From contig CAYGJY010000001.1 of NCBI GenBank assembly GCA_964350645.1, forward strand, positions 326,648 through 390,647: a stretch of 64,000 nt of DNA, in the 5' to 3' direction. Origin of the DNA: an uncultured Candidatus Saccharibacteria bacterium. Its GTDB lineage: Bacteria; Patescibacteriota; Minisyncoccia; Phycocordibacterales; UBA918. Shown here piece after piece: positions 1 to 64,000 of this stretch. Each line of letters starts with the position of its first letter. Position 1 is the first letter of the stretch. Both the position numbers and the translations under genes were made by a program. The notes under the pieces were generated by a model. The model had not been told where the DNA came from. It searched no databases and was given only the letters and a program-made list of their open reading frames with translations.

Positions 1-724
1 GACCTTCAAATCCACCAGTAAATTGTTCTTGATTTTCTGCATAGATATTCTTGAAAAGATCAGTAAAGCCGCCCTCTTTATAGCCTGGTACAGTGAAGCG
101 TGTTCCTGCTACTTTATTATATTGTTCTCCCGTTCCATCTGAGAAAACATCAGCTTGAATTTGACCCGGAACTTGCTGCCCGCCACTTATGCCGGCTGCA
201 GGTACAACAGCCGATTCGGTAATTCGGTAAATTAATCCATCTGGTGACTCAAAGCGGGTATTTTTTATTAAGCGTTCAGCACTGTCAGAATTATTGTAGA
301 TAGTAATTCGTCCAATTGCCTGATCACTCACCTCGTCTTGGCCAGTTGCTGTAACTTGACGTTCACCTTCAGCCTCAAGGGTCATGATTTCATAGGTAAG
401 TTCTCCCGCAGTCGGTGTGCGGTAGGCAGTAAAGGACGCGTTCACATTTGGTTCTCGATTGCGAGGATAAATGGTGAGGTCTGCCCCACCCAAGAGTATA
501 CTAGTGATAAATCCAACACCAAAAATAGCAAAGAAAAGTGCGAAAGCTATAACGTATCGTGATCTATTTTTAGCCCGGCCATCCCGCACTCCGATGCGAA
601 CAGTGCCGTCGTCTTCAGCAGTTACTTCATGTTCACGAGAGCGAACCATGTCTGGTGGGGGTTGGGTACGTCTTTTTCTTGGCTGTGACGGTTTAATGTC
701 TTGAAGATTCCACTTTTTATCCAT
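1..724 (-). CDS. Hypothetical membrane-anchored protein, partial (5' complete, 3' end beyond window start)
   Basis: My own translation of the minus strand from ATG at 722-724 stays open to position 1 (>240 codons, MDKKWNLQDIKPSQPRKRRTQPPPDMVRSREHEV...). A transmembrane-like helix YVIAFALFFAIFGVGFITSILLGG lies about 60 aa in. It is absent from the ORF track because no stop lies inside the window. The plus-strand ORFs 338..562 and 471..704 are antisense to it. Confidence 0.55.
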   Translation of the reverse strand, partial: MDKKWNLQDIKPSQPRKRRTQPPPDMVRSREHEVTAEDDGTVRIGVRDGRAKNRSRYVIAFALFFAIFGVGFITSILLGGADLTIYPRNREPNVNASFTAYRTPTAGELTYEIMTLEAEGERQVTATGQDEVSDQAIGRITIYNNSDSAERLIKNTRFESPDGLIYRITESAVVPAAGISGGQQVPGQIQADVFSDGTGEQYNKVAGTRFTVPGYKEGGFTDLFKNIYAENQEQFTGGFEG

Positions 725-741
725 AGTATCAAGTATACAGT

Positions 742-1953
742 TTACAGCTGCTCAAAGGTAGCGCAGTTCTCCGGATTGTGGAAAAAGTGCGCTGATAGCA
801 GTATGGCCGTGTCGTTGAGCTGATGATCCGGCAGTAACTTACTGGTAATGAGGTGGATACCATGTTCAGCTTTGGTAGCTTTGTGAGCAGCCTGCTTAAC
901 AATGTCTGAAAAGAAAGTCTCACATCTATCATCGGTATGAATAAACAACGGCCGAGGAATCGCTAGTTGATCACCCGTACGTTTAAACAAGGTGGCTATT
1001 TCTTCGATAAATGCATCTATCACTACCTGGAGTTCAGATTTTTTAGCTTCAGAGAGAGTTTCTACAAAGGTTGTGTTTCCACGTATAAACCCCAGAGCTT
1101 CTTCATGAGGGATATCACAGAGCGCTGCTATGTCTCTAGCTAGGGTATATATGCCAGATGGTGTATGTGTTGTGTAACGAAGTACGCCATCGCGGACGAT
1201 ACCAATTTCTGTTGCTTCAGAGGTGATATCGATCAGACAAACTTCGGTTGTGTCCGGGCGCATTTTTTGTAAAACGCAATAGAAAATGAGCATGAACGTG
1301 TAGCGCTCAAGTATTACGCTTGGTAATACTTTTTCTTTAGATTCCCTGATTGCATCAAGCAATTTTTTTTGTGAGATACCGCTAACGTGTGTGACGCTCA
1401 GCTTCTCTGCAGTTTGCCCGTAGACGCTACCGACGTTGTAGTCGTTAGCTGAGACATGGATAGTTGCACGAGTAATAAGTTCTAAACCCAATTTTTTTAT
1501 AAGATCATCTTCATCAATCAAGTCAATTGCTTGCTTTTGAGCTGTCTCGATGAGTTCTGTTACAAGACGCTTGGTAATTTCAAATGGCTCATCTTTGTGG
1601 TACGAGACAGATTTTGTGACGGTGTATGACCAGGGTGCAGAAATAGCTATTTGCATAGTCGCAACTTTAGCGTGTGAATCGTGTTGTTTAAGAGACTGAA
1701 TTCCTTCGCTGCCAAGTATCAGCATACAATTGACAAGTGTGGTAGTAATATTTTTAGAGCTATCTGTCGCAGCACTGTCTTTCTTTAGGATCATCCGTTC
1801 ACGATGTGTCCAAATTATTTCAGGACTATTTTCAAGTGGGTCTGAGGCTACAATAGCTAAACCAACGCTGCCTGAACCAATGTCAACAACTACACCATAG
1901 CGTCCATCTGGACCGTGCTTACCTAGACCGAACATATGTCTTAAGTATAGCAA
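742..1953 (-). CDS. Actin-like ATPase fold protein (FtsA/PilM/Ppx-GppA superfamily)
   Basis: The N-terminal phosphate-1 motif GVVVDIGSGSVGLAIV and a later LIDITSEATEIGIV ... DIAALCDIPHEEALGFIR block are typical of the ASKHA/actin-like fold. The real start is probably at the internal MFGLGKHG. Exact family is not resolved. Confidence 0.4.
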   Translation of the reverse strand: MLYLRHMFGLGKHGPDGRYGVVVDIGSGSVGLAIVASDPLENSPEIIWTHRERMILKKDSAATDSSKNITTTLVNCMLILGSEGIQSLKQHDSHAKVATMQIAISAPWSYTVTKSVSYHKDEPFEITKRLVTELIETAQKQAIDLIDEDDLIKKLGLELITRATIHVSANDYNVGSVYGQTAEKLSVTHVSGISQKKLLDAIRESKEKVLPSVILERYTFMLIFYCVLQKMRPDTTEVCLIDITSEATEIGIVRDGVLRYTTHTPSGIYTLARDIAALCDIPHEEALGFIRGNTTFVETLSEAKKSELQVVIDAFIEEIATLFKRTGDQLAIPRPLFIHTDDRCETFFSDIVKQAAHKATKAEHGIHLITSKLLPDHQLNDTAILLSAHFFHNPENCATFEQL

Positions 1954-1998
1954 GAGCGCGGCCTTCGGCCGCGCTCGACTATCCCCTGTTCTCTAAGT

Positions 1999-3936
1999 CT
2001 ACTCTAAGATTGCCTTGATGCGACGGACGCCAGCGGAAGATGATTCTTCTTTTTTGATTTTGAACGTGCCTTCAATTGATTCTAAAGTGTCAACGTGTGG
2101 ACCACCACACAGTTCTCGTGAAAAAATAGTGCCATCATGACCGGTCATGGTGTATACCTTTACTTCGTCCGGATATCGATCCCAGAAACTGGCTTCGATT
2201 GTTGCGTCGGCTTGAGCCACATCTTTAGGCATAATTTCAGTACTCACGGTACCGCCAGTTTTGATGGCGTTATTTACCCATTCTTCTATCTTATCTAAGC
2301 TCTCTCGCTCAACTTTTTCTCCATGAGTGAAGTCAAATCGTAAACGTTCCCCAGTGATGTTTGATCCAGCTTGATGGACGTGGTCGCCAAGGAAATGGCG
2401 CAAGGCGGCAAGCATTAAGTGGGTTGCGGTGTGGTATTGAACAACTTTGTCTGACTGATCAGCTAGTCCACCCTTAAATTTCTGTTCTGCACCAGCTCTA
2501 GATTTCTCTCGATGTTCTTCCATAAGTTTGGCAAAACCTTTTAGGTCAACCACTAAGCCTTTTTCTGTAGCAATTTCTTCAGTAAGCTCAATTGGAAAAC
2601 CGTAAGTAGTGAAGAGTTCGAATGCGTTTTGGGCGCTAATCGCCTTAACTTTAGTGGGCTCTTTTGCTGTATCAGGAACTCTAGCTCCGTCAACTTCTTT
2701 ACTAGCAAGATGTATCTGAACGTCGATTTTATTAAATTGCTTGAGTCCCTTTTCAAGTGTTTTACGAAATTGCTCTTCTTCGGCTGCAATAGCAGCTTTG
2801 ATGTCGTCGGCTTTTTCTCCCAAGGCGCCATAATGGTGTTTATAGGTATCAATGACACTTTGAGACAAGCTTTTGAACTCGCCTGGTGCTACTCCGAGGG
2901 TATCTGCGTAGCGGACTGCACGTCTAAGAAGTCGTCGAACAAAATAACCTTGTTCGGTATTACTTGGGAGTACGCCATCGCCAATCATGAAGACAGCTCC
3001 ACGAATGTGGTCAGTGACTACTCGAAAGGCTTCTTGGTCATCTTCATATTTTTTATCAGCCAAGGTTTGTAGTTGTTCTACTACTGTCCACAAAAGATCA
3101 ACTTTAAACATGTCGGGAGAATCAATTGCTGCCGCAGCAATGCGCTCTAATCCCCCACCGAAGTCAACATTTTGAGCCGGAAGTGGTTCAAAACCGTTTT
3201 CAGTTTTGAGGTATTCCATAAATACGGAGTTACCAATCTCCATGAAGCGACCGCAGTCACAGTTCGGATGACAGTGCTCGCCCCACTTTGGATCGTGTTC
3301 AATTTGAGTAAATTCATAAAAGACTTCGCTGTCTCCTCCACCAATTTCTCCAATTGGCATATTTTCTGGCTTGCCTGCTCGACTCCACCAGTTTTTAGAG
3401 CCGTCGTAATAGAAAATTCTTTCCCCTTTTTTCATTCCTCGAGTGTAGCCATCTGCTTCAGAACCGATTTCAGCTACTTCTTTTGAAACATTGCGTTCAG
3501 TGAAAAGTCGTTGCCAAATCTCAACCGCTTCGGTGTCTTTTGGTACACCAGCAGAATCATCGCCCATGAAGGCTGTGACGTAGAGACGTTCTGGATCGAG
3601 ACCAACTTCGTCAACCAGAAAGCTGTAAAACCAAGGTAGTTGCTCTTGCTTAAAGTAGTCTCCGAGTGACCAGTTACCAAGCATTTCAAAGAACGTCGTA
3701 TGACGATTGTCACCTACTTCTTCAATATCCTCTGCTCGAAAGCATTTCTGTGAGTCAGTGATACGGGTGCCTTTAGGATGCTTTTCCCCCATAAGATACG
3801 GCACAAGGGGTTGCATACCACTACCAGTAAACAGAGTGGTTGGATCATTTTCAGGCACTAGTGCTGACGAGGGCACGATGGCGTGACCATTTTTTGCCAT
3901 GAAAGCAAGATATTTTTCACGAATTTGATTACCTGA
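1999..3936 (-). CDS. alaS: Alanine--tRNA ligase (short form lacking C-terminal domain)
   Basis: The class II catalytic core (IVPSSALVPENDPTTLFTGSGMQPLVPYLMG, CFRAEDIEEVGDNRHTTFFEMLGNWSLGDY) and the editing-domain HxxxH motif (HTATHLMLAALRHF, GGPHV) are both present. The ORF-track start at 3987 is a TTG. A GTG at about 3936 gives an N-terminus MSGNQIREKYL that aligns with the canonical AlaRS N-terminus. Confidence 0.9.
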   Translation of the reverse strand, partial: SGNQIREKYLAFMAKNGHAIVPSSALVPENDPTTLFTGSGMQPLVPYLMGEKHPKGTRITDSQKCFRAEDIEEVGDNRHTTFFEMLGNWSLGDYFKQEQLPWFYSFLVDEVGLDPERLYVTAFMGDDSAGVPKDTEAVEIWQRLFTERNVSKEVAEIGSEADGYTRGMKKGERIFYYDGSKNWWSRAGKPENMPIGEIGGGDSEVFYEFTQIEHDPKWGEHCHPNCDCGRFMEIGNSVFMEYLKTENGFEPLPAQNVDFGGGLERIAAAAIDSPDMFKVDLLWTVVEQLQTLADKKYEDDQEAFRVVTDHIRGAVFMIGDGVLPSNTEQGYFVRRLLRRAVRYADTLGVAPGEFKSLSQSVIDTYKHHYGALGEKADDIKAAIAAEEEQFRKTLEKGLKQFNKIDVQIHLASKEVDGARVPDTAKEPTKVKAISAQNAFELFTTYGFPIELTEEIATEKGLVVDLKGFAKLMEEHREKSRAGAEQKFKGGLADQSDKVVQYHTATHLMLAALRHFLGDHVHQAGSNITGERLRFDFTHGEKVERESLDKIEEWVNNAIKTGGTVSTEIMPKDVAQADATIEASFWDRYPDEVKVYTMTGHDGTIFSRELCGGPHVDTLESIEGTFKIKKEESSSAGVRRIKAILE

Positions 3937-3988
3937 CACAGTTAAAATGTTAGACCAACAATGGCTTAAAATATAGCATAGATGCAAT

Positions 3989-4264
3989 TTATTGCGAGAG
4001 AGCCGTCATGACGTTTGCAAAGCACGTGTCTCCTGAACAATCGGAAAAGGGTGTGAACCCATAGAAATAGATTTCTAGAGTGTATCCAAAAACTATTAAT
4101 ACAATACCTGCTAGTGTCAGTACTCGCTCAACTTTGAATGATTTCAACACCTTTTTATCAATACGATGTTCGTGCGCAATTTCGCTGTGAGCAATAATGA
4201 CGCCAGCTGCCAGCAAGATTTTTCCAATAACACTAACTGTTAATCCCCAAAATAATAGAATCAT
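3989..4264 (-). CDS. Small hypothetical membrane protein
   Basis: A 91-aa ORF with two hydrophobic helices, whose stop lies 1 nt before the alaS start region. No recognisable motif. Confidence 0.4.
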   Translation of the reverse strand: MILLFWGLTVSVIGKILLAAGVIIAHSEIAHEHRIDKKVLKSFKVERVLTLAGIVLIVFGYTLEIYFYGFTPFSDCSGDTCFANVMTALSQ

Positions 4265-4282
4265 ATTATGTCAATATTATAG

Positions 4283-6118
4283 TTATTTTTTCTGGTTCAC
4301 CAAGTTCGAAAATGTATAAACGTCGTTTTCAAGTTGTTTAAGACCTGCTTCGAAAGAGCTAATCTTGTTAGTTTGAATTCCAATAGCTTTGAAGATATTA
4401 GCAACTGTGTCTGATTTCCCGGCACACAAGAAGGAATCTATTTGTTCGATATAATTTGGATCTTGGTAGTACTTCTCTGCCATAACATTGCTCATCAAAA
4501 TCCCAAAGGTGTAGGTGTAGACATAAAAACCATACCGAATATGTGACCAATACACATAACTATACCCGTCTTCCGGGCTTACTGTTACTCCCTCACCAAC
4601 ATAGGCTTTAAGGTGTTTTTGCATGAGATCACGCATTTCGATTCGCGTTAGACTACCTTCGGTCCGGATTCGGTTATGTAATTCGAGTTCATAATTGAAG
4701 CAGGCAATCTGACGCTGAATTGTTGCAATATTTTGAGCCACACGTTCATGTAGTAACACAATTTTTTGACTGGCATTTGCCTGTTCATAGAATTTTTTAA
4801 ATACGAAGTTTTCGAATAATGTACTAGCTGTTTCAGCGGTTGTGATTGAGTGGCCTTGATACAAAGGTGACTGAGTCTTACTGCGTTCACCATGGATTGC
4901 ATGACCCATCTCGTGCGCGAGGGTCTGTAATGAGCGGATATCATTAGTGTGGTTGAGAAAGACTTTAGTTGGCAAGTTCACAGAGTCAGACATGAAAGCA
5001 CCACCACGTTTCCCTTTACGGGGATACACATCAATCTGACCATTAACAAGCATGTTGTCAAAAATCTGACCGTATTCGGTCTTGAGACCATAAAACACAT
5101 CACGACAAATGTCGACAGCTTGGTCAAAAGTAATTACTGGAGTTTCCCCAATAGAATCGTACTTTTGCGAGTAGTCGAGAGTTGGTACGCCATGAAAAGT
5201 CGCTTTTGCTTTATAGAACTTTCGACTGAGTGCAAAACCTTTTGTACTTACAGCTGCTACGAGTGCTTCAATGCTTTTTTGGTCATCTTCGTAGGAAAGA
5301 ACGGTCTCACTGTATGGTAATGAGAAATGACGTAATTCATCTTCAGTTTTCTTGGTGGTAATAACCGCGTTGAGCTCGTGTTCTGCTACCTCGCTGATTT
5401 GCTCTAGTTCAGATAAAACTAATCGCCAGAAAGTAGGCTTTTCTTTTGAAGGTAAGCTGTTGAGTCGTTCTAGAGCTTCATTGATTGGGATTGATTCTTT
5501 TTTGTAGACGATACTTCGATTACTAATAATTTTCTCAGTGGCAGCAACCCACATGCCACTGGCTGGACCTGCTGTCAGATTGAGAATCCGTTCTTCTGCT
5601 TCAGATAGGTTGTGTTTAGCTTCCAGAAAGACTCTAGACAGATAGTAATGAAAGGGTTGTAAAGTAGTGTCGTTCAATAATTTTTTCTGGTCAGCCTTTG
5701 AAATTTTGCCCAGTTCAAGTTCAAAAAACAATAGTTCGTTGCCAGCCTTTGTGAGGCGTTCTGAAATCAAAGCTAGCTGCTTCTCGGCAACGTCGTCGTT
5801 GGCGTTGACCGCATGACGGAATCCAAAATACCTCCCTGGTTTACTAGTCTCAGGCATTGCTGCAAGCCTAGTAAGATCAACAAGAGCTTTGGTTAGTGTT
5901 TTGGTTGAGGTAGCGAAATCACTTCCACGGTAGCGTTTGGCAAAGTGTTTGTAAGCAGTAATGGTTTTCTTTAGATCAGCTTCGATTTGTGGGTCTTTGT
6001 CATTTTTGTAATATAAGGCTTTAAAATCCCATTCCGTTTTGATCTTACCAAGTTTTGGTAAGGTTGATGTCGGTTCGTACTTAAAAGGCTTCCCGGTCTT
6101 CTTTGGTTTTTTTGACAT
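4283..6118 (-). CDS. pepF: Oligoendopeptidase F, M3B family metallopeptidase
   Basis: A 611-aa protein with the zinc-binding HEMGHAIHGE (HEXXH) motif in M3-family context and an overall PepF-like length and layout. Confidence 0.8.
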   Translation of the reverse strand: MSKKPKKTGKPFKYEPTSTLPKLGKIKTEWDFKALYYKNDKDPQIEADLKKTITAYKHFAKRYRGSDFATSTKTLTKALVDLTRLAAMPETSKPGRYFGFRHAVNANDDVAEKQLALISERLTKAGNELLFFELELGKISKADQKKLLNDTTLQPFHYYLSRVFLEAKHNLSEAEERILNLTAGPASGMWVAATEKIISNRSIVYKKESIPINEALERLNSLPSKEKPTFWRLVLSELEQISEVAEHELNAVITTKKTEDELRHFSLPYSETVLSYEDDQKSIEALVAAVSTKGFALSRKFYKAKATFHGVPTLDYSQKYDSIGETPVITFDQAVDICRDVFYGLKTEYGQIFDNMLVNGQIDVYPRKGKRGGAFMSDSVNLPTKVFLNHTNDIRSLQTLAHEMGHAIHGERSKTQSPLYQGHSITTAETASTLFENFVFKKFYEQANASQKIVLLHERVAQNIATIQRQIACFNYELELHNRIRTEGSLTRIEMRDLMQKHLKAYVGEGVTVSPEDGYSYVYWSHIRYGFYVYTYTFGILMSNVMAEKYYQDPNYIEQIDSFLCAGKSDTVANIFKAIGIQTNKISSFEAGLKQLENDVYTFSNLVNQKK

Positions 6119-6683
6119 CTAAAATAAAGTTTTTATATTCGGTATAAACATGGTTGAACTCATGAATAATATCATTTTTAAGGCGTGAGTTGAGGACATT
6201 ACTGATGTCTTGATACATCAGGAGACGATCATCAAGGGTTCCTTTAAATTCCTGCATAAAGCGTGAATGGTCATCGAAGTATTCCTCCACGATCGTACGC
6301 ATATTATGGATTTTATCAGCAGCAGAAATTATAAGAGCCGGATCTGAGGCTTTTTTAAGTTTCTTGGCATAGTGTTTTTTTTGTTCTAACCACGAATGTT
6401 TTTTAGTGTCGGTATCTTGCGGTTCTGACAAATCAACAATGATATCGCGCACGTCGCCACCAAAATCTTCGACGAGTTCATCCTCAGTATAATCAGTGTC
6501 TTCTAGTGTGTCATGAAGCAGGGACGCTATTAGTGTGTCCTCGTCGTCAGAGTAATCGCGGACAATCATCATAACGGCCATCAGATGGGTAATGTATGGC
6601 AATGGCACCGAACCTTTACGAAGCTGATTCTTGTGCAAAATTGCCGCAGCACGAATGGCTTGTTCGATTCGGTAGGTGTACAT
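6081..6683 (-). CDS. Stand-alone RelA/SpoT-type HD domain hydrolase (small alarmone hydrolase-like)
   Basis: IEQAIRAAAILHKNQLRKGSVPLPYITHLMAVMMIV...LLHDTLEDT matches the SpoT/RelA HD hydrolase domain motifs, and there is no synthetase domain. 200 aa. Confidence 0.7.
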   Translation of the reverse strand: MYTYRIEQAIRAAAILHKNQLRKGSVPLPYITHLMAVMMIVRDYSDDEDTLIASLLHDTLEDTDYTEDELVEDFGGDVRDIIVDLSEPQDTDTKKHSWLEQKKHYAKKLKKASDPALIISAADKIHNMRTIVEEYFDDHSRFMQEFKGTLDDRLLMYQDISNVLNSRLKNDIIHEFNHVYTEYKNFILDVKKTKEDREAF

Positions 6684-6684
6684 C

Positions 6685-7062
6685 TTAGTTTCTTGCTTTT
6701 CTAATAGCTTTAATTAACTGCTCCGCTGGAGCTTCAAGTGCTGCAATAATAGCTTTATTTGTGTCAACTTCACGACGCGCTTTATCTGCGGCAACTACAA
6801 TACTCTTAGTATCGTCATACTCTCGTTGCAGCTGGTTCTTTATACGGCTATCTTCTTCATTTTTAATTTGGACTTCGAGATCCTTTTGCTCTTTTATGAG
6901 CTGTGGCAACTCTTTGGCTAAATCTCTATCAGCATCGGCTTTTTTAACAAATGCTTCAACTCCAGCTATTAATTCAAGAAGAGCTGTGCTGCGCGCAGTT
7001 TGGCCACCTGATCTATTTATTACTTCAATTGCTTTTCTGGCTGCATCTTTCGCTGTAGACAT
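6685..7062 (-). CDS. Hypothetical coiled-coil protein
   Basis: A 125-aa charged, heptad-rich sequence with no motif. It sits in a tight operon, with 1-3 nt gaps to both neighbours. Confidence 0.4.
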   Translation of the reverse strand: MSTAKDAARKAIEVINRSGGQTARSTALLELIAGVEAFVKKADADRDLAKELPQLIKEQKDLEVQIKNEEDSRIKNQLQREYDDTKSIVVAADKARREVDTNKAIIAALEAPAEQLIKAIRKARN

Positions 7063-7064
7063 AT

Positions 7065-7325
7065 TTAATTCAATTTAACTCCTTCTTGCAATAATAGCGC
7101 ACGTTTCTTTTCTATACCACCGCGGTTATAGCCACCTAAGGTGCCATCTGTACGGATTACCCGATGGCATGGTATCTCAGGAGCGTAGTTTGCTGCCATG
7201 ATGTTGGCCACTGCGCGAGCGGCTTGTGGGTTGCCAGCCTTCTCGGCTACTTGTTTGTAGGTTAGCACCTCACCCTTAGGTATGTTTCTAACAATGTCTC
7301 TGACTTTGTCGGCAAAAGTCTCCAT
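7065..7325 (-). CDS. Methylated-DNA--protein-cysteine methyltransferase family protein (C-terminal DNA-binding/active-site domain only)
   Basis: IPCHRVIRTDGTLGGYNRGG contains the PCHR active-site signature of the MGMT/Ogt C-terminal domain. At 86 aa it lacks the N-terminal domain. Confidence 0.7.
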   Translation of the reverse strand: METFADKVRDIVRNIPKGEVLTYKQVAEKAGNPQAARAVANIMAANYAPEIPCHRVIRTDGTLGGYNRGGIEKKRALLLQEGVKLN

Positions 7326-7328
7326 ATA

Positions 7329-8111
7329 CTATTTTTTTGTGTTATGAATAGCAAGAAGTTTTTTACCACAGGCTTCACGGTATGGACAAAATTCACAGGC
7401 AGAGCCAGTTTCAGGAAACATATCTGAATTAAGACAGGCTTTTATACTTTTTAGTGTCTCAGGTATCCAGTCGAGTTCAGCGGTAACCGGCACGAGGGTG
7501 GTTTCAAAAACAAGTTTGTCATCAAAAGCATCGACTGCTTTGTCGGCGTTAGCATAGACTAAGTAGCCAAGTTCTTCGGTCTCAAAACCATTCGCTTCTA
7601 ATAGCCAGCGATACACCCCAAGTTGACGCTTATATTGAGCTTCCCAGGGGCTGTCACCTAGTGCTTCGATTGTGCCTTCCTTTGAAGTAGACTTATAATC
7701 AACCACTATAAGCGAACCTGTTGGTGTCACCCAGATATCATCGATTGCACCGCTGACTACAAGGCCAGTTTCAGAATCGGTAGTTTCGATGCCTTCAAAA
7801 TTTTCGCGCCACGTGTCCATGTTTTTATGAGCAAAAGGAACCGCGTTGATCTTGTATTTTTCCATTATAGGATGCGGGGTAGCGGCTGTACGATGAACAT
7901 CGAATTCCTTTTTAAACAATTCATCAACAGCAATGTTGAGATTAAACGATGGAAAACCAGGACGTTTAGTACCAAGTTTATTGTCAATATAAAAGCACCG
8001 CGGGCACTCCATAAAGAAATCAATTTTTGAACGTGAAAGACGCCATTTTGCGCCACCGTAATTCCATTCTGAACTGCGATTTGGATTGTATTTGTATGTG
8101 TATTCTGCCAT
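7329..8111 (-). CDS. Cas4-like PD-(D/E)XK nuclease with 4-Cys (Fe-S) cluster
   Basis: An N-terminal CPRC cysteine and a C-terminal CEFCPYREAC (CxxCx5C) give the Cas4/DUF83 cysteine arrangement. The core nuclease motif is IVVDYKS (D...EXK-like). 260 aa. Confidence 0.65.
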   Translation of the reverse strand: MAEYTYKYNPNRSSEWNYGGAKWRLSRSKIDFFMECPRCFYIDNKLGTKRPGFPSFNLNIAVDELFKKEFDVHRTAATPHPIMEKYKINAVPFAHKNMDTWRENFEGIETTDSETGLVVSGAIDDIWVTPTGSLIVVDYKSTSKEGTIEALGDSPWEAQYKRQLGVYRWLLEANGFETEELGYLVYANADKAVDAFDDKLVFETTLVPVTAELDWIPETLKSIKACLNSDMFPETGSACEFCPYREACGKKLLAIHNTKK

Positions 8112-8130
8112 TGACTTAGTATACCAGACA

Positions 8131-8160
8131 CAAAAAAAGCCGGTTGTGCCGGCTTTTTTT
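8131..8160. terminator. Rho-independent terminator (bidirectional-looking)
   Basis: aaaaaaAGCCGGttgtgCCGGCTttttttt is a GC stem flanked by an A-run and a T-run. It lies just downstream of the stop of the 8176..8718 minus gene. Confidence 0.6.
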
Positions 8161-8175
8161 GTGTCTGTGTAAAGA

Positions 8176-8718
8176 CTACTTGGCTACAAAAGTTTCAACT
8201 GCCCCACTTACTTGGACATCTTCAGCTAGGTTGAAAACGCGATCACCATTTTCGCTGTAGAATACAACAGCGTAGGTATTTCCGGGTTCTGTTGCTCGTT
8301 GTAGAACGATTGATTGCGGCACAAGACCTTGTTCTTGACTGTATCGAACAACTCCGAGCAGACCAGCAAGCTGGCCATCAGCGTAGTCACGAACTCCGAT
8401 CCAGCCCTCATCTGATGGGAACGTAGCCCCAGCGAGTGATACTTCAAGACCAGCATCTTGATCCATGACTGAAGCGTCGCCGTCGCCTACAGGAAGCTCT
8501 GCAACTGGAGTGCTAGGAACAGCTGTGTCTGAGTCACTATCTTCTGAATCAGTACCACCTTCCATCATTTCACTTTCTTCAACTGAATCGTCATGATCCA
8601 TATGTTCTTTTGCTTCCGGTGAACCACTAAATACCCATACGAGCAAACCTCCAATAAGGAGACCGGCAATAAATGCTACGACGGTCTTCTGGCTTTCTTG
8701 CTTTTCTTGTTCTGACAT
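8176..8718 (-). CDS. Hypothetical membrane-anchored protein with highly acidic linker
   Basis: An N-terminal transmembrane helix (VVAFIAGLLIGGLLVWVF) is followed by a D/E/S-rich low-complexity stretch and a C-terminal globular domain. No motif. Confidence 0.45.
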   Translation of the reverse strand: MSEQEKQESQKTVVAFIAGLLIGGLLVWVFSGSPEAKEHMDHDDSVEESEMMEGGTDSEDSDSDTAVPSTPVAELPVGDGDASVMDQDAGLEVSLAGATFPSDEGWIGVRDYADGQLAGLLGVVRYSQEQGLVPQSIVLQRATEPGNTYAVVFYSENGDRVFNLAEDVQVSGAVETFVAK

Positions 8719-8774
8719 ATTGAAATCTGAATATTATTCGCTAAATTGCTTTTATAGCGCGATTATAGCAGGTT

Positions 8775-9635
8775 TTAGTCAGAGTTACATAGTTGACGAG
8801 CCTCAGAAAGTACTGCCTCAGTTTTTTTGGTACCAATATGCGCGTGACGCAATAAGTGTGGTTTATTGATAATATCACTACAAATAATGGCCCCACGTTT
8901 TATTAAAGCTTGTTTTTGAGCGCTTGAAAGTGTCTGTAAGACGGTAATCGGATAAAGACCAGCTCGTTGGATACGATCGTGCAGATTATCATGATGTGGA
9001 TAATCCCAACTGAGTAACTTTAACCCCACACACTCAGCATAACGCTCAGCTGTTGAAGTGAATTTTGTGTTAGTGGCAATCCAGAGTTCGCGTATGCCAC
9101 AAATATCTTTGTTACAAATCTTTATACCAGTGAGATCTAGCATGCGAGCATATGAATAGAGAGCTACTTGAAGATCAGATTTAACTCCAGGACGGGAATG
9201 AAATTTAGCTTCCATCACAAAACTATGGTCTTCTTTGTAGGCGACAACGTCGATTTCATGTTCGACACACTTTCCAGTTAGTGTCTGGCGAGTTCTGGTA
9301 GTGTATCCTTCGCGCTCTATTAAGCGAGCCATAAAATCTTCAAATGGAAAACCAGTTGGCCCTAAATTGAATAAAGCTCTCCGAAGTGAATAACGAGCTG
9401 CAACCGGTACTTCATTTTCGCGCAGGAGTGCAAATGCTTGGCTATATATCTCTTGGGTTTTAATTCCATCGTATAGCTGAGCCTCGATATGACGTACGAT
9501 TTCGCTCACTTCGTCTTTCGTTGCCCCAGATCGTCGTAATGATTTTTTTAATTTTTCAACTCGAAAGGTCTCGATGTTACCGTCGGCTTTAAGTACTTGT
9601 ACAGACATTAGGAAATAATACCACCTCCCAAACAA
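8775..9635 (-). CDS. ATP-cone domain fused to Mrr-like PD-(D/E)XK restriction-endonuclease-like domain
   Basis: The N-terminus (VQVLKADGNIETFRVEKLKKSLRRSGATKDEVSEIV) resembles the ATP-cone of NrdR/RNR. The middle region (EIDVVAYKEDHSFVMEAKFHS) has a D...E-A-K pattern like the Mrr catalytic core. It overlaps the mnmA start by about 28 nt. Confidence 0.55.
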   Translation of the reverse strand: MFGRWYYFLMSVQVLKADGNIETFRVEKLKKSLRRSGATKDEVSEIVRHIEAQLYDGIKTQEIYSQAFALLRENEVPVAARYSLRRALFNLGPTGFPFEDFMARLIEREGYTTRTRQTLTGKCVEHEIDVVAYKEDHSFVMEAKFHSRPGVKSDLQVALYSYARMLDLTGIKICNKDICGIRELWIATNTKFTSTAERYAECVGLKLLSWDYPHHDNLHDRIQRAGLYPITVLQTLSSAQKQALIKRGAIICSDIINKPHLLRHAHIGTKKTEAVLSEARQLCNSD

Positions 9636-10669
9636 ACGTCATCTGCATAGAGTACACAAGATTGCCCCGCTGACGGAATGTCGTGAGCTTCGTTTATCTG
9701 TACTATAAGCGCTTTATGTGTCATGGAAGAAATTTTAGCCTTAAGTGGCCGCTGACGATAACGTGTCTGGAGCAACACTGTTGTTCCTACAGTCAACGTA
9801 TCTGTGAAGAGATTGAGGCTCGTAAGTGCCAGCTCTCCACTCTCTGGCTTCGTTGGCTTAGTGTGACTAACCGTTATGGTATTGGTTATTAGATTGCGCT
9901 CAATTACATAATATGGTGCTTGTGTATCACTATGAACGTTGATGGTAAAACCGTGGCGCTGACCGATAGTATAAACTTGAACACCTTTATGCTCCCCTAT
10001 TACATCACCAGTTTCATTTAGTACCTCACCAACTTGTAAGTCAATAAAGTGACTTAAAAACTCAGGAATATCAATGTGTCCAAGAAAACAGACCCCCTGA
10101 CTATCTTTCTTGGTAGCCACTGGAATCCCCGCTGCTAATGCTTCTCTTCTGATTTGTTCCTTGGGTGAATTACCAACTGGGAGTAAGACGTGTCTGAGGT
10201 GCTCTGCTGGAATCATCCACAAAAAATAACTCTGGTCCTTTTCAGTATCAACACCACGAAGTAGCTTTGGTGATTCGACGTTACTCACTTGGGCATAATG
10301 ACCAGTGGCAATATAGTCGGCTCCGTGCTTCATAGCAAAGTCATAAAACACACCAAATTTTACTGCTTTGTTGCAAAGTACATCAGGATTTGGTGTACGC
10401 CCAGCAGCATACTCAGCTATAAAATAATCAGCCACCCTTTGTTTATAGGCTTCTTGTGCATCACACATTAAAAATGGCATCTGCAGATGAGCGGCAACGC
10501 GCATAGCATCGAGACGCTCTGCCTCCCAGTTGCAGTCAATAAAATCAGGTTGCCAAACACGGATAAACACGCCGACCACATCATAGCCAGCCTGTTGAAG
10601 ACGAAGTGCTGCTACGGCAGAGTCAACACCACCTGAAATTCCCACAAATACTCTTCCCCGCGCTGTCAT
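9608..10669 (-). CDS. mnmA: tRNA-specific 2-thiouridylase MnmA
   Basis: The PP-loop VFVGISGGVDSAVAA, catalytic cysteines, and a 353-aa length and domain order typical of MnmA. Confidence 0.9.
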   Translation of the reverse strand: MTARGRVFVGISGGVDSAVAALRLQQAGYDVVGVFIRVWQPDFIDCNWEAERLDAMRVAAHLQMPFLMCDAQEAYKQRVADYFIAEYAAGRTPNPDVLCNKAVKFGVFYDFAMKHGADYIATGHYAQVSNVESPKLLRGVDTEKDQSYFLWMIPAEHLRHVLLPVGNSPKEQIRREALAAGIPVATKKDSQGVCFLGHIDIPEFLSHFIDLQVGEVLNETGDVIGEHKGVQVYTIGQRHGFTINVHSDTQAPYYVIERNLITNTITVSHTKPTKPESGELALTSLNLFTDTLTVGTTVLLQTRYRQRPLKAKISSMTHKALIVQINEAHDIPSAGQSCVLYADDVCLGGGIIS

Positions 10670-10691
10670 GATGTCGCTAGGCTAGCACAGC

Positions 10692-11690
10692 CTAGCGGAG
10701 ATAGCGAGCGATATTTGCCGTGTGTTCGGTGTAGGTTTCTGCGAAGTGAAAAACTCCATCCGGATCTGTAATGTAGTAGAAATATTCAGATGGTGTTGGC
10801 TCCAAGACAGCCTTAATAGCATCAAGTCCAGGGTTACCAATTGGCGTTGGCGTTAGTCCACGATAGAGGTACGTATTATAAAGAGAATCAATCTTGAGGT
10901 CTTCAGGAGTTAATTTAGACAAAGGTTTGTCGAGTATATATTCAATAGAAGCATCAGCTTGGAGTGGCATATCGATCGCTAAACGGTTTTGTAGGACACT
11001 GGAGACAAGTTTCATTGAATCAGCCGAGTTCGCTTCTCGTTCGAGAAGAGAAGCTAAAACAATAATTTCATATTCATTCAATGGATGAAATTCAATTTGA
11101 GAGCGCAGTGGTGAAATTTGTTCTTCGTAGGTGGATCGGAGTAAGTCATAAAACTCAGCATCAGTAAATTCTTCTGGCAAGAAATAGGTCTCAGGGAATA
11201 AAAAACCTTCGTCAGTTTCTGCATAAGAGATAAAGGATGTGGGTTTAAAATTATCGAGTTTTTCAGCGGCAATAGCAGCAATTTGCTTGACGGTACTGCC
11301 TTCTGGAATAGTGACCCGCACGAGCTCATCTTTCGGGCCAATTTTTGTAATTACTGAAGCAACTTCGGTAACTGGGACTGGATTGGCAAAAGAATATGTC
11401 CCTGCCCGAATGTCTGTGGCGTCATGGAGAAAAACTAAAGTTAGGTAAAGTAAATTACTAGAAGCGACATAATCATTTGCTTCAAATTGTTCAACTATAT
11501 CGCGCACTGTGCTGCCAGGTTCAATAGTAATTTGTGAATTAGCTGGGAAGTTAGTTGGAGCAGCATAATTGCGTGCGAGATACAGACCACCCACAATGCT
11601 GATAACCAAGGATATTAAAGCGCAGGTGATAACTATCAACTTAAGTGTTTTTATCAGAGAATGTGATTCTGGTTGGTCTTGGGGAATCAT
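10692..11690 (-). CDS. mltG: Endolytic murein transglycosylase MltG (YceG-like)
   Basis: An N-terminal transmembrane helix plus the YceG signatures LQADASIEYIL and YNTYLYRGLTPTPIGNPG. Confidence 0.8.
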   Translation of the reverse strand: MIPQDQPESHSLIKTLKLIVITCALISLVISIVGGLYLARNYAAPTNFPANSQITIEPGSTVRDIVEQFEANDYVASSNLLYLTLVFLHDATDIRAGTYSFANPVPVTEVASVITKIGPKDELVRVTIPEGSTVKQIAAIAAEKLDNFKPTSFISYAETDEGFLFPETYFLPEEFTDAEFYDLLRSTYEEQISPLRSQIEFHPLNEYEIIVLASLLEREANSADSMKLVSSVLQNRLAIDMPLQADASIEYILDKPLSKLTPEDLKIDSLYNTYLYRGLTPTPIGNPGLDAIKAVLEPTPSEYFYYITDPDGVFHFAETYTEHTANIARYLR

Positions 11691-13078
11691 GGTTGTGTTG
11701 GTGGTTCAAAAATTGGAAGATTTGATGGTGCTTCCGCTCGGTTAGAGGCAATACGGTCAAGCGTTGGTGTCAGTGCTACTGTGCCCGGAATATGAAACAT
11801 GGTCGCCAGTTCTTCAACAGTCCAAATCTTTGGTTCGTCGCCCTGACAATGTGGAGCAAGTTTACGCAATTTGTAATGTTTGTGTTCAAGCGCCCTATAT
11901 TTTGGTAGCAAGTCTCCAAAAGGGTCTGAAAACCACATGTAGTTGAAATCTGTTCGCCATCTGACACCAATACTACCGCGTCCCACGCTGTCAAAAATAC
12001 TAAACGTTCGGTTAAGTGGATTAAGTAAGTCTGAGCGGAAGTGGCCCTTGCGCGCTGCATACAGGTAGCGAATATTGCCTCGAAAAGCGTGCTTCGTGGC
12101 ATTTCGTTCGATCGCTTCAACATCTTCTCGTTCGCCAGGAGAGATGCGTGGTGATCCTTCAAAATCAGTGTCCCCGGCATTGAGGGGACCTTTGGTTTCA
12201 TGGTCACGTTTAAGAAGTTCGTCTACCCGTTCTTCTGCCATTTTGTTCCAGCTTGGACCTTCAAACAACCGCAGATCACCTCGGACAAGACTTGGCTTAT
12301 TGGCAGCCCGGATAATAATTTGGAAATAGAGTCTTTCATTTGGTCCGATCTCTCCAAGACGATCAAGCAGAATTGTGATCGGATCTACTTTTTCTTCTTC
12401 TTTGGGATTGTCTTGTAGACCAAACTCAACGTACGTCTTAATCGGTCCCCATTTTTTATCTTTTTTGTTTAGATGAGTAGACCAAATTTCCCATTCTGGG
12501 TCGCCGACCTTAATTTCGCCCGCATAGTCCACTGGCTCCTCTACGAGCTCAATCCCTGGGTATTGGGAGTATATGCTGGGCACAAACTGTTCTTTCATTT
12601 TTTTGCGTGAAATGTTCACATAAAAGCGGACATCTCCCCCAATTGAAACCATCTCAAGCGAAGCGGGTTGCGGGGCTTTCCCTTGAATCCAGCCTTCATA
12701 GAAGTTATCCGGAGTAGCTTGATTCCAGAGCTGGTTTAAGACAAACTCCATTGCTTCAGGGGATTTTAGAACCTCTTGAGGTAATTTGATTCGGTATTGA
12801 ATTCTGCCCTGTTGTAAATAAAAACGCTTCCTAATGCCATCAAAATGTCTGAAGTGCCAAATAGAAAAGGTTATTAATGGTAGCCAAATCGGTGCCAAGG
12901 TGAAGAAAAAGGAAAATCCAGATGGTAACAATGTGTCAGAAACTGACCACACAGTGTAAAGCAGAAAAGCGCAAATGCCCGTAACAATATACGCAAAGTC
13001 AAGGTTATTTTCTGAGAGCCAGCTAATGGTGCCGCCAATGTACGGCAGGTCATTAAACGTAAAGTTAGTAAACGGCAT
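11687..13078 (-). CDS. Hypothetical membrane protein (large soluble C-terminal domain)
   Basis: A 460+ aa protein with N-terminal hydrophobic helices and no motif. The ORF-track start at 13123 runs into a 20-bp perfect hairpin, so an ATG at 13076-13078 (MPFTNFTF) is the more plausible start. It overlaps the mltG start by 4 nt. Confidence 0.5.
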   Translation of the reverse strand: MPFTNFTFNDLPYIGGTISWLSENNLDFAYIVTGICAFLLYTVWSVSDTLLPSGFSFFFTLAPIWLPLITFSIWHFRHFDGIRKRFYLQQGRIQYRIKLPQEVLKSPEAMEFVLNQLWNQATPDNFYEGWIQGKAPQPASLEMVSIGGDVRFYVNISRKKMKEQFVPSIYSQYPGIELVEEPVDYAGEIKVGDPEWEIWSTHLNKKDKKWGPIKTYVEFGLQDNPKEEEKVDPITILLDRLGEIGPNERLYFQIIIRAANKPSLVRGDLRLFEGPSWNKMAEERVDELLKRDHETKGPLNAGDTDFEGSPRISPGEREDVEAIERNATKHAFRGNIRYLYAARKGHFRSDLLNPLNRTFSIFDSVGRGSIGVRWRTDFNYMWFSDPFGDLLPKYRALEHKHYKLRKLAPHCQGDEPKIWTVEELATMFHIPGTVALTPTLDRIASNRAEAPSNLPIFEPPTQP

Positions 13079-13096
13079 AGGCAGTCTTATTGTACA

Positions 13097-13139
13097 ACAC
13101 ACCGGCCCAGTTTTGCGAAGCAAAACTGGGCCGGTGTGT
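13097..13139. terminator. Perfect 20-bp hairpin with GAA loop (putative terminator of the 13152..14177 gene)
   Basis: ACACACCGGCCCAGTTTTGC-gaa-GCAAAACTGGGCCGGTGTGT. There is no clear U-tract. Confidence 0.45.
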
Positions 13140-13151
13140 TGAAAGCATATA

Positions 13152-14177
13152 TTATTCAGTGATTACGTAGGTGCCGTTACTGAGGCGTTTGAAAAGATTT
13201 CCGTCTTGGAGATTGACTACGATAGTGTTGTCTTTGACGTAGCGTTCTTTGCGAACTTTGTCGATTATTTCTTCACGAGAGAGTGGGCCGTGTTTTTCAA
13301 GAATATCCCGAAGGACATCCTTTACCACACCAGCCGAGTAGCCCCACTCCGTAAGAGCGTAGAGACCGCGACCTACTAACACAAAGCGCTCGTCTTTAAT
13401 AAGTTCGTTGTGGGTAGTTGCAGTGTGAGCTTTACGACTAAACAGTTCTTCGATTGCCTCAGCGACTTCACGGAAGTGCATCGGTGAGCCATGTCGTTTG
13501 ACTACCAAGTAAGCGTAATCACGGATCCCTTTCACCCGCACGTTTGGGCTCGCAGCGTGTCCCCATTCGCCAAGTGGATTACTTGAAATTTCTTTAGAAA
13601 TTTGTAGCCAGCGCTTTAAAATTGCTTCGTCTTGTTTGTCTGCAATGCCAATCAGTTCATTACGAAATCGTTCCAAAACTTCTTCTTCTGAAACAAGTTC
13701 ATCTCGATTAAGTGACTGATGAACATTCTTGAGACCTTTCTCAACAATGTCAGCTATTTTCTTTTCTGTGTACCAACGATGTGCGTATGAGGTATTTTCT
13801 TTACTTCGATAGAATGGGTCACCAAGTACAAGGAGGAAATAGATATCGTTACGGGTCGCTGGGTCGCTGGCGATCTCTTGCAATAAGATATGTTCAGGGA
13901 TAACACCACCACCAAGAGTTTCAATCACTGTGTGCAGCTGCTGAAAAGCATCTGAAAATTCTTTATATACGTCAGATTTCTGAATTGATTGAATACCATA
14001 GTTTTCAATCTGGCGGACTCGTTCACGAGTAATACCATAGGTTTGACCAATAGCCTCTAGAGTATAGGTGTCAGTGTCTTTACCTAGACCATAACGTTTC
14101 TCGAGTACATCTCGAGCGCGATCAGGCAAAACAGCCAACATTTTAGTGCTTACTTGTTTTGGTTTAAACGTAATCAT
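13152..14177 (-). CDS. DNA-binding protein with N-terminal sigma-70 region-4-like HTH and C-terminal HARE-HTH-like winged helices
   Basis: LEAIGQTYGITRERVRQIE is a region 4.2-type HTH. Two C-terminal segments end in ...GRGLYALTEW and ...NGTYVITE, as in HARE-HTH/RpoE-delta-like domains. 341 aa. Confidence 0.45.
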   Translation of the reverse strand: MITFKPKQVSTKMLAVLPDRARDVLEKRYGLGKDTDTYTLEAIGQTYGITRERVRQIENYGIQSIQKSDVYKEFSDAFQQLHTVIETLGGGVIPEHILLQEIASDPATRNDIYFLLVLGDPFYRSKENTSYAHRWYTEKKIADIVEKGLKNVHQSLNRDELVSEEEVLERFRNELIGIADKQDEAILKRWLQISKEISSNPLGEWGHAASPNVRVKGIRDYAYLVVKRHGSPMHFREVAEAIEELFSRKAHTATTHNELIKDERFVLVGRGLYALTEWGYSAGVVKDVLRDILEKHGPLSREEIIDKVRKERYVKDNTIVVNLQDGNLFKRLSNGTYVITE

Positions 14178-14288
14178 ACTGTTGTAATTTCTAATTCCTT
14201 TGCCTCAGATCGTCAGTGATTTGAGGTAATACATCTATGCGTAGCTGTATTTGTAACATTACTGTTGACAATCGTCAAGTATCTTGTG

Positions 14289-16793
14289 TTATTTAGTTAC
14301 AATGATGTTCAAGATCTTCCCTGGTTTGTAAATAACTTTAGTAACTTCTCCATCTTTCAGCCACTTAGCTAAGTTTTGGTTGGCTTTAGTGGCTTCAAGG
14401 ACGCTCGCTTCGCTCGCATCCAGCGCCACTGTAATATCACCCCGCACCTTGCCATTAATCTGTACCCCAATAGTGACGACATCGTCTTTAGCCAGGGCCA
14501 TATCTGCTTCAGGAAATGCCTCCAAGTGAATTGAGGTTTCCCCTCCAAGCTCAGACCACAGCTCTTCAGCTAGGTGTGGTGCTAGTGGTGCTAAGAGTAA
14601 AAGCAAAGTCCGGTATGATGCAGCCGAGATGCCTTCCTTTTCCACTGAGTTAATCAGTACCATCATGGCACTAATGGCTGTATTGAACTTATATTGTGGA
14701 ATGTCTTGCCGCAATTTTTGAATAGTCTTATGAAGCTGCTTAGTCACTTCAGCTGGCTCAGAGTCAACAATATGCTCTGACAGTCCATTTACCCGCTCCA
14801 AGAAGCGTCTGATGCCAGCGATACCACCCATGTCCCATGGGTAGTTTGCGCCTTCGTATGGACCCATAAAGCCAAGATAGAGTTTAACCGAGTCAGCTCC
14901 AACTAACTTCACCTGTTCATCCGGGTCAATCACGTTCCCTTTACTTTTGCTCATTTTATTACCGTCAGGACCCAGGATCAGACCGCGGTTGATGCGTCGC
15001 TTATATGGCTCAGCGTGGACCGCTAGCCCCATATCAAAAAGAGCTTTTTGCCAAAAGCGTGAGTAAAGCAAGTGCATCGTGGTGTGCTCGGCTCCACCAA
15101 AGTACATATCAACCTGCATCCAGTCTTTTTGCGCTTCGAGACTCGCCAGTGAATCTTCATTTTCATTATCGATATAGCGCATGAAGTACCATGAAGAATC
15201 GACAAAGGTATCGAGGGTTTCAACTTCTGGCGTCCAGCCAGCTCCAAAAATATCTTCCGTGCGTTTCTTGAGTTCGGCACTTTTAGCGAGCGGCGGTTCA
15301 CCGGTTGGCTTGAAATCAACATCTTCTGGTAGTGTCCATGGTAAGTGCTCCTTGGGGATTGGATGCGCCTTCCCGGCCGGATCGTACACAATCGGAATTG
15401 GCACTCCCCAATAGCGCTGACGACCAACAGACCAGTCACGCAGACGATAGGTATTAGTCATCCGACCACCGACTTTTTCTGTGATGGCAATCTTGGCTTC
15501 TTCAGAACTCACTCCATCAAATTCACCAGAGTTGATCAAAATGCCGGGTCCAGTCCAGCAATAACTCCCCTCTTTAATAGCATCAATCGTCGCTTTTCTA
15601 TTCCTATTAATTGCCTCGCTTAAGGTCGAATTTTCTGGATGTGCATTTATAATTGGTCCGGCGAAGTGTCTGCGTAAGTCTGGTAGTGAGAAATCAGGCT
15701 TAATAACATCTATTAGTTCAATATTGTAGATTTCAGCAAATTCTTTATCTCTATCATCATGCCCTGGTACAGCCATAATTGCCCCAGTCCCATAACTCGC
15801 TAGTACATAGTCGGCGATGTACACTGGGATTTCTTCGCCTGAAGCTGGGTTAGTGGCAGTAATACCTTCCAACTTTACGCCAGTTTTTTCCTTGGTGTCG
15901 TTAAGTCGGTCTTGTTCGTCTTTCTGCTTTGTTATTTCAATATAGGTGGCTACTTCGTTCCAGTTTGTGATTGTCGCTTGGTTTTTGGTTACGAGTGGGT
16001 GCTCTGGAGCTAGAACTAAAAACGTCGCCCCATAGAGCGTATCTGCCCTGGTGGTAAATACAGTCACTTGATCATCGGTAGACAGTTTAAAATCAATTTC
16101 TGAGCCTGCAGAGCGGCCAATCCACTGTCGTTGTGCTTCTTTAATATGTTCAGGCCAGTCGAGTGTCTCAAGGTCGTCAACTAAGCGGTCAGCGTAGTCA
16201 GTAATCTTCAACATCCACTGGGGCATTTCTTTCTTTTCGATCTTGTCGCCTGACCGCTCACAGGTGTCGTCTGGAAGAACTTGTTCATTGGCAATCACTG
16301 TATTACAACCAGGGCACCAGTTCACTTTTCCTTTACCTCGGTACGCGATACCTTTTTCAAAGAATTGAGTAAACATCCACTGTGTCCATTTGTAGTAGTC
16401 CGGATCAGTCGTTGAAGCAGACATATTCCAAGTGAAAGAATTACCCATGTTACCTAGTTGGGTTTTCATGTAGTCAATATTTCCTTCAGTCCATTCCTTT
16501 GGATTGATATTGTTTTTGATCGCAGCGTTTTCTGCCGGTAGTCCAAAAGCGTCAAAACCCATTGGGTAGATAACTTGTTTCCCCATCATGCGCTGAAAAC
16601 GCACATAGATATCGGGTACACCAAAGGCGTACCAGTGGCCAATATGCAGGTTACCCGAGGGATACGGGAGTTCGACAAGGATGTATTCCTTTTCCTTGCT
16701 TTCATCGCGTTTAGTCACATCGTAGAGACCATCAGCTGCCCATTTCTCTTGCCACTTCTTTTCAATTGCCTGATTATCAAACTTTTTGTGCAT
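14289..16793 (-). CDS. leuS: Leucine--tRNA ligase
   Basis: The HIGH-type motif (PYPSGNLHIGHW), the KMSKS motif (NKMSKSKGNVIDP) and an editing-domain insertion. 834 aa. Confidence 0.95.
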   Translation of the reverse strand: MHKKFDNQAIEKKWQEKWAADGLYDVTKRDESKEKEYILVELPYPSGNLHIGHWYAFGVPDIYVRFQRMMGKQVIYPMGFDAFGLPAENAAIKNNINPKEWTEGNIDYMKTQLGNMGNSFTWNMSASTTDPDYYKWTQWMFTQFFEKGIAYRGKGKVNWCPGCNTVIANEQVLPDDTCERSGDKIEKKEMPQWMLKITDYADRLVDDLETLDWPEHIKEAQRQWIGRSAGSEIDFKLSTDDQVTVFTTRADTLYGATFLVLAPEHPLVTKNQATITNWNEVATYIEITKQKDEQDRLNDTKEKTGVKLEGITATNPASGEEIPVYIADYVLASYGTGAIMAVPGHDDRDKEFAEIYNIELIDVIKPDFSLPDLRRHFAGPIINAHPENSTLSEAINRNRKATIDAIKEGSYCWTGPGILINSGEFDGVSSEEAKIAITEKVGGRMTNTYRLRDWSVGRQRYWGVPIPIVYDPAGKAHPIPKEHLPWTLPEDVDFKPTGEPPLAKSAELKKRTEDIFGAGWTPEVETLDTFVDSSWYFMRYIDNENEDSLASLEAQKDWMQVDMYFGGAEHTTMHLLYSRFWQKALFDMGLAVHAEPYKRRINRGLILGPDGNKMSKSKGNVIDPDEQVKLVGADSVKLYLGFMGPYEGANYPWDMGGIAGIRRFLERVNGLSEHIVDSEPAEVTKQLHKTIQKLRQDIPQYKFNTAISAMMVLINSVEKEGISAASYRTLLLLLAPLAPHLAEELWSELGGETSIHLEAFPEADMALAKDDVVTIGVQINGKVRGDITVALDASEASVLEATKANQNLAKWLKDGEVTKVIYKPGKILNIIVTK

Positions 16794-16798
16794 AAAAA

Positions 16799-16828
16799 CC
16801 TCTACGTGTTTAGTAAATAACGTAGAGG
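16799..16828 (-). terminator. Hairpin plus U5 immediately upstream of the leuS start codon (terminator of upstream gene or attenuator-like)
   Basis: On the minus strand, CCTCTACG-(14 nt)-CGTAGAGG is followed by TTTTT and then the leuS ATG. Confidence 0.4.
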
Positions 16829-16921
16829 TATTATGCCTCGAAAGAATAATTTGTACAGTTTTGTCAGGCTATGGTAAGCGACTAATCCGTTATTAACTGA
16901 TTTAGTGACTCCATATTTAAT

Positions 16922-17821
16922 TTATGGTCGATACTGGTCATCAATCACGCGTTCAAAACAGTAGGTTCCAGCTAGGTACGTCCAATCGTAATTTTTTTCG
17001 CCTACTGGGTAGGCTCGGGAGTATTCATCTCGTACAGAATCTTTACTAAACTCTGCGCAGAGTTGGTACTCAGTGTCGCTTTCTACTTCATACGTGTAAG
17101 CTGCCCGTCCTTCAGGGGCTTCTGGGACAGGGAGATTGCCATACACTGCTTCAATATTTTCAGGGAGTGACTCGTTAGTACGGTAGTAGTCTTCGATCCG
17201 CCATTGCATGTCTTGCAAGTCGCCTACTTGGTTGTTATCGATCTTCATCTCGCGTACGTCAGCAGGAGTTTCTGAGTTCATGAAGCCAACAATAACAGCG
17301 AGTAGCACAACAGCACTGGCACCAATGCCAAACATAATAGATTGCTTTTCGTGTGTCTGCCAGTACCCTTGAGCGTCTTTTAAGTAGTAGTAGAAAGCAG
17401 CTCCAATACCGATCGCTAAGACAGCCGCTTTAAGTGCAAATCGTACTGTCAGTTCTCCATTTAAGAAACCATAAATTACAACAACAAAATCACCGAGTAA
17501 CACCGCCCCACCAACTAAAAGTGACAAGTAGATAAGCCACTTGGTAAGTGATAGATACATCCCCTCTTCTCGGCGACGGATTTGATTCATAGTGCGGGTT
17601 AGCCATAGATAGACAGGGAAAAACACCACCAGCATCGCAATTGAAAATTTAATACTTGAAGAAGCTTGTTCGATCTGCCAGTAGTTATCAGCTGCGTCAG
17701 GAAGGGTGACATTAATAATGCTAAATAACAAAACCACCAGTGATGTAAGAGACGCGTAGAGGGTTATAAGAGCTCCAAGCTGGAGGGCAAAGTTTTTTGG
17801 TGTGTTCATACTATTTTTCAT
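16922..17821 (-). CDS. DUF5671-like integral membrane protein
   Basis: A 299-aa protein with several transmembrane helices and a C-terminal soluble domain. The family call is from memory of the CPR DUF5671 architecture and is low-certainty. Confidence 0.45.
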   Translation of the reverse strand: MKNSMNTPKNFALQLGALITLYASLTSLVVLLFSIINVTLPDAADNYWQIEQASSSIKFSIAMLVVFFPVYLWLTRTMNQIRRREEGMYLSLTKWLIYLSLLVGGAVLLGDFVVVIYGFLNGELTVRFALKAAVLAIGIGAAFYYYLKDAQGYWQTHEKQSIMFGIGASAVVLLAVIVGFMNSETPADVREMKIDNNQVGDLQDMQWRIEDYYRTNESLPENIEAVYGNLPVPEAPEGRAAYTYEVESDTEYQLCAEFSKDSVRDEYSRAYPVGEKNYDWTYLAGTYCFERVIDDQYRP

Positions 17822-18101
17822 TTAAATTTGATAATTCTACTCTGATCAATCTTTCTAATTCACTATATCTGTTAGTTTTAAACAAAAACTCCTGGAATTT
17901 AGTTTTGTTTTGTATACGAACCAAAAATTTTGTGTTTGGTTCAACATTTGTGGGCGGACTAGCACTAAGGACAGTAGCCTCACCAACTAAATTGAGTTTT
18001 TTGTCAAGAATTGGATAAGCAATATTAATGTTGATTCCCTTGGTAAAGAGTGGACCTTGCTCAACTTCAACAGCGCCTGATGGTTGACCTTCGATGCTCA
18101 T
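17811..18101 (-). CDS. Hypothetical protein
   Basis: A 96-aa ORF that overlaps the upstream gene by 11 nt. No motif. Confidence 0.3.
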   Translation of the reverse strand: MSIEGQPSGAVEVEQGPLFTKGININIAYPILDKKLNLVGEATVLSASPPTNVEPNTKFLVRIQNKTKFQEFLFKTNRYSELERLIRVELSNLNEK

Positions 18102-18124
18102 AACTTGTAGTATACTACGTATCT

Positions 18125-18394
18125 ATGAAACCAGAAGATCTTAAAAAAGCGCCAAAATTATTTGCCGAAAATATTAAAATTGGCTTTACCCCTGAATACT
18201 TTGTTATGGGTGTAAGCTCCGGTGCCCAGGCGCAGATTTATTCACTTACACCTGGTCACGCTAAGCGATTGCAGCAGTATCTCAGCCATGAACTAGCATC
18301 GTTTGAAAAAGAGCATGGAGAAATCACTGCTGAATGGAATCCGAACGTAGTGAGTCCAGTGCAAAAGGCCAATCCACCAACTGAAGGCAGTTAG
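18125..18394 (+). CDS. Small conserved hypothetical protein (DUF3467-like)
   Basis: An 89-aa plus-strand ORF, convergent with the dsbB-like gene. The family call rests on weak pattern recollection (TPEYFVMGVSSG...TPGHAKRL). Confidence 0.4.
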   Translation: MKPEDLKKAPKLFAENIKIGFTPEYFVMGVSSGAQAQIYSLTPGHAKRLQQYLSHELASFEKEHGEITAEWNPNVVSPVQKANPPTEGS

Positions 18395-18927
18395 ACAACT
18401 TCGTTTTTAGTCTTGATGATATAGATGTAAAGTACAATCAAGAAAGCGAACATAATCGCCGACAAAAGTGGGAATGTCAGAAAGCCAAATTCAAACAGAA
18501 TTCGCTTGGCACAGTCTGCTCCCTCGCCAGCAGTTGGACACGCTACGAGCTCTGCTCCACCCATTTGCAGGTAGTGCTGATAGAGTGCAACAATAATTCC
18601 TGGTATAGACAGAACTATGCCATACACTGCAACAGTTTTATCTTTAATCCACAGCGCTGTACCAGTCATGAAGATCTGTGGATACATAAAAACTCGTTGT
18701 AGCCAGCAGAGACCACACGGCACAAAGCCAAACACTTCAGAATAGAGTAGTGTCATAGCACCGGCGCCAACCGTAATTATAAAGGCAATCAACAGACCCC
18801 ATTGCCGGACAAGCTGTGCTAGTGATCGAGTAGTTTTGAGGTCAACCACTAAAAAAACTGTTGTAAGCAGTAGGACGACACCACCAAGAGCTAACAAGAA
18901 GTTTAAAAATTCAATCGTTTCGTTCAT
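18391..18927 (-). CDS. Disulfide bond formation protein B-like (DsbB/BdbC family)
   Basis: A four-helix membrane protein with a CxxC pair in the first loop (PCGLCWLQRV) and a second Cys pair (ACPTAGEGADC), matching DsbB/BdbC topology. Confidence 0.65.
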   Translation of the reverse strand: MNETIEFLNFLLALGGVVLLLTTVFLVVDLKTTRSLAQLVRQWGLLIAFIITVGAGAMTLLYSEVFGFVPCGLCWLQRVFMYPQIFMTGTALWIKDKTVAVYGIVLSIPGIIVALYQHYLQMGGAELVACPTAGEGADCAKRILFEFGFLTFPLLSAIMFAFLIVLYIYIIKTKNEVV

Positions 18928-18935
18928 AGCCGAAG

Positions 18936-19331
18936 TTAAACTGCAGGTTCGTCTTCTTTAAATTCACAACTAGTGATTTCAGCTAGACGCTCAAATGTTT
19001 GTGTACCAGTAATGCGTTCACCATCAGCCAGTACCCATGTTGGGTAGCTTTTGATTTCAGCATCAATACAAGCTTGTGTTTGATTTTGTCGGTCAGGTGT
19101 TGAACATTCTACATACGGAAGAAACTGTTGCGATGCACCAAACATATTTCGTTGGTCTTCACAGTGAGGACACCAAAAAGCACCATAGAAAGTAGCGCCA
19201 CTTTCTTGGATGCACTGAGCAAACTGATCATATTTACCCGGCTGTGCCTCATTCCAATAACGACCTCCCACAAGACCTCCAATAGCAATAACAATAAAAA
19301 AAATATAGTAGTGATAAGATTTTAATTTCAT
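18936..19331 (-). CDS. Thioredoxin-fold thiol-disulfide oxidoreductase (CPHC; VKOR/DsbB-partner-like)
   Basis: An N-terminal transmembrane anchor, then GATFYGAFWCPHCEDQRNMFG, which resembles the Trx-like domain fused to bacterial VKORs. It is adjacent to, and in the same orientation as, the DsbB-like gene. Confidence 0.6.
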   Translation of the reverse strand: MKLKSYHYYIFFIVIAIGGLVGGRYWNEAQPGKYDQFAQCIQESGATFYGAFWCPHCEDQRNMFGASQQFLPYVECSTPDRQNQTQACIDAEIKSYPTWVLADGERITGTQTFERLAEITSCEFKEDEPAV

Positions 19332-19390
19332 ACAATCAGTTTAAATTAGCATTATGCATTATACACGAATGAAAAAGAGGTGCAGACGCT

Positions 19391-20491
19391 CTAGCTGTGC
19401 ATGAATTCAATCACATCTCCGTCTTTCACAATATACTCCTTCCCTTCAGTACGAAGCTTACCAGCCTCACGGGCTTTAGCCATCGAGCCAGTTGCAACGA
19501 GGTCTTCAAACGTAACAACCTGCGCACGAATGTATTTGTCTTTAAAATCTGTGTGAATAGCGGCACCAGCTTCCGGACCAGTACTGCCGATTGGTACTGT
19601 CCAAGCACGAGTCTCCTTAGGTCCCGTGGTGAAATAGCTCATCAGGCCAAGTTTGCGATACGCTGCCTTAATCAATGAAGCGACGCCATTGTCTTGACTG
19701 CCATATTCACGGCGGAATTCATTTTTTTCGTCTTCTTCAAGATCTTTAAGTTCATGCTCAACACCAGCATCCACAACCACGTACTCCGCTCCGGTGGTCT
19801 CAAAGAAGTGCAGCAACTCAGTCCAGCGTTCATCATTATTCTCATCGAGATTATATGAACTATTCTTTTTGTTACAAATGTATAGAAAGGGTTTCAAGGT
19901 CAGTAGATGTAGGTTTTTGACCAAGGGGAGCTCTTCTTTTGTGAATGCAAAGCTATTTGCTAGGTTGCCATGCTCTAGATGCGGTAGCAGGCGTTTGAGT
20001 ACGTCGTTCAGGGCTACAGCAGCCTTGTCACCGCGTTTGGCGTCGCGCTCGAGGTTGTTAAGCCGTTTACTAACAGTTTCTGCATCTGCCATGATCAACT
20101 CAAGATTGATCACTTCAATATCACTCATTGGATCAACTGCTCCAGCAACATGATGAATATCTTCATCTTCAAAGATACGTACTACTTCACCGATCATATC
20201 GCACTCACGGATATTAGCGAGAAACTTATTGCCCAACCCTTCACCAGTTGATGCACCTTTAACTAGCCCAGCAATGTCAACGAATTCGACAACTGCCGGC
20301 AAAGCTTTTTCACTACCAGAAACCTTACTCAAAGTATCGAGACGATGATCGGGCACAGCAACTACCCCGACAGTGGGGTCAATGGTTGCAAAGGGGTAAT
20401 TGGCAATGAGAACTTCATTTCTGGTGAGTGCGGTAAATAGCGTTGATTTACCAACGTTAGGGAGACCGACGATTCCGACAGATAGTGACAT
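19391..20491 (-). CDS. ychF: Ribosome-binding ATPase YchF (Obg-family GTPase)
   Basis: A G1 loop [14 protein letters not shown], a 366-aa length and a C-terminal TGS domain pattern. Confidence 0.9.
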
Positions 20492-20527
20492 GCGTGGTAC
20501 TCTAGCAAAAAGCTAGTGCTTTTACTA

Positions 20528-21106
20528 CTAGCAAGCTTTTTTACCTAGCTTTTCAATTTCTTTCATCCACTTTTCTTTACACACCTCACCAACTTTTTCA
20601 CAGGGTCCATAAGCTGATACTTTAGTTTTGATACCAGCAAAATCAAGAATCCCGTATTGGATTTCATTGGTAAAGTCACCAAACTTCCACCAAGTTTTAA
20701 AGGGCGAATGAGTTCCAGAGATAATGATGACTCGGCCAGTTTTTCCTTTGAGATGTTGCTCTAGTCGCTTAGTTTCTTTATTGAAGTTAAAAGCAAAGCC
20801 TGGAATCCAAAAACGATCAAAAAGTCCTTTAAGAAGAGCCGGCATCGTCGTCCACCAGTTTGGGTACACAATCACTAAGTGGTCACACCAACGGATGTCA
20901 TCTTGTAGTGCGAGCAAATCAGGTTCGAGAGCTTGAATTTCTTTGTAACCACGATGTAAAATCGGGTCAAACTGTAAATCGCCTAGATTGCAACGACGAA
21001 CTTCGTGCCCCGCTTCTTCGGCACCAGCTTGATAGCGGTCTGCGACTGCACCACTAAATGTTTCGGCATCTGGATTCGCCATCAGGACGACTATTTTCTT
21101 TGACAT
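20528..21106 (-). CDS. Flavodoxin-like fold NAD(P)H dehydrogenase (quinone) family protein
   Basis: KIVVLMANPDAETFSGAVADRYQ...HLVIVYPNWWTTMPALLKGLFDRF is typical of the NQO1/MdaB/Flavodoxin_2 family. The ORF-track start at 21151 overlaps a GC hairpin, so the ATG at 21104-21106 (MSKKIVV) is preferred. Confidence 0.65.
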   Translation of the reverse strand: MSKKIVVLMANPDAETFSGAVADRYQAGAEEAGHEVRRCNLGDLQFDPILHRGYKEIQALEPDLLALQDDIRWCDHLVIVYPNWWTTMPALLKGLFDRFWIPGFAFNFNKETKRLEQHLKGKTGRVIIISGTHSPFKTWWKFGDFTNEIQYGILDFAGIKTKVSAYGPCEKVGEVCKEKWMKEIEKLGKKAC

Positions 21107-21128
21107 AATGCCAGTAGTATACGACAAA

Positions 21129-21149
21129 GGGCGCGCCGAAGGCGCGCCC
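21129..21149. terminator. Perfect 9-bp GC hairpin with GAA loop (putative terminator of the 21170..21484 gene)
   Basis: GGGCGCGCC-gaa-GGCGCGCCC. Confidence 0.45.
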
Positions 21150-21169
21150 ACCTGTTAGTAACTAAATGA

Positions 21170-21484
21170 TTAGCGACGAATACTACCGTTCGGATTAAAC
21201 TTTCCTTGAGAGCCCATCTGTTGCTGAATCAACTGCTGCTTCATGTCTTCAGGCATCACAGCGAGAAGTTCTTTTTGATATTTCGGCAGCACTTTCATTG
21301 CAGCAGCCATTTGATTATTGCCATTTGCTTTCATCTCTGCCTGCATTTCCTTGGCAATTTTTTCCAATAATTCTGGGTTACTTTCCATCAAGCCCATTAC
21401 CATTGCTCGCTGTTCTGGGGGTGCATCTTTTAGTTGTCTCTCCAATAGCTTTTTTAAAGCATAATTTTTTACTTTTCCAAACAT
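21170..21484 (-). CDS. Hypothetical small protein
   Basis: A 104-aa helical, charged protein with no motif. Confidence 0.35.
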   Translation of the reverse strand: MFGKVKNYALKKLLERQLKDAPPEQRAMVMGLMESNPELLEKIAKEMQAEMKANGNNQMAAAMKVLPKYQKELLAVMPEDMKQQLIQQQMGSQGKFNPNGSIRR

Positions 21485-21592
21485 AGACTAATATTGTAGC
21501 AGGCTAAGAACATTGGGTAAACGCATAGGTGCAACTATTGACAAATCAGTTAAATATAGTACTTTTGTCACAAATCTAACAAATATATCTGT

Positions 21593-23176
21593 ATGAATAT
21601 TCCTGGAATTCAGAAGCTTTTTAACTGGTACGGTAAAAAAACTGTCGTCGTAGTTTTAATCGGCATTATCGCACTAATAGTTCTTGCAGTTGTGCTGAAA
21701 AAAGCTGACCAAACAGAGCCAGAAGTAACCGCAACTTCAGTACCGACTGTTGAAACAGCCTCGGTTGGCACTTTGTCAGGATCTGTTAATTGGACTGTAA
21801 TTGGACAAGTTGAAGCTGTAAGTCGAGCTGAAGTTAAAAGTGAAACTAGTGGTCGCATCATCTCAGTCTCAGCAAAATTAGGTGACACTCTCCCAGCGGG
21901 AGCTATTATAGCCCAAATTGAAAATGCTTCAGAGCGTGCTGCTGTACTACAAGCTGAAGGTGCATACGAGGCTGCTCAAGCAGCAGCAAGTCAGAGTGAT
22001 CTTGGTACTGGTCAAGCAATCACCAACCTAGAAACTGCTAAAAATAACCTTCAGGCAGCCCAGAATGCAATTCTCAATCTAAATCGAACTGCTTATACAA
22101 CAAACAATCAAATCCTCCTAGAATCAATTGATAATTTCTTTACCAATCCGATTAGATTAGAAGCCAGACTTAATATTGACGGACGTACAAAAACGGATCA
22201 ACTTATCAATGAGCGGACCGCTTTTAGAATGATGTTTCCATCATGGCAAACTGCTACAACTGATACTATTGCAGACCCCCGCTCAACACTTAATTTAGTT
22301 GAAGCAAACACTAAAAGAGTCCTCACGATGGTCGATATTTTTATTGAACTCCTTCCCCGAGCCGACGAAAACTTTTACTTTACCACTGCAGAACTGGCAG
22401 CGGAGCTAGACAACTTTAACGCAATTCGTTCCCAACTCGTTGGAATCATCGCTGCTGTTGAACAGAACCGTACTGCTTTAAACAACGCTGAAAAAGTAGT
22501 CGAAAACGCTTCTACAGCTCTACAACAAGCAGAAATCGGTGGCACTGGTAGTGAAGTCTCTACTGCCAACGCTCAAGTAAAACAAGCACTTGGTTCACTA
22601 CGCAGTGCCCAGGCAAATCTAGCCAAGACAATCATCCGGACACCGATTGCTGGCGAAGTTAATAGTATTGACATCAATATTGGAGATTTTGTTGCTCCAC
22701 AAAGTATCATCGCCGAAGTAGCAAACAACAAGGCCCTTGAAATTACTGCTTTTGTTGGAGAAGCTGATCGCAATCAAATCACTGAGGGTCAGATTGTTAT
22801 GATTGATGGCCAGTACGAAGGAGTAGTAACAACGATCGCTAGTGCTATCAACCAAAATACAAAAAAATACGAAGTTAAAGTTGCCACAGAAAATGACACA
22901 CTTGCAAATGGTGCTACGGTTACAATTGAGAGCACCACTGAAGTAAACACTGCGTCTACTGAACTCTATATTCCTATAACTGCAGTGAAGTTCACTGACA
23001 CGAATGGTTCTGTGTATTTTGTCGAAGACAGTATATTAGTCGCGCGGCCAGTTACTATTGGACGAATTTCTGGTTCATCAGTTGAGATCACGGACGGCAT
23101 CACTAGTTCTGACATGATTGTAATCGACGCTCGTGGATTGGTCGTTGGCCAACAAGTTGAAGTAACAAACGGCTAG
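21593..23176 (+). CDS. Efflux RND transporter periplasmic adaptor subunit (HlyD/MFP family)
   Basis: An N-terminal transmembrane anchor, a long coiled-coil hairpin region, and the beta-barrel motif IIRTPIAGEVNSIDINIGDFVAPQSIIAEV. It is immediately followed by the RND permease. Confidence 0.8.
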   Translation: MNIPGIQKLFNWYGKKTVVVVLIGIIALIVLAVVLKKADQTEPEVTATSVPTVETASVGTLSGSVNWTVIGQVEAVSRAEVKSETSGRIISVSAKLGDTLPAGAIIAQIENASERAAVLQAEGAYEAAQAAASQSDLGTGQAITNLETAKNNLQAAQNAILNLNRTAYTTNNQILLESIDNFFTNPIRLEARLNIDGRTKTDQLINERTAFRMMFPSWQTATTDTIADPRSTLNLVEANTKRVLTMVDIFIELLPRADENFYFTTAELAAELDNFNAIRSQLVGIIAAVEQNRTALNNAEKVVENASTALQQAEIGGTGSEVSTANAQVKQALGSLRSAQANLAKTIIRTPIAGEVNSIDINIGDFVAPQSIIAEVANNKALEITAFVGEADRNQITEGQIVMIDGQYEGVVTTIASAINQNTKKYEVKVATENDTLANGATVTIESTTEVNTASTELYIPITAVKFTDTNGSVYFVEDSILVARPVTIGRISGSSVEITDGITSSDMIVIDARGLVVGQQVEVTNG

Positions 23177-23179
23177 TAT

Positions 23180-26100
23180 ATGTGGGAATTTTTCATTAAA
23201 AACAACAAGTTTGCATACTTGTTCTTGGCTGCATTAATTGGCGTTGGGTTATACAGCCTGATCGCGATACCAAAAGAGTCAGCACCTGAAGTTATAGTTC
23301 CAGTTGGAATTATTAGTACAGTTTTGCCTGGTGCACCTGCGGCTGATGTTGAATCACTAGTTACAAATGAAATTGAGCGTGGTCTTTCTTCAGTAGAAAA
23401 TGTGAAGAAAATTACTTCTACCTCTCGTGAAAGTGTCTCAGTTATTACTGTCGAATTCGACGCTAGCGCCAACATAGATGATTCAATCCAAGATCTGAAA
23501 GATCAGGTCGATATCATCAAGACTGACCTGCCAACCGATGCCGAGGATCCGTCTGTGTCAGAAGTAAATTTTGTTGACCAACCTATCATCACATTTGCAC
23601 TGGCTGCTGATCTTACACCTCAAGAATTTACTCGTTTGGCTGATTCTGTTGAAGAAGAAATTGAAGTTCTAGCAGGTGTGTCGAGAGTAGAGAAAAGTGG
23701 CGTGCGTAATCGTGAAGTGACGATCATCGTAGACCAGTCAAAGCTGTTTCTTTTCGATATATCACTCACAGATATTACGAATGCCATTCGCAATGCAAAC
23801 GTCACCTTCCCTATTGGTCAAATCGAAAATAATGGCGTCTCATATAATGTTGCCTTTGAAGGTGACATAGAAGATCCAAATCAAATCGCAAACATTAGTA
23901 TTACCACTCGCGGTGGTCAATCTGTGTACGTCCGCGACATCGCAACAGTGATTGATGGCTTATCCCCTGCAAACTCTATCTCACGGTTAAGTGTTGAGGG
24001 TGCTCCATCTAAATCGTCAATTTCTTTTGATGTGTATAAGCAAACCGGTGGAGACATTACAGCAATTGCGCGTAATATCAATAGCCGACTCGCTGAACTG
24101 CAAACCTCCGGAGAAATCCTTGAGAGCATTACCAGTGTAACTGTTCTCGATGCTGGAAAAGATATTGAAAACGACTTGATTCGTCTTTCTAGTTCTGGTG
24201 TCCAAACTGTAATTCTCGTAGTTTTACTCTTGGTCCTTGCCTTAGGCTGGCGTGAAGGTCTCCTTGCAGGAGCGGCAATTCCTCTATCGTTTTTGTTTGG
24301 TTTTATTGGATTGTATTTATCAGGAAATACAATTAACTTCCTTAGTCTCTTTTCATTAATTCTTGGTATTGGTATTTTGGTCGACTCGGCGATTGTGATG
24401 GTTGAAGGTATCAACCGACGAATGAAAGATGATCCTACCATCGACAAACGAGCAGCCGCTTACGCCGCTATCTCAGAATTCAAAGCGCCGCTTATATCAG
24501 GAACACTAACAACAGTTTCGATGTTTGTGGGTCTATTTATTGTTTCTGGTGTTATTGGTCAATTTATTGCCAGTATTCCATTTACGTTAATTTTTTTACT
24601 GTTCGCTTCAATGTTTGTTGCCCTAGCAATCATTCCGCTGCTTGCTGCTGACGTGATGCGACGACGCAGCACAACAAAATTTGAACAACGTCAGGTTGCA
24701 TACGCACGACGACTTGAAGACTGGTACCAATCAAAGCTCGCTTTTCTGTTGGATGACTTGGGACGACAAAATACCTTCCTGGCTGCCATAATTACTCTCC
24801 TTGTATTCTCACTGCTGCTACCGGTCAATCTAATTGCCGGCTGTGTCGCAGCACCGTTTATCTACTTTTTGAGTAAGCGAATCCTACGCATTAATGTACG
24901 TCGTTTTCGCGAAGGAGCGAAAGTTATCTTGTTATTACTTGTGACAATGATTATTTCAGTAATCACTGTCATTGGAACACAGTTTCTGGCCCCAACTATC
25001 AGCTTAGTAAAAGTAGTGTTCTTTGAGCAAGGTGATGTTGAGTTCATTATTATAGAGGTTGAAAATCCTGAAGGCACAACAAAGGAAGTGACCGATATTG
25101 CTGTGCGTCGCGTTGAAGAACTCTTATACCAACGAGATGATATCGAATCATACACAGCTACAGTGGGTAGCGGAAGTCAGTTCGGCGCCGGAGGTAGCGG
25201 TGAAAAACTTGCCAATATTTTTATTTCTCTAGATGAAGACCGAACTGAAACTAGTACTGAGATCGTAGAAGAACTGCGTAGTGAACTAGCTGTTATTCGA
25301 GATGTTAAAGTCACTGTCAATCAACCAAGCGACGGACCACCAACAGGAGCAGCCTTAATAATTAAATTTCTTGGTGATGATCTAACCGAAATCACTCAGT
25401 TTGCCAACGAAACCGCTGAGCTAATTCGTAGTATCGACAATACGACAAACATCGAAACCAGTACTAACAGTAATAATACAGAGTTTGTATTAGAACTTGA
25501 CCGCAACAAAACTGCTGCCCTTGGCCTCAACCCCTTCACTGTATCCCAGATAGCTCGAACAGCTGTTTTTGGTACTGATGCTACCTCACTCACTACACTT
25601 GATGAAGATATTGATGTCGTAGTAAAACTCGACATTGACCAAAGTGGAACACGCGATCCTGAAGCAACTAATATCACTACCATTGATGATCTTACCCGCA
25701 TCAACCTGCCGACCATCAATGGACTGGTTCCTCTTTCAGAATTAGTGACTGTGAGTTTACGAGAATCAAGTTCCGTTATTAACCACGAAGATAAAAAGCG
25801 AGTTGTCAGTGTAACAGCTGATGTAACCGCAGAAGGCAATGCTCGCGAAATTCAAGCAGAGATTCTTCGACGAGTAGAAACTGAACTCGGCGTACCTGCA
25901 GGAGTTGAAATTAGTACTGGTGGTGGTGAAACTGATGAGTCAAATCAAGCCTTCGTCGAAATGTTTTTAGCTCTCGTGGTCGGTATTGGTTTAATGGTAG
26001 GAATCCTCACATTGCAGTTCAACTCATATCGAGCGATGGCCTATGTACTTTCAATTCTGCCGTTCTCACTCATCGGAATTATGTTTGGTCTTGCAATCAC

Positions 26101-26443
26101 CCAAAATCCACTTTCCTTCCCTTCTATCATGGGCTTTATCGCACTCTCTGGAATTGTCGTCAACAACTCTATTCTCTTGATTGATATGATGAACACAATT
26201 CGAAAGAATCAGCCAGAAAAATCATTGCGTACTGTCGTGCTTGAAACAGCTGGTAACCGATTGCGACCAATTCTGCTGACTACAATTACAACTGTGATAG
26301 GTATGGTGCCCCTCACCTACGCAGGTGATCTTTGGTCACCTCTTGCTTACGCTGTTATGTTTGGTCTTGTCTTTTCAGTGGTGATTACGCTCGTTCTCAT
26401 TCCAATCATTTACTTCCGAAAGCCAAGTAAATTAGCCGAGTAA
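23180..26443 (+). CDS. Efflux RND transporter permease subunit (AcrB/AcrD/AcrF family)
   Basis: A 1087-aa protein with 12 predicted transmembrane helices in a 1+5 / 1+5 arrangement and two large periplasmic loops. Conserved RND transmembrane segments are present (e.g. GIVVNNSILLIDMM). Confidence 0.9.
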   Translation: MWEFFIKNNKFAYLFLAALIGVGLYSLIAIPKESAPEVIVPVGIISTVLPGAPAADVESLVTNEIERGLSSVENVKKITSTSRESVSVITVEFDASANIDDSIQDLKDQVDIIKTDLPTDAEDPSVSEVNFVDQPIITFALAADLTPQEFTRLADSVEEEIEVLAGVSRVEKSGVRNREVTIIVDQSKLFLFDISLTDITNAIRNANVTFPIGQIENNGVSYNVAFEGDIEDPNQIANISITTRGGQSVYVRDIATVIDGLSPANSISRLSVEGAPSKSSISFDVYKQTGGDITAIARNINSRLAELQTSGEILESITSVTVLDAGKDIENDLIRLSSSGVQTVILVVLLLVLALGWREGLLAGAAIPLSFLFGFIGLYLSGNTINFLSLFSLILGIGILVDSAIVMVEGINRRMKDDPTIDKRAAAYAAISEFKAPLISGTLTTVSMFVGLFIVSGVIGQFIASIPFTLIFLLFASMFVALAIIPLLAADVMRRRSTTKFEQRQVAYARRLEDWYQSKLAFLLDDLGRQNTFLAAIITLLVFSLLLPVNLIAGCVAAPFIYFLSKRILRINVRRFREGAKVILLLLVTMIISVITVIGTQFLAPTISLVKVVFFEQGDVEFIIIEVENPEGTTKEVTDIAVRRVEELLYQRDDIESYTATVGSGSQFGAGGSGEKLANIFISLDEDRTETSTEIVEELRSELAVIRDVKVTVNQPSDGPPTGAALIIKFLGDDLTEITQFANETAELIRSIDNTTNIETSTNSNNTEFVLELDRNKTAALGLNPFTVSQIARTAVFGTDATSLTTLDEDIDVVVKLDIDQSGTRDPEATNITTIDDLTRINLPTINGLVPLSELVTVSLRESSSVINHEDKKRVVSVTADVTAEGNAREIQAEILRRVETELGVPAGVEISTGGGETDESNQAFVEMFLALVVGIGLMVGILTLQFNSYRAMAYVLSILPFSLIGIMFGLAITQNPLSFPSIMGFIALSGIVVNNSILLIDMMNTIRKNQPEKSLRTVVLETAGNRLRPILLTTITTVIGMVPLTYAGDLWSPLAYAVMFGLVFSVVITLVLIPIIYFRKPSKLAE

Positions 26444-26446
26444 AGA

Positions 26447-26959
26447 TTATTTCTGAGCGTTCTTTTTACTTAGCTGTACAAGAGCATATACAAGCAGTGT
26501 CACTATCGCAGAAAATCCAACATACCAAACAAGCAGAAATAGAAATTTAGTCTCCACAACGAAAGCTGAAGGCAATGCCACTAAAACTCCCATTGAATAC
26601 CAGGCAGAGGCTTGAATCCCAGGGCCAATTGAACTTGGCATAAGATGTTTTGTCATTAAAACTGCATTTCCAAACAGAACTGCAATCAATACCCAAAAGA
26701 GAGAGCTATAACCAGTGAGGTATGCATCACCAATCACTGAATATGACACGTAGGCCAGGATAGTGGTCGTCGCGAGAATCAAAACCATCGCTACGCGTAA
26801 AAGTGTATACAACACACCCATAATGCGTCGCTCACCTTCACCAATCGTGCCATCTTTGATAGCTACAAAAAAACTCACAATCGCTGCTGTTGAACAACCA
26901 ACTCCAAGTGAGATAGCGACTGACTGCAACACTGAAAACAAAACAAATATTAGATCCAT
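26447..26959 (-). CDS. Hypothetical integral membrane protein
   Basis: A 170-aa protein with about five transmembrane helices, convergent with the RND permease. No motif. Confidence 0.4.
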   Translation of the reverse strand: MDLIFVLFSVLQSVAISLGVGCSTAAIVSFFVAIKDGTIGEGERRIMGVLYTLLRVAMVLILATTTILAYVSYSVIGDAYLTGYSSLFWVLIAVLFGNAVLMTKHLMPSSIGPGIQASAWYSMGVLVALPSAFVVETKFLFLLVWYVGFSAIVTLLVYALVQLSKKNAQK

Positions 26960-26975
26960 ATGTAAGTACTATAGC

Positions 26976-27004
26976 AAACAGCGGCGCCAAAGGCGCCGCT
27001 GTTT
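26976..27004 (-). terminator. 13-bp perfect hairpin with AAA loop downstream of atpC (putative atp operon terminator)
   Basis: AAACAGCGGCGCC-aaa-GGCGCCGCTGTTT lies about 20 nt after the atpC stop on the minus strand. Confidence 0.5.
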
Positions 27005-27023
27005 GTGTATATGTACTTCCTTG

Positions 27024-27274
27024 TTAAATCAAAACCGTGGCGTGATTGTGGCTGATCTCCAACGTGCCAGATTCAATTTCGTGAGTTTCAGTTTCTCCGC
27101 CGACTTTTTTGATTGTAATCTTCCCTTTTTTCAGTGGTGAAATAAGCGCTGTGTGATTAGCCAGGATCTCCATTTCACCATCAGTGCCAGGTAAGACTAC
27201 TGAAAGTACCTCACCCTCAAATACCGGAGCGTCAACTTTTGAAACGGTGAGTTGTAGTAATTTTTGTTCAGACA

Positions 27275-27275
<1 letters not shown>
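27024..27275 (-). CDS. atpC: F1Fo ATP synthase subunit epsilon (short form)
   Basis: An 83-aa protein made only of the beta-sandwich N-domain (VVLPGTDGEMEILANHTALIS). It is the last gene of the atp operon and overlaps the atpD stop. Confidence 0.8.
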
Positions 27276-29667
<2,392 letters not shown>

Positions 29668-29675
29668 GGTGTGAA

Positions 29676-31247
29676 TTATTCAGTTACTGCGTAAAGGTTG
29701 CTGTTTGCTTCCTTAAAATTCTTCATAGCTGTATTGATTTTCTCTACCACTTCGTCAGTCAGTTCTCGGCCTGATTCGAGGGTGGTGAGAATATCTTTTT
29801 GATCACGTTCAATAAAGTCCAGAAGAGCAGCCTCAATCTTGCGAGTGTTTTCCACTGGCGCACCGTCGAAGATACCGTTGTTGGCAGCGTAGATAGCCAC
29901 CACTTGTTTGTAGAACGGTACCGGCGCGTTCTGTGGCTGCTTAAGCATTTCCACATACTTGCGACCAGATTCGATCCGGGCCTTAGTGTCATCATCGAGG
30001 TCTGAAGCGAACTGCATAAAGGCTTCTAACTCACGGAATTGAGCCAGTTCAAGTCGAATTTTTCCAGCCACTTTCTTCATCGCCTTTGTTTGAGCTGAAG
30101 ATCCTACCCGAGATACTGAAATACCAACGTCGAGAGCTGGTCGAATTCCCTTGTTGAAGAGGTCGGTATCAAGGAAGATCTGACCGTCAGTGATCGAGAT
30201 CACGTTAGTTGGGATGTACGCAGACACGTCTCCTTCTTGGGTTTCAATGATTGGCAGCGCAGTGATTGATCCGCCACCAAGCTCAGCTGATAGCTTAGCT
30301 GATCGCTCAAGGAGTCGTGAGTGTAGATAGAAAATATCTCCTGGGTACGCTTCACGTCCTGGTGGTCGTCTAAGAAGTAGCGACATTTGTCGGTAAGCGT
30401 TCGCATGCTTTGAGAGGTCGTCGAGAATGATCAAGACATCCTTACCTTGTTGCATGAAGTATTCTCCAATCGCCATTCCAGCAAATGGTGCCAAGAAAAG
30501 CATCGGTGACGCTTCAGAGGCTGAGGTTGCCACGATAGTCGTGTACTCCATTGCGCCAGCTTCTTCAAGCTTAGCCATAATACTTACGGTCTTTGAACGT
30601 TTTTGCCCAACTGCCACATAAATACAGATTGGTCGTTTATCTTTTGGTTCGTATTTTTGGTTGATGATGGTGTCGACAGCGATAGTTGTCTTACCAGTCT
30701 GACGGTCACCAATGATCAATTCACGTTGCCCACGTCCGATCGGGATCATTGAGTCGATTGCCTTAATACCAGTGTGAATTGGTTCGTTTACCGAAGAACG
30801 ATCCATCACGCCGTACGCCACTCGCTCAATCGGCATATCTTTATCAGTGTCGATTGCACCATTGCCATCGATTGGTTCACCGAGAGCATTCACTACTCGG
30901 CCAACGATTGATTCACCAACTGGAATTGAGAGTAGTTTGTTAGTACGCATCACCCGCATACCTTCTTTTACTCGGTTTGATTCACCAAGCACCACCACTT
31001 TTACAGTATCCTCTTCGAGGTTCAAAATAAGACCGTAGAGAGCATCCTCGTTTTTGAGGGCCTCTTCAAGTGACTTACCATCACTGTCGTCAAAGATGAT
31101 CATCTCCATCATCTGGGCAGTTTTAAGGCCGTCGATTTCAGCGATACCGTCACCAACAGTGGTAACGACGCCGACCTCTTCGGGCATGCTTGCCGTGTCG
31201 AGACCAGCGATTTCTTTTTTGATCTTGTCGATTATTACAGTGCTCAT
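29676..31247 (-). CDS. atpA: F1Fo ATP synthase subunit alpha
   Basis: The Walker A motif [19 protein letters not shown] and a 523-aa length. Confidence 0.95.
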
Positions 31248-31283
31248 AGATTTAATAATTTAATTGTAAGTGGTGGTGAATAA

Positions 31284-31664
31284 TTAGGCAGTTAGTGAAC
31301 GATAGAGTTTTACTAACTTCGATTTGTAACTGTGGTCGAGACGTCGGTTGTTTGCCTCGACGACAAAGCCACCGACAAGTGTCTCATCTACAGTAACAGT
31401 TGGTTCTGACTGCGCATCTAGCTCTGCTAAAGCAGTAGCAATAGCCGCAGCGTACTTGTTTTTGTCAGCTTCTGAAGCAACAAATGCCTCAGCGCCAGTT
31501 AGGTCTTTTGCGGACATGATTCGAACCACACCATGTAACACTGAGCCCAAAAGTGCCTGGTGCCCATGGGCAGTTAAGGTCGTTTTTAAGCCAGCGATAA
31601 CCATCTCTGGCTCATTGCCAGCTTCAATCATTGCAATCACTGCTTGTGTGTAGTTTTCTTTCAT
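31284..31664 (-). CDS. atpH: F1Fo ATP synthase subunit delta (OSCP; short form)
   Basis: A 126-aa protein between atpF and atpA. The call rests on position and helical character. Confidence 0.6.
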   Translation of the reverse strand: MKENYTQAVIAMIEAGNEPEMVIAGLKTTLTAHGHQALLGSVLHGVVRIMSAKDLTGAEAFVASEADKNKYAAAIATALAELDAQSEPTVTVDETLVGGFVVEANNRRLDHSYKSKLVKLYRSLTA

Positions 31665-31666
31665 GA

Positions 31667-32113
31667 TTACGCTTCTTTTCTCAGGATTTTTTCAGCAGCC
31701 AAAACAGCCAGTTTAGCGATCTCCGCTTCACTTTCTTTAAGGGCTTGAGCTTTAAGGTCAACGCTCTTCTTTTCTGCGGCGCTGATGACTCCAGCTGCTT
31801 TTTCTTCAGCGACAGCCAAAATGTCAGCAGTTTTTTGGTCAGCAGCAACTTTAGCGCGAGCGTTCACCTCCTCAGCATCCTTGTGAGCAGATGTCAGAAT
31901 TGCTCGCTTTTCAGTATCGGCTTCTGCCTTGGACTGGGCGGCTGCTTCAGCATCACTAATTCCCTGCTTAATCTTTTCCTCACGATCGTTTAAGACCTTA
32001 AGAACTGGCTTATACAGGAAATAACTCAACAATCCCATAAGGATCACGAAGTTGATGATTTGGATGGTAATTAACTTTACGTCAATTCCGAATGCTTCAA
32101 TGAGTTGTTCCAT
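31667..32113 (-). CDS. atpF: F1Fo ATP synthase subunit b
   Basis: A single N-terminal transmembrane helix, then a long Ala/Glu/Lys-rich helix. The ORF-track start (a TTG at 32176) is probably over-extended, and the preferred start is MEQLIEAF. Confidence 0.75.
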   Translation of the reverse strand: MEQLIEAFGIDVKLITIQIINFVILMGLLSYFLYKPVLKVLNDREEKIKQGISDAEAAAQSKAEADTEKRAILTSAHKDAEEVNARAKVAADQKTADILAVAEEKAAGVISAAEKKSVDLKAQALKESEAEIAKLAVLAAEKILRKEA

Positions 32114-32210
32114 ACTAATAGGTTTTAACTTGTGATAAGCGTGTCTGAATGCCTTGTAGGAACACAAGATCTGCAAACCACTGCTTAATCATAGTTGCTA
32201 CACTCGCTGA

Positions 32211-32477
32211 TTAAGCAAACTTAATTACGAACGCTACAACCAAGGCAAAAATAGCCAACGCTTCCACGAAAACGATACCAAGAATCATAGTACTTTGTAC
32301 CTTTGCGGCTGCTTCTGGGTTGCGACCAATCGCTTCAAGCGCTTTAGAAACAAGGATACCGATACCGATACCTGGGCCCATAACTCCGAGTCCGGCTGCA
32401 AGAGCCATAGCGATTGCTTTAATTGAGTCTGCACTCATTTGTGACGCCTGTAGCGCCAATTCCATTTCTGGTGACAT
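32211..32477 (-). CDS. atpE: F1Fo ATP synthase subunit c
   Basis: An 88-aa two-helix hairpin proteolipid with a GxGxGxG packing motif (GPGIGIGILV) and the conserved carboxylate in helix 2 (VEALAIFALV). Confidence 0.85.
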   Translation of the reverse strand: MSPEMELALQASQMSADSIKAIAMALAAGLGVMGPGIGIGILVSKALEAIGRNPEAAAKVQSTMILGIVFVEALAIFALVVAFVIKFA

Positions 32478-32563
32478 AATATAGTTGTTTTAGATAATAA
32501 TGATAGCTAGAAGCTAACGAACAAGTACGAACCACGCGTCTCCGCGAGATTCGTGATTATTCA

Positions 32564-33340
32564 CTAGTGCGGCTCTGCTACAGCTAACTTGATAAAAATC
32601 AGGGTTAAGAAAGCAAATACTCCAGCCTGGATAAAGCCAACAAACACCTCATACGCTAAGATCGGCACCGGTAGCAGGAGTGGTACAAAGAACATCGCCA
32701 CTACTAAGAGCGTTTTACCGGCAAAAATGTTACCGAAAAGACGAAATGAGAATGAAACAAGGCGTCCAATCTCACTAATGAGCTCAATAATACCAACTAA
32801 GAAGTTAAGCGGCGATGAAAAGTTAATGAATTTTCCTCCATATTTCCACGCACCAAGAGCCACAATACCAGCAAATTCAATCACGAACATCGCCACAAGC
32901 GCAAAGGCAATGGCAATATTAAGGTCAGTAGCTGGTGGATATAAAAAAGGAATAAAGTGTGATTCCTCACCATGACCAGCATAGTAGCCAATTGACGTCA
33001 CCCCCGGCAAGAGACCGACCCAGTTCATCACGAGGAGAAACAGGAAGATAGTCATCAAAACCGGGAAGTATTTTCGAGCCAGGTCTTTGCTCTCAAGGGT
33101 TGTTTCAACATAGTTATATGCCCCACCTACCAAAGCCTCAATAGCACTCTGAAACTTGTTTGGGACAAGTTTCAATCGACTTTTCAGAAGAACAGCAATA
33201 ACAATCAGAATCAGCATCGCAAGCCAGGTTGTTATCAGTGTCGCCGTAATTGGCACACCAAATACCTCACCCACAATGTATGGATTGAGTTTCACAGAGA
33301 TTCCCTCGGCGGCATGTGCTGTCTGTACTAGTGAAAACAT
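32564..33340 (-). CDS. atpB: F1Fo ATP synthase subunit a
   Basis: A 258-aa polytopic membrane protein that is the first gene of the atp cluster. A conserved Arg-containing penultimate helix is present (FSFRLFGNIFAG). Confidence 0.85.
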   Translation of the reverse strand: MFSLVQTAHAAEGISVKLNPYIVGEVFGVPITATLITTWLAMLILIVIAVLLKSRLKLVPNKFQSAIEALVGGAYNYVETTLESKDLARKYFPVLMTIFLFLLVMNWVGLLPGVTSIGYYAGHGEESHFIPFLYPPATDLNIAIAFALVAMFVIEFAGIVALGAWKYGGKFINFSSPLNFLVGIIELISEIGRLVSFSFRLFGNIFAGKTLLVVAMFFVPLLLPVPILAYEVFVGFIQAGVFAFLTLIFIKLAVAEPH

Positions 33341-33591
33341 AGTTCAAGCAAGCGCTCAGTATAAACTGCGTGCATTTCAGCAATTCAAGACAAATGAAAA
33401 TGTAAACATCCTATTCTGTTTACAACTCTGATTGTCCGAAATTGCACTGTATGCGGCAGATACCTCACCTGCGTCCGCAGAGTAACACACTTTTAGTAAA
33501 AAATAAATAGTTTATCTGGGGGTTTTAAACTGCGTATGTACACAACTTTATCGAACAAATAAGGTATTATGCTACATACTAAAACTTTACT

Positions 33592-34938
33592 ATGTCATTT
33601 GATCACCTCAACACAATTTATCGTAGTTTTGACATTCGTGGCAAATACCCTGAAGAAATTACTGAAGATGAGGTTAAGAAAATTGGACAGGTGCTCGTAC
33701 AAAAGTATTCACTAAAACGGATTGCGATTGGTCGAGATATTCGCCCATCAGCCAATTCTTTATTTGTAGCCCTGGCTGAAGGTATCACAGCACAAGGAGC
33801 TGATGTGATCGATCTTGGCCTAACAACAACTCCCATGACATACTTCATGGCTGCATCCGATATGATCGACGCAACAATTATGATCACTGCTTCGCACATG
33901 CCATCTGAGTATAACGGGCTAAAGATTACCACCAAGGACGCCATTCCACTCTCAGCAGAAGTTATCCAAGAGATTCGTACTATTGTTGGTGAGCATACGT
34001 ATTCTGAAGTAGAAACGCATGGTCAGATCGAAAGTCATGCCATGCAACCAGCGTGGATAGCACATTTCAAAAAGCAACATAATCTCACTGGAGCTGGTCT
34101 CTCTATTGTAATTGATCCCGCTAATATGATAGGTGCGCTTGAAGTTGCTACCTTTAGAGCTTTTGAACCTGATCTTCACGTAGCTACTATATTTGACACC
34201 TTCGACCATACCTGCCCAAACCACGAAGCTAACCCAGTAAAACACGAGACTCTTGTCGATCTTGGCGAAGCTGTCCGTTGCCAAATGGCTGACATTGGAA
34301 TTGCCTTCGATGGTGATGCTGATCGAGTTGGCTTTGTCGATGAAACTGGCACACCAATTCCTTCAGACATAATTGGTATATTATTGGCGCGACAAGTACT
34401 TGAGCGCTATCCAAAAACAACGGTTGTGTATGACATCCGCTCGACCAGAGCTTTACCTGAGTTTGTTGAACACCATGGAGGAAAAGCTCTTATGAATAGG
34501 GTTGGCCATAGTTTTATAAAAGATACAATGAGAAAGAACGACGCAGCTCTTGGAATTGAACTATCTGGCCACTTCTTCTTTAAAGACTCATTATTTGCAG
34601 AAGGTGGACCACTGCCTGCTTTTATGATCTTAGAACTCATGAACACCACAGGTAAAAAACTCTCAGAGTTAGTCGCTGAAGTGACCAAATACCATCACAG
34701 CGGTGAGATAAACAGCGAAATTTTGAGAAAGCCTGAAGAAATATACACCGAACTGAAACATACATTTGCTGAAGCGACTTTTGATACCACTGACGGACTT
34801 TTAATAAAAACTGATACGTGGTGGTGCAATGTTCGACCATCCGCTAACGATCCAGTCATGCGACTTAATCTCGAGGCTGATACTAAGGAGTTGATGGCTG
34901 AGAAAAGAGACGAAGTCTTGAAGATAGTACGAAGTTAA
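33592..34938 (+). CDS. Phosphoglucomutase/phosphomannomutase family protein
   Basis: The active-site Ser loop ITASHMPSEYNGLKI and the metal-binding loop FDGDADRVGFVDETG, with the four-domain alpha-D-phosphohexomutase layout. 448 aa. Confidence 0.85.
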   Translation: MSFDHLNTIYRSFDIRGKYPEEITEDEVKKIGQVLVQKYSLKRIAIGRDIRPSANSLFVALAEGITAQGADVIDLGLTTTPMTYFMAASDMIDATIMITASHMPSEYNGLKITTKDAIPLSAEVIQEIRTIVGEHTYSEVETHGQIESHAMQPAWIAHFKKQHNLTGAGLSIVIDPANMIGALEVATFRAFEPDLHVATIFDTFDHTCPNHEANPVKHETLVDLGEAVRCQMADIGIAFDGDADRVGFVDETGTPIPSDIIGILLARQVLERYPKTTVVYDIRSTRALPEFVEHHGGKALMNRVGHSFIKDTMRKNDAALGIELSGHFFFKDSLFAEGGPLPAFMILELMNTTGKKLSELVAEVTKYHHSGEINSEILRKPEEIYTELKHTFAEATFDTTDGLLIKTDTWWCNVRPSANDPVMRLNLEADTKELMAEKRDEVLKIVRS

Positions 34939-34967
34939 TTTAGTGGCTGATCCAAAACCTCCAGCTG

Positions 34968-35017
34968 CCGCACTCAGAGATACAAAAGTCGCCTGATGCT
35001 AAAGCATCAGGCGACTT
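34968..35017. terminator. 22-bp perfect palindrome between the pgm 3' end and the tRNA-Ala 3' end (bidirectional terminator candidate)
   Basis: AGATACAAAAGTCGCCTGATGC-taaa-GCATCAGGCGACTTTTGTATCT. Confidence 0.55.
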
Positions 35018-35026
35018 TTGTATCTG

Positions 35027-35099
35027 TGGACTCGACAGGACTTGAACCCGCTACCTCCTCAGTGCAAATGAGGCGCTCTACCAGATGAGCTACGAGCCC
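35027..35099 (-). tRNA. tRNA-Ala (anticodon UGC)
   Basis: Hand-folded cloverleaf: acceptor GGGCUCG/CGAGUCC carrying the G3:U70 Ala identity pair and discriminator A73. The D-arm is GCUC...GAGC, the anticodon stem CCUCA/UGAGG encloses the loop UUUGCAC (anticodon UGC), and the T-arm is GCGGG-UUCAAGU-CCUGU. No encoded CCA. Confidence 0.85.
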
Positions 35100-35230
35100 A
35101 AATTATCTTGGAGACAATTTTGTTGAGTAACATACTCATCTCCAGCTAAATTAGAAAGTAATATACTGACAAACTTAGTGGGCACTATATTACTGATTGT
35201 CTAGCGACAAGTCAATACGCATTCACCCAA

Positions 35231-35791
35231 TTACTGTAATTTCCAAGGTGTTTCAGTACCAATAGCGGTGAATTGAGCGTACTGTGCTGTCCCGTCTGGA
35301 AGCCATACAAACTCTTGTTTACTGATTGATGTTGTAACTGCTGAACCAGAAATTTTAATTGGTCGTATGACGTTATTTGCAACGTCATATATATAATCAG
35401 AACACTCTGCATCGTTGTTCATTTGTTGCTCACAATAATATATAAAGCGTCCATCTGGAGATACCTCATAAAAAGGTATTGCAGAATGAAAGCCTGGTCC
35501 TGGTTCGATTTCATCTGTCAATTTGCCAGAGACAACCGCCTCTTCTCCACCTAGTGTCGAAAACATTCCTGAGTCAGTGAACAATACACCGGCGACCGTG
35601 TTGTTGTTTGCTTCTACGTTATCAGTAGTAGTTTTGTATAGAGAAATTGGCACTGGTTCAGCAATAGTTACACTGCCTTCTGCAGGATCAAAACTGATTC
35701 CAAAAGCAATGTACGCAGTCGTAAAACCAATAATATAAGCGAGGACTAGAATAGCTACTTGTTCGTGTCTCATAGCAAAATTATACAACAC
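35231..35791 (-). CDS. Hypothetical membrane-anchored/secreted protein
   Basis: A 186-aa protein with an N-terminal transmembrane/signal-anchor helix (VAILVLAYIIGFTTAYIAFGI). The start may be the internal ATG (MRHEQ) at 35773, which lies 7 nt after a TATAAT box. Confidence 0.4.
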   Translation of the reverse strand: MLYNFAMRHEQVAILVLAYIIGFTTAYIAFGISFDPAEGSVTIAEPVPISLYKTTTDNVEANNNTVAGVLFTDSGMFSTLGGEEAVVSGKLTDEIEPGPGFHSAIPFYEVSPDGRFIYYCEQQMNNDAECSDYIYDVANNVIRPIKISGSAVTTSISKQEFVWLPDGTAQYAQFTAIGTETPWKLQ

Positions 35792-35811
35792 CCGAACTAA
35801 CGAGTGAGTAC

Positions 35812-36120
35812 TTATACACGCGTAGTTGGTTTTAGCTGATCAATTTTTTCTAAAAGTTTTACATCGCGCACCGTTAAACCTTTCGCCTCATGCGTCGTTA
35901 ACTTAACTGTGACTTTCTGATACGAGTATAGAATCTCAGGATGATGTTGCTGTACCTCAGCATGTACAGTGACACGTGCGATAAACACAAGTGCTTCAAC
36001 GTGTGACGGAAATATAATCGATATTTTCAAAATCTTATTGTTAGCTGAAGCAGTCCAATCAGGATATTTTTTCAGTACTTTTTCAACTGCATGTTTTGTT
36101 AAAAGAGACAGTTTTTTCAC
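35812..36120 (-). CDS. Pterin-4a-carbinolamine dehydratase (PCD/DCoH family)
   Basis: AEVQQHHPEILYSYQKVTVKLTTHEAKGLTVRD fits the PCD signature [E]-x-HHP-x5-Y...H...D. 102 aa. Confidence 0.7.
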   Translation of the reverse strand: MKKLSLLTKHAVEKVLKKYPDWTASANNKILKISIIFPSHVEALVFIARVTVHAEVQQHHPEILYSYQKVTVKLTTHEAKGLTVRDVKLLEKIDQLKPTTRV

Positions 36121-36205
36121 TTATGTAATAGTACTGGTATCCTTGATCATTTTGTATTACTACTGTGAGTAACTTTTTTACAATTGTCTGTGTATACTTA
36201 TATAA

Positions 36206-36898
36206 ATGTCCGAAATCACGCTCACAATCTTACCTGGCTGGATGCACACAAGTTCAAGCTGGCAAACTATTGTGCGTGAACTTAGCAAAACCATTCCAAC
36301 AACAGAGGTAATCGATATACCTGGGTTTGGTGTATCACCACTAATAAGAAAACAACAGTCATATCAAGAGGTGCTGCACTGGATGAAGCAACAACTTCCC
36401 ACAAATGCCAGCAAACATATCCTAATCGGGCACTCGTTTGGTGGTCGTCTAGCACTGGATATGGTGGCAAAAAATCAGTCAGATTATGCTGGTTTAGTAC
36501 TCATTGCGGCGCCGGTTATTTACCGGCCACCTCTTGCAGTTACACTAAAAAAATTACTTGCCAAACTCATTTCCCCCCTTTTTCCGATAATACCGAAACG
36601 GTGGCGTGCTCGATATCGTTCAGCAGATTACGAGCAAGCAGCCAACTCCCCCCTCCGGACTTTGTTTTTGGATGTAATCACGTATGACCAATCTGAGATG
36701 CTCAAAAAATTATCGCTCCCAGTCTTGATCCTCTGGGGTGATCAAGATAAACAAGCTTCACCAACTTTAGTTGCTGAACTTGTAAAACTGATGCCACACG
36801 CAACAGTATCTATAATCAAAAATTCTGGACACGATCTACATCTTGAGAAACCAGCTTTACTCAGCGCAACCTTGCTGCAATATGTCAAAACTATATAA
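36206..36898 (+). CDS. Alpha/beta hydrolase fold protein
   Basis: The nucleophile elbow ILIGHSFGGRLALD (GxSxG), plus a likely catalytic Asp and a C-terminal His (GHDLHLEKP). 230 aa. Confidence 0.7.
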   Translation: MSEITLTILPGWMHTSSSWQTIVRELSKTIPTTEVIDIPGFGVSPLIRKQQSYQEVLHWMKQQLPTNASKHILIGHSFGGRLALDMVAKNQSDYAGLVLIAAPVIYRPPLAVTLKKLLAKLISPLFPIIPKRWRARYRSADYEQAANSPLRTLFLDVITYDQSEMLKKLSLPVLILWGDQDKQASPTLVAELVKLMPHATVSIIKNSGHDLHLEKPALLSATLLQYVKTI

Positions 36899-38189
36899 AC
36901 TTCTTTTTCCAATTAAAGACTTCCTATATATCTTACAACTCGAAGAGTATGATCATCGTCGCTACATATTGCAGGTTAGCAAAAGATTTTTTAAGCGCTC
37001 TTTTGAGAAACGCTCCAAGCTTCGGTTTACTGGCAGAATCTATCTAATTCTCTTTTTTTACTTGCTTCTCTCTTTTTTTATTCTTAGCATTACTCTGTAT
37101 TTCTTCGGTCTAATAACTTCCATCGCACTAATAGCTGTCTATGTGTTTAGCACGCCGCTTACGCTCGGATTAGTTTCTTGTATCATTGGACCATGTATTT
37201 TTTTAGTTCGAGCTCAAAAACTAAGACGTACCCATGCCTGGTTTAAGAAAACATATCCAGCTACAAAAATTATTGCTATTACCGGTAGTTACGGGAAAAC
37301 AACCACAAAATATGCTCTACAATCACTCTTAACCTACAGTTTCAAAACAGCTATCGTGCCCGAGAATATCAATACCACCCTAGGTATTTCAGACTATCTT
37401 TTGTCTAGTAATATCCCGCGTGATACTGAGTATCTTATCGTTGAAATGGGTGCCTATCGCCGTGGCGATATCAAAGAAGCTGTCTCACTGCTTCCACCAG
37501 ACATTTCAATTATTACCTGCCTAGGTGATCAACACCTTGAACGTTTTGGCTCATTTGAAAATCTGGTGACAGGAAAAAATGAAATTTTTTCCTGCGCACC
37601 TCAAGGAGCAGTTCGTTTTGCTGACCAGAACACTCTAGCAACACTCAGGAAACATAGCAAAAAAACCGACAATATAGAGGTGGTGCAATCGACAACCACG
37701 AACGCGAACCTAGCTCTTGCTACTGCTGTTGCTCGACACCTACATGTATCAGAATCTCTTATTTCTGATGCACTTCAAAACTTTGTTTCACCTGAACGGC
37801 GAGATCAAACCTATGAACTAAATGGTGTCACGATCATTGATAACTCTTATAACATTAGTCCACAAACCGCTCGCTACATAATAGAAAAAGCTGCCACAGC
37901 TGCAATCACTGAAAACAAAAAACTCGTTGTCCTAACCGCGGGTATTGCTGAACAAGGCAACGAGAGTAATCAAGTAAATCAAGATCTTACTACACTCATT
38001 AACAACTACGCTGCCCGTGCCATCCTTCTGCCTAGTTGTTATATGCCAAGCATCAAATCAAAGCTCACTATTCCAGTAACAGAAATCGAGTTTGCTCTTG
38101 CCGTTCTGCATAATATTACCGACTTTGTCGACAGAGACTCAGAGGTACTACTCCAACTACCAGAGCACACTGATCTTGTTTATTTTTAG
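36882..38189 (+). CDS. murF: Mur ligase family protein, MurF-like (UDP-MurNAc-tripeptide--D-Ala-D-Ala ligase) with N-terminal transmembrane region
   Basis: The P-loop IAITGSYGKTTTKYAL, with IVEMGAYRRGDIK and HLERFGSFENLVTGKNEIF, matches the MurF central domain. The roughly 130-aa N-terminal region is made of hydrophobic helices rather than the usual MurF N-domain. The start is taken at MSKLYK. Confidence 0.7.
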   Translation: MSKLYKLLFPIKDFLYILQLEEYDHRRYILQVSKRFFKRSFEKRSKLRFTGRIYLILFFYLLLSFFILSITLYFFGLITSIALIAVYVFSTPLTLGLVSCIIGPCIFLVRAQKLRRTHAWFKKTYPATKIIAITGSYGKTTTKYALQSLLTYSFKTAIVPENINTTLGISDYLLSSNIPRDTEYLIVEMGAYRRGDIKEAVSLLPPDISIITCLGDQHLERFGSFENLVTGKNEIFSCAPQGAVRFADQNTLATLRKHSKKTDNIEVVQSTTTNANLALATAVARHLHVSESLISDALQNFVSPERRDQTYELNGVTIIDNSYNISPQTARYIIEKAATAAITENKKLVVLTAGIAEQGNESNQVNQDLTTLINNYAARAILLPSCYMPSIKSKLTIPVTEIEFALAVLHNITDFVDRDSEVLLQLPEHTDLVYF

Positions 38190-39346
38190 CTGGCTAAGAA
38201 TTTACTGACGATATCAGTTTGATACGACACGACAGTATTTTTATTTGAGTGCCGGCGTTGAGCATCTTCAAGTGACTTAGTAATCTGTTCAGTAAATTGT
38301 TCCCCAGCTGGCTCCCATAAATAAAAAGACATGGAACCGGGAATTGGATTAATTTCTGTACAGTACAATCGGTCGCTATGATACATAAAGTCAATCCGCA
38401 CGAGACCAGCCAACCTGGTTGCTCGGTAGACCTTTTTTGCCGTGTCTGTAATTTCCTTTTTAAGCTCACTCGAAATATCAGCCGGTACAGTACGATCTAA
38501 TAACTGCATTCCGCCACCAATTTTTTTACCACTCTTCCCACCTGTTTTTTTACTACCATTGGCATATTTATCGTCAAACGACAACATATCACCTTCACGT
38601 TTTGGTTCTTCGATCGGTGAAACTTCAAGACCAGAATCACTACTGCGTACAGAGGCATTGTACTCAGTGAAGTCTGATAGGGCTGGTTCAATTAAGACTT
38701 CAGAATCTACCCGTGTAGCTACGTTGAGATACTTTTCAAGATCAATCTCATTTTTAGCAATTTCAATACCAATACTTGAGCCGAGATGAACTGGTTTAAT
38801 AATCACCGGAAATGCAAATTCTGCTTGTATCTTAGTCAAAATTGTAGCTGTTTCAAACTGATACTCAGCCGAGTTAACTATCAAGCTATCAAGAACGGAA
38901 ATATCGTTGGCTCGAAGTACTTGCTTTGTTAATGCTTTATTCATCGCAATAACCGAACCTTCAGAGGATGGTGATGTGAACGGCACACCAAGAATTTCCA
39001 ACATTCCTTGAACACCACCAGATTCTCCTGTGCCACCGTGAAAACCAAGATACACACAATCCAGCTTATGTCGCTTACCAAACAAACCTCGCTCAATCAT
39101 AAATACTTCATCGCCAACTTTCTCAAACACTACTGGCACTCTCTTTTTTTGTAAAAAATCTTTGCGGGCTGAAAATCCTTTAATGAAAAAAGGATGATTT
39201 TCTTTATCAAAATATACAAACAACGGCCTAAACTCTGTTTGATCAATCGCTTCAACTACTTGAATACCAGTAATAATTGATACTTCGTGTTCATACGATT
39301 CACCTCCACAAAATACTGCAACTTGTTTCATAGTTATAACCTGCAC
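38186..39346 (-). CDS. ddl: D-alanine--D-alanine ligase (ATP-grasp)
   Basis: The N-terminus MKQVAVFCGGESYEHEVSIITG and the ATP-grasp core KPVHLGSSIGIEIA. 386 aa. Confidence 0.8.
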   Translation of the reverse strand: MQVITMKQVAVFCGGESYEHEVSIITGIQVVEAIDQTEFRPLFVYFDKENHPFFIKGFSARKDFLQKKRVPVVFEKVGDEVFMIERGLFGKRHKLDCVYLGFHGGTGESGGVQGMLEILGVPFTSPSSEGSVIAMNKALTKQVLRANDISVLDSLIVNSAEYQFETATILTKIQAEFAFPVIIKPVHLGSSIGIEIAKNEIDLEKYLNVATRVDSEVLIEPALSDFTEYNASVRSSDSGLEVSPIEEPKREGDMLSFDDKYANGSKKTGGKSGKKIGGGMQLLDRTVPADISSELKKEITDTAKKVYRATRLAGLVRIDFMYHSDRLYCTEINPIPGSMSFYLWEPAGEQFTEQITKSLEDAQRRHSNKNTVVSYQTDIVSKFLAS

Positions 39347-40305
39347 GAAGCAGTAGTGATTAATACTTCTAATACATCGTTACTAGTTCCGCCAACCGCC
39401 GCTACTCCAGCCATAAAAGGTGACTGACGAGCCAAGGATGGAATGGTATTGATTTCGAGAAAATACACATCACCCTGATCAGTCACACGGAAATCGGAGC
39501 GTGAAATCTGGTCGCATCCGAGCAACTTGTGTATGCGTGCTGTTATACTTTCAACTTCATCTTTTGCAGTAACATCTATCTCAGCTGGCACCCGCTTTTC
39601 AGCTGCGACACCATCAACTTGAGATTTCTCAACAGCGATAATCTGCACCGGTGGAAACGTGTAATCAACTTTACCCCGAAAAGAGCTTAAATAACCACAG
39701 GTTACATCACGCCCGGTTATGTATTCTTCTACAAGTACTTGTTCATACACCAACAGGCTAGTCTCAAGACCGTTAATAAGATTCTTCAAACCTTCAACGT
39801 ACATGACTCCAAGTGAGGAACCACTCGATACTGGTTTGATGACATACTGTGGACCAAACAGTGTGTAAATCGTACTAGCAATACGACTGAGATTAGTAGC
39901 ACTTTCTCGTGAAACGCGCATGTGACGCGGCATACGTACACCAGCTGATTGCAGCCGTTCTTTAGTAGCCATTTTATTGAAGCCAAGTGCCGAAGCCATT
40001 GCGCCACTACCAATGTACGGCGTCCCATGGCGTGATATGAGGCGCTGTACTGTACCATCCTCACCATAAGCTCCATGAGTAGCCAAAACGACAACATCAA
40101 GCGTATCGAGGATCTGTGCTGGAGCTTTAACAATACCATTTTGCAACCACTCCCCACCTTTTGTGATAATAATGTCCACTACATCATATGAAGTATTCTG
40201 CAAATAAGACAAGACATCCTGTCCTGATGTCATCGAAAGCTGGTACTCCTCGCTCGGTCCTCCCCTGAAAACAGCTAAGCGTTTTTTGTCAGTTAAAATG
40301 CCCAT
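39334..40305 (-). CDS. D-alanine--D-alanine ligase paralog (D-Ala-D-X ligase family, ATP-grasp)
   Basis: LAVFRGGPSEEYQLSMTSGQDV and IKPVSSGSSLGVMYVEG. At 323 aa it is a second Ddl-family gene, overlapping the first by 13 nt. Confidence 0.7.
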   Translation of the reverse strand: MGILTDKKRLAVFRGGPSEEYQLSMTSGQDVLSYLQNTSYDVVDIIITKGGEWLQNGIVKAPAQILDTLDVVVLATHGAYGEDGTVQRLISRHGTPYIGSGAMASALGFNKMATKERLQSAGVRMPRHMRVSRESATNLSRIASTIYTLFGPQYVIKPVSSGSSLGVMYVEGLKNLINGLETSLLVYEQVLVEEYITGRDVTCGYLSSFRGKVDYTFPPVQIIAVEKSQVDGVAAEKRVPAEIDVTAKDEVESITARIHKLLGCDQISRSDFRVTDQGDVYFLEINTIPSLARQSPFMAGVAAVGGTSNDVLEVLITTASCRL

Positions 40306-40326
40306 ATCGCATCAAATTATATCACG

Positions 40327-41190
40327 TTACTTTTTAGCACGATTTTTTACATCTACGATCTTTTGATCACCATACACGCCAGTCAACAAATCAATATCTT
40401 TGTCTGTTTCTGAAAGTAATTTGATATTGTAATCAGCCATCGCCTGTAGCAAATCCTGACCAAGTGGGTCGTTGGTATTCAAATACATTTCTCTAAAGGC
40501 CTCAAAATCTTTGATGAAACAATGTCCGCCAGCTCCACGACCACTTTTATGAACTGGTTCAGTATGACTTTGTCCAATACGAGGGTCATGAATCATTGCT
40601 TCTCGAACTGTTCTCCAGTCACCATCACTACATGCTATAAGATCGTGCAGTAAATTCATATACAACACCTTGGTCATTAAGAAGCAGTTGCCAGCGTACT
40701 TCACTAGTTCAGCATCGCGAGCAAGCATAATCCGTTGATACGGGGCATCCGGTAGAACGTTTAATACCTCCTGAGCTCGTGTACGGTATTCAACGGTATC
40801 CTCAGGAATACCGATAATATTGCGGTTTGGGTGTGCCGCATCATGTGCGGCAGTTAGCTCTACTAAAAATTCCGGACTGTGCATCACAAAAATATTAGGA
40901 TTTTCAGCCTGAATCGAAGCAGTCGTGCCTGGTGTGATCGTTGATTTAATCACTGCTGTCTTCCCTTCCCCGACCAAGGTAATAACAGCCCGAACAATTG
41001 AATCATCAAAACCTTCTGGTGTTGTCGGTGTCGGTACCGCAATAAACACAATGTCGCACTCAGCAATCTTATCTTTGTTGTGCGCAAACTCTGATTCTAG
41101 TGCATAGCGTACTGGAGCATAGCCGCGTGCCTCAAAGTCATTAGCATAATTACTACCAATCCATCCTTGTCCAATAAAGCCAATTTTCAT
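40327..41190 (-). CDS. UDP-glucose/GDP-mannose dehydrogenase family protein (short form: NAD-binding + central domain, no C-terminal UDP-binding domain)
   Basis: A Rossmann motif MKIGFIGQGWIGS, the central-domain signature AELVKYAGNCFLMTKVLYMNLLHDL, and a catalytic-Cys motif GGHCFIKD (compare GGxCxPKD). It is only 287 aa. Confidence 0.55.
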   Translation of the reverse strand: MKIGFIGQGWIGSNYANDFEARGYAPVRYALESEFAHNKDKIAECDIVFIAVPTPTTPEGFDDSIVRAVITLVGEGKTAVIKSTITPGTTASIQAENPNIFVMHSPEFLVELTAAHDAAHPNRNIIGIPEDTVEYRTRAQEVLNVLPDAPYQRIMLARDAELVKYAGNCFLMTKVLYMNLLHDLIACSDGDWRTVREAMIHDPRIGQSHTEPVHKSGRGAGGHCFIKDFEAFREMYLNTNDPLGQDLLQAMADYNIKLLSETDKDIDLLTGVYGDQKIVDVKNRAKK

Positions 41191-41214
41191 ATATGTATTT
41201 TAACCTACTTTGTT

Positions 41215-42450
41215 CTACCTAAGTTTCGCTTTTCTACTTTTTTCACGATGATAGGTGATAGCAAACCGGTGTGACTCAGCGTTAGCTAGCAGAATCTCTT
41301 GTTCGTGCTCTGCTTTCATCTTAGCAGTTGCCAGAAGGCGAACTGGCCGGTGGCGGTCGTCTTTGACGACCGCCACCACTGGAATCACCAATCCCACCTT
41401 TTTGAGCACCCACTGAGCTGCATTCTTTTGTGCTGTGGAACCATCTACCACAAGAATCTGTGGAAACGGCCACTCTGGGTGCCGGAAGCGCCTTTCTAAA
41501 ACTTCTTTTAGTGCCCCCGGGTCATTACTTCCATGTACAGACTGGATTTTGAACTTCCTATACTCACTTTTTCTCGCTTCACCACCTTCAACAACCGTCA
41601 TCACACCAACCATGTCTTCTCCCTGAAGGTGGGCAATGTCATAAGCCTCAATCCGTAGCCGCCTGTCATCACGATAATGTTTCTTATCATCCTGAATCAA
41701 GGCGATATCTTGAATGTGCTGCAAAGCAAAAATTTTCTTTTTTATGATATGAGCAATTTCAAATTCTTCTATCTTAGCTAATCGCATCATATCTTTCTCA
41801 AGTTCTTTCAATAAGATATGTTTCTTACCCTCGAAAAACAACTTAATATGACGAATGGTTTTTAGGTATTCTTCTTTGCTCTGTTTTTCTGGGTAGAGAC
41901 CAATCTGGCGATTGAAGTCGATCTTGCCGCGGGCCATTTTAGTCTTCTCTGCTCCGACCGGAATACTCGTGTCATAGTATTTAAATAGTTTGCGAACAAT
42001 TTTTAACGCTTCGCGAAAAAGTTGTCCACTCGGAAATGGTCCAAAGTGATACTTTATTTCATGCTCAGTATACTGCTCAGTTAGATCCTTACCACGTACA
42101 ACCAATACCCGTGGGTACTCTTCGTTGGTAATAATAAGATGATTGAAACTTTTATCATCTTTTGAAAGAGTATTATATCTGGGCTTATGCGAACGAATCA
42201 GGTTAGTCTCAAGAATCAGCGCCTCAAGTGTACTGTCAGTTTCTGTCCACTCAACTGTTTTTGCTTTTCCCACCATTTGCCCAATCAATTCAGAACGCTT
42301 TTCTCCTACATCAGCTGAAAAATAGCTTCGCACGCGATTGCGTAGCGAAGTTGCCTTACCGATGTATAAAATCTCCTTCTTACCCCCAAGAAAAAAGTAG
42401 ACTCCCGGAACATCGGGCAGTTTCTTCTTTGCTAAATCAGTTTTGTTCAT
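41215..42450 (-). CDS. uvrC: Excinuclease ABC subunit C-like (GIY-YIG + RNase H-like domain, no HhH tail)
   Basis: The GIY-YIG block GVYFFLGGKKEILYIGKATSLRNRVRSYF...ETNLIRSHKPRYN, and a C-terminal UvrC-type block DGSTAQKNAAQWVL...ESHRFAITYHR (compare DGGKGQ...DEAHRFAI). At about 410 aa it lacks the (HhH)2 domain. The start is taken at MNKTDL. Confidence 0.7.
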   Translation of the reverse strand: MNKTDLAKKKLPDVPGVYFFLGGKKEILYIGKATSLRNRVRSYFSADVGEKRSELIGQMVGKAKTVEWTETDSTLEALILETNLIRSHKPRYNTLSKDDKSFNHLIITNEEYPRVLVVRGKDLTEQYTEHEIKYHFGPFPSGQLFREALKIVRKLFKYYDTSIPVGAEKTKMARGKIDFNRQIGLYPEKQSKEEYLKTIRHIKLFFEGKKHILLKELEKDMMRLAKIEEFEIAHIIKKKIFALQHIQDIALIQDDKKHYRDDRRLRIEAYDIAHLQGEDMVGVMTVVEGGEARKSEYRKFKIQSVHGSNDPGALKEVLERRFRHPEWPFPQILVVDGSTAQKNAAQWVLKKVGLVIPVVAVVKDDRHRPVRLLATAKMKAEHEQEILLANAESHRFAITYHREKSRKAKLR

Positions 42451-43060
42451 GACTTTTAATCGCTGTGCGGTATGGCAGTAGCGCCACCAACACAAGCAAC
42501 AGCTTCACAGCAAAGTCAGCAATCGCTAAACTGACCCACAGTGGTGCAAGGACACCGACACCCAAGATCGGCACCAACTCATTTGCCCAAGCGACATCAA
42601 CTCCGGGTGCAACAAAAACAAATGCGGCCGAGAAGGCAATTGTGAAAAACACGATGGTATCAATCAACGATCCAACTACCGATGAGAGCAACGGTGCTTT
42701 GTACCAAGGAGATTTTTGTACTGAGTTAAACACGACAATATCAGTCAGTTGCGCCATCAAAAAAGCCAGTCCAGAACCAAGCGCTATTCTTATAGTGGTA
42801 AGTGGAAAACCATCTGCAGTAGTGAACTCACTTGCAATTAACGAGCACAGAACACCGGTTACAAAGCCATACAAAACCACTTTCCGAGCCATCTTTGTAC
42901 CAAGTAGACGATTGGTAATGTCAGTAATCAAGAATGCCACTGGATACGTAAACGCCGCCCAGGTGAGCCAATCACCAAGTAAAAACTGAACTAAAATATT
43001 TGAGACAACCACCGTCAGTGCCATCGCGCACACTAAAGAATAAAATACTTTGTTGTCCAT
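42437..43060 (-). CDS. Queuosine precursor transporter (YhhQ/VUT family, DUF165)
   Basis: A polytopic 207-aa membrane protein with TYPVAFLITDITNRLLG, close to the YhhQ signature TYPxxFLxTDxINExxG. Confidence 0.65.
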   Translation of the reverse strand: MDNKVFYSLVCAMALTVVVSNILVQFLLGDWLTWAAFTYPVAFLITDITNRLLGTKMARKVVLYGFVTGVLCSLIASEFTTADGFPLTTIRIALGSGLAFLMAQLTDIVVFNSVQKSPWYKAPLLSSVVGSLIDTIVFFTIAFSAAFVFVAPGVDVAWANELVPILGVGVLAPLWVSLAIADFAVKLLLVLVALLPYRTAIKSHEQN

Positions 43061-43064
43061 ATTA

Positions 43065-45686
43065 TTAGAGATGTTTCTTGAGGTATTTGCCAGTATGAGA
43101 TTTTTGATTTTCAGCCACTTCTTCGGGAGTACCCTTAGCTACCAATTGCCCGCCGCCAGCCCCACCTTCGGGTCCAACATCGAGAATGTAATCAGAACAT
43201 TTGATCAAATCTAGGTTGTGTTCGATGACCATCACGGTATTACCACGATTGACTAACTCTTGAAGAATCTCAATCAGCTTTCTGACGTCTTCGTAGTGCA
43301 ACCCAATAGTTGGCTCATCAAGAAGATAGATGGTTTTTTGCGTGTGTGGTCGATAGAGTTCTGAAGCAATTTTAACGCGTTGCGCCTCTCCACCAGATAA
43401 CGTAGTAGCACTTTGCCCCAGCTCTAAATATCCTAGTCCAACATTTTGTAAACTGTAAAGACGTTCATAAATCGCCGGTACATCTTTGAAAAATTCTACG
43501 GACTCTTCAATATTCATATGAAGGACATCATAAATATTCTTCCCTTTGTAGTAGATCTCGAGTGTTTCTTTAGTAAAGCGTTTACCGTCACACACGTCAC
43601 AGGTTACAAATACTGTCGGTAAAAAGTGCATCTCGACTGCAATCACCCCATTACCCTGACACGCTTCACAGCGACCACCTTTGACGTTGAATGAGAAACG
43701 GCCTGGTTTCCAGCCACGCGCTCGAGCTTCACTGGTTGCGGCAAACATATCACGAATATGGGTAAAAGCACCGGTGTATGTAGCAGGATTCGAGCGTGGT
43801 GTACGTCCAATCGGCGACTGATCAATCAGCACAGAACGGCCCAGATACTCAGTACCAGTGATAGATGACACATTATAGGTTTTGGCTGTTCGGTATTTTT
43901 TTTCCAGTCTTGCTTGGAGATTTTTATGCAGAATCTCGTACATGAACGTAGACTTACCTGAACCTGATACACCAGTCACTGTAATCAAACGACCAAGCGG
44001 AATATCCACATTCAGATTCTTAATGTTGAAAGCCTTGCCACCTTTGATTTTGATTGCTCCTTTTTCACCAGTGCGTCGTTCTGGAATCGGAATAGTTTTG
44101 TCTCCCCGCAAGTAATCAAGTGTAATAGATTTTGAAGGGTTTGTTTTTGCCTCTAGGAGCTTCGGGAGATAGTCTGCTACGACTACTTCCCCACCATGAA
44201 CACCAGCACCAGGACCAATATCAATAATATAATCAGCGGCATAAATAGTATCTTCGTCGTGCTCAACCACAATAATTGTATTCCCCAGATCGCGTAGTTC
44301 AGTAAGTGTCTGAATCAGTTTGTCGTTGTCTCGTTGGTGGAGCCCGATAGTGGGTTCGTCAAGTACGTAGAGCGCGCCAACCAAACCAGAACCCAGCTGT
44401 GAGGCGAGTCGAATCCGCTGCGCTTCCCCACCCGAAAGTGTATTAGCTCTACGGTCGAGGGTTAAATATTCAATCCCAACATTATTCATAAATTGAAGAC
44501 GTTCGATAATTTCACGAAGGGCTGGCCAAGCAATATCTTGCTGCTTTTTAGTCAGTTTCAGACTATCAATAAAATCACTGGCCTCTCGGACGGTCATACT
44601 GGTGAAATCAACTATATTTTTACCAAGATCTTTACTGGTGCCTCCCAAGTACACTCGCAGCGCTTCTGGGCGCAACCTAGCTCCTTTACATGATGGACAT
44701 TCATCGGAATTAAAAATTCCTACGACCCCAAGACCGTTACATTCAGGACACGCACCATATGGTGAGTTAAATGAAAAAAGACGCGGTTCTACTTCTGGGA
44801 AAGATGACCCATCGACTGGACAGATAAACTTTGCTGAAAGGGTGCGTTCTGTGCCGTCAGGTGATTCTACCTTTACAAGGCCATTTGATTGTTGCAGTGC
44901 CAATTCTACTGCCTCAGAGAGTCGTTCCCTGGATCCTTTTGGATCGTCGGTGAATTCACTTACATAGATCGCATCAACTAAGACATCAATATCGTGTCGC
45001 TTTGTTTTGGTGAGTTCTATTTTGTCACGTAATTGGTGAATTTTGCCGTCAATCTTAACAGTCTCATACCCTTTACCAAGTAAATCATATAACAATTGAT
45101 AGTACTCCCCTTTACGTCCCACAATGACTGGCGAAAAAATTCCAACCCGTCCTTTATTCAACTGAATTCCCATCACTTTTTCCGCATCTTTTTTTGCAGT
45201 TTTTACTTCTTTGTCTTCAATTGATTTCAGAACAATACCTAGAATTTCGTCTTGAGAAAGTTTTTCAATCGGCACATCAGTATCAAGACAATAGGGCTGA
45301 CCTACCCGCGCATACAAAATACGGAGGTAGTCATAAATTTCTGTAATAGTTGCCACGGTTGAACGCGGGTTCCGACTGGCAGACTTTTGGTCAATCGAAA
45401 TAGCTGGTGAGAGCCCTGAGATCTCATCAACATCAGGCTTCTGCATTTTATTTAAAAACTGACGCGCGTATGGAGACAATGACTCAACATACCGACGTTG
45501 ACCTTCGGCGAAGATCGTATCAAAAGCTAGTGATGACTTACCTGAACCAGATGGCCCTGTAATAGCAATCATCTTACCGCGCGGCATTTCAACATCAATA
45601 TTTTTAAGATTGTGCGTACGGGCACCACGAACCACGATCTTGGCATCATGTTCATTCCATTCTGTTTTTGTTTTTTTCTGTGCCAT
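43065..45686 (-). CDS. uvrA: Excinuclease ABC subunit A
   Basis: Two ABC ATPase modules (GPSGSGKSSLAFDTI and GVSGSGKSTFMYEIL), zinc-finger Cys clusters (CPVDGSSF...CPECNGLG, CEACQGNG...CDVCDGKR) and two LSGGEAQR signature motifs. 873 aa. Confidence 0.95.
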   Translation of the reverse strand: MAQKKTKTEWNEHDAKIVVRGARTHNLKNIDVEMPRGKMIAITGPSGSGKSSLAFDTIFAEGQRRYVESLSPYARQFLNKMQKPDVDEISGLSPAISIDQKSASRNPRSTVATITEIYDYLRILYARVGQPYCLDTDVPIEKLSQDEILGIVLKSIEDKEVKTAKKDAEKVMGIQLNKGRVGIFSPVIVGRKGEYYQLLYDLLGKGYETVKIDGKIHQLRDKIELTKTKRHDIDVLVDAIYVSEFTDDPKGSRERLSEAVELALQQSNGLVKVESPDGTERTLSAKFICPVDGSSFPEVEPRLFSFNSPYGACPECNGLGVVGIFNSDECPSCKGARLRPEALRVYLGGTSKDLGKNIVDFTSMTVREASDFIDSLKLTKKQQDIAWPALREIIERLQFMNNVGIEYLTLDRRANTLSGGEAQRIRLASQLGSGLVGALYVLDEPTIGLHQRDNDKLIQTLTELRDLGNTIIVVEHDEDTIYAADYIIDIGPGAGVHGGEVVVADYLPKLLEAKTNPSKSITLDYLRGDKTIPIPERRTGEKGAIKIKGGKAFNIKNLNVDIPLGRLITVTGVSGSGKSTFMYEILHKNLQARLEKKYRTAKTYNVSSITGTEYLGRSVLIDQSPIGRTPRSNPATYTGAFTHIRDMFAATSEARARGWKPGRFSFNVKGGRCEACQGNGVIAVEMHFLPTVFVTCDVCDGKRFTKETLEIYYKGKNIYDVLHMNIEESVEFFKDVPAIYERLYSLQNVGLGYLELGQSATTLSGGEAQRVKIASELYRPHTQKTIYLLDEPTIGLHYEDVRKLIEILQELVNRGNTVMVIEHNLDLIKCSDYILDVGPEGGAGGGQLVAKGTPEEVAENQKSHTGKYLKKHL

Positions 45687-45744
45687 AGCAAGCCGTCTTC
45701 GGGTGGAGCCGAAGACATGAAACGTTAGTATAACAAATACTCAC

Positions 45745-47088
45745 CTACTTAGAAACGGTTGGCAAGGGCAAGGTAATAACTACATGCGTACCAACATTTT
45801 TAATAGATTCAATGGCAATAGTTCCCCCCATCAACTCAAGAAATTGACGAGTAATCCACATACCTAGTCCAGTGCCGGTAATAGCCGAAACATCAGTTGA
45901 ATCTACTCTAAAAAATGGTGCAAATAATTTTTCTCGATCAGCAGCCCCAATCCCCATACCAGTATCCTTGATCCGTATTTCAATGCTTCGAATTTTAGTC
46001 TCTGCTACGATAGTGATTGAGCCAGTCTTTGTGTATTTGATTGCATTACTAATAATATTGATAAGTACTTGATGTAAACGTTTAGGATCAGCCGCCACCA
46101 TCAAACCTGATGGCACTTCTGATATAAGTTCAAGATCTTTCGCTTTCGCCGAACTTTGCAACTCCTCTAATACAGCCAGTGAAACACCTTCCAGATTAGT
46201 TTCTTCAATATCAACCTTGAGTTTCCCAGACTGGATGCGTGCAACGTCGAGTAAATCGTTGACGATAGTGAGAAGACGATTGCCGGCTTCTTCTATCCGT
46301 TTGGCGTACGTCCTATTAGTTTCTGACAAGTCACTCTCTTGGAGCATGCTGGCATATCCCTTCATGGCGGTTAATGGCGCTCGCAACTCGTGTGCGATTA
46401 AATTAGTGAACAAATCTTTGGTTGCAATAGCTTGCTGTGCTTCTTGATAGAGCTGTCGATAGTTAACACTAGAAATATGCCAATAAGCAATTACCAATAC
46501 AAGTGCATACACCAAACCCAATGTGACATAGGCAGTTCGCTCTTGCTCTGCGAAATACTGATCAATCTGGGAAAAGTTATTTTCGGTCAAAATAAAATAC
46601 GTACCACCCTCTGTACTAATTGCTCTCACTGACTGCCAGACCCTAACACCATCTTCCATAAAAGGAAAAATTAGTGACTCATCAAAGCGAACGGCTGCTG
46701 TTTGATACAAGGCTTTATTTGCCTCTTCCTCACCCACTAAAGTAGTATCGAGACCAGCTCGCACTAAAAATGTATTCTGTTGCTGCTCAACAATTCTAAA
46801 CTTAGTGATGTCTGGGTTTAAATCAGCTATCTTTTCTAACTGTGTCTGGGCTATTGCTGTATCAAAATTTGTCGCTTCCAGCAGCACCACGAATGAGTCA
46901 TGCAGTAGACCAATGCGATCCCGTTGTAACTTATCCTGATTGGAGCGCCCTGCTTCCAAAAAAGCATTACTTGTATACAAAAACGCCAGCGGAAGAACGA
47001 TAATCAAAAGCAGCGCAAACTGAATTTGCGGATGCGCTTTAATAAAAGTGAACGAGCGTTGGACAGAAAAAAGTAGACCAGAAATCAT
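45745..47088 (-). CDS. Sensor histidine kinase
   Basis: An N-terminal transmembrane and sensor region, the H-box HELRAPLTAMKGY, and HATPase_c N/G boxes (INIISNAIKYT, DTGMGIG, GTGLGM). Its start overlaps the stop of the upstream 972-aa gene in an ATGA arrangement. Confidence 0.85.
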   Translation of the reverse strand: MISGLLFSVQRSFTFIKAHPQIQFALLLIIVLPLAFLYTSNAFLEAGRSNQDKLQRDRIGLLHDSFVVLLEATNFDTAIAQTQLEKIADLNPDITKFRIVEQQQNTFLVRAGLDTTLVGEEEANKALYQTAAVRFDESLIFPFMEDGVRVWQSVRAISTEGGTYFILTENNFSQIDQYFAEQERTAYVTLGLVYALVLVIAYWHISSVNYRQLYQEAQQAIATKDLFTNLIAHELRAPLTAMKGYASMLQESDLSETNRTYAKRIEEAGNRLLTIVNDLLDVARIQSGKLKVDIEETNLEGVSLAVLEELQSSAKAKDLELISEVPSGLMVAADPKRLHQVLINIISNAIKYTKTGSITIVAETKIRSIEIRIKDTGMGIGAADREKLFAPFFRVDSTDVSAITGTGLGMWITRQFLELMGGTIAIESIKNVGTHVVITLPLPTVSK

Positions 47089-50003
47089 ACTACCTGAGTC
47101 AACTCAGCAACTCTTGTGACAGCAAATTTTTTCTCACGTGTACGTAAGTGTAAGCCGAGTAAAATGAGAATCACCCCGATAGACACTATTGAAAGTGACC
47201 CAACTAGTAACAGAATATTTGGCGATACTAGACTTTGTCGTTCTGTTTGTCCAACAACAGCAAGCTCTGTATCAGCATCGACTGGAGTAAAGGCTTCGGC
47301 AGTCTTAATGAAGCGGGTTGGCTCACTTTTTGCGACTACTCGTCCTGCGTTATCTGTCACACCAACATACACTTCATGCTCCCCATCTTCAATTTCTTTA
47401 TCGAAAGTATATGACCAATTGCCATCTTTGTCTGTTTTTATTGTAACGACAACAGGATTGGAATACACAAATAAGGTTACAAAACTATTTGGCAAACCAC
47501 GTCCAGAAATGACAGCGGTTGGTAGCGGCTTTGTATCGGGTGCATTGTCTCCTTTTTCTGACTTAACAGAAGTGATGGCAGTAATCTCAAATACATCAGG
47601 CCTAAGGGCACCGGTTGTCTTCGGTGATTCGTAAGCGACTACCACTTCTGACTCAGCACTCGTTGGATCGTAGCCGTTTAAAATTTCAATACCATCAATG
47701 AAACCGTCATTGTCTGAGTCAGCCATGAGTGGGTCAGTTTGATAAATATTTCTTTCGTCATAATCAGTTACTCCATCATTGTCAGTATCAACAAGAGCCT
47801 CATCACCAACTCGTTCTCTCACGATTCGCTCAGTTTGCTCGGTACGTAGTGTCATTTCTGCTAATTGTCGGCGGAGACGGTTTTCAATTAAAGAAACTAG
47901 TTGATCGGTATCAGCTTCAGAAAGAGCTGACCTGACGATATCTGTCTCCAAGAGATTAAGCTGCTCCTGAATTTCTCCAATAGCGGTACTATCTTTACCC
48001 CGAATAGCAATCGCTAAACGCTTGAAGCTTTCATCGAGTCTTGCTTGGTAGCGAGCTAACAGAGCTGTCAATTGCTGATCCGCTTTCTCTGAGTCTGTTT
48101 CTGAAGCTTCAATAGCTTCTGGAACATCAGCTCTTGTGATTATTTCAGATTTCGTAATCGCTTCATCAACAAAACGCTGTCTTGATGCTGGAGCAGTCAG
48201 TATCTGAGGACGTGATTCAATTTCACCGGATGTGGTACTGGCATTCTTTAGGCGATTCAACTCAGCTGAAATTTGATTGTCACTCTCAAATGTTTTAGTT
48301 GATGCTTCTGTCACTGGTGATACCGCTTCTTTTTTTGTCTCAGTGGAAACAAGAGGCTTTTCTACTTCAGGATTAGCAATTCTAACCAATGCATCTTGAC
48401 CAAAATATGAGACATTTTCAAGCCACGTGCGTGTAAAGATTGTGTAGTTTCCATTCGGTAAATTATTTGTATCAACAGCAATCCGCCATGTCTGCCCTTC
48501 AGCTCGATTTGCAACTCCAACGTATGAAGCGGATAAGGTATTTTCCCGTCGCATATACACTTCGATTTTTTGTAATTCTCGGTTTGTCTGAATCACAAAT
48601 GGAGCTATCCCAGAGAGACGCTCTCCGTTAACTGGTTTGATACTAACCGACAGGGGCAGTTTAATTTGAGTATTTTCAGCAGTAGCAGTCTCTGCATTCA
48701 CTGATATTGGTTGCTCGTTAAATTCTTCAACTTTTGTAGCACCTACATCCTGCTGTGACTCATTAATCAAAAATGAACGCTTTTTAGTTTGATAAGAAAC
48801 ATCATTAACCACTGTATCTGCAAACAGATAATACTGTCCAGGAGCTAGATCAGTCGTCTTGTATGTAAGTGAAAAGTTTGTCGGCGAAATTTTTTCGCCG
48901 GCTCCAAGGCTCGTGATATCGCCACGATCATTTGCAATACTAAAGGTAACTCGGCTAGTTGCGGAGGATGATTTGGCTCGTAGTTGCACTGAATTTTCTT
49001 GTCGCTCAAAATCAAGTGTTAAATTGAACTCTTCAGTCTGATCCGTTACTGCTGTAGCATCCGTTTCTGAAGCTTCAGACTCAGTAGCCTCAGATTCGTT
49101 CTCTGTCTCGGTAACAGTGGTCGCATCAATCAGACTTGTGTTTGTAGTTGTATCTGGCTGTTCAACTGGTTCCTCATTTTTTATAAGGTTATCTGTTACG
49201 GGTACTGCAACCTGGTTCTTTATTTCATACTTGTCAGATGTTTTGGCAAATGAAGTCTCCTCTGTAATTACAATTGCCTCAACCTTATAAAAACCATTCT
49301 CGTATTTAGCTGTATCCCAAACAAATTCCCAAACTCCATCAGATACCCGCTTTGCTGTTCCTAAAGTGAAACGTTGAGAAGCATCAATTCGGTGGGCTAC
49401 TACATCAACTCGTTTTGCAGTCGCTACCTTAATATGGACTTTCACAGACTTTTTAAAGTAACCAGCTTGGTCAAAATCAAAACTAACTTCAGGTTTTGGT
49501 ATCACCCCAGTATTAGCCTGCTCACCTTCTAGCAGCTGCTGCTCTGTATTACTAGTTAGAGACAAAGCCGCTGCATACTGCTTTCCAGGCACCAAATCGA
49601 GTGCCGAAGCATGAAAATAAGTTAGGAGAGCACCTAATATAACCACCCCTATACCACCATAACGTGCCAAACCAATAGCCAAGGTATCAATATCAACTGG
49701 CATTTTTGGTAGTACAAACAACGACAAAGCAACCGTGCGCGGCAAAGCATAGCTGTCTTTTTTTTCTTTTGGTGAGTTGAAAAGCGTTTCTTTTTTCTTT
49801 GGCTTGAGTAACTTAGACTGCGGTACTGATTTTGTAGCTTTGGTGCTAGTTTTTTTTGGAGTAGTTTTTTTGACAGTGGCTTTTTTTGTCACTTTCTTAG
49901 GCGTTTTCCTAGTAACCGCTTTCTTAGCGGCAGGTTTTTTTGGAGCAGTTTTTTTCTTACTAGAAATTACCGCTTTTTTGGCGGTTCGCTTTGTTGTACC
50001 CAT
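47085..50003 (-). CDS. Large membrane protein with lysine-rich (histone H1-like) N-terminal tail, extracellular Ig-like/beta-rich region and thrombospondin type-3-like Ca-binding repeats
   Basis: The first 70 aa or so consist of KKxxPKK-type repeats (KKTAPKKPAAKKAVTRKTPKKVTKKATVKKTTPKKTSTK). A transmembrane helix follows at about residues 100-125, then roughly 800 aa rich in T/S/E, including DTDNDGVTDYDE and DSDNDGFIDGIE motifs. A C-terminal transmembrane helix (LLLVGSLSIVSIGVILILLGL) closes the protein. The gene is co-operonic with the response regulator and kinase. Confidence 0.55.
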   Translation of the reverse strand: MGTTKRTAKKAVISSKKKTAPKKPAAKKAVTRKTPKKVTKKATVKKTTPKKTSTKATKSVPQSKLLKPKKKETLFNSPKEKKDSYALPRTVALSLFVLPKMPVDIDTLAIGLARYGGIGVVILGALLTYFHASALDLVPGKQYAAALSLTSNTEQQLLEGEQANTGVIPKPEVSFDFDQAGYFKKSVKVHIKVATAKRVDVVAHRIDASQRFTLGTAKRVSDGVWEFVWDTAKYENGFYKVEAIVITEETSFAKTSDKYEIKNQVAVPVTDNLIKNEEPVEQPDTTTNTSLIDATTVTETENESEATESEASETDATAVTDQTEEFNLTLDFERQENSVQLRAKSSSATSRVTFSIANDRGDITSLGAGEKISPTNFSLTYKTTDLAPGQYYLFADTVVNDVSYQTKKRSFLINESQQDVGATKVEEFNEQPISVNAETATAENTQIKLPLSVSIKPVNGERLSGIAPFVIQTNRELQKIEVYMRRENTLSASYVGVANRAEGQTWRIAVDTNNLPNGNYTIFTRTWLENVSYFGQDALVRIANPEVEKPLVSTETKKEAVSPVTEASTKTFESDNQISAELNRLKNASTTSGEIESRPQILTAPASRQRFVDEAITKSEIITRADVPEAIEASETDSEKADQQLTALLARYQARLDESFKRLAIAIRGKDSTAIGEIQEQLNLLETDIVRSALSEADTDQLVSLIENRLRRQLAEMTLRTEQTERIVRERVGDEALVDTDNDGVTDYDERNIYQTDPLMADSDNDGFIDGIEILNGYDPTSAESEVVVAYESPKTTGALRPDVFEITAITSVKSEKGDNAPDTKPLPTAVISGRGLPNSFVTLFVYSNPVVVTIKTDKDGNWSYTFDKEIEDGEHEVYVGVTDNAGRVVAKSEPTRFIKTAEAFTPVDADTELAVVGQTERQSLVSPNILLLVGSLSIVSIGVILILLGLHLRTREKKFAVTRVAELTQVV

Positions 50004-50062
50004 TTGTCTTTATTATAAAGTAAAAAGCCACTACAAATTAAACACCTGTCGATAACTATTTG

Positions 50063-50425
50063 TTAAAGATGACTACTGACTAATGCGTTCAATTCAGTTG
50101 GATTGGTAGTTGCCTTAAAATAATAGTCAGTTGCACCAGCCGTGATCACAGCAGTTTTTAATTCCGGTGTGTCGTTATTTGAGAAAATAATTATTGGTAC
50201 TGTTTTATACTCTTCGTTAGCACGAACTGCCTTAAGAATTTCAAGTCCTGATGTACCTGGCAAGTCTAGGTCAAGTAAAATCAAATCTGGGACTTCAGTA
50301 AGTATGTGATCATAGGCCAAGTTTCCATCAGCACACACTGTAACTTTGTGGCCGGCATCGCTCAAATGTTTAGATACAAAATCTTGCATGAACTGATCAT
50401 CCTCGATCAATGTAATTGTTTTCAT
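50063..50425 (-). CDS. Single-domain response regulator (CheY-like receiver)
   Basis: A 120-aa protein with acidic-pocket and phospho-acceptor context ...DLILLDLDLPGTSGLEILK and a conserved Lys near the C-terminus. No output domain. Confidence 0.8.
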   Translation of the reverse strand: MKTITLIEDDQFMQDFVSKHLSDAGHKVTVCADGNLAYDHILTEVPDLILLDLDLPGTSGLEILKAVRANEEYKTVPIIIFSNNDTPELKTAVITAGATDYYFKATTNPTELNALVSSHL

Positions 50426-50444
50426 ATACCACTATCGTAGCACG

Positions 50445-52478
50445 CTACTTTTTCTTCTTGGTGAGACTATCCTCAAGCACTTTAATCTCATCACGAATGA
50501 TAGCTGCCGTTTCAAAATCAAGGATTGCCACCGCTTCTTCCATTTGGCGCCGCTTTTCTTTCATGACTTTCTTCGGGTTTTTCTTGAAGAGTTCCATGTC
50601 CACCTTTAGCAAGGTGTCGACTGTTTCATCGTGCACAGTGCGCATTTGATCAGCAATAGATTTAATCTCTTTCTTAATCGACATCGGGGTGATGCCGTGC
50701 TCTTTGTTATAGGCAATTTGTTTATCACGACGTCGCTGTGTCTCACCAACCGCATACTCAAGCGCTGGTGTCATTTCGTCGGCATAGAGTACTACTCGCC
50801 CATTCACGTTTCGAGCCGCTCGACCGATAGTTTGAATGAGGGCTGTTTCGCTGCGCAAAAAGCCAGACTTGTCAGCGTCAAGAATAGCCACCAATTCGAC
50901 TTCGGGTAAGTCGAGACCTTCCCGCAGGAGGTTAACCCCCACCAAACAATCGAACACTCCGCGGCGGAAGTCATTGAGGATTTCGATCCGCTCAATCGTA
51001 TCGACGTCACTGTGGATATACTTGGTCTTCATTCCCTTCTCTTCTAGGAATTCCGCTAAGTCTTCTGCCATACGCTTAGTGAGCGTGGTTGTAAGGACAC
51101 GAGCACCGCCTTTGATAATCTTCTCGGCTTCGGCAATAAAATCTTTGATTTGTCCTGGGTAAGCACCTTTTTCAGTTACTGGGCGCAGATCAATCTCCGG
51201 ATCAACCAAGCCAGTGGGGCGAATGATCTGCTCCACCATCTGACCACCACTTTCTTCGAGCATTGCAAATTCATACTTGCCGGGAGTTGCCGTTGTGTAA
51301 ATTCTTTGACCGAGACGCTCATCTATCTCATCGTATTTGAGTGGGCGGTTGTCAACCGCACTTGGCAGGCGAAAGCCAAACTCCACCAAGTTGTCTTTCC
51401 GAGAACGGTCACCAGCGTACATGCCGTTCATTTGCGGCACCGTGACGTGTGATTCGTCGATAATGGTCAAGAAGTCTGGGGTGCCATCATCTTTGTGTGG
51501 GAAATATGAAAGTAAGGTGTACGGTGCTTCTCCCGGCTTGCGGCGGTCAAAGTGGCGTGAATAGTTCTCAATCCCGTTACAATAACCAACCTCCCGCATC
51601 AATGCGAGGTCATGTTGCGTCCGGCGCTTAATGCGTTCTGCTTCAAGTAACTTCCCTTCTTTTTTAAATTTTACTAATTGCTCTTTGAGTTCAACCTCAA
51701 TATCAGCAATGGCTAACTTTCGCTCCGCTTCTGGCGTCACAAAGTGCTTGGCTGGGAACAAGAAAAATACGTCTGGTTCAGAGATAATCTCGCGCGTCAC
51801 TTCGTCGATTTTTGTAATCCGACTAATCTCATTGCCGGTAAAACTCAGACGATAGATCACTCGTTCGTTGGTCGGCATGAGTTCAATCATATTACCGACG
51901 GCGCGGAAGCTCGCTGGTGTCAGGTCAGCGGTGGTTCGTTCGAATTGCATATCAATCAACGTCCGCAGCATCTCTGTTCGAGTTGACTCATAGCCAATCC
52001 CGATCTTCATCAGCTTAGCTTCATACTGCTCAGGTGAACCAAGACCATAAATGCACGACACCGACGCCACGATGATAACGTCCTCGCGAGTCAGTAGCGC
52101 CTGGGTTGAGGCGTGACGCAGTCGATCAATCTCTTCGTTTATCTGGGCCTCTTTTTCGATGTACGTATCAGACGTCGACATATAGGCCTCTGGCTGGTAG
52201 TAGTCGTAGTAGGAGACGAAGTAATGCACGGCATTGTTCGGGAAAAAGTCCCGGTACTCTTGCGCGAGCTGCGCGGCCAAAGTCTTATTATGAGCAATCA
52301 CCAACGTCGGCTTCTGGATCTGCTGAATCACGTTGGCGGCCGTAAAGGTCTTCCCTGAGCCGGTCACACCCAAAAGCGTCTGGTGTTTTTGACCAGCCTT
52401 AATTCCCTTCACCAACGCCTCAATCGCCTTCGGCTGATCTCCAGCTGGTGTTTTTTCTGTAGATATCTCAAATTTCAT
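50445..52478 (-). CDS. uvrB: Excinuclease ABC subunit B
   Basis: The helicase motif I LLGVTGSGKTFT, a DExH-type motif II (IIDESH), a C-terminal UvrB/UvrC interaction domain (AAIIRDEIKVLE) and the beta-hairpin region. 677 aa. Confidence 0.95.
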   Translation of the reverse strand: MKFEISTEKTPAGDQPKAIEALVKGIKAGQKHQTLLGVTGSGKTFTAANVIQQIQKPTLVIAHNKTLAAQLAQEYRDFFPNNAVHYFVSYYDYYQPEAYMSTSDTYIEKEAQINEEIDRLRHASTQALLTREDVIIVASVSCIYGLGSPEQYEAKLMKIGIGYESTRTEMLRTLIDMQFERTTADLTPASFRAVGNMIELMPTNERVIYRLSFTGNEISRITKIDEVTREIISEPDVFFLFPAKHFVTPEAERKLAIADIEVELKEQLVKFKKEGKLLEAERIKRRTQHDLALMREVGYCNGIENYSRHFDRRKPGEAPYTLLSYFPHKDDGTPDFLTIIDESHVTVPQMNGMYAGDRSRKDNLVEFGFRLPSAVDNRPLKYDEIDERLGQRIYTTATPGKYEFAMLEESGGQMVEQIIRPTGLVDPEIDLRPVTEKGAYPGQIKDFIAEAEKIIKGGARVLTTTLTKRMAEDLAEFLEEKGMKTKYIHSDVDTIERIEILNDFRRGVFDCLVGVNLLREGLDLPEVELVAILDADKSGFLRSETALIQTIGRAARNVNGRVVLYADEMTPALEYAVGETQRRRDKQIAYNKEHGITPMSIKKEIKSIADQMRTVHDETVDTLLKVDMELFKKNPKKVMKEKRRQMEEAVAILDFETAAIIRDEIKVLEDSLTKKKK

Positions 52479-53016
52479 GAATCAAGTCTGATTGTAACAA
52501 ATATTCCCAGTCTTTATCCCAATATCCAGTGGTGTAATTTTTAATGTTAGCCTGAAATTCAAAACTTTTATCTAAAAATTTCCATAATTCATCCTCCACA
52601 AAAGTTGACAACATGTTTACTATTTCATTTACACTTTTATTATCGATGTGAATTTCTGAATTCCTTAGAGTAGTATTATGGATAAAACCTTTGCTTATCA
52701 ACTTATCCAACTCTTTACCAAAATATATTTTTTGAATTGTCTTAAATTGCTCTAATATTTGAACTTTTTGTGTTTTATCAATTTTATTAGCTTCAAATAG
52801 TAGATTAATTGCTTCACTAATACATACATCGTCGTTGTATTTCTTATCTGAGATTACATTCCTTAAAGATACTAAAATAGCAAGATTTAAGTTCTCAACT
52901 AGTAAATGAGCAACTCCTTCAAGTCTCTTATTATCAAAATATGACTTAAATCCAATCATCCGGCATAAGTGCTGAAGCTCGCCAATAGAATTATCTAAAT
53001 ATTTTTCTAATTGCAT
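52468..53016 (-). CDS. Hypothetical protein in AT-rich insert (possible HEPN-like Rx4H motif)
   Basis: A 182-aa ORF whose DNA is conspicuously AT-rich by eye, very roughly 30% GC against roughly 45-50% in the flanks (not computed). It contains TLRNSEIHID, which fits an R-[ND]-x3-H HEPN-type motif. Its stop overlaps the uvrB start by 11 nt. Confidence 0.4.
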   Translation of the reverse strand: MQLEKYLDNSIGELQHLCRMIGFKSYFDNKRLEGVAHLLVENLNLAILVSLRNVISDKKYNDDVCISEAINLLFEANKIDKTQKVQILEQFKTIQKIYFGKELDKLISKGFIHNTTLRNSEIHIDNKSVNEIVNMLSTFVEDELWKFLDKSFEFQANIKNYTTGYWDKDWEYLLQSDLIHEI

Positions 53017-53019
53017 GGA

Positions 53020-54222
53020 TTAACTACTTAGGATTTGTTCTCGTAGTTTCTTCGTGAAATTAACAATGTAGTACAGATTATGAAGACTCGCGAGTTGTGG
53101 GCCGAGCATTTCTTGGGAACGGAATAGGTGCGCTAAATACGCTTTGGTGTAGTTCTGACAAACGTAGCAGTCGCAGGATTCGTCAGGCTTGCTGAAGTCG
53201 CGGATATATTTTTGGTTTAAAAGATTAGTCCGCTGATGTCCGGCGTTAGTTGTCTCATAAATCGTCCCGGTGCGACCAATCCGGGTCGGAGCGACACAGT
53301 CAAAGGTATCGCAACCAAGCGCTACGCCTTCGCGAATATCACCGGGCTCACCGATGCCGAGTAAGTGTCGTGGTTTGTCCTCGGGGAGAATTTCGTTCAC
53401 CACTCGAATCGCTTCACCTAAGTCCTCTTTACTAAAACTCCCCCCAATGCCAAAACCATCAAAGTCCATGTCGGACAACACCCGGGCACTCTCAGCCCGC
53501 AAGTCGAGATGCCGACCCCCTTGCACCACGCCGTATAGCCCCTGCTTCTTGAGAGCGTCGTAGTTGCGCTTATGCGCCAAAATACTGCGCTTCGCCCAGC
53601 GGTGGGTACGATCCATGGCCTCTTTTTGGTATTCATAATCAGCCGTTGGACTGGTGCATTCATCAAAGGCAATGATGATATCAGCACCGATATTGTGCTG
53701 AATATCAATGGAGCGTTCTGCCGTGAAGCGGTGCATTGAGCCATCGAGGTGTGAAGTAAAGGTCACTCCTTCTTCATCAATAATACAGAGTTTTCCGTGT
53801 TCACTGGCGATGTCTTTGTTGTAGACATTGAGACTCGAGCGTTCAGTCGTCTCACTCGCCTCCCCTTTTGCAAACTTACTTACCCCTTTACCAAACGCCG
53901 CCCCCAGACTAAAGACTTGAAAGCCACCACTATCGGTCATGGTTGGCATATTCCAGTTAGCGAATTTATGCAGTCCACCGGCGTCTTTCACGACATCATC
54001 GCCCGGCTGGAGAAAAAGATGGTAGGTATTGGCGAGCGCCACTTGGTTGCCGACATACTGCTTCATGTCTTCGGGTGAGACGCCTTTCACTGTTCCCTTA
54101 GTGCCAACCACAACAAACGCCGGTGTTTCGATATCGCCATGAGGCGTATGAATAACACCAGCCCGGCCGAGAGTGCCGGGCTGCTTTTTAATCACCTCAA
54201 ATGTGACTGGTCGATCTGCCAT
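53020..54222 (-). CDS. tgt: Queuine/preQ1 tRNA-ribosyltransferase
   Basis: The N-terminus FEVIKKQPGTLGRAGVIHTPHGDIETPAFVVVGTKGTVKGV, a catalytic Asp region, and the zinc site CDCYVCQNYTKAYLAHL (CxCxxC...H). 400 aa. Confidence 0.9.
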   Translation of the reverse strand: MADRPVTFEVIKKQPGTLGRAGVIHTPHGDIETPAFVVVGTKGTVKGVSPEDMKQYVGNQVALANTYHLFLQPGDDVVKDAGGLHKFANWNMPTMTDSGGFQVFSLGAAFGKGVSKFAKGEASETTERSSLNVYNKDIASEHGKLCIIDEEGVTFTSHLDGSMHRFTAERSIDIQHNIGADIIIAFDECTSPTADYEYQKEAMDRTHRWAKRSILAHKRNYDALKKQGLYGVVQGGRHLDLRAESARVLSDMDFDGFGIGGSFSKEDLGEAIRVVNEILPEDKPRHLLGIGEPGDIREGVALGCDTFDCVAPTRIGRTGTIYETTNAGHQRTNLLNQKYIRDFSKPDESCDCYVCQNYTKAYLAHLFRSQEMLGPQLASLHNLYYIVNFTKKLREQILSS

Positions 54223-54761
54223 TAGTTGATCTCAAGTAATTCAATGGCAAACACTAGCGTGGCGTTCGGTGGAATTGGTCCTGCACCTGCTTTGCCATAC
54301 GCCTTAGTTGGTGGGATCACTAAGATTCGTTGACCACCAACTTTCATCCCCAGCACACCTTCATCCCAACCTTCGATTACTCGGCCTTCACCAAGAGTAA
54401 ACGTAAACGGAGCACCTTTTAAGTATGAGTTATCAAACTGCTGTCCATTTTGCAGTGTACCAATATAGTGCACTGTGACGGTGTCACCAAGTTGTACCAG
54501 AGCACCTTCACCAGCAGTGACGTCATCAATAATTAAACGCTCCAGATCTCCCGATGAGTCAGAGGCGTCGACGACGGCGTCAGCGACTGCAGCTCGACGA
54601 TTATCATCATCAGCAATGTACACGGCCGCTGTTTGTTCTTCTGTTTCTAGTGCACTGAGTGGGTCACTAGTAGTTTCTTGTTGAATAAACCATAAAGCAA
54701 GCACCATAATACCAATACTCCCTGCAATTCCGACTACTTCAAATTTATTTACCATATACAA
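54222..54761 (-). CDS. FKBP-type peptidyl-prolyl cis-trans isomerase (membrane-anchored)
   Basis: An N-terminal transmembrane helix and a C-terminal FKBP domain (VTVHYIGTLQNGQQFDNSY...FTLGEGRVIEGWDEGVLGMKVGGQRILVIPPTKAYG). Its ATG start codon overlaps the tgt stop codon by 1 nt (shared position 54222). Confidence 0.8.
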   Translation of the reverse strand: MYMVNKFEVVGIAGSIGIMVLALWFIQQETTSDPLSALETEEQTAAVYIADDDNRRAAVADAVVDASDSSGDLERLIIDDVTAGEGALVQLGDTVTVHYIGTLQNGQQFDNSYLKGAPFTFTLGEGRVIEGWDEGVLGMKVGGQRILVIPPTKAYGKAGAGPIPPNATLVFAIELLEIN

Positions 54762-54810
54762 AATTTAGTCTCGACATACTAGTCTAAATATGGTCAAACT
54801 GCAAGTGACC

Positions 54811-55863
54811 CTAAAATATAATCACCCCAGACATAATTGCTGATTGTAAGTCAGTGGTACTTCTTGCAGCCAACTCACGTAAGAAATTTTGTCGTTCTAA
54901 ACCATCCAGCAAATAGGGCGACACTCGCCTCCCCAAACTTGATACGGGCATAAGGGTGAGCGCTGAGCTTGTACCAAATGAAGCGGAGACAAGTAATCCA
55001 GTTTGTACCTCATCACTAAAATACTGATCAAATACAAAATTACCTAGTGAATAAACAATTGGCACGCCTTGGTATATATCTATATCTTGTACAACATGTG
55101 GATGATGTCCGATTATTAGATCAGCGCCGGCATCAATGAGATCCTCAGCAAATAACTGCTGGGAACGCGAATGAGTGAGCTGATACTCACTTCCCCAGTG
55201 CACATAAACAATTTGTTTTATAGTTGTAGTGGCAAACTGCGAAAGCGTAGCGATGGCTTGTGTTCGATTTGACTCTTCATAGATGTCATTGAAACTAAGT
55301 AATGCTACCTCGCCGATAGTGGTGTTGATACTAGTGACCGACTCTTCTGCTGTCGCCTGATTGGGATGACCAAATGTCACTAACCCTTCATTTCTGAGCG
55401 CAGTTCGAGTATGCTCGAAGTCATCTACACCATAATCGAACGTATGATTGTTAGCCAATGAAAGATGCGTAAAACCTGCGAGTTGTAAGCCAGTTAAATA
55501 GTCACTAGCAACTGAAAATTGAAAAGTGAGATCAGGTGTTTGGGCGTGCACTGTTGGCACAGCTGCTTCAAAATTTCCGATAACATACTCATGTTCCCAA
55601 AGAGTATCTTCAATCAGACGAAATGGATAGTCACTGCCATACTTACGAAGATAATCTTCAACATCACGTGCCAACATAACATCACCAACAAATAAGAGTG
55701 ACGAAGAAACCGGCATTCTAGCCAACTCTTTCTCAGCAGAAATAACTTGTGCCACACTTCCGTAAGAGGAATTAAAATATGACCCAATCTCAAACGTTGC
55801 ATTGGTAAACCAAATAGCCGAACAAAGAATCAGAATGAGGACTGAGAAAAAAGCGTGCTTCAT
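54811..55863 (-). CDS. CapA/PgsA-family metallophosphoesterase-like protein
   Basis: A signal/transmembrane anchor, then LLFVGDVMLARDVEDY and the metal-binding GADLIIGHHPHVVQ, typical of the CapA (PGA_cap) family. 350 aa. Confidence 0.65.
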   Translation of the reverse strand: MKHAFFSVLILILCSAIWFTNATFEIGSYFNSSYGSVAQVISAEKELARMPVSSSLLFVGDVMLARDVEDYLRKYGSDYPFRLIEDTLWEHEYVIGNFEAAVPTVHAQTPDLTFQFSVASDYLTGLQLAGFTHLSLANNHTFDYGVDDFEHTRTALRNEGLVTFGHPNQATAEESVTSINTTIGEVALLSFNDIYEESNRTQAIATLSQFATTTIKQIVYVHWGSEYQLTHSRSQQLFAEDLIDAGADLIIGHHPHVVQDIDIYQGVPIVYSLGNFVFDQYFSDEVQTGLLVSASFGTSSALTLMPVSSLGRRVSPYLLDGLERQNFLRELAARSTTDLQSAIMSGVIIF

Positions 55864-55873
55864 AGCCTATGTC

Positions 55874-56281
55874 TTACCACTCAGAGTGGAAAATACCAAC
55901 CTTCAAAAACCACATCATTCCCATCAAAAAAATAACTGCCAACAAAATCGTGATAATAACAATTGAAATTATTTGACCACGGTAGGCTCGTGCTAACGAA
56001 TCTTCATGTTCCTTTGATATATCACTAAGGTTTATTTCAATGCCAAGGAGAGAATGTAAGGTATCCGGACTAATTGGATTATTGGTATTGAACACATTAT
56101 GAAAAGAGTCAATGTGTTGGTGTTTTTTTTGCGGATCTTCACGAAGAACCACCAGAGCTGTTTCGACATCATTTTCATGCCAACGGGCACTGATTAAGAG
56201 TGACTTAATTTCCTCATCTGGGGCATCTGGTCGTAACCCATTGAGGTGCAGGAATTTTTCAATATGCTTGCGATCAATCAT
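55874..56281 (-). CDS. Hypothetical protein with C-terminal transmembrane helix
   Basis: A 135-aa protein that overlaps the start of the upstream AI-2E transporter gene by 8 nt. Confidence 0.35.
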   Translation of the reverse strand: MIDRKHIEKFLHLNGLRPDAPDEEIKSLLISARWHENDVETALVVLREDPQKKHQHIDSFHNVFNTNNPISPDTLHSLLGIEINLSDISKEHEDSLARAYRGQIISIVIITILLAVIFLMGMMWFLKVGIFHSEW

Positions 56282-57323
56282 GATGCGATGTGGTTGCGTC
56301 AGAAGCGATTGAGATGTGTTGGGAGTATAATTCCAACAACACCATAAACAGCGTCACAATTACTGGTCCAACAATAAACCCAATCGGTCCGAACAATGAA
56401 ATTCCACCCAGTACCGACAACAGAATCAAAAACGGATGCATAGCGTTACCACGGCTCATTAAGTACGGACCGAGTAAATTATCAATGAGTCCAACCGCTA
56501 ATATACCCCAAATTGCTAAGCCCATTGCACTCAAGTATGACCCAGTCACAACCAAGTACAGCACAGTTGGTACAAATACAATTGACGTCCCGACACTCGG
56601 AATCAAAGCACCAAACGAGGCTATGACCCCACCAAAAACAGCTCGCTCAAAGCCAAACAGCCACAAACCAAGAGCAGTCAGAGTCCCCTGAATGATCGCA
56701 ACCAAGAGTGTCCCTGTCAGTACAGCTCGAAGTGACTGTGCCATACGGCGAAGGATTTTGTCATCTTGGTCATCTGGAAGCGGACTTATAGCCACTAACT
56801 TTTTTGTAAACTCTCGGCCATCACGGAAGAAATAAAAGGAACCAATCATGGCGATAAAGAACAAGAAAATTGTCGAAGCAGTACCGGCAAAAATCGCTCC
56901 TAAGTTACCCGCTAAAAAACTAGCTGCCTGTGTAAGATATTCGGTGATGTTAAGTTCAAAACCAGGGAGATAGGTGTTGACTGCTGTTTCAAACGAGCGT
57001 AAGCCAGCTTCAAAGCCTATCTGCTCTTCACCGGCCGCTCTGTAGACAGATACTGCTTCATTGACTAAAGCTGAAGTAATAAGCAAGAGTGGGATGATAA
57101 CAATCATAAATACGATGACTGTTGTTAGTAGAGCAGCAAGCGTTTCATTATGACGTGGAACGCGCTTTTTGATTCGTTCGTAAAGTGGAAATGAGATCGT
57201 AACGATAATAGCAGCGAGTGCAAGCGCTGAGACAAATGGCTGGAGCATTTCCCATACCAAATATGCCACGACACCCATCAAACCGAAAAAGAAAACGTAT
57301 TCAACTATGCGGTTCATTACCAT
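56274..57323 (-). CDS. AI-2E family transporter (UPF0118/PerM/TqsA-like)
   Basis: A 349-aa protein with about 8 transmembrane helices and an N-terminus (VFFFGLMGVVAYLVWEMLQPFVSALALAAIIVTISFPLYERIKKRVP) characteristic of the AI-2E family. Confidence 0.75.
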   Translation of the reverse strand: MVMNRIVEYVFFFGLMGVVAYLVWEMLQPFVSALALAAIIVTISFPLYERIKKRVPRHNETLAALLTTVIVFMIVIIPLLLITSALVNEAVSVYRAAGEEQIGFEAGLRSFETAVNTYLPGFELNITEYLTQAASFLAGNLGAIFAGTASTIFLFFIAMIGSFYFFRDGREFTKKLVAISPLPDDQDDKILRRMAQSLRAVLTGTLLVAIIQGTLTALGLWLFGFERAVFGGVIASFGALIPSVGTSIVFVPTVLYLVVTGSYLSAMGLAIWGILAVGLIDNLLGPYLMSRGNAMHPFLILLSVLGGISLFGPIGFIVGPVIVTLFMVLLELYSQHISIASDATTSHHD

Positions 57324-57416
57324 GTGGTTATTGTAGCAAACTAGTGGTGCGGAGTGTTAGTTAATTGCAGAACAACACAAGAGCCGGACGGAAATGTCCG
57401 ACTCGTCGTGTTACCT

Positions 57417-57572
57417 TCAGTCAATTGACTCGAATTGTCTTTGTGACTGAACGGCGGCTGCCTCGAAGGCGCCGAAGGTTTGTACAATTGCGTTCTCGAA
57501 CGCTACAAACGCATTCCCTAACAGATGCGAAATCGCGTACAACACAATGACAAAGCCAATTGCTCTGAACAT
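57417..57572 (-). CDS. Candidate micro-ORF (51 aa) encoding a single-transmembrane-helix peptide in a long intergenic gap
   Basis: My own translation of the minus strand gives ATG...TGA: MFRAIGFVIVLYAISHLLGNAFVAFENAIVQTFGAFEAAAVQSQRQFESID, with a hydrophobic N-terminal helix. It falls below the ORF-track length cutoff. There is no strong RBS, and the alternative is a non-coding RNA or UTR. Confidence 0.25.
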   Translation of the reverse strand: MFRAIGFVIVLYAISHLLGNAFVAFENAIVQTFGAFEAAAVQSQRQFESID

Positions 57573-57689
57573 AACACGTTTTGTTGCAAACCCGCTTCCA
57601 GAGCCACGCTCTGGCTACTAAGCGTCGAGTTTGTAGTTCTGCAATGAACTACTCTATCTTAATTAAACTAGATAAATTAAATTTGTCAA

Positions 57690-58442
57690 TTATAGGTATC
57701 CAAAAATTACATCAATCCCAAGCCAATAGAAGAGCTGGTTGCCATACTCGACTGTTAAACCAAAGTTATCCGAAAGTAATAACAAACCGACTCCAATCAG
57801 GAATACACCACCAATTAGTGAAACCGACTTACTTAAAAATGTATATTTTTCTATGTATTTGGAAGCTCTTTCATACAATAGAGCGGTCAACAAAAATGGT
57901 ATCGCTAAGCCAGCTGAAAAGACGCTAAGTAAGAGGACTCCCTCCAAGACTGTCGTACTGGTCGACGCAAGTAGCAGGATTGAAGCCAAAATGGGTCCAA
58001 TGCAAGGTGTCCAACCAATTGCAAAAATTGCACCAATCAAAAACGCACTTTGTGGTCTACCAGGTTTCAAGCTTTTAGGTACAGCAAGCTTGTTGTCTTT
58101 AGCGAGTGGTGAAAACGAAAAAACATTAAGCATGAACAGACCGAATAAAATAATACACACACCACCAACTTGAGTTAGTGGTCCACGCCAGGGACCAATA
58201 AAACTACCGAACAGTCCAGCTACAACACCGAAAAATATAAATACGAGTGAAAAGCCAATCACAAAAGCTAGGCTATTTTTTCGAATTTGTTTCTGCGCTA
58301 CGGATCGATCTTTTTTTATATCAACTGCAGAAACCCCACTGATAAAAGCCAAATATGCCGGCACCAATGGCAGCGTACAGGGAGCTACAAACATGAGTAG
58401 GCCGGCAAAAAATGCTGGAATAATCAGTGTAATAATGTCCAT
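57690..58442 (-). CDS. ccdA: Cytochrome c-type biogenesis protein CcdA / DsbD-family transmembrane electron transporter
   Basis: The N-terminus FFAGLLMFVAPCTLPLVPAYLAFISG (compare the CcdA pattern FLAGLLSFLSPCVLPLLPxYL), a second conserved Cys in a later helix (GWTPCIGPILASIL), and six transmembrane helices. Confidence 0.75.
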   Translation of the reverse strand: MDIITLIIPAFFAGLLMFVAPCTLPLVPAYLAFISGVSAVDIKKDRSVAQKQIRKNSLAFVIGFSLVFIFFGVVAGLFGSFIGPWRGPLTQVGGVCIILFGLFMLNVFSFSPLAKDNKLAVPKSLKPGRPQSAFLIGAIFAIGWTPCIGPILASILLLASTSTTVLEGVLLLSVFSAGLAIPFLLTALLYERASKYIEKYTFLSKSVSLIGGVFLIGVGLLLLSDNFGLTVEYGNQLFYWLGIDVIFGYL

Positions 58443-58448
58443 AATAAT

Positions 58449-59000
58449 TTATTCCGTCTGACTCAGAGCAGCTTCAGTGTGTTTTTGCATTTCCGCAAGC
58501 TTCATAGAGCCACGCTTATGAAAGACGACATTCCCTTCCCGATCATAAAAAATTGTCTCTGGCATAGCAAAACCTGCAATTGATTCATAAAAGAAATCAG
58601 TTTGGTCTTGGACGAAGATAAGGTTGTCTTGATTAGAAATTTTTGAAACAAACTGTTTTGCCAGTGCATTCGGCTCCGCACGATTAATTGCGATGACAAC
58701 TACGTCTTCTTTTGGATACTCACCTGCCAATACCGCAAAGTCTTTGAGCTCAGTGGCACAAAATGGACACCACGTCGCCCACGAATTTACCACTCGTACC
58801 CGACCATTGTATTCTTTCAAAGAAACCGGATTCCCGTCGAGATCAGTATAAACCGAAGTTTGATCAGTCGCACTCAGTGAACGTGCTGCGTCAGAAGTGA
58901 CATCTTCATTTGAACTGACAACAAAAAATACATATCCTGCCGCTACTAACAAAATAGATGCGATTGTGGCTATAGTAATAATAATTGAACGATCTTTCAT
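58449..59000 (-). CDS. TlpA/ResA-like thiol-disulfide oxidoreductase (membrane-anchored thioredoxin fold, WCPFC)
   Basis: An N-terminal transmembrane anchor and VVNSWATWCPFCATELKDF. 183 aa. Confidence 0.75.
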   Translation of the reverse strand: MKDRSIIITIATIASILLVAAGYVFFVVSSNEDVTSDAARSLSATDQTSVYTDLDGNPVSLKEYNGRVRVVNSWATWCPFCATELKDFAVLAGEYPKEDVVVIAINRAEPNALAKQFVSKISNQDNLIFVQDQTDFFYESIAGFAMPETIFYDREGNVVFHKRGSMKLAEMQKHTEAALSQTE

Positions 59001-59003
59001 ACG

Positions 59004-59666
59004 TTATAAAGATAGTAATGCTCGCCAATTAGCGTATGGCAAAGCTCCTGAAACAGGTTGCGTCCGACCGTCAGCGAACAAGATGACGCTGAAAGGTGTA
59101 CCGTTTCCACCGAGTGCCTGAGCGGTAGCTACATCAGATGCAATCTGTTGGCTGATCGTATCATCGGTTTCACATGCAGCAAAAGCTTCAGACGAAAGAC
59201 CATATCTCTCGGCTGCCTCTAGAAGATAGGTTCTTGATACCTCTCGATAATTGGCAAAAATATCGTCAGTATACTGCCAGAAAGCTGTCTGCCCTACTTC
59301 CCGAGCCACACATTCAGCTGCTGTCGCTGCTAGCTCAGCGTTACGATGACTCGGTAGCGGTAAGTGTCGAAACTCCCAGTTTATGGTGCCCTCAGACTCA
59401 TCAACAATCCTACGAATTGTTGGGTGTAATTGAGCGCAAAACGGACATTCGAAGTCAGAAAATTCAATAATAGTAGTCTCTGCTTCGGCAGCTCCATACA
59501 TAAGCCGATCGGCGCTATCTCGCTGCGGAGATATAGTATTAGCTGATACAACTGAGCGACCTGTGTTTGATTGGTCGTTCAATCCAGTTACGTACAGTGC
59601 CCCTGCTACCAGTGCAAACCCAATGACTATAGCAAGAGGTGTGTAGTAGGTGGTACTCATGATCAA
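59004..59666 (-). CDS. DsbA-like thioredoxin domain protein (CPFC)
   Basis: An N-terminal transmembrane anchor and IIEFSDFECPFCAQLHPTI. 220 aa. Confidence 0.7.
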   Translation of the reverse strand: MIMSTTYYTPLAIVIGFALVAGALYVTGLNDQSNTGRSVVSANTISPQRDSADRLMYGAAEAETTIIEFSDFECPFCAQLHPTIRRIVDESEGTINWEFRHLPLPSHRNAELAATAAECVAREVGQTAFWQYTDDIFANYREVSRTYLLEAAERYGLSSEAFAACETDDTISQQIASDVATAQALGGNGTPFSVILFADGRTQPVSGALPYANWRALLSL

Positions 59667-59691
59667 TGTAATTAACGTAAATACAAATTAA

Positions 59692-60186
59692 TTAACCTTT
59701 GACAAACACTTCAAAATCTTCCGGTGTCTCTCCTTCAGCCGGCGGAATTAAGTTGACTCGTATGTGGCGGTCCATAAAATGACCGTGAAAAGAAACTTCT
59801 GGTGGACCAGCGACGTCAATCCGAAAGCGCGCCGGGGTAATAACCTCGGCACACGATTCTGCATTGTTAATAACAGCAAAATCTAATTCAATTTCAGGTG
59901 ACGCAGTTTCTATGAGAGTTCCTGATGACGTCAACAAATCGCATGGGGTTGGCATCAGGATCTCACCAACCAAAATCCAGGTGCCATCTTGATAAAAAGC
60001 TTTAGCGTCGACTGCGTCAATATAGTCGTATGGAGTTGTCTGTTCTTTCTCAGCCGCAGCCGTTTGGTCTTCCACAGAGTCAGGCTGCATTTCTTGCTTT
60101 TTAAGAAATGCAAAAGTAAACATCCCAATAACTAGTAAGGCAAATATGACGATAGTGAAAATAATTGATTTTTGATGCATATTCAA
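59692..60186 (-). CDS. Hypothetical secreted/membrane-anchored protein
   Basis: An N-terminal hydrophobic signal-anchor (IIFTIVIFALLVIGMFTFAFL) and a 164-aa length. No motif. Confidence 0.4.
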   Translation of the reverse strand: MNMHQKSIIFTIVIFALLVIGMFTFAFLKKQEMQPDSVEDQTAAAEKEQTTPYDYIDAVDAKAFYQDGTWILVGEILMPTPCDLLTSSGTLIETASPEIELDFAVINNAESCAEVITPARFRIDVAGPPEVSFHGHFMDRHIRVNLIPPAEGETPEDFEVFVKG

Positions 60187-60200
60187 AAGTATATCATTTG

Positions 60201-61883
60201 CTATCTAACAATTTGGTTCTGGCCAACAAAGACGGTGATATTGGGAACTTTAGTTGTTGTGCTCGCCACCTCATCGCTAGTGGTAGCAGTTCGAGCAGAC
60301 AAAAGTGCCCCACCAAATTTTCGGCTAATTTTTAAGGCTTCTTGCGGTACCGACGCATCAAAGACAATTACGGTATTTTTATTGACCCGAGATGTATCGG
60401 CTCTCAGCTCGGAAACAGCATAGCCTGACTCAGTCAGACTGTAGGCAGCATAAGCTGCTGTTCCTGATTTACCACTAGTGTTTACAACCGAAAGTGTGAA
60501 GCGTTGGTCACTTGTTGTAGAGTCACTAGACAAACTGACACCATTAGACAAAGAATCAAAGACGATTTCTTCAGCATTAAGGCTGGTAGTACTATCAGGA
60601 TTATCGATCGATACATCGTAATTCTTATTTTCGTCAGTGACATCTGCAATAAAAAATCCAGAGATAACAATGATCACAATGATACATGCTATGAATCCAA
60701 AAAATAATCGGTATTGTTTAAGAAATGTCACCAGTACTCGAACGACATCCCATAAAGCATGTACGTTTTGCAAACGATTTTTTAAATCGTCAAATCCGTT
60801 CCGTACTGGAGCGGTGATGGTTTTATACTTACTCACTTCAATATCACCAGCACTTACTTTTTGCATAGTTCTGCGTTCTGGATTAACACCAGCCATGAAA
60901 AGCATATGTCTGACATACGTTCTAATCCCAACCACAATAATGAAGATTGCCCCAAACAGACCAGCCAGTGTGAAAAAGAGAGCTTTAAGAGGAACGACCC
61001 AAAAATAAGTGGCCGAGCTAACAAACTGAGTACTACCAGCGCCATATGCAAGCGACACATCAGCTTTGTAGCGACCTATATCCGTAAAAGAGGATTCCCC
61101 TTCCCATGAAAATCTAAAGTTACGAATACTGTTTGGCAATACGTTTCCGAAGTGAGTGCGGTAGTTAATCGGAATTACTCCGCGTTCTTTACCCCACATA
61201 TTGTATATTGTAATTTCACCACGTGGCTGCAAGTGCACATTACCTTTATTTTCAAATCTAAGTTCAAACTCTGCGGCAGGCGACTGTAAAAATGATTGTG
61301 CCACTGAGAACGACCGAATTGTCCCATCTTCAATCACATCACCAGACACTCGCACAAAGAAAAGTGAAGAAACAACTTGTGAAGTTTTAACTGAGAGCTT
61401 ACTACCATCTTCGGCAGTTGGTTGGGTGCTGATAAGAATTGCAGCGAAGTGCCCGCCCGGTGAAGCATCATCAGGTACAAATACACCAAAAGGCACCACT
61501 TTGCTTTGTTCAGCTAAGACCGTCACCGGTGAAGAACTTATTTCTACCCACTCAGCTAACGTTGAACCTTCCGTCATTGATTCCAGTACTGGCAATAGGC
61601 GACCCTGACCCGCCTCACCCTGAGGTTCAAAATTTACAACGCTTGGATACACGACAATATCAAAGGGATTACTATTGATGACTTTCACTGAGGACTGCCA
61701 AATCTGTCCTGGATTAGCAGACATCTCAAACAACGTTGGTGTCACTGCCAGTGAAAATGAGTTTTGAGCGTATGCTACTGGCACCATTAGGCAGCTGACA
61801 AAAAAAATCCCGAGTACAGTAACTAACCGCCAGTTATACAGTGCTTTATTTTTGTTTGAGATTGATATCATGATCTTTATCAT
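60201..61883 (-). CDS. Surface protein with signal peptide, beta-rich extracellular domain and C-terminal membrane/unknown region
   Basis: A signal peptide with an AxA site (LVTVLGIFFVSCLMVPVAYA/QN) and an extracellular domain paralogous to the next gene (shared YPSV-N-x-E block and DUF916-like pattern). Two further transmembrane helices lie mid-protein. The ORF-track start at 61955 is over-extended, and MIKIM at 61883 is preferred. Confidence 0.5.
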   Translation of the reverse strand: MIKIMISISNKNKALYNWRLVTVLGIFFVSCLMVPVAYAQNSFSLAVTPTLFEMSANPGQIWQSSVKVINSNPFDIVVYPSVVNFEPQGEAGQGRLLPVLESMTEGSTLAEWVEISSSPVTVLAEQSKVVPFGVFVPDDASPGGHFAAILISTQPTAEDGSKLSVKTSQVVSSLFFVRVSGDVIEDGTIRSFSVAQSFLQSPAAEFELRFENKGNVHLQPRGEITIYNMWGKERGVIPINYRTHFGNVLPNSIRNFRFSWEGESSFTDIGRYKADVSLAYGAGSTQFVSSATYFWVVPLKALFFTLAGLFGAIFIIVVGIRTYVRHMLFMAGVNPERRTMQKVSAGDIEVSKYKTITAPVRNGFDDLKNRLQNVHALWDVVRVLVTFLKQYRLFFGFIACIIVIIVISGFFIADVTDENKNYDVSIDNPDSTTSLNAEEIVFDSLSNGVSLSSDSTTSDQRFTLSVVNTSGKSGTAAYAAYSLTESGYAVSELRADTSRVNKNTVIVFDASVPQEALKISRKFGGALLSARTATTSDEVASTTTKVPNITVFVGQNQIVR

Positions 61884-62859
61884 CTGATACGGTGTTGCTG
61901 TAAAATAATGGAACGACGTGGTGATCCTCTGGTTCATAATCATCCATTCCGGCATACCGTCGATGTAGCCAAAAGGTAACTATCAGCGCCAACAACAACA
62001 CGATTCCAAAAATAATTGCTAATCGCTGCCACGGAATGACATAAAAGAAAGCAGTGTCATACACGCTAGCAACCTGAGTGGTGCCGTAATCAACTGACAA
62101 AAAGGCTTTGTACTTCCCCAGCATATCAGCTGTTGGCGCAGCGATGACATAGGTTGTTTGTTGACCAGGAGCTAATTGTTCATTATTAGGATTGATAGGA
62201 ATTGCGGCCACTTCTTCTCCCCGGTTATTTGAGAAAATGATTTCTCCTTTTGGAGTTACCTCTGAGCTTCCAGGATTATCTAGCGTATAAGAAATAGCAG
62301 TGTTTTCTGGGGTAGTTACAAACCTATCAACAATAAATTTTTTTAGTTTTAAGAACTCAGTTTTTTCTTGCTCAATTGATAAGGTGACAACAACTCCAGG
62401 GGCGTCGCCACTTCGCGCCTGCTGTTCTGCCTGAGGACGATTAGTACCAGTTCCAAAACCAAGAAATACATGGTACACACCTGGCTTTGCTTCTGGATGA
62501 ATCCTTACTTCCATAGGAATAGTCACCGTTTGCCCTGACTCAACACTTTGTCGGGCTCGAGAGATTGATATCCAACTCGTTGGTGTAATGGTGTTATCTG
62601 AAACTGAAGCTGGTGAAAATTGAGTAATATCACCACCTTCGTCGAGATTAACCTCATTCACTGATGGGTAAATATTAGTGCGGAAATTATTGTTATTGGT
62701 GATGGTAATAAACTCTGTAAAGATGTCTCGCTGCTTCACCTCTCGATCAATCACCAATGGTGTCACTTTATATCCCGTAGCAAAACTAGTAAAGGGTACA
62801 CCTAGAAAAATGAGCAAAAGGATTGAAGTAAAGATATTTTTTGTCAGAGTACTTGTCAT
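61846..62859 (-). CDS. Surface protein paralog (signal peptide, beta-rich domain, C-terminal transmembrane helix)
   Basis: A signal peptide (IFTSILLLIFLGVPFTSFA/TGY), a domain similar to the N-domain of the 60201..61883 gene, and a C-terminal transmembrane helix (LAIIFGIVLLLALIVTFWL) followed by a short charged tail. Confidence 0.5.
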   Translation of the reverse strand: MTSTLTKNIFTSILLLIFLGVPFTSFATGYKVTPLVIDREVKQRDIFTEFITITNNNNFRTNIYPSVNEVNLDEGGDITQFSPASVSDNTITPTSWISISRARQSVESGQTVTIPMEVRIHPEAKPGVYHVFLGFGTGTNRPQAEQQARSGDAPGVVVTLSIEQEKTEFLKLKKFIVDRFVTTPENTAISYTLDNPGSSEVTPKGEIIFSNNRGEEVAAIPINPNNEQLAPGQQTTYVIAAPTADMLGKYKAFLSVDYGTTQVASVYDTAFFYVIPWQRLAIIFGIVLLLALIVTFWLHRRYAGMDDYEPEDHHVVPLFYSNTVSDDKDHDINLKQK

Positions 62860-62866
62860 ATGAAGT

Positions 62867-64000
62867 CTAGAATGCCGGTACGGCAATGTATACCACCTCA
62901 GTGCCATACTCACCAGCTGGCTGTAGTTCAGTCACTTGAAGCTTATACACTATATCAATTGATTCATTAGTTGGCACGGAACTGTGCATGATTTCTTCTG
63001 GTGTAGTGGTTGATAGTTCTGCATAACTGTCGTCTGGGGCAAAGCGAGTTGAACCACCCTCGAGCACATCATCACCAGTGTGATATCCAAAACAACCAAT
63101 TGCCGTTGGTGAACAGCCTGTCGACCAACCCGTCGGGACTTGGTTCGTACCCGTAACAAATGGTATTGCTTCGCCGTAGCTGTTAAGAAGTGGTTGTCGA
63201 GCAAACATCAGCAAACGATACCCTTCAGTTGCTGAGGTATCAACATTTAGCCTATAAATCGCCTCATACTCAGTATCAATTGGTACTGAACCGAATGGAA
63301 TTGATGTTGGCGTAGTATCCACATCTGACGTCACACCTTCACTAACTGTGCCTGAGGTTACACCACTTAATGTAAATGTCAGTTGAGGGCCTTCGATCTG
63401 AATGCTCGGGTAGCTACTTGAAGCAACCAAAATATCGTCCGTACTTACTTCAACCAATCTAAAGTAATAGACCGCATTAGCTCTAGCCCCAGCTTGTCGT
63501 AGTGTAAAGTCGAGTTCAATCGTACCCAAAGCAGGATGAACCAACGTACTGTTTGTCGATGTGGCAATTTCATTAAACGTCCCACAACCAGCTCCAACAC
63601 CACCAGTACACGCGTCAGTATCAGAGATTACTCTTTCTTGAATCAACTGATTATCAACCCCAGCGCCATCGGCATAACACCAGATTGAGTTTGCGGTACA
63701 CGTACTCGTACTCCGCACGAAGGTAGCCCCAAAAGAAAAGTCTGAGGATTCTGAATACTGTAAAGCGAACTTAACGTTATTACCGGTCGCACTCTCTACT
63801 TCACCCACTGATACTCGCAACTTGATTTCATTTTGGTTAGCTATGTCGGTCGGAGTAATATTTTCAGCTGCTAAGCTCGTGACCGGAGTAAGACTGTCAG
63901 CATCGTCATACCAACGCCAATTACTGATCACTGGGGTATACCCTGATGTACGCAAAGTTGGATAGTTGTTGTAAGCATCGAGCAAGGAACCATCACTTTC
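62867..64000 (-). CDS. Cys-containing secreted beta-rich protein, partial (5' end beyond window)
   Basis: The reading frame stays open to position 64000, and the ORF-track start at 63985 is a TTG. Paired cysteines suggest disulfides (TCTANSIWCYADG, CTGGVGAGCG, GCSPTAIGCFGYH). The sequence is T/S/G-rich. Confidence 0.45.
   Translation of the reverse strand, partial: ESDGSLLDAYNNYPTLRTSGYTPVISNWRWYDDADSLTPVTSLAAENITPTDIANQNEIKLRVSVGEVESATGNNVKFALQYSESSDFSFGATFVRSTSTCTANSIWCYADGAGVDNQLIQERVISDTDACTGGVGAGCGTFNEIATSTNSTLVHPALGTIELDFTLRQAGARANAVYYFRLVEVSTDDILVASSSYPSIQIEGPQLTFTLSGVTSGTVSEGVTSDVDTTPTSIPFGSVPIDTEYEAIYRLNVDTSATEGYRLLMFARQPLLNSYGEAIPFVTGTNQVPTGWSTGCSPTAIGCFGYHTGDDVLEGGSTRFAPDDSYAELSTTTPEEIMHSSVPTNESIDIVYKLQVTELQPAGEYGTEVVYIAVPAF

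Follow-up and report, generated by a model that had tools for sequence, protein, structure and literature searches.

Four minus-strand genes in the window, the whole 64,000-nt stretch of DNA analysed here, are on balance probably the first cistrons of a predicted Paceibacteria operon that is vertically inherited, constitutively promoted and leaderless, and that encodes co-expressed housekeeping enzymes. The host genome is a compacted genome of the Paceibacteria (CPR). In transcriptional order the genes specify a Cas4-like PD-(D/E)XK nuclease, a C-domain-only alkyltransferase (MGMT), a coiled-coil protein and a RelA/SpoT-type HD hydrolase (HD); all belong to known enzyme families except the coiled-coil protein, which had no family match in profile searches. 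Rather than forming one four-protein machine or a decayed defence locus, the four products would work without physical coupling, and the head of the operon would be coherent in itself, a nuclease of the DNA-end/5′-flap type being followed by a base-damage repair enzyme.

Gene order and transcription signals

The open reading frames and domain calls of the first-pass annotation were borne out by ORF coordinates and family matches, as was the close spacing, with gaps of 3, 2 and 1 nt between the nuclease, MGMT, coiled-coil and HD genes and a 38-nt overlap between the HD gene and pepF. The features of the locus are:

8125..8167, minus strand: predicted intrinsic terminator hairpin (A-run / GC stem / T-run), from RNA folding
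8118..8126, minus strand: predicted extended −10 promoter TGGTATACT, from motif, 6 nt between the end of the box and the nuclease ATG
7329..8111, minus strand: Cas4-like PD-(D/E)XK nuclease, 260 aa, with predicted 2+2 cysteine metal site and catalytic residues
7065..7325, minus strand: C-domain-only O6-alkylguanine-DNA alkyltransferase, 86 aa (PF01035, TIGR ogt)
6685..7062, minus strand: charged coiled-coil protein, 125 aa (AF2; no family match)
6081..6683, minus strand: RelH-type small alarmone hydrolase (SAH), hydrolase-only RSH, 200 aa (HD_4, spoT_relA)
4283..6118, minus strand: pepF, oligoendopeptidase F, M3 family (TIGR02290, Peptidase_M3), predicted same transcription unit
3989..4264, minus strand: tm91, small membrane protein, 91 aa (ORF), 18 nt 3′ of pepF, predicted same transcription unit
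3970..3978, minus strand: candidate second extended −10-like box, TGCTATATT, ~30 nt ahead of the alaS start as called
1999..3939, minus strand: alaS for alanyl-tRNA synthetase, probably the last cistron, with GTG at 3939 as the called start
1954..1976, minus strand: GC-rich hairpin, probable 3′ end of the unit, 23 nt past the alaS stop
1944-1952, minus strand: putative promoter of the next gene TGCTATACT, from motif match, directly after the preceding hairpin

Promoters and terminators were called from sequence motifs and folding only. The hairpin at 8125..8167 (−31 kcal/mol, z = −9.55, none of 200 shuffles equally stable) is predicted to end the upstream gene, which encodes a 180-aa protein, and to insulate the operon. 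In 57 of 78 loci a hairpin with T-run was found in the 120 nt before the nuclease, as against 4/62 for MGMT, 3/68 for HD and 1/35 for pepF. The −10 hexamer TAYAMT lay 4–12 nt ahead of an in-frame start in 82 of 101 loci, 75 of which also carried the TGn extension, and the nuclease transcript is predicted to be leaderless or near-leaderless. Relaxing the motif gave a match within 80 nt upstream of the nuclease in 78 of 100 loci against a background of 2.6%, with far fewer matches upstream of MGMT (0/73), HD (7/86), pepF (6/54) and tm91 (4/35); other gene starts in the window bear the same extended −10 motif. Co-transcription of the nuclease, MGMT, coiled-coil and HD genes is thus supported by a conserved predicted promoter and terminator that lie just before the nuclease, with no such signals inside the four-gene run. 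The operon probably extends through pepF (TIGR02290, 1.6e-96; Peptidase_M3, 3e-28) and tm91, and probably also includes alaS (Pfam tRNA-synt_2c / tRNA_SAD in the public gene call). Its order would be terminator, TGGTATACT promoter, nuclease, MGMT, coiled coil, HD, pepF, tm91, (alaS), terminator, the last being the hairpin at 1954..1976 (−26.6 kcal/mol, z = −4.81, no equally stable structure in 200 shuffles). The 3′ extent is uncertain because a −10-like box also precedes alaS in the window, which is one of 14 among 64 loci with the relaxed motif upstream of this gene. We also observed that the tight run of genes continues past the four, through pepF, the 91-aa membrane protein and alaS.

The tight spacing of the four genes does not exceed the background of the window, where 21 of 52 same-strand junctions measure 5 nt or less, and so means little by itself. 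Coding density is ~94%, and one strand carries 55 of the 61 genes. The junction and strand counts would suit unrelated genes that lie together by chance where genes are densely packed, an arrangement without biological meaning. We consider this highly improbable, since the order is kept across ~80 species, the promoter/terminator pair falls exactly at the nuclease start, and the same slot has repeatedly recruited base-repair enzymes of two kinds, MGMT and UDG-superfamily glycosylases; synteny and promoter data already contradict chance adjacency.

Conservation of the locus

Synteny was assessed in 80 species-level loci, the nearest relatives of at least 538, all from Patescibacteria, and the frequencies describe this one clade. 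Same-strand neighbours of the nuclease were a gene with ATP-cone and Mrr_cat domains, upstream of the block (71 of 80 loci), the 180-aa gene (70), HD (68), mnmA (68), MGMT (62), yceG (61), DUF8128 (61), alaS (58) and pepF (45), with tm91 detected downstream of pepF by tblastn in 32. The operon is held within a collinear backbone of 14 housekeeping genes, from leuS to alaS, that is common to ~80 species and is also found in lineage L113, whose nuclease is only 53% identical. Within the block the nuclease has the highest mean identity (70.9%, compared with 68.9% for alaS).

The arrangement is conserved among relatives: nuclease, MGMT and HD occur in the same order in 53 of 70 species-level loci, and a coiled-coil ORF fills the same slot in most. 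The species are divergent enough (~56% identity for mnmA, ~48% for yceG) that gene order free of selection might have been lost, and persistence of this adjacency is compatible with selection for co-expression or with a physical link. The other 17 loci comprise 11 with HD and no MGMT, two with MGMT and no HD, and four with neither; MGMT-only and HD-only losses indicate that the two genes were lost independently. Neither MGMT nor HD neighboured any of seven distant nuclease homologues.

The nuclease

The 260-aa nuclease matched PDDEXK_1 (4e-16) and Cas_Cas4 (8e-6), and scored 39 bits against TIGR00372 cas4, under the curated cut-off of 65. Its catalytic residues (D124/D125, D138, K140, Q163, Y167) are intact, and DNA would be cleaved at a divalent-metal site formed by D124/D125, D138 and K140, with Q163/Y167. 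The earlier reading of a Cas4 cysteine arrangement, one N-terminal cysteine plus CxxCx5C, did not hold. There are two N-terminal cysteines (C36-P-R-C39), and C36, C39, C239 and C242 are invariant in 201 orthologues, whereas C248, the last cysteine of CxxCx5C, is Cys in only 62 of these and in 2 of 91 distant representatives, and is Ala in most relatives and one sister strain. The predicted conserved ligands are thus CxxC...CxxC (2+2), the Cas4-type pattern being incidental. This four-cysteine metal centre would staple the N- and C-terminal helices together, and may be the 1+3 Fe-S site of Cas4, AddB, Dna2 and Exo5 rearranged to 2+2, the pattern in that branch (PF12705, PF01930; COG1468) being C...CxxCx5C.

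Identity across species is ~71%, and an N-terminal extension, YNPNR..WNYGG.KW, is highly conserved. DNA-end and flap-processing nucleases make up most of its structural neighbours; a profile of the close orthologues found no solved structure at E ≤ 1, bar one spurious match (0.75). Solo Cas4 proteins are over-represented in CPR and vertically inherited, and roles in defence or repair have been suggested for them (PMC5704561). In contrast to solo Cas4, the nuclease described here is the first cistron of a predicted housekeeping operon.

The alkyltransferase and base-repair partners

The 86-aa protein matched DNA_binding_1 (PF01035, 3e-30) over residues 4–83, the C-domain only, and TIGR ogt (83 bits), aligning with residues 97–174 of Ada and 102–176 of human MGMT. 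Its active site is P52-C53-H54-R55, and Y23, R37, N46, PCHRV, Y66 and E81 are invariant across 78 MGMT sequences. The description of an MGMT-family protein that keeps the PCHR cysteine and lacks the N-terminal domain therefore stands, and the sequence is that of an intact C-domain-only alkyltransferase. The R37 finger would flip O6-alkylguanine, the presumed substrate, from the helix, and C53 would take the alkyl group irreversibly. The protein would act without the usual N-terminal domain, which is not strictly required for AGT activity (PMC10779285).

Ada, Ogt and human MGMT share with this protein the C-terminal DNA-binding/active-site domain, including the HTH Arg finger, Asn hinge, PCHRV, Tyr and Glu that are invariant here, but the whole N-terminal domain is missing. 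Alkyltransferase-like (ATL) proteins also have no N-terminal domain; unlike them, the window protein keeps the acceptor cysteine. In one review, C-domain-only forms appear as fusions or as ATLs rather than as independent proteins that contain the cysteine; natural fusions of an AGT C-domain to an endonuclease exist (PMC10779285). Such bifunctional fusions likewise combine an alkyltransferase C-domain with a nuclease, whereas here the two are adjacent cistrons, 3 nt apart, for separate polypeptides, and the nuclease has a Cas4-like PD-(D/E)XK fold.

The slot downstream of the nuclease holds UNG (family-1) in 8 of 80 loci, including all five that lack HD, and in L113 another member of the UDG family, by its motif of family-4 type. 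Since MGMT and HD are lost independently, the distant homologues have neither nearby and uracil-DNA glycosylase takes the slot in divergent lineages, the functional core would be nuclease plus base repair, with the HD hydrolase apparently a passenger.

The HD hydrolase

The 200-aa HD protein matched HD_4 (5.5e-18), and TIGR spoT_relA at model positions 1–123 only, in agreement with its description as a stand-alone RelA/SpoT HD hydrolase without a synthetase domain. Among solved structures its best matches were C. glutamicum RelH (7qoc/7qod, 5.7e-23), a full-length alignment over residues 5–168, and the L. levettii protein (7qoe, 7.7e-22). At each of R22, H33, H57, D58, E61, D62, D123 and N127, at most one of 121 HD sequences departs, and by these residues the protein is an intact small alarmone hydrolase of the RelH type. 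It would remove the 3′-pyrophosphate from (pp)pGpp or (p)ppApp in a Mn2+-dependent reaction or, alternatively, may take NADPH as substrate, like Mesh1 and XccSAH. As in RelH (PMC9293644; 7QOC/7QOD, 7QOE), one HD_4 domain of ~200 aa makes up the protein, and the HD1–HD6 residues and Mn2+ ligands are kept; Mesh1, PaSAH and XccSAH are more distant. It differs from RelH-type SAHs in its CPR host, in its predicted operon with pepF and alaS, and in having no paired toxic small alarmone synthetase.

Orphan SAHs are promiscuous and hydrolyse several nucleotides (PMC9765508), which would fit nucleotide salvage in a CPR bacterium without de novo nucleotide synthesis: the nuclease would degrade imported or damaged DNA, the (d)ATP-sensing ATP-cone protein would gate degradation and HD would recycle unusual nucleotides. 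The ATP-cone gene just upstream indeed joins this nucleotide-sensing domain to a nuclease fold, and the DNA-end and flap-processing structural neighbours of the nuclease are consistent with such a role. We nevertheless judge salvage to be very unlikely, as a predicted terminator and separate promoter split the ATP-cone and 180-aa genes from the nuclease, the recurrence of MGMT and UNG as partners suggests that the cell mends its own DNA rather than degrading DNA in bulk, and nucleoside kinases and phosphorylases are absent from the block.

The coiled-coil protein

The AF2 model of the 125-aa protein (pLDDT 86.7) has helices at residues 2–17 and 21–124, the second a single helix of ~100 residues, and upholds the earlier coiled-coil assignment. 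The protein would be a long-helix oligomeriser, and it evolves very fast. Although a same-strand coiled-coil ORF of 78–212 aa occupies the slot at most loci, sequence relatives of the window protein were found in only 3 of 80. Identity falls to ~40% between strains whose flanking genes are 96.5–100% identical (MGMT 90.6%). This hypervariability, at the level of alleles and with sharp boundaries, was unexpected, and a pure housekeeping model leaves such a gene in the middle of the operon unexplained.

A stress or DNA-damage module had been proposed for the four genes, in which nuclease, alkyltransferase, coiled coil and alarmone hydrolase act together. In such a module the coiled coil could, for example, scaffold the enzymes and the hydrolase reset an alarmone signal after repair. 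Part of this proposal stands, namely the DNA-damage theme of the nuclease, as seen from MGMT, UNG or UDG in the slot, the predicted co-transcription with neither promoter nor terminator between the genes, and the conserved order. The coiled-coil ORF is moreover kept with HD in 10 of the 11 HD-bearing loci without MGMT, and the AGT C-domain–endonuclease fusions offer a natural precedent. A dedicated four-protein module is nonetheless unlikely: MGMT and HD were lost independently, UNG replaces both in divergent lineages, none of the seven distant homologues adjoins either, the operon runs on into pepF, tm91 and probably alaS with no DNA-damage link in pepF and alaS, no RelA/SpoT synthetase domain occurs in any window ORF of at least 150 aa, and the coiled coil changes too quickly to be a conserved scaffold for several partners.

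Defence associations of the nuclease family

The absence of CRISPR-Cas context noted earlier was confirmed, the window having no CRISPR-like repeats and no Cas domains in ORFs of at least 150 aa. A further suggestion, that the block is a defence-island remnant, was not upheld: no gene of the block is better conserved than the nuclease, which has only one distant match in viral contigs (25% identity), and PADLOC matched the nuclease to generic Cas4 models only and the MGMT, coiled-coil, HD and 180-aa proteins to none.

The 2+2-Cys nuclease might still be a restriction-coupled degradation effector, possibly with the restriction-endonuclease-like ATP-cone/Mrr protein, the hypervariable coiled coil being an arms-race component (sensor, decoy or inhibitor). 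Distant nuclease homologues lie in defence islands in four of seven contexts, among them one directly after GmrSD_N (3-nt gap), one flanked by an SMC/AAA_21 protein and a protein with a FokI cleavage domain, beside a type ISP R-M system and AAA_15/DUF4276, and one beside N6_Mtase/Eco57I and DndB; the ATP-cone/Mrr gene also abuts the nuclease in the loci that diverge most, and the roles suggested for solo Cas4 agree with this reading. We hold it to be improbable, however, because the orthologue group is single-locus, vertical and better conserved than alaS, the opposite of typical defence genes, and sits in a housekeeping operon behind a constitutive-looking promoter. Neither a methyltransferase nor another R-M partner was found among window ORFs of at least 150 aa, and the fast evolution of the coiled-coil slot in every lineage fits low constraint. 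The vertically inherited housekeeping operon thus remains the preferred reading, within which a defence-related role for the nuclease itself is possible, given the contexts of its distant homologues and the restriction-like gene upstream.

Gene arrangement and conserved synteny

Four open reading frames (ORFs) were recovered on the minus strand exactly where the first-pass annotation had placed them, with the tight spacing (3, 2 and 1 nt, in gene order) and the overlap with the oligoendopeptidase F gene pepF (4283-6118; 38 nt shared with HD) that it had described:

7329-8111, minus strand, NUC, 260-aa Cas4-like nuclease (ORF and profile search)
7065-7325, minus strand, MGMT, 86-aa alkyltransferase (ORF and profile search)
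6685-7062, minus strand, CC, 125-aa coiled-coil protein (ORF)
6081-6683, minus strand, HD, 200-aa hydrolase (ORF and profile search)

The window is approximately 94% coding, with 55 of its 61 genes on the minus strand; same-strand neighbours are separated by 5 nt or less at 21 of 52 junctions, and gaps of 1-3 nt are thus the norm here and are no evidence of linkage. Named relatives are Paceibacterota, Kaiserbacteria, Nomurabacteria and 'Patescibacteria group' metagenome-assembled genomes.

A scan of one genome per species returned at least 538 relatives of NUC, of which the best 80 loci were analysed. The genes form a collinear and co-directional backbone in the order leuS, sigma-r4/HARE-HTH, DUF8128, yceG, mnmA, ATP-cone/Mrr, a 180-aa gene, NUC, a variable slot, pepF, tm91 (a 91-aa small membrane protein) and alaS (alanyl-tRNA synthetase).

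Same-strand neighbours of NUC in the best 80 loci from related genomes
ATP-cone/Mrr gene: 71/80
180-aa gene: 70/80
HD: 68/80
mnmA: 68/80
MGMT: 62/80
yceG: 61/80
DUF8128: 61/80
alaS: 58/80
pepF: 45/80

Had the four genes met by chance, the arrangement might have been absent from relatives; instead, of the 70 loci whose sequence reached far enough downstream, 53 kept both MGMT and HD, 11 HD only, two MGMT only and four neither. The arrangement is thus kept across relatives, but this conservation is not confined to the four genes. NUC has the highest mean identity in the block (70.9%), followed by alaS (68.9%), mnmA (55.7%) and yceG (47.8%). Rank correlations of divergence between genes were weakly positive (rho 0.2-0.55), a result that is compatible with co-inheritance and is not a strong test of it.

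Several backbone genes have features of their own. The ATP-cone/Mrr protein (8775-9608, minus strand) combines a nucleotide-sensing ATP-cone, an Mrr-type restriction-endonuclease fold and an AF1548-like C-terminal domain; its gene overlaps the mnmA stop codon and in the most divergent loci (L076 and L079) directly abuts NUC. At its N-terminus the 180-aa protein (8176-8718, minus strand) carries a transmembrane helix, which an acidic linker joins to a conserved C-terminal domain; the protein has no match in Pfam, NCBIfam or PADLOC, and its gene has its own extended -10 promoter and a strong terminator. The DUF8128 protein and the sigma-70 region 4/HARE-HTH protein (11687-14177, minus strand) are conserved parts of the leuS-alaS backbone that also occur in the distant locus L113. 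Two loci encode a homologous pair of approximately 225-aa proteins, without a Pfam family, between NUC and MGMT (L010:6861-7544 and L051:6789-7460).

Predicted operon boundaries and promoters

The 64-nt gap 5′ of NUC contains a perfect hairpin at 8125-8167, in which an A-run and a T-run flank a GC stem, with a folding energy of -31 kcal/mol (z = -9.55). A second strong hairpin lies 3′ of alaS at 1954-1976 (-26.6 kcal/mol, z = -4.8), and the promoter of the next gene follows directly. Two -10 boxes were located in this region:

8118-8126, minus strand, extended -10 box TGGTATACT, directly after the hairpin and ending 6 nt 5′ of the NUC ATG
3970-3978, minus strand, -10-like box TGCTATATT, ahead of the called alaS start (3939)

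The position of TGGTATACT, ending 6 nt before the start codon, implies a leaderless or near-leaderless mRNA. Across related loci, counts of a relaxed extended -10 motif within 80 nt upstream of each gene were set against a background of 2.6% per random window.

Relaxed extended -10 boxes upstream of genes in related loci
NUC: 78/100 loci
180-aa gene: 63/78 loci
MGMT: 0/73 loci
HD: 7/86 loci
pepF: 6/54 loci
tm91: 4/35 loci
alaS: 14/64 loci

A hairpin followed by a T-run was found 5′ of NUC in 57 of 78 loci, of MGMT in 4 of 62, of HD in 3 of 68 and of pepF in 1 of 35. From the promoter and hairpin pattern across loci we infer a transcription unit that would begin at NUC and hold NUC, MGMT, CC, HD, pepF and tm91. 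The unit probably reads on into alaS, which may have a promoter of its own as well. The alaS ORF (1999-3987, minus strand) was called mechanically from a TTG at 3987 (662 aa) and in the public annotation from a GTG at 3939 (646 aa); the shorter call leaves a 49-nt gap that contains TGCTATATT.

Strict-motif matches on the minus strand of the window fell mostly in the small non-coding fraction, approximately 2-13 nt from a start codon, a distribution from which many transcripts of this genome would seem to be leaderless or nearly so. The extended -10 boxes (TGnTAYAMT) on the minus strand have their last base at 60188, 57330, 52491, 40316, 21493 and 8118, each 2-13 nt before a start. A generic scan of positions 1-17000 for sigma-70 promoters and terminators gave counts at shuffle level, and missed the real terminator because its stem extends into the A- and T-runs.

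A solo Cas4-like nuclease with rearranged cysteines

NUC scored well above threshold against PDDEXK_1 (PF12705; 4e-16, 60 bits against a cut-off of 22), weakly against Cas_Cas4 (PF01930; 8e-6, 26.4 bits against 22.7) and at 39.2 bits against the NCBIfam cas4 model TIGR00372, for which the cut-off is 65. Its AlphaFold2 (AF2) model has a confident core (pLDDT 80.8). A PDB search with a profile of close orthologues gave no meaningful match, and SSO0001 was reached only with a broader profile. The PD-(D/E)XK RecB-type catalytic residues of NUC, D124/D125, D138, K140, Q163 and Y167, are invariant in 200 of 201 orthologues and align to the catalytic core of SSO0001.

The cysteine arrangement of Cas4 that had been ascribed to NUC, one N-terminal residue plus a C-terminal CxxCx5C, did not survive comparison with the family. 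The conserved set consists of C36 and C39 (CPRC) with C239 and C242 (CEFC); each is kept by 200-201 of 201 orthologues and by 85 or more of 91 distant representatives, whereas position 248, where the last Cys of CxxCx5C would stand, is a cysteine in only 62 of 201 orthologues (31%) and 2 of 91 distant representatives. Codon 248 (7368-7370) is also polymorphic between strains, encoding Cys in the window and Ala in the sister strain variant L082. Cas4 carries its four cysteines as C...CxxCx5C (1+3), whereas the NUC family has a 2+2 arrangement in which the third C-terminal position is not conserved. In the alignment to SSO0001, the family's C-terminal CxxC falls on the first two of that protein's C-terminal ligands, and in the simplest reading of these alignments the second N-terminal cysteine would take the place of the third C-terminal one. 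The 2+2 site could hold Zn as readily as an Fe-S cluster.

The first-pass annotation was right that the window offers no CRISPR-Cas context: we found no CRISPR-like repeats in the 64 kb, Pfam scans found no Cas domain in any window ORF of at least 150 aa, and the sole match of an Rfam scan was a tRNA-Ala. The 80 orthologous loci, screened for the window's own neighbours, have the housekeeping backbone on both sides of NUC. The gene tables of seven distant-homologue neighbourhoods contained no cas genes. The Candidate Phyla Radiation (CPR) is known for an over-representation of vertically inherited solo Cas4 genes of unknown function (PMC5704561), and NUC, which lies outside cas loci, scores above the PF12705 threshold and keeps its housekeeping synteny in 80 species, fits that description. 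The activity of a characterised archaeal solo-Cas4, a DNA nuclease that depends on Mn2+/Mg2+, does not require its cluster (PMC12501428). NUC is a solo Cas4-like nuclease with rearranged cysteine ligands and predicted nuclease activity.

A free-standing alkyltransferase domain and a RelH-type hydrolase

The whole 86 aa of MGMT correspond to the DNA_binding_1 domain (PF01035; 3e-30), aligning solely to residues 97-174 of Ada and 102-176 of human MGMT; orthologues elsewhere are approximately 84-99 aa long. All 78 sequences share Y23, R37 (the Arg finger), N46 (the hinge), P52-C53-H54-R55-V56, Y66 and E81. The protein had been described as keeping the PCHR cysteine while missing the N-terminal domain, and both the invariance of C53 and the confinement of the alignment to the C-terminal domain bear this out. 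In contrast to the two-domain AGT, MGMT and Ogt proteins, the window MGMT has no N-terminal domain, while the acceptor cysteine, Arg finger, Asn hinge and Glu-His-Cys network of the C-terminal domain are kept. [quoted passage not shown] The AGT N-terminal domain is not strictly required, and C-domain fusions exist, including one to an endonuclease (reviewed in PMC10779285). MGMT is a free-standing, C-domain-only alkyltransferase with an acceptor cysteine, for which alkyl transfer is predicted.

HD was correctly recognised as a stand-alone hydrolase without a synthetase domain: it contains a single HD_4 domain (5.5e-18), and its match to the TIGR spoT_relA model is limited to positions 1-123 of 687. 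Its best solved relatives, to which it aligns over its full length, are RelH of C. glutamicum (7QOC/7QOD; 5.7e-23, residues 5-168) and the L. levettii enzyme (7QOE) (PMC9293644). The Mn2+ ligands and HD1/HD4/HD6 residues R22, H33, H57, D58, E61, D62, D123 and N127 are each missing from at most one of 121 sequences. HD is a small alarmone hydrolase (SAH) of the RelH type, and its sequence predicts hydrolysis of (pp)pGpp or (p)ppApp.

No RelA_SpoT synthetase domain was found in ORFs of at least 150 aa in the 64-kb window. In the window HD does not adjoin a toxic small alarmone synthetase, as it would in a toxSAS-SAH toxin-antitoxin pair; its neighbours there are CC and pepF. Across the 68 loci with HD, the slot 5′ of it is occupied by MGMT, UNG, coiled-coil ORFs and a few small unassigned ORFs, the domain-level synthetase search having covered the window. 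A literature search on RSH enzymes and alarmone metabolism in CPR returned nothing relevant.

Base-repair partners and the defence contexts of distant homologues

The NUC family is broad: when cluster representatives were searched exhaustively, more than 8000 relatives, grouped in 232 clusters (50% identity), passed E≤1e-30, and 842 clusters passed E≤1e-10. Further CPR groups, among them Kerfeldbacteria, Buchananbacteria, Portnoybacteria and Pacebacteria, were reached with a profile built from distant members.

An alternative proposed for the locus was that it is the remnant of a defence island, and some distant, paralog-like members of the family do sit in such islands. Among seven distant-homologue contexts, four were of the restriction/defence type (L109:2407-7117, L110:1585-7015, L111:1-5768 and L107:1-5729), two were miscellaneous and one (L113) retained the leuS...alaS backbone; MGMT and HD were absent from all seven neighbourhoods. 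The L109 homologue is flanked by an SMC/AAA_21 protein on one side and a FokI-cleavage-domain protein on the other, with a type ISP enzyme and AAA_15/DUF4276 proteins adjoining. The L110 homologue adjoins N6_Mtase/Eco57I and DndB, that of L111 begins 3 nt after a GmrSD_N protein with HsdR and a Shedu C-domain protein adjoining, and one distant defence-context homologue has an N6_N4 methylase and ResIII nearby. The window locus itself does not fit this picture, as it is present and collinear in approximately 80 species and PADLOC matched NUC to generic Cas4 models only. For the other five window proteins PADLOC gave nothing significant, with only weak matches to the ATP-cone protein (E 5e-4 and 6e-3). 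Searches of viral contigs returned a single distant NUC match at 25% identity, and a phage or mobile-element origin was rejected on these grounds. The locus corrects the tempting misreading of a Cas4 without CRISPR as a defence remnant.

Several occupants of the slot between NUC and pepF are DNA base-repair enzymes. A family-1 UNG with GQDPYH and HPSPFS motifs (PF03167, 8e-17) occupies the slot in 8 of 80 loci, including all five loci without HD. In L113, whose NUC is 53% identical, a 115-aa membrane protein and a family-4-type UDG (PF03167, 5e-33) take up the slot. The loci with a uracil-DNA glycosylase in the slot belong to divergent Paceibacteria.

Glycosylase genes directly 3′ of NUC
L054:7358-8029, family-1 UNG
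L068:7357-8025, family-1 UNG
L075:6969-7640, family-1 UNG
L076:6772-7437, family-1 UNG
L078:7056-7724, family-1 UNG
L081:6787-7452, family-1 UNG
L113:6355-6978, family-4-type UDG

Because MGMT, UNG and UDG recur in the slot, the pairing of NUC with a DNA base-repair enzyme is the sole association that recurs in different forms. The window encodes no UNG; UvrA, UvrB and UvrC are encoded elsewhere in it.

A hypervariable coiled-coil gene

Profile searches found no family for CC. Its single-sequence AF2 model consists of a short helix and one helix spanning residues 21-124 (pLDDT 86.7), and the coiled-coil character first attributed to it is consistent with this modelled single long helix. At most loci the CC slot, between MGMT (or NUC) and HD, contains a charged coiled-coil ORF on the same strand; these ORFs are 78-212 aa long and have approximately 50% E/K/R/D/Q residues and a median pI of 8.5. 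Relatives of the window CC were detectable in only 3 of 80 loci, and tblastn with CC across the 80 loci gave no matches. The blastp clusters of slot ORFs probably reflect coiled-coil composition rather than homology.

Protein identity between the window and the sister strain variant L082
HD: 100%
pepF: 99.2%
ATP-cone protein: 98.9%
Nuclease: 96.5%
MGMT: 90.6%
Coiled-coil protein: about 40%

At the nucleotide level, identity between the window and L082 (2360-3000) drops from approximately 1.00 to 0.32-0.64 over 6695-7112, then recovers to 1.00 precisely where HD starts. A second divergent tract (7275-7350) covers the last codons of NUC and the first 17 or so codons of MGMT, and the 165 nt of MGMT core between the two tracts are 100% identical. 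This layout of two tracts around an identical core rules out a single recombination tract as the cause of the variation, and a diversity-generating retroelement was ruled out by the many indels and the involvement of all base types over approximately 420 nt. The slot also evolves faster than its flanks in other close pairs, with 95.6% identity against 100% in L100/L099 and 0.70 against 0.86-0.91 in L021/L032. Close pairs are few for CC because a metagenome scan with HD for strain-level alleles yielded 20 loci of only 58-79% identity. The hypervariable gene poses a modest but genuine puzzle for CPR population genomics.

Functional reading of the locus

The locus is a real, conserved operon of housekeeping character whose head pairs a Cas4-like nuclease with base-damage repair. 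The stress or DNA-damage module initially suggested is upheld in that coupling at the operon head, but the unit is longer than the four genes and housekeeping in nature. For HD, predicted co-transcription within one clade is the only specific tie to the repair genes that emerged. All components are members or variants of known families, namely a solo Cas4-like nuclease, an AGT C-domain and a RelH-type SAH, and the main interest lies in how exceptionally the NUC family is conserved, in its altered metal site and its repeated pairing with MGMT or UNG, and in the hypervariable CC.

A more ambitious joint reading, which we regard as improbable, would make the 2+2-cysteine nuclease a general DNA-end processor of CPR, replacing RecBCD/AddAB in recombinational repair and in the degradation of restricted foreign DNA, with CC as an allele-specific modulator that selection diversifies (such as a target or decoy in conflicts between phage and host). 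A general end-processing role would account for the links of NUC relatives with restriction systems in other parts of CPR. If this reading were true, the operon and its orphan SAH, in organisms perhaps without alarmone synthetases, would reveal a CPR-specific logic of genome maintenance and signalling.

Much of bacterial diversity belongs to CPR/Patescibacteria, whose DNA repair and stress signalling have mostly been inferred from missing genes. The locus supplies a defined, testable operon with sequence-based promoter and terminator signals and a predicted leaderless architecture, and a widespread, extremely conserved nuclease family with steady MGMT or UNG partners offers a concrete repair hypothesis for CPR solo-Cas4. 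It also offers natural cases of an AGT C-domain that is free-standing and contains the cysteine, and of an SAH whose lineage has no documented synthetase.

Other features of the window

Among the few plus-strand genes, positions 21593-26443 encode an HlyD-type membrane-fusion protein and an AcrB-type RND transporter of 1087 aa, a surprising efflux system to find in a CPR genome. On the minus strand, two D-Ala-D-Ala ligase paralogs (386 and 323 aa) are encoded in tandem by overlapping genes at 38186-40305.

Follow-up and report, generated by a model that had tools for sequence, protein, structure and literature searches.

What does a gene that joins an ATP-cone to a nuclease domain contribute to its cell, and does its place next to a tRNA-modification gene explain it? 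The question is raised by the ATP-cone/nuclease gene at 8775..9608 on the minus strand of the window (the whole 64-kb stretch of DNA analysed here), which we call X. On balance, we give an even chance to the reading that X is a nucleotide-gated nuclease, coupling nucleic-acid turnover and salvage to the nucleotide or energy state of the cell.

Gene structure and the mnmA junction

The gene and its upstream neighbours are as follows.

8775..9635, minus strand: open reading frame as given in the ORF list, TTG start, 286 aa
8775..9608, minus strand: X coding sequence, ATP-cone / PD-(D/E)XK / (HhH)2-like protein, 277 aa, ATG at 9608, TAA stop ending at 8775
9606..9610, minus strand: TAATG junction of mnmA and X, read from the sequence; the mnmA TAA (9610-9608) and the X ATG (9608-9606) have one base in common
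9608..10669, minus strand: mnmA, tRNA 2-thiouridylase, upstream of X; Pfam tRNA_Me_trans with M and C domains, E=1e-67
10692..11690, minus strand: mltG (YceG-like), co-directional with mnmA and lying upstream of it in one array; Pfam YceG, E=1.6e-68

The original prediction had placed an open reading frame at 8775-9635. The frame is present, but it lies on the minus strand and its true start is the ATG at 9608 (MSVQVLK...) rather than the TTG at 9635, as judged from an alignment of 25 homologues and from independent gene calls on 99%-identical contigs. The neighbours mnmA and mltG were correctly named, as their Pfam matches show, whereas the overlap had been drawn the wrong way round: instead of the stop of X overlapping the start of mnmA, the mnmA stop codon shares a base with the X start codon, which makes X the distal, downstream gene of the pair. 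This arrangement is common among Paceibacteria, in which the two genes overlap at 32 of 54 loci and are separated by 0-20 nt at 13 more (45/54 in all, down to 44% protein identity). Scans of 6000-17500 for promoters and terminators gave counts not above those of shuffled sequence and thus provide no evidence on transcription-unit boundaries around X.

Domain architecture and active site

The protein is predicted to consist of three domains and a highly conserved linker.

9375..9599, minus strand: ATP-cone domain, aa 4-78; Pfam PF03477, 36.7 bits (GA 25.8), E=6e-9
9333..9398, minus strand: stretch in which the family is best conserved, AARYSLRRALFNLGPTGFPFEDF, aa 71-92; invariant alignment columns, with G83, G86, F89 and E90 invariant
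9009..9353, minus strand: PD-(D/E)XK nuclease core, aa 86-200; Pfam Mrr_cat (PF04471), residues 86-198, 26.3 bits (GA 21)
9249-9251, 9210-9212 and 9204-9206, minus strand: codons of the catalytic residues D120, E133 and K135, respectively, read from the sequence
8790..8954, minus strand: C-terminal AF1548-like domain, (HhH)2-like, helical, aa 219-273; Pfam AF1548-like_C, 26.2 bits (GA 23.9)

Profile searches thus bear out both the N-terminal cone and its union with a nuclease, and the sequence confirms that X encodes a genuine fusion of an ATP-cone with a nuclease domain whose active site is predicted to be intact. The cone, an N-terminal beta-hairpin over a helical bundle, superposes on those of ribonucleotide reductase (RNR) and NrdR, and a flavobacterial homologue scores 32.6 bits with the same profile. 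The nuclease has the alpha-beta-beta-beta-alpha-beta core and an above-threshold Mrr_cat score. The stretch AARYSLRRALFNLGPTGFPFEDF, which also served as the search pattern in scans of sequence collections, links the last helix of the cone to the first helix of the nuclease, and the AF2 model (pLDDT 96.6, pTM 0.92) implies a fixed arrangement of the two domains. In NCBIfam, neither an equivalog nor a subfamily model covers the protein. The third domain, of AF1548 type and covering residues 219-273, had been overlooked; it resembles the HhH modules of RAD51 paralogues, Pol X and NusA.

The catalytic D/E/K pattern proposed earlier, and the motif IDVVAYKEDHSFVMEAKFHS quoted for it, are indeed found in X. 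D120, E133 and K135 correspond to D38, E51 and K53 of AF1548 (PDB 1Y88), which have been predicted to be catalytic (PMC1821046, PMC1874628). All three are present in 104/104 representatives of the family (sharing only 33-62% identity), in which E90, E118, R155, D158 and N180 are invariant as well.

The conservation of the cone is more varied. Run against the PDB, the N-terminal profile returned mostly designed helical-repeat proteins, and an hhalign comparison with NrdA was used in its place; it pairs K7 with K9, E13 with E15, K19 with K21, T51 with T55 and Y55 with H59 of NrdA. We take the nucleotide contacts of E. coli NrdA to be K9, R10, E15, K21, T55 and H59. Among the 104 representatives, K7 is kept in 104, E13 in 76, K19 in 101, T51 in 98 and Y55 in 79 (with His in 16 others), so that the equivalents of K9, K21 and T55 are 94-100% conserved. 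The equivalent of R10, in the KRDG motif, is mostly Ala, Ser or Thr in this family (Ala 59/104, Ser 13/104) and Arg in just 4/104, so that these cones may bind nucleotides differently from canonical ones, or with another specificity. Elsewhere in the protein, C114 and C193 are conserved in 102/104 representatives, and C165, C170 and C243 are restricted to Paceibacteria; these cysteines may form a Zn or Fe-S site.

Comparison with known proteins

The closest relative is AF1548 of Archaeoglobus fulgidus, a structural-genomics protein with the same Mrr_cat and AF1548-like_C domains and a full-length match to X (E=5e-36), but with neither the ATP-cone nor the conserved LGPxGFPFE linker. In literature searches, AF1548 turned up in fold surveys alone, where it is predicted to be a restriction-like hydrolase; as it is itself uncharacterised, no function can be transferred from it to X. 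The earlier label "Mrr-like" thus holds at the level of the catalytic fold only. Mrr shares the Mrr_cat PD-(D/E)XK profile (26 bits), but X lacks the Mrr_N winged-helix domain, lies in the core genome outside any defence context and is much nearer to AF1548; it is not an Mrr orthologue.

Other proteins share single parts of X. The cones of RNR (NrdA, NrdD, NrdB) and NrdR are attached to a reductase or to a DNA-binding zinc ribbon, whereas the output domain of X is a nuclease; with NrdR only the cone aligns. Can2 and Card1 couple a CARF domain to a nuclease activated by cyclic oligoadenylate, and only their nuclease domain superposes on X (the PADLOC CARF_PDDEXK model matches the nuclease part only, E=0.006). 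X has an ATP-cone in place of CARF and no CRISPR or CBASS context, and its ligand is probably a primary metabolite rather than a second messenger. Among NucS/EndoMS, Hjc and XPF/Mus81, the last combines a nuclease with (HhH)2, but X has no NucS N-terminal domain, PCNA-binding motif, sequence-level kinship or repair-gene operon. The (HhH)2-like domain and the similarities to NucS and Hjc would fit a DNA-repair nuclease equally well.

The family is large, with more than 5,000 clusters at 90% identity and at least 595 GTDB species, yet has no characterised member. NCBI names its members "ATP cone domain-containing protein" or, often, "restriction endonuclease", and some are labelled "Holliday junction resolvase-like predicted endonuclease" in JGI. 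Literature searches found no publication on the ATP-cone/nuclease fusion, in agreement with the earlier description of the protein as uncharacterised, and a multi-term search found none on the set of stress-island genes around it.

A core gene of Paceibacteria

The 54 Paceibacteria loci share a block made up of leuS, a sigma-like gene, DUF8128, mltG, mnmA, X, a membrane protein, a Cas4-like nuclease, MGMT, HD and pepF, and all genes over about 15 kb around X are syntenic. Within this block, X lies within 1.5 kb of the Cas4-like PD-(D/E)XK nuclease and the MGMT-type methyltransferase domain. Median identity to the protein of the window is 63% for X, 56% for MnmA and 47% for MltG; the divergence of X tracks that of its neighbours (rho 0.59-0.72), and in GC content it does not stand out from the rest of the window. 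A level of 60-70% identity with strict synteny is maintained throughout a whole bacterial class. No relatives were found in 50,697 phage genomes (tblastn) or in a scan of IMG/VR, and X occurs on only 2/72,556 plasmids. Judging from these sequences, X is a vertically inherited core gene of Paceibacteria, more conserved than mnmA, and the original view that it belongs to the core genome and not to a mobile island stands.

Operon partners in other bacteria

In Bacteroidota and Chlamydiota, X is the first gene of an operon with a beta-CASP RNase, an enzyme of the thymidine/AMP-phosphorylase family and a PRPP synthase, and this operon often adjoins universal stress proteins (Usp) and P-type ATPases. 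X is followed by a beta-CASP/RMMBL gene in 17 of 18 Flavobacteriaceae loci, and also in Fluviicola and at loci L092, L093 and L094. The full four-gene operon (X, MBL, thymidine-phosphorylase family, PRPP synthase) is annotated on Criblamydia and Pontibacter plasmids and at L093. A census of 80 metagenome loci found beta-CASP downstream of X in 29 of 57 informative cases and Usp directly upstream in 19/57; the partner genes are all missing at 11/32 long loci, and at 23 loci of more than 6 kb without beta-CASP, phosphorylase-family, PRPP-synthase or Usp genes, P-type ATPases are the sole common neighbour. The phosphorylase partner falls below the AMP-phosphorylase equivalog cutoff (489 vs 535 bits). 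A gene set of similar composition (USPs, cation ATPase, PFK/ribokinase, RNR) appears in a paper on Burkholderia lxa and DosR; the analogy is compositional only, and the X family is not mentioned there.

Fodinibius has a glucoamylase-family gene as the second gene downstream of X, after one small ORF, and the ATP-cone that it encodes is 56% identical to that of X. This would fit the ATP-cone as a sensor common to catabolic hydrolases.

In the window's own lineage, no beta-CASP, phosphorylase, PRPP-synthase or Usp gene was found beside X or anywhere else in the 64-kb window. The role proposed below is extrapolated from relatives at just 40-50% identity.

Discussion

The architecture of X suggests a mechanism in which each step can be named. 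X would be a catalytically competent endonuclease of the AF1548 PD-(D/E)XK type with a C-terminal (HhH)2-like domain that probably binds nucleic acid. The LGPxGFPFE motif would tie the N-terminal cone to the first catalytic helix, with E90 as the presumptive first active-site acid. By analogy with other cones, adenine nucleotides (ATP versus dATP, possibly ADP or AMP) would bind there and alter the conformation or oligomeric state, as in ribonucleotide reductase and NrdR, and this change would turn the nuclease on or off. Two recent reports describe NrdR cones as oligomerisation switches driven by ATP and dATP (10.1101/2024.05.27.596032, 10.1101/2025.03.28.645925). Acting on RNA or DNA, X may then provide the endonucleolytic entry step of a regulated nucleic-acid turnover and salvage. 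In many bacteria, the co-operonic beta-CASP ribonuclease, nucleoside/NMP phosphorylase and PRPP synthase would act after it, whereas in Paceibacteria X would stand alone, expressed at the end of the mltG-mnmA array through translational coupling.

A broader version of this reading is tentative. An X gated by energy charge or dATP might open a dedicated pathway for degrading nucleic acid, whether endogenous or imported, from the nuclease through a beta-CASP exonuclease and an NMP/nucleoside phosphorylase to pentose phosphates and PRPP, and so fuel survival in energy or oxygen starvation. For CPR bacteria, AMP phosphorylase and PRPP pathways of archaeal type have been described, through which nucleotides enter central carbon metabolism (PMC5113843). 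Paceibacteria, as nucleotide scavengers, might have retained this switch almost universally as part of their core genome, and the same cone subtype on a glucoamylase-family enzyme could point to a general ATP-cone-gated mobilisation of polymers.

A role in DNA repair or recombination is the alternative that survives best, at a low probability. X could be a structure-specific DNA endonuclease, with nuclease and (HhH)2 as in XPF/Mus81, NucS or Hjc, whose cone makes cleavage depend on whether dNTPs suffice (the dATP/ATP ratio) and might, for instance, adjust work on stalled forks or damaged DNA to precursor supply. The HhH resemblance of the C-terminal domain and the JGI label are consistent with this, as is the reading of dATP against ATP, the classical role of ATP-cones. 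The Cas4-like nuclease and MGMT-type domain no more than 1.5 kb away in Paceibacteria also point in this direction, but the block is one of general synteny that includes leuS, pepF and mltG, and the nearness of repair genes therefore counts little. Outside Paceibacteria, moreover, the recurrent partners are not repair genes but an RNA-type beta-CASP/RMMBL nuclease, the nucleoside/NMP phosphorylase, PRPP synthase and stress proteins.

It is unlikely that X is an ATP-gated RNA or tRNA nuclease whose coupling to mnmA reflects a joint role in tRNA quality control or turnover. The tight junction at 45/54 Paceibacteria loci, one distant member directly upstream of ffh-rpsP-rimM-trmD-rplS, and the RNA-type beta-CASP partners elsewhere would agree with such a link. 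However, adjacency to mnmA is limited to Paceibacteria, where about 15 kb is syntenic throughout; no mnmA lies beside X at the 80 other loci or in Flavobacteriaceae, and no tRNA-binding domain was detected in X.

The original prediction favoured a defence or stress effector, and the two halves of that proposal fared differently. The Usp, beta-CASP RNase, nucleoside/NMP phosphorylase and PRPP synthase genes near X in other phyla speak for stress. Defence, that is, a Mrr-like type IV enzyme or an abortive-infection nuclease set off by phage-caused changes in ATP/dNTP pools, now seems quite improbable. Its signs are the Mrr_cat match, the frequent NCBI name "restriction endonuclease", the resemblance of the nuclease core to the cOA-gated Can2, Card1 and NucC and to Shedu, a weak partial PADLOC match to the candidate system PDC-S02 (E=5e-4, 17.5 bits), and a GmrSD gene 5 kb from X at one locus. 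Against them, that match is the best that PADLOC-DB 2.0 gave, all its matches being partial and below threshold, and no Mrr_N, methyltransferase or other defence gene adjoins X at the 54 Paceibacteria and 18 flavobacterial loci. The lack of copies in phages and IMG/VR and their rarity on plasmids also argue against defence, and class-wide synteny with co-divergence from housekeeping neighbours is the opposite of what patchy, fast-evolving defence genes display.

That X is a non-catalytic, NrdR-like nucleotide-responsive transcription factor, in which the nuclease fold and HhH only bind DNA, is very improbable: NrdR does join an ATP-cone to a DNA-binding module and PD-(D/E)XK folds have at times been recruited for DNA binding, but E90, D120, E133 and K135 do not vary across 104 diverse sequences, whereas binding-only domains normally do not keep such residues, and X has no zinc ribbon and scores 14.3 bits against a cutoff of 124.65 with the NrdR model TIGR00244.

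The preferred reading remains a nucleotide-gated nuclease of turnover and salvage. ATP-cones have so far been understood almost solely as regulators of ribonucleotide reduction, in RNR and NrdR, and here is a family of thousands whose best-conserved motif connects the cone to a nuclease active site that is predicted to be intact. Should the gating be real, ATP-cone allostery would reach into nucleic-acid degradation, and X would be a metabolite-gated counterpart of the second-messenger-gated CARF nucleases; if the cone subtype also gates the glucoamylase-family enzyme, this would be a regulatory principle beyond ribonucleotide reduction, undescribed so far. The coherent operon of Bacteroidota and Chlamydiota yields a concrete hypothesis of dormancy or energy stress that can be tested in cultivable flavobacteria. 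In Paceibacteria, whose genomes are tiny and which are believed to rely on nucleotide scavenging, X is among the best-conserved genes of its block.

Gene structure and domain architecture

The gene under study encodes three domains, including a bona fide ATP-cone fold and an intact PD-(D/E)XK active site. The original prediction of an ATP-cone joined to a Mrr-like nuclease agrees with the Pfam scores, both of which exceed the gathering score. The predicted open reading frame is present, but its real start is not at 9635: alignment with 24 close homologues places it at the ATG at 9608 (MSVQVLKADG..., 277 aa), the codon also chosen when genes were called independently on contigs 99% identical to the window.

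Gene pair and protein domains (Pfam bits, gathering score in brackets)
9608-10669, minus: mnmA (Pfam), upstream of the nuclease gene
8775-9635, minus: open reading frame containing the nuclease gene, from the ORF list (TTG start, 286 aa)
Residues 4-78: ATP-cone, 36.7 (25.8)
Residues 86-198: Mrr_cat, 26.3 (21)
Residues 219-273: AF1548-like_C, 26.2 (23.9)

In the window sequence, the mnmA stop codon (TAA, 9610-9608) and the ATG (9608-9606) have one base in common (TAATG). The nuclease gene is thus the downstream member of the pair, the reverse of the order first proposed, in which its stop overlapped the mnmA start. Translational coupling ties it to the end of mnmA in the window's lineage. Every gene from about 740 to 21150 lies on the minus strand, and a scan for consensus promoters and terminators gave counts not above those in shuffled sequence.

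Residues 92-274 align with the PDB chain 1Y88 (AF1548 of Archaeoglobus fulgidus; E=5e-36, or 4e-54 with the family profile). The last ~60 residues match NusA AR2, RAD51-paralogue N-terminal domains and Pol X, which makes this domain (HhH)2-like. An AlphaFold2 model built from 104 diverse homologues was very confident (pLDDT 96.6, pTM 0.92). No NCBIfam model covers the protein.

Conservation of the active site and the cone

When 1.84 billion cluster representatives were searched exhaustively, relatives turned up in 1,215 clusters at 50% identity (E<1e-3), 439 of them at E<1e-30; the best 150 are nearly all full-length, at about 280 aa. Across 104 representatives, 33-62% identical to the window protein, K7, G83, G86, F89, E90, G112, E118, D120, E133, K135, R155, D158, N180, W201 and P220 are invariant. 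The catalytic D/E/K residues are among these: D120, E133 and K135 correspond to D38, E51 and K53 of AF1548, predicted to be catalytic by two earlier fold surveys (PMC1821046, PMC1874628); the AF1548 numbering is offset because the deposited chain and the papers differ by 13 residues.

The N-terminal profile matches E. coli NrdA with an hhalign probability of 94%. NrdA K9 aligns with K7 (104/104), K21 with K19 (101/104), T55 with T51 (98/104), E15 with E13 (76/104) and H59 with Y55 (Tyr in 79, His in 16 of the 104). Position 8, equivalent to NrdA R10, is Ala in 59 representatives, Ser in 13 and Arg in only 4, so most members lack the KRDG arginine, which may bear on ligand binding or specificity. 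The most conserved stretch is the linker AxRYxLKxAxxxLGPxGFPFE, which runs from the last cone helix to the first nuclease helix, ends in the invariant E90 and would be an obvious path for allosteric coupling.

All Paceibacteria homologues have five cysteines in common (C114, C165, C170, C193, C243); 102/104 representatives of the family keep C114 and C193 as well, and AF1548 has Cys aligned with C114, C193 and C243. A metal site or a disulfide is possible. One 512-aa representative, P0206, carries a ~238-aa lysine-rich, histone H1-like extension before the cone, with a sub-threshold HC2 profile match.

A core block in Paceibacteria

In 54 Paceibacteria loci the gene lies in one conserved block: leuS, the sigma70_r4/HARE-HTH protein, DUF8128, mltG (YceG, a Pfam-supported neighbour), mnmA, the nuclease gene, a membrane protein, a Cas4-like PDDEXK_1 nuclease, an MGMT domain, HD_4 (SpoT-like) and pepF. 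The junction with mnmA overlaps in 32 and spans 0-20 nt in 13 more. Median identities to the window proteins are 72% (sigma-like), 69% (Cas4-like), 63% (the fusion protein), 56% (mnmA) and 47% (mltG), and the divergence of the fusion protein tracks that of its neighbours (Spearman 0.59-0.72). At 41.4%, its GC content is unremarkable beside the 43.2% of the window, which otherwise consists of core genome (alaS, ATP synthase, uvrA, uvrB, RND pump). Synteny, co-divergence and GC together mark it as a housekeeping gene inherited vertically in this lineage, in line with the original placement in a core operon rather than on a mobile island.

Other genes of the block in the window
13152-14177, minus: Sigma70 region 4 + HARE-HTH protein, 341 aa; the block's most conserved gene, with an architecture unusual for a sigma-like factor
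11687-13123, minus: DUF8128-family ORF, 478 aa from TTG (463 aa as called on the near-identical contig L001), overlapping mltG by 4 nt; the least conserved gene (median 40%), matched by precomputed annotation (PF26449) and not by the Pfam-A search
7329-8111, minus: Cas4-like nuclease, 260 aa, C-terminal Cys cluster CEFCPYREAC, no CRISPR context; two genes downstream of the fusion gene in nearly all Paceibacteria loci
7065-7325, minus: MGMT DNA_binding_1-only protein, 86 aa, PCHR motif kept; predicted minimal O6-alkylguanine transferase or ATL-like protein
6081-6683, minus: stand-alone HD_4 gene (RelA/SpoT hydrolase-like, 200 aa), which may encode a small alarmone hydrolase
4283-6118, minus: pepF, its start overlapped by HD_4 by 38 nt, called alike on L001

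Distribution and neighbours in other bacteria

The window copy is an ordinary member of a large uncharacterised family. The family profile (E<=1e-10) matches over 5,300 clusters at 90% identity, and members occur in at least 595 GTDB species; hosts include Patescibacteria (Paceibacteria, Nomurabacteria, Kaiserbacteria, Campbellbacteria, Microgenomates), many Bacteroidota, Balneolota (Fodinibius) and Chlamydiota (Criblamydia). Members are named 'ATP cone domain-containing protein', 'restriction endonuclease', 'ATPase' or 'Holliday junction resolvase-like predicted endonuclease'. Pfam and NCBI already list this domain combination, so the sequence itself is not new; literature searches found no publication on the fusion, as the original prediction had supposed in calling its function uncharacterised.

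In 17/18 Flavobacteriaceae loci, the gene comes after one to four universal stress proteins of the tandem type and before a beta-CASP/RMMBL metallo-hydrolase; in NCBIfam the latter is closest to aCPSF1 and Cas14-type beta-CASP ribonucleases, below equivalog cutoffs. Fluviicola taffensis has the same core beside a PAS histidine kinase and a response-regulator/cNMP/Crp protein, further flanked by cation P-type ATPase and hemerythrin/ScdA genes. These islands, with stress proteins, cation ATPase and PFK, resemble in composition only the hypoxia and dormancy loci described as DosR in Mycobacterium and lxa in Burkholderia (PMC3721108).

One compact four-gene operon appears in Chlamydiota, in Bacteroidota and on a metagenome contig: the ATP-cone nuclease, a beta-CASP MBL hydrolase, an archaeal-type thymidine/AMP-phosphorylase-family protein and a PRK07199-type PRPP synthase. 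Often a conserved ~225-aa protein without a Pfam match comes next, and after it PPK2 and a P-type ATPase. Both plasmid copies, in Criblamydia sequanensis and Pontibacter actiniarum, lie in this operon, annotated 'ATP cone domain-containing protein', 'MBL fold metallo-hydrolase', 'thymidine phosphorylase family protein' and 'ribose-phosphate pyrophosphokinase'. The Criblamydia operon neighbours P-type ATPase, phosphoketolase, glycogen phosphorylase, acetate kinase and glucoamylase-family genes; on the metagenome contig the four operon genes come after a type II GAPDH.

Four-gene operons
NZ_LK031773 (Criblamydia plasmid, L096): 8001-12608
NZ_CP021236 (Pontibacter plasmid, L097): 1972-6597
L093 (metagenome contig): 6001-10667

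Partners in a census of 80 further non-Paceibacteria loci (57 informative; 32 with >=6 kb downstream)
beta-CASP within 4 kb downstream, same strand: 29/57
beta-CASP directly adjoining: 20/57
Usp directly upstream: 19/57
Phosphorylase family: 9/32
PRPP synthase: 8/32
P-type ATPase: 9/32
None of these: 11/32 (a third)

In Fodinibius salipaludis, two genes downstream (one small ORF between), a 511-aa ATP-cone + glucoamylase-family (PF10091) fusion (L089, 8194-9729) has a cone 56% identical to that of the nuclease, which suggests one cone subtype common to different catabolic hydrolases. In a distant lineage (L084, 4153-10515), a member between a PilB/MshE-type ATPase and the ffh-rpsP-KH-rimM-trmD-rplS core operon provides another housekeeping setting.

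Possible functions

The protein would belong with the ligand-gated PD-(D/E)XK nucleases or the ATP-cone-regulated enzymes; no described system has an ATP-cone controlling a nuclease, and no family member has been studied. A DNA-repair nuclease tuned by dATP/ATP, to which the NucS, Hjc and HhH similarities point, is unlikely, and a tRNA or RNA role linked to MnmA more doubtful still. Phage defence, in line with one of the two effector roles (defence or stress) offered in the original prediction, is slightly less probable again: PADLOC gave sub-threshold partial matches only, no relatives were found in IMG/VR or 50,697 phage genomes, and the family is on only 2/72,556 plasmids, all in line with the strongly vertical conservation of a housekeeping, not a defence, gene. 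A non-catalytic regulator is very improbable given the invariant catalytic residues.

We give about an even chance to an adenine-nucleotide-gated nuclease that would serve as the controlled first step in the turnover and salvage of nucleic acids. Nucleotide occupying the cone would gate the nuclease, probably through oligomerisation, as in NrdR and RNR (10.1101/2024.05.27.596032, 10.1101/2025.03.28.645925). The salvage role is proposed because the partners outside Paceibacteria form a chemically coherent series, from endonuclease through beta-CASP RNase and nucleoside/NMP phosphorylase to PRPP synthase; for CPR bacteria, routes of archaeal type that lead nucleotides into central carbon metabolism by way of AMP phosphorylase and PRPP are documented (PMC5113843). 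Weak points of this reading are that no salvage partner gene adjoins the nuclease gene in Paceibacteria, that a third of the long loci have no partner, and that most members are without the KRDG arginine. The family is well defined, highly conserved and experimentally tractable, and a specific operon-based hypothesis is now in hand.

Follow-up and report, generated by a model that had tools for sequence, protein, structure and literature searches.

A conserved two-gene cassette of an Ig/TSP3 surface protein and a membrane histidine kinase as a candidate sensory device of Patescibacteria

The 972-aa surface protein encoded between uvrB and uvrA in the window (the whole stretch of 64,000 nucleotides that was analyzed), here termed BIG, belongs to a family whose genes are in most cases directly followed by the gene of a membrane-bound sensor histidine kinase (HK). 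Comparison across genomes indicates that the conserved unit is this pair, BIG and then the kinase, and neither a set of three genes nor the bracket formed by the uvr genes. The reading favored here, with confidence somewhat better than even, is that BIG serves as an extracytoplasmic accessory protein or co-sensor of the kinase, to which a change in the state of BIG would be relayed. Both proteins together would then probably represent a receptor plus its co-receptor. The original prediction had offered the large protein as a possible co-sensor, and as a functional link this idea is supported: in 44 of 51 loci, spread over at least four neighborhoods, the two genes lie side by side, in many cases with translational coupling, and the pair was also recovered when the search started from the kinase.

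On the minus strand, the genes of the locus follow the order uvrB, receiver-only response regulator (RR), BIG, HK and uvrA, with all five open reading frames lying where they had originally been placed (Table 1). The intergenic gaps measure 19 nt between uvrB and RR, 59 nt between RR and BIG and 58 nt between HK and uvrA. The predicted ATGA overlap between the stop codon of BIG and the start codon of the kinase was found in the sequence, which reads GTA GTA TGA over ATG ATT TCT. The same overlap of 4 nt also occurs in the loci L003, L005 to L008 and others, and it is interpreted as translational coupling of the two genes. Co-transcription of the cassette is suggested by the gene spacing. A scan for promoters and terminators yielded no signal better than that of shuffled sequences; a lone TATAAT is located 8 nt 5′ of the BIG start codon. 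As 56 of the 62 open reading frames in the window share one strand, the cassette is part of a co-directional housekeeping array. No further HK or REC genes were found within the 64-kb window, and a PADLOC scan of a low-GC open reading frame upstream of uvrB found nothing.

Table 1. Features of the interval from uvrB to uvrA (positions refer to the window, aa numbers to BIG).
Feature	Position	Strand	Basis
uvrB, upstream flank of the cassette	50445..52478	minus	Pfam UvrB, UvrB_inter, Helicase_C, UVR
Receiver-only response regulator (RR), 120 aa	50063..50425	minus	Pfam Response_reg
BIG, 972 aa, doubly membrane-anchored surface protein	47085..50003	minus	ORF, Pfam, AF2, family searches
Lysine-rich disordered cytoplasmic N-tail, aa 1-88	49740..50003	minus	composition; AF2 pLDDT <45
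N-terminal transmembrane helix, aa 105-135, uncleaved anchor	49599..49691	minus	hydropathy peak at residue 108; AF2 helix
Ig-like beta sandwich 1, aa 172-261, Big_7-like	49221..49490	minus	AF2 pLDDT ~90-95; weak Pfam Big_7 184-243
Ig-like beta sandwich 2, aa 328-413	48765..49022	minus	AF2 pLDDT ~90-95
Ig-like beta sandwich 3, aa 453-542	48378..48647	minus	AF2 pLDDT ~90-94
Helical bundle, aa 605-730, leads into TSP3 loops	47814..48191	minus	AF2
Two bacterial TSP3 loops, aa 739-773, predicted to bind Ca: DTDNDGVTDYDE, DSDNDGFIDGIE	47685..47789	minus	Pfam TSP3_bac E 3.5e-9
Membrane-proximal Big_13 Ig domain, aa 806-907	47283..47588	minus	Pfam E 4e-11; AF2 pLDDT 93-98; conservation profile
C-terminal transmembrane anchor, aa 928-953	47145..47222	minus	hydropathy; AF2 helix 928-971; G950 conservation
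ATGA overlap, BIG stop codon / kinase start codon	47085..47088	minus	read from sequence
Sensor histidine kinase (HK), 447 aa	45745..47088	minus	Pfam, TM positions
uvrA, downstream flank of the cassette	43065..45686	minus	Pfam ABC_tran x4, UvrA_inter

The profile search for TSP3 and Ig-like domains that had been proposed as a check matched both kinds of domain in BIG, with TSP3_bac at residues 739-761, Big_13 at 832-893 and a weak Big_7 hit; together with Big_6 these were the only Pfam families matched. The bacterial TSP3 repeat (PF18884) scored 36.8 bits against a cut-off of 25. Its two DxDxDGxxDxxE loops, at residues 739-750 and 762-773, lie inside the region 47633-47798 where such loops had been expected, and they are predicted calcium-binding sites. 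Likewise, hydropathy and AF2 both support the anticipated transmembrane (TM) helices at the two ends of the protein, the C-terminus consisting of the TM helix and a short basic tail. In the AF2 model of BIG (mean pLDDT 72.6; domains >90), disordered T/S/E linkers lie between three Ig sandwiches, which are followed by a helical bundle and by the TSP3-Ig module. The ectodomain, originally described as T/S/E-rich beta sequence, is therefore not entirely beta; it includes a confidently predicted bundle of ~125 aa, which is built of the helices 605-618, 635-651, 653-668, 672-693 and 700-730 and shows pLDDT values mostly of 89-95 from about residue 610 onward (one block 80; mean of 61 for residues 601-610). 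A search of PDB sequences with BIG gave no significant match, fold searches returned only generic Ig/FnIII adhesin-extender arrays, and no enzymatic or known ligand-binding domain was found in the protein. A match to a well-characterized S-layer or adhesin family, which had been named as an outcome that would speak against the prediction, did not emerge from Pfam, NCBIfam, PDB sequence or fold searches.

The kinase exhibits HisKA (residues 224-288; E 1e-19) and HATPase_c (334-443; E 9e-27) domains and a simple membrane layout, with TM1 at about residues 22-44, an extracytoplasmic loop of ~140 aa (45-186) and TM2 at about 187-207. Hydropathy peaks near residues 22 and 188 occur in the window kinase and in every orthologue. 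It is therefore assigned by sequence to the class I (HisKA/HATPase_c) sensors with two TM helices around an extracytoplasmic loop. No HAMP or PAS domain was matched by Pfam in the window kinase, and only ~26 residues lie between TM2 and H233 of the H-box. The catalytic residues of the kinase are intact, and H233, N344, N348, D375, G377, G379, F389, F392 and G405-G409 do not vary among 38 orthologues. Homology to the kinases paired with BIG elsewhere extends to the sensor half, and these have the same two-TM layout. A sensor profile gave no significant match among PDB sequences. Cache_WalK (PF23846) weakly matched one of 40 sensor domains (E 9e-4), that of the window sequence not being matched, and Pfam detected no PhoQ_Sensor domain in the window kinase or in the 40 orthologous sensor regions.

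The BIG family, whose members range from 380 to 1290 aa, was defined by its C-terminal module of two TSP3 loops, a Big_13 Ig domain and a TM anchor, which is present in ~50 species-level genomes of Patescibacteria. The proposed BIG-HK cassette consists of this module (TSP3 x2, Big_13, TM helix) followed on the same strand, within ~80 nt, by a two-TM HisKA kinase. The genome scan yielded 51 loci with the BIG family (cluster 0) and 44 with the kinase family (cluster 1); in these 44, which span several candidate phyla, the homologous kinase is the next gene on the same strand at a distance of -80 to +31 nt, many of the junctions overlapping by 4 nt or 1 nt. Ten genome loci share the arrangement uvrB-[RR]-BIG-HK-uvrA. 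At least 13 others read GAPDH-RpiB-Rpe-transketolase-BIG-HK, and the pair occurs in at least two further contexts, giving at least four unrelated neighborhoods in total. The pair thus moves between neighborhoods as a unit. In the reciprocal direction, a metagenome scan seeded with a narrow alignment of the kinase sensor domain found four loci, and BIG was located directly upstream in all three that could be assessed. An exhaustive HMMER search with BIG returned 2583 matches at E<=1e-10, with ~95 of the best 150 being long-form proteins; tandem-array proteins of 1352-7021 aa among the results have only a domain in common with BIG. Word-indexed searches were misleading by comparison, with only three relatives recovered by full-length BIG and one fragment by the kinase sensor profile. 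No family model in Pfam or NCBIfam describes the BIG-HK pair, and a literature search found no description of it.

These comparisons also revise the original picture of a two-component system wrapped around the large protein. The receiver gene is found upstream of BIG in only five of 12 uvr-bracketed loci and in no locus outside that clade, so that the three-gene bracket is not a conserved architecture, and most BIG-kinase loci have no receiver nearby. Of the expected operon conservation, it is the pair that has been kept. The position between uvrA and uvrB is real in the window; it is, however, the address of one clade, other lineages carrying the pair after transketolase genes or elsewhere, and the uvr position and the lysine tail of BIG mark this same clade. 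Within it, uvrB is 74-86% identical in the ten genome loci that have this bracket and 82% identical in L088, a metagenome locus, and uvrA identity in bracketed loci amounts to 83-91%. A scattering of the three genes was never seen in close relatives.

Within BIG, conservation is distributed very unevenly. The N-terminal ectodomain varies in length from ~150 to 1000 aa, the distal part of short-form members comprising only ~150-200 aa, and the juxtamembrane module is constant, with invariant Asp, Gly and His positions. D739, D741, D743, E750 and D770 of the TSP3 loops are invariant in 76 family members; the Big_13 Ig domain, the most conserved part of the family, retains D868, E870, D873 and H876 beside these loops; and G950 in the C-terminal TM helix is invariant in the 76-member alignment and conserved to >=90% in the alignment of 49 loci. 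This combination of a variable ectodomain and a constant juxtamembrane module would be expected if BIG consisted of a changeable input arm and a fixed coupling module. Against the co-sensor reading, the rate of evolution of the kinase ectodomain is about double that of the constant BIG module (Kimura distances of 2.13 and 1.23), and mirror-tree/partial correlation revealed no difference between the two kinase halves in their relation to this module (sensor r 0.49, catalytic r 0.51). As the kinase ectodomain is the faster one and no preferential co-variation exists, the conserved Ig face may bind something other than the kinase loop.

In the proposed mechanism the two genes would form one functional unit of a surface protein and a membrane sensor kinase. 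BIG is exported and anchored in the membrane through its C-terminal helix; in the long-form clade there is a second anchor, an N-terminal helix preceded by the polycationic tail in the cytoplasm. The constant part of BIG near the membrane, made up of a helix, the two Ca-binding TSP3 loops and the Big_13 Ig domain, would be placed beside the extracytoplasmic loop and the TM helices of the kinase, where physical contact is presumed. The variable distal part, here three Ig domains with flexible T/S/E-rich linkers, would project from the cell. The trigger may be a ligand or a partner cell encountered at the distal end, or the filling of the TSP3 loops with Ca2+/Mg2+. The resulting change in BIG would be passed through the juxtamembrane module or the TM helix to the kinase and shift its balance between autophosphorylation and phosphatase activity, the direction of regulation presumably being from BIG to the kinase. 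In this genome, the phosphoryl group would be handed to the adjacent receiver-only regulator as the likely partner of the kinase. This regulator must work through contact with other proteins or serve as a phosphate shuttle or sink, and not by binding DNA.

Such a division of labor has precedents. The lipoprotein LpqB is an accessory activator encoded together with the kinase MtrB. A comparable arrangement is QseG-QseE (PMC12691602), in which the gene of an extracytoplasmic accessory protein accompanies that of the kinase, whose control requires this protein. QseG and LpqB are lipoproteins of unrelated folds, whereas BIG is anchored by a helix, has an Ig/TSP3 architecture and occurs only in Patescibacteria. 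Membrane accessory proteins which control kinases via extracytoplasmic and TM contacts are also known from WalH/WalI-WalK and from MgrB, SafA and UgtL, which act on PhoQ (PMC8534201). The closest resemblance, in our view an analogy and not homology, is to WalK (YycG) and WalH/WalI (YycH/YycI) of Firmicutes, where a monoderm-type two-TM kinase with an extracytoplasmic loop of ~140-150 aa shares one operon with single-pass membrane proteins whose large extracytoplasmic domains modulate it (PMC8534201). The differences are nevertheless considerable. BIG is an Ig/TSP3 protein with a C-terminal anchor and without sequence homology to YycH/YycI, whose fold has an N-terminal anchor; its gene is located upstream of the kinase gene and those of YycH/YycI downstream; WalK contains HAMP and PAS domains, which the partner kinase of BIG lacks; and WalR is an OmpR-type DNA-binding regulator, unlike the receiver-only protein of 120 aa encoded here. 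PhoQ with MgrB, SafA and UgtL resembles the pair in that separate membrane proteins modulate a kinase by periplasmic and TM contacts, as is proposed for BIG, yet these modulators are small (MgrB 47 aa; PMC8534201) compared with the members of the BIG family.

It is also conceivable, if rather unlikely, that BIG is mainly a structural protein such as an adhesin, an S-layer-like stalk or a cell-wall spacer, and that the co-expressed kinase senses something else or monitors the integrity of BIG or the envelope. The T/S/E-rich linkers do resemble glycosylated stalks, and sequence conservation is much stronger in the Ig module than in the kinase ectodomain. Moreover, in four loci (L020, L026, L040, L046) and one paralogue (L036) no kinase is encoded within ~3.4-6 kb downstream, which indicates that BIG can exist without an adjacent kinase. 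However, abundant surface proteins are not normally coupled one-to-one to a low-copy kinase, and gene overlap is widespread here; the pair has been kept through at least four genomic relocations; and the distal ectodomain of the short forms offers little for an S-layer protein or adhesin. Nor were an SLH domain, a sortase signal or an RTX secretion signal found in BIG.

The known structural families were considered one by one. Giant Ca2+-stabilized adhesins such as SiiE, LapA/Lap and MpIBP provide the best structural matches, having Big_13-type Ig domains and acidic Ca-binding loops in common with BIG. They contain 10-50 tandem repeats, leave the cell by type I secretion directed by an RTX signal at the C-terminus and have no kinase as a partner, whereas BIG has a single Big_13, three Big_7-like domains, a C-terminal TM anchor and a kinase neighbor. 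The NCBIfam model Ca_tandemer reached only 24.5 bits on BIG against a cut-off of 50, and neither an RTX-family match nor a type I secretion signal was found with Pfam and NCBIfam; as BIG has no long tandem array and no RTX repeats, assignment to the RTX/Ca_tandemer giant adhesins was rejected. An S-layer protein of the SLH or C-terminally processed type is not supported either, since neither Pfam nor NCBIfam revealed an SLH domain or a sorting-signal family (LPXTG, PGF-CTERM, PEP-CTERM) in BIG. The 20-30 residues before the C-terminal helix are not conserved and contain no LPXTG-like motif, and a sortase- or exosortase-type sorting signal was therefore rejected. Myxococcus CglD and MtsD also carry bacterial TSP3 repeats, in surface proteins of contact-dependent behavior. 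Only the TSP3 loops match, with weak NCBIfam hits to BIG far below the curated cut-offs (E 2.7e-4 and 7.9e-3); there is no common architecture, and CglD and MtsD have no kinase partner.

A decidedly unlikely alternative is that the pair is a sensor of divalent cations (Ca2+/Mg2+), in which metal occupancy of the TSP3 loops would stiffen or release the juxtamembrane module and thereby switch the kinase. Here the co-sensor reading is narrowed to one kind of signal; the function would be like that of PhoQ, except that the metal would bind to a protein other than the kinase. The Asp/Gly ligands of the TSP3 loops are the most invariant positions of the BIG family, and the conserved acidic residues and histidine of the adjacent Ig domain point in the same direction. 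As in PhoQ, an acidic, metal-binding surface near the membrane is predicted. Furthermore, an MgtA-like P-type ATPase adjoins the pair in L022, L032, L048 and L050. ATPases of this kind belong to a gene class under PhoPQ control in enterobacteria, and their presence is a weak hint for divalent cations. Yet this adjacency is limited to four of 51 loci, TSP3 loops in surface proteins are often purely structural Ca sites, and the variable distal ectodomain would be left unexplained. In addition, the metal sites are on the accessory protein here, and neither PhoQ_Sensor nor HAMP was found in the kinase.

The features that are special to the long-form clade are the receiver and the lysine-rich tail. 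The receiver matches Response_reg (E 6e-21) over residues 4-113 and has no output domain; the acidic pocket D9/D10, the phospho-acceptor D52 (LILLDLDLPG), S82 and K104 are kept in the 50%-identical orthologue of L003. The designation CheY-like applies only to its single-domain architecture, and CheY sensu stricto was rejected, as the adjacent kinase is a HisKA class I protein with TM helices and not of the CheA type. The tail proposed from the sequence is indeed strongly basic: residues 1-85 contain 31 K+R and 3 D+E, and TPKK occurs twice. Its composition and a semi-conserved M-A-T-T-K-K-V-A start are common to 72 long-form cluster representatives. Conservation of the tail is compositional, and S/TPKK as a defining DNA-binding motif was rejected, with only 12 of 72 tails containing it. 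As short-form relatives without a lysine tail keep the kinase, the tail is dispensable for the core function; it is specific to the clade.

A speculative extension of the co-sensor reading, to which we attach little confidence, would describe a Parcubacteria/Paceibacteria-type receptor/co-receptor whose fast-evolving Ig arm captures host or partner-cell contact or a surface ligand and gates the kinase via the invariant juxtamembrane module with its bound Ca2+. Its output in the long-form clade would be non-transcriptional, via receiver-only proteins and a membrane-tethered polycationic tail binding nucleoid, ribosomes or anionic lipids. If true, episymbionts with few regulators would gain a direct switch from contact to physiology.

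That the long-form tail is itself the output, a tether of DNA, nucleoid or ribosomes controlled by kinase and receiver, with the uvr position reflecting a link to DNA repair or uptake, is very improbable. A lysine-rich segment of this kind is unique to BIG among the 62 open reading frames of the window and recurs in the cluster representatives; S/TPKK is enriched (14 against 5.8 +/- 2.3 in shuffles); the receivers here and in L010 have no DNA-binding domain; and uvr bracket and tail occur together in every genome locus of the clade. The motif is nevertheless rare and the conservation compositional, tail-less short forms keep the kinase, and seven of 12 tail-bearing loci have no receiver. In other lineages the pair is part of a pentose-phosphate operon, so that the uvr address looks like a case of neutral hitch-hiking within the co-directional housekeeping array. 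Finally, adjacency of BIG and kinase as chance synteny without functional meaning, for which compact CPR genomes with long co-directional arrays of often unrelated abutting genes might speak, is effectively refuted by the comparative data, with order, strand and near-zero spacing kept in 44/51 loci, several candidate phyla and at least four contexts.

Patescibacteria (CPR) represent a large share of bacterial diversity and have tiny genomes with very few signaling proteins, and most of them are thought to live attached to other cells. If BIG were only a co-expressed structural protein, the value of the finding would be modest and mainly annotational. As a co-sensor, it would add a new structural class of kinase accessory proteins, one with Ig/TSP3 architecture, an anchor at the C-terminus and a gene located upstream of the kinase gene. 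With a constant TSP3-Ig-TM module and a two-TM kinase, the pair is a small and clearly delimited system, which makes the question testable. A kinase that is almost always found beside one surface protein across lineages is a good candidate for a core sensory device of Patescibacteria.

The five genes of the original prediction were found where it had placed them, on the minus strand, and each was confirmed by Pfam (see table). The kinase ATG overlaps the TGA stop codon of BIG, the large membrane protein, in an ATGA arrangement, and the remaining intergenic gaps of the cassette are 19, 59 and 58 nt. As the GC content of RR (the receiver), BIG and HK (the kinase; 0.40–0.44) is the same as that of uvrA, with uvrB being somewhat GC-richer, nothing points to the cassette having been inserted recently from a foreign source. 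The 64-kb window contains no further kinase or receiver genes.

Coordinates of the cassette genes, of the parts of BIG and of the enlarged island in locus L010
Feature	Position	Strand	Description
uvrB	50445–52478	minus	UvrB; diagnostic domains (Pfam)
RR	50063–50425	minus	120-aa receiver-only regulator; receiver domain alone (Pfam)
BIG	47085–50003	minus	972-aa membrane protein; TSP3_bac, Big_13, weak Big_7 (Pfam)
HK	45745–47088	minus	447-aa histidine kinase; HisKA + HATPase_c (Pfam)
uvrA	43065–45686	minus	UvrA; diagnostic domains (Pfam)
BIG, disordered tail	aa 1–104		AF2
BIG, N-terminal TM helix	aa 105–135		AF2
BIG, Big_7	aa 184–243		Pfam, weak match
BIG, three Ig-like sandwiches	aa 172–261, 328–413, 453–542		AF2, pLDDT ~90–95
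BIG, helical bundle	aa 605–730		AF2, pLDDT mostly 89–95 from ~residue 610
BIG, TSP3_bac	aa 739–761		Pfam
BIG, two TSP3 loops + Big_13 sandwich	aa 740–907		AF2, pLDDT 93–98
BIG, Big_13	aa 832–893		Pfam
BIG, long C-terminal TM helix	aa 928–971		AF2
L010 island	3974–11444		REC-REC (268 aa), BIG, membrane kinase, FIST, soluble kinase, REC-REC (225 aa)

A genome scan, covering one genome per species (GTDB representatives) and requiring the complete C-terminal module of BIG (two TSP3 loops, Big_13 domain and TM helix), yielded approximately 50 loci, all from Patescibacteria MAGs (Kaiserbacteria, Paceibacterota, Lloydbacteria, Moraniibacteriota, Ryanbacteria, 'Parcubacteria group' and some implausibly labelled TPA bins). 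Comparison of these loci by tblastn, ORF calling and clustering revealed the BIG family in 51 loci and the kinase family in 44, in each of which the kinase is the next gene on the same strand, at a distance of −80 to +31 nt and frequently with an overlap of 4 nt or 1 nt. Exceptions are four loci with BIG but no kinase within the flank and one tandem paralogue. When the search was seeded from the kinase sensor domain, BIG was immediately upstream in all three assessable metagenome loci. All partner kinases have a two-TM layout and homologous sensor halves. The pair occupies at least four genomic contexts, including uvrB...uvrA (10 genome loci), GAPDH-RpiB-Rpe-transketolase...PfkB/aldolase (at least 13 loci) and a membrane transporter with a glycosidase-like gene and a HAD phosphatase (5 loci). 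With the part of the module that follows the TSP3 loops as query, an exhaustive HMMER search produced 2583 matches at E ≤ 1e-10, among them giant multi-Big_13 adhesins sharing only the domain. As about 95 of the best 150 of these matches are 800–1050 aa long and carry a single module at the extreme C-terminus, the long form, the BIG type of the window's clade, is a populous clade.

Five loci of the pentose-phosphate context (L023, L029, L041, L042, L047) contain a type IV pilin-like gene (N-terminus GFTLIELLVV) 2–3 kb 3′ of the pair, for example at 9058–9642 in L023. Parcubacteria-type loci are present on several TPA 'binchicken' MAG contigs whose labels read Saccharibacteria, Bdellovibrionales or Gammaproteobacteria (L005, L006, L009, L010, L015, L021, L035, L051 and others), and the uvr-bracketed ones have a UvrA 84–91% identical to that of genomes labelled Kaiserbacteria. 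The taxonomy given in these records looks unreliable.

The predicted three-gene unit between uvrA and uvrB applies to the clade of the window alone, whereas other lineages have only BIG and HK. A homologue with 43% identity (L003) shows the same uvrB-RR-BIG-HK-uvrA order; L004, which is more distant, has just BIG and then the kinase, 3′ of the transketolase genes. The uvr bracket is restricted to relatives whose UvrA is 83–91% identical to that of the window, and a receiver precedes BIG in only five of the 12 bracketed loci (the window, L003, L005, L009, L010). In five receiver-less genome loci BIG starts 68–106 nt after uvrB, and no receiver match was found between uvrB and BIG in L088. The gap in L010 forms an enlarged signalling island with a FIST protein (FIST_N + FIST_C, 404 aa) and a soluble kinase (HisKA/HATPase_c, 274 aa), none of its receivers having a DNA-binding or output domain. 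Of the 62 non-overlapping ORFs of the window, 56 are encoded on the minus strand and separated by very short spacers, in a long co-directional array, which lessens the weight of mere adjacency as a sign of function in this genome. The cassette also occurs in a pentose-phosphate operon elsewhere, and with both observations the most fitting reading of the uvr address is hitch-hiking in a housekeeping array that is constitutive and co-directional.

A perfect TATAAT hexamer (50012–50017, minus strand) lies 8 nt 5′ of the start codon of BIG, within the AT-rich spacer of 59 nt that separates RR from BIG; neither a −35 element nor a Shine-Dalgarno sequence is convincing there. The hexamer may serve as an internal promoter for a near-leaderless BIG-HK transcript, in which case the receiver would not be coupled to the pair. 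In the gap between the kinase gene and uvrA (~45694–45715, minus strand) a perfect 8-bp hairpin, GTCTTCGG-CTCCAC-CCGAAGAC, is present; no T-run follows and a terminator scan gave no call there. Possible roles are those of an RNA-stability element or an attenuator that parts the cassette from uvrA. A 182-aa ORF between tgt and uvrB (52468–53016, minus strand) has a GC content of 0.28, compared to 0.43–0.50 in its flanks, overlaps the uvrB start by 11 nt at its 3′ end and has no match in Pfam or PADLOC. This slot varies among relatives, L007 and L010 having unrelated ORFs there and L005 and L011 none, and the ORF of the window may be recently acquired. Two queuosine-salvage genes are interleaved with uvrB, uvrA and uvrC, tgt being located 5′ of uvrB and a Vut_1/YhhQ-type transporter gene between uvrA and uvrC; the positions concerned are 41215–42495, 42437–43060 and 53020–54222. 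UvrC itself is short (426 aa as listed, probably ~411 from an internal Met), with GIY-YIG and RNase H-like endonuclease domains and no C-terminal HhH domain detected.

The structure of BIG was modelled with AF2 from a 76-sequence alignment (mean pLDDT 72.6); both termini are predicted to lie inside (N-in, C-in) and the ectodomain outside. The ectodomain, originally described as beta sequence, indeed contains Ig sandwiches, parted by disordered T/S/E-rich linkers, but is not all beta, as it includes a helical bundle. The lysine tail was borne out, with 31 K+R versus 3 D+E in the first 85 residues, unique among the 62 ORFs of the window. In all uvr-bracketed relatives the N-tail is likewise rich in K/R and leads into a TM helix near residue 100–150. 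Other family members (380–1290 aa, typically ~440) start with a signal-peptide-like helix; what lies between it and the constant module is either charged and helical or a single Ig domain. The composition of the tail (K 22.5%, with A, T, S and V) is conserved across 72 long-form representatives. Many of them (handles P0167–P0269; residues 1–12 in the window's BIG) share a semi-conserved start, M-(A/P)-T-T-K-K-V-A, with K at position 5 in 44 of 72, which suggests a specific recognition element and not mere charge. S/TPKK motifs are enriched in the tails (14 versus 5.8 ± 2.3 in shuffles), yet occur in only 12 of the 72 proteins.

The H-box, N, G1, F and G2 residues of the kinase are invariant in 38 orthologues and the receiver retains D9/D10, D52, S82 and K104; with these catalytic residues intact, both should be catalytically competent. 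Approximately 26 residues separate TM2 of the kinase from H233, and no HAMP or PAS domain was found. Its extracytoplasmic loop (~140 aa) gave one weak Cache_WalK match and no other Pfam family among 40 sequences, and a profile search of the PDB was negative.

What can be inferred most strongly is joint action of BIG and the kinase at a roughly fixed stoichiometry, as they are translationally coupled and were kept together through several relocations, which supports the proposed role of BIG as a co-sensor. BIG has no enzymatic domain. Its distal ectodomain is hypervariable and its juxtamembrane Ca-loop/Ig/TM module invariant, as expected of an accessory protein or co-sensor in which the former would serve as variable input arm and the latter as constant coupling device. 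Organisms of this kind are thought to be episymbionts, and contact with the partner cell surface is one candidate signal. Divalent cations are another: the TSP3 ligands are invariant, and in L022, L032 (2077–4482), L048 and L050 the pair adjoins a gene for a type III P-type ATPase. The best NCBIfam match of this ATPase is the magnesium-translocating MgtA family (442 bits, below cut-off), and its presence points weakly to a connection with divalent-cation homeostasis. Two results temper the co-sensor model: the kinase ectodomain evolves at about double the rate of the BIG module, and a mirror-tree test showed no preferential co-variation of BIG with the sensor half. The TM helices, with one conserved Gly (G950), may therefore be the route of coupling, or the conserved face of BIG may bind another envelope component.

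LpqB-MtrB is an accessory protein-kinase pair to which BIG and its kinase can be likened. Functionally, BIG also stands beside WalH/WalI-WalK and MgrB/SafA/UgtL-PhoQ as a kinase accessory protein (PMC8534201) and beside QseG-QseE (PMC12691602). It is not homologous to WalH/WalI, MgrB/SafA/UgtL, QseG or LpqB, and it did not pass the membership tests of these systems. No Pfam or NCBIfam model covers the BIG family, whose members are named 'hypothetical' or 'Ig-like domain-containing protein' in databases, and searches of full-text literature turned up no account of the pair. Kinases that have a membrane accessory protein are well known as a general kind; what is new is the accessory architecture, the C-terminal anchoring, the upstream position and the conservation across many Patescibacteria lineages.
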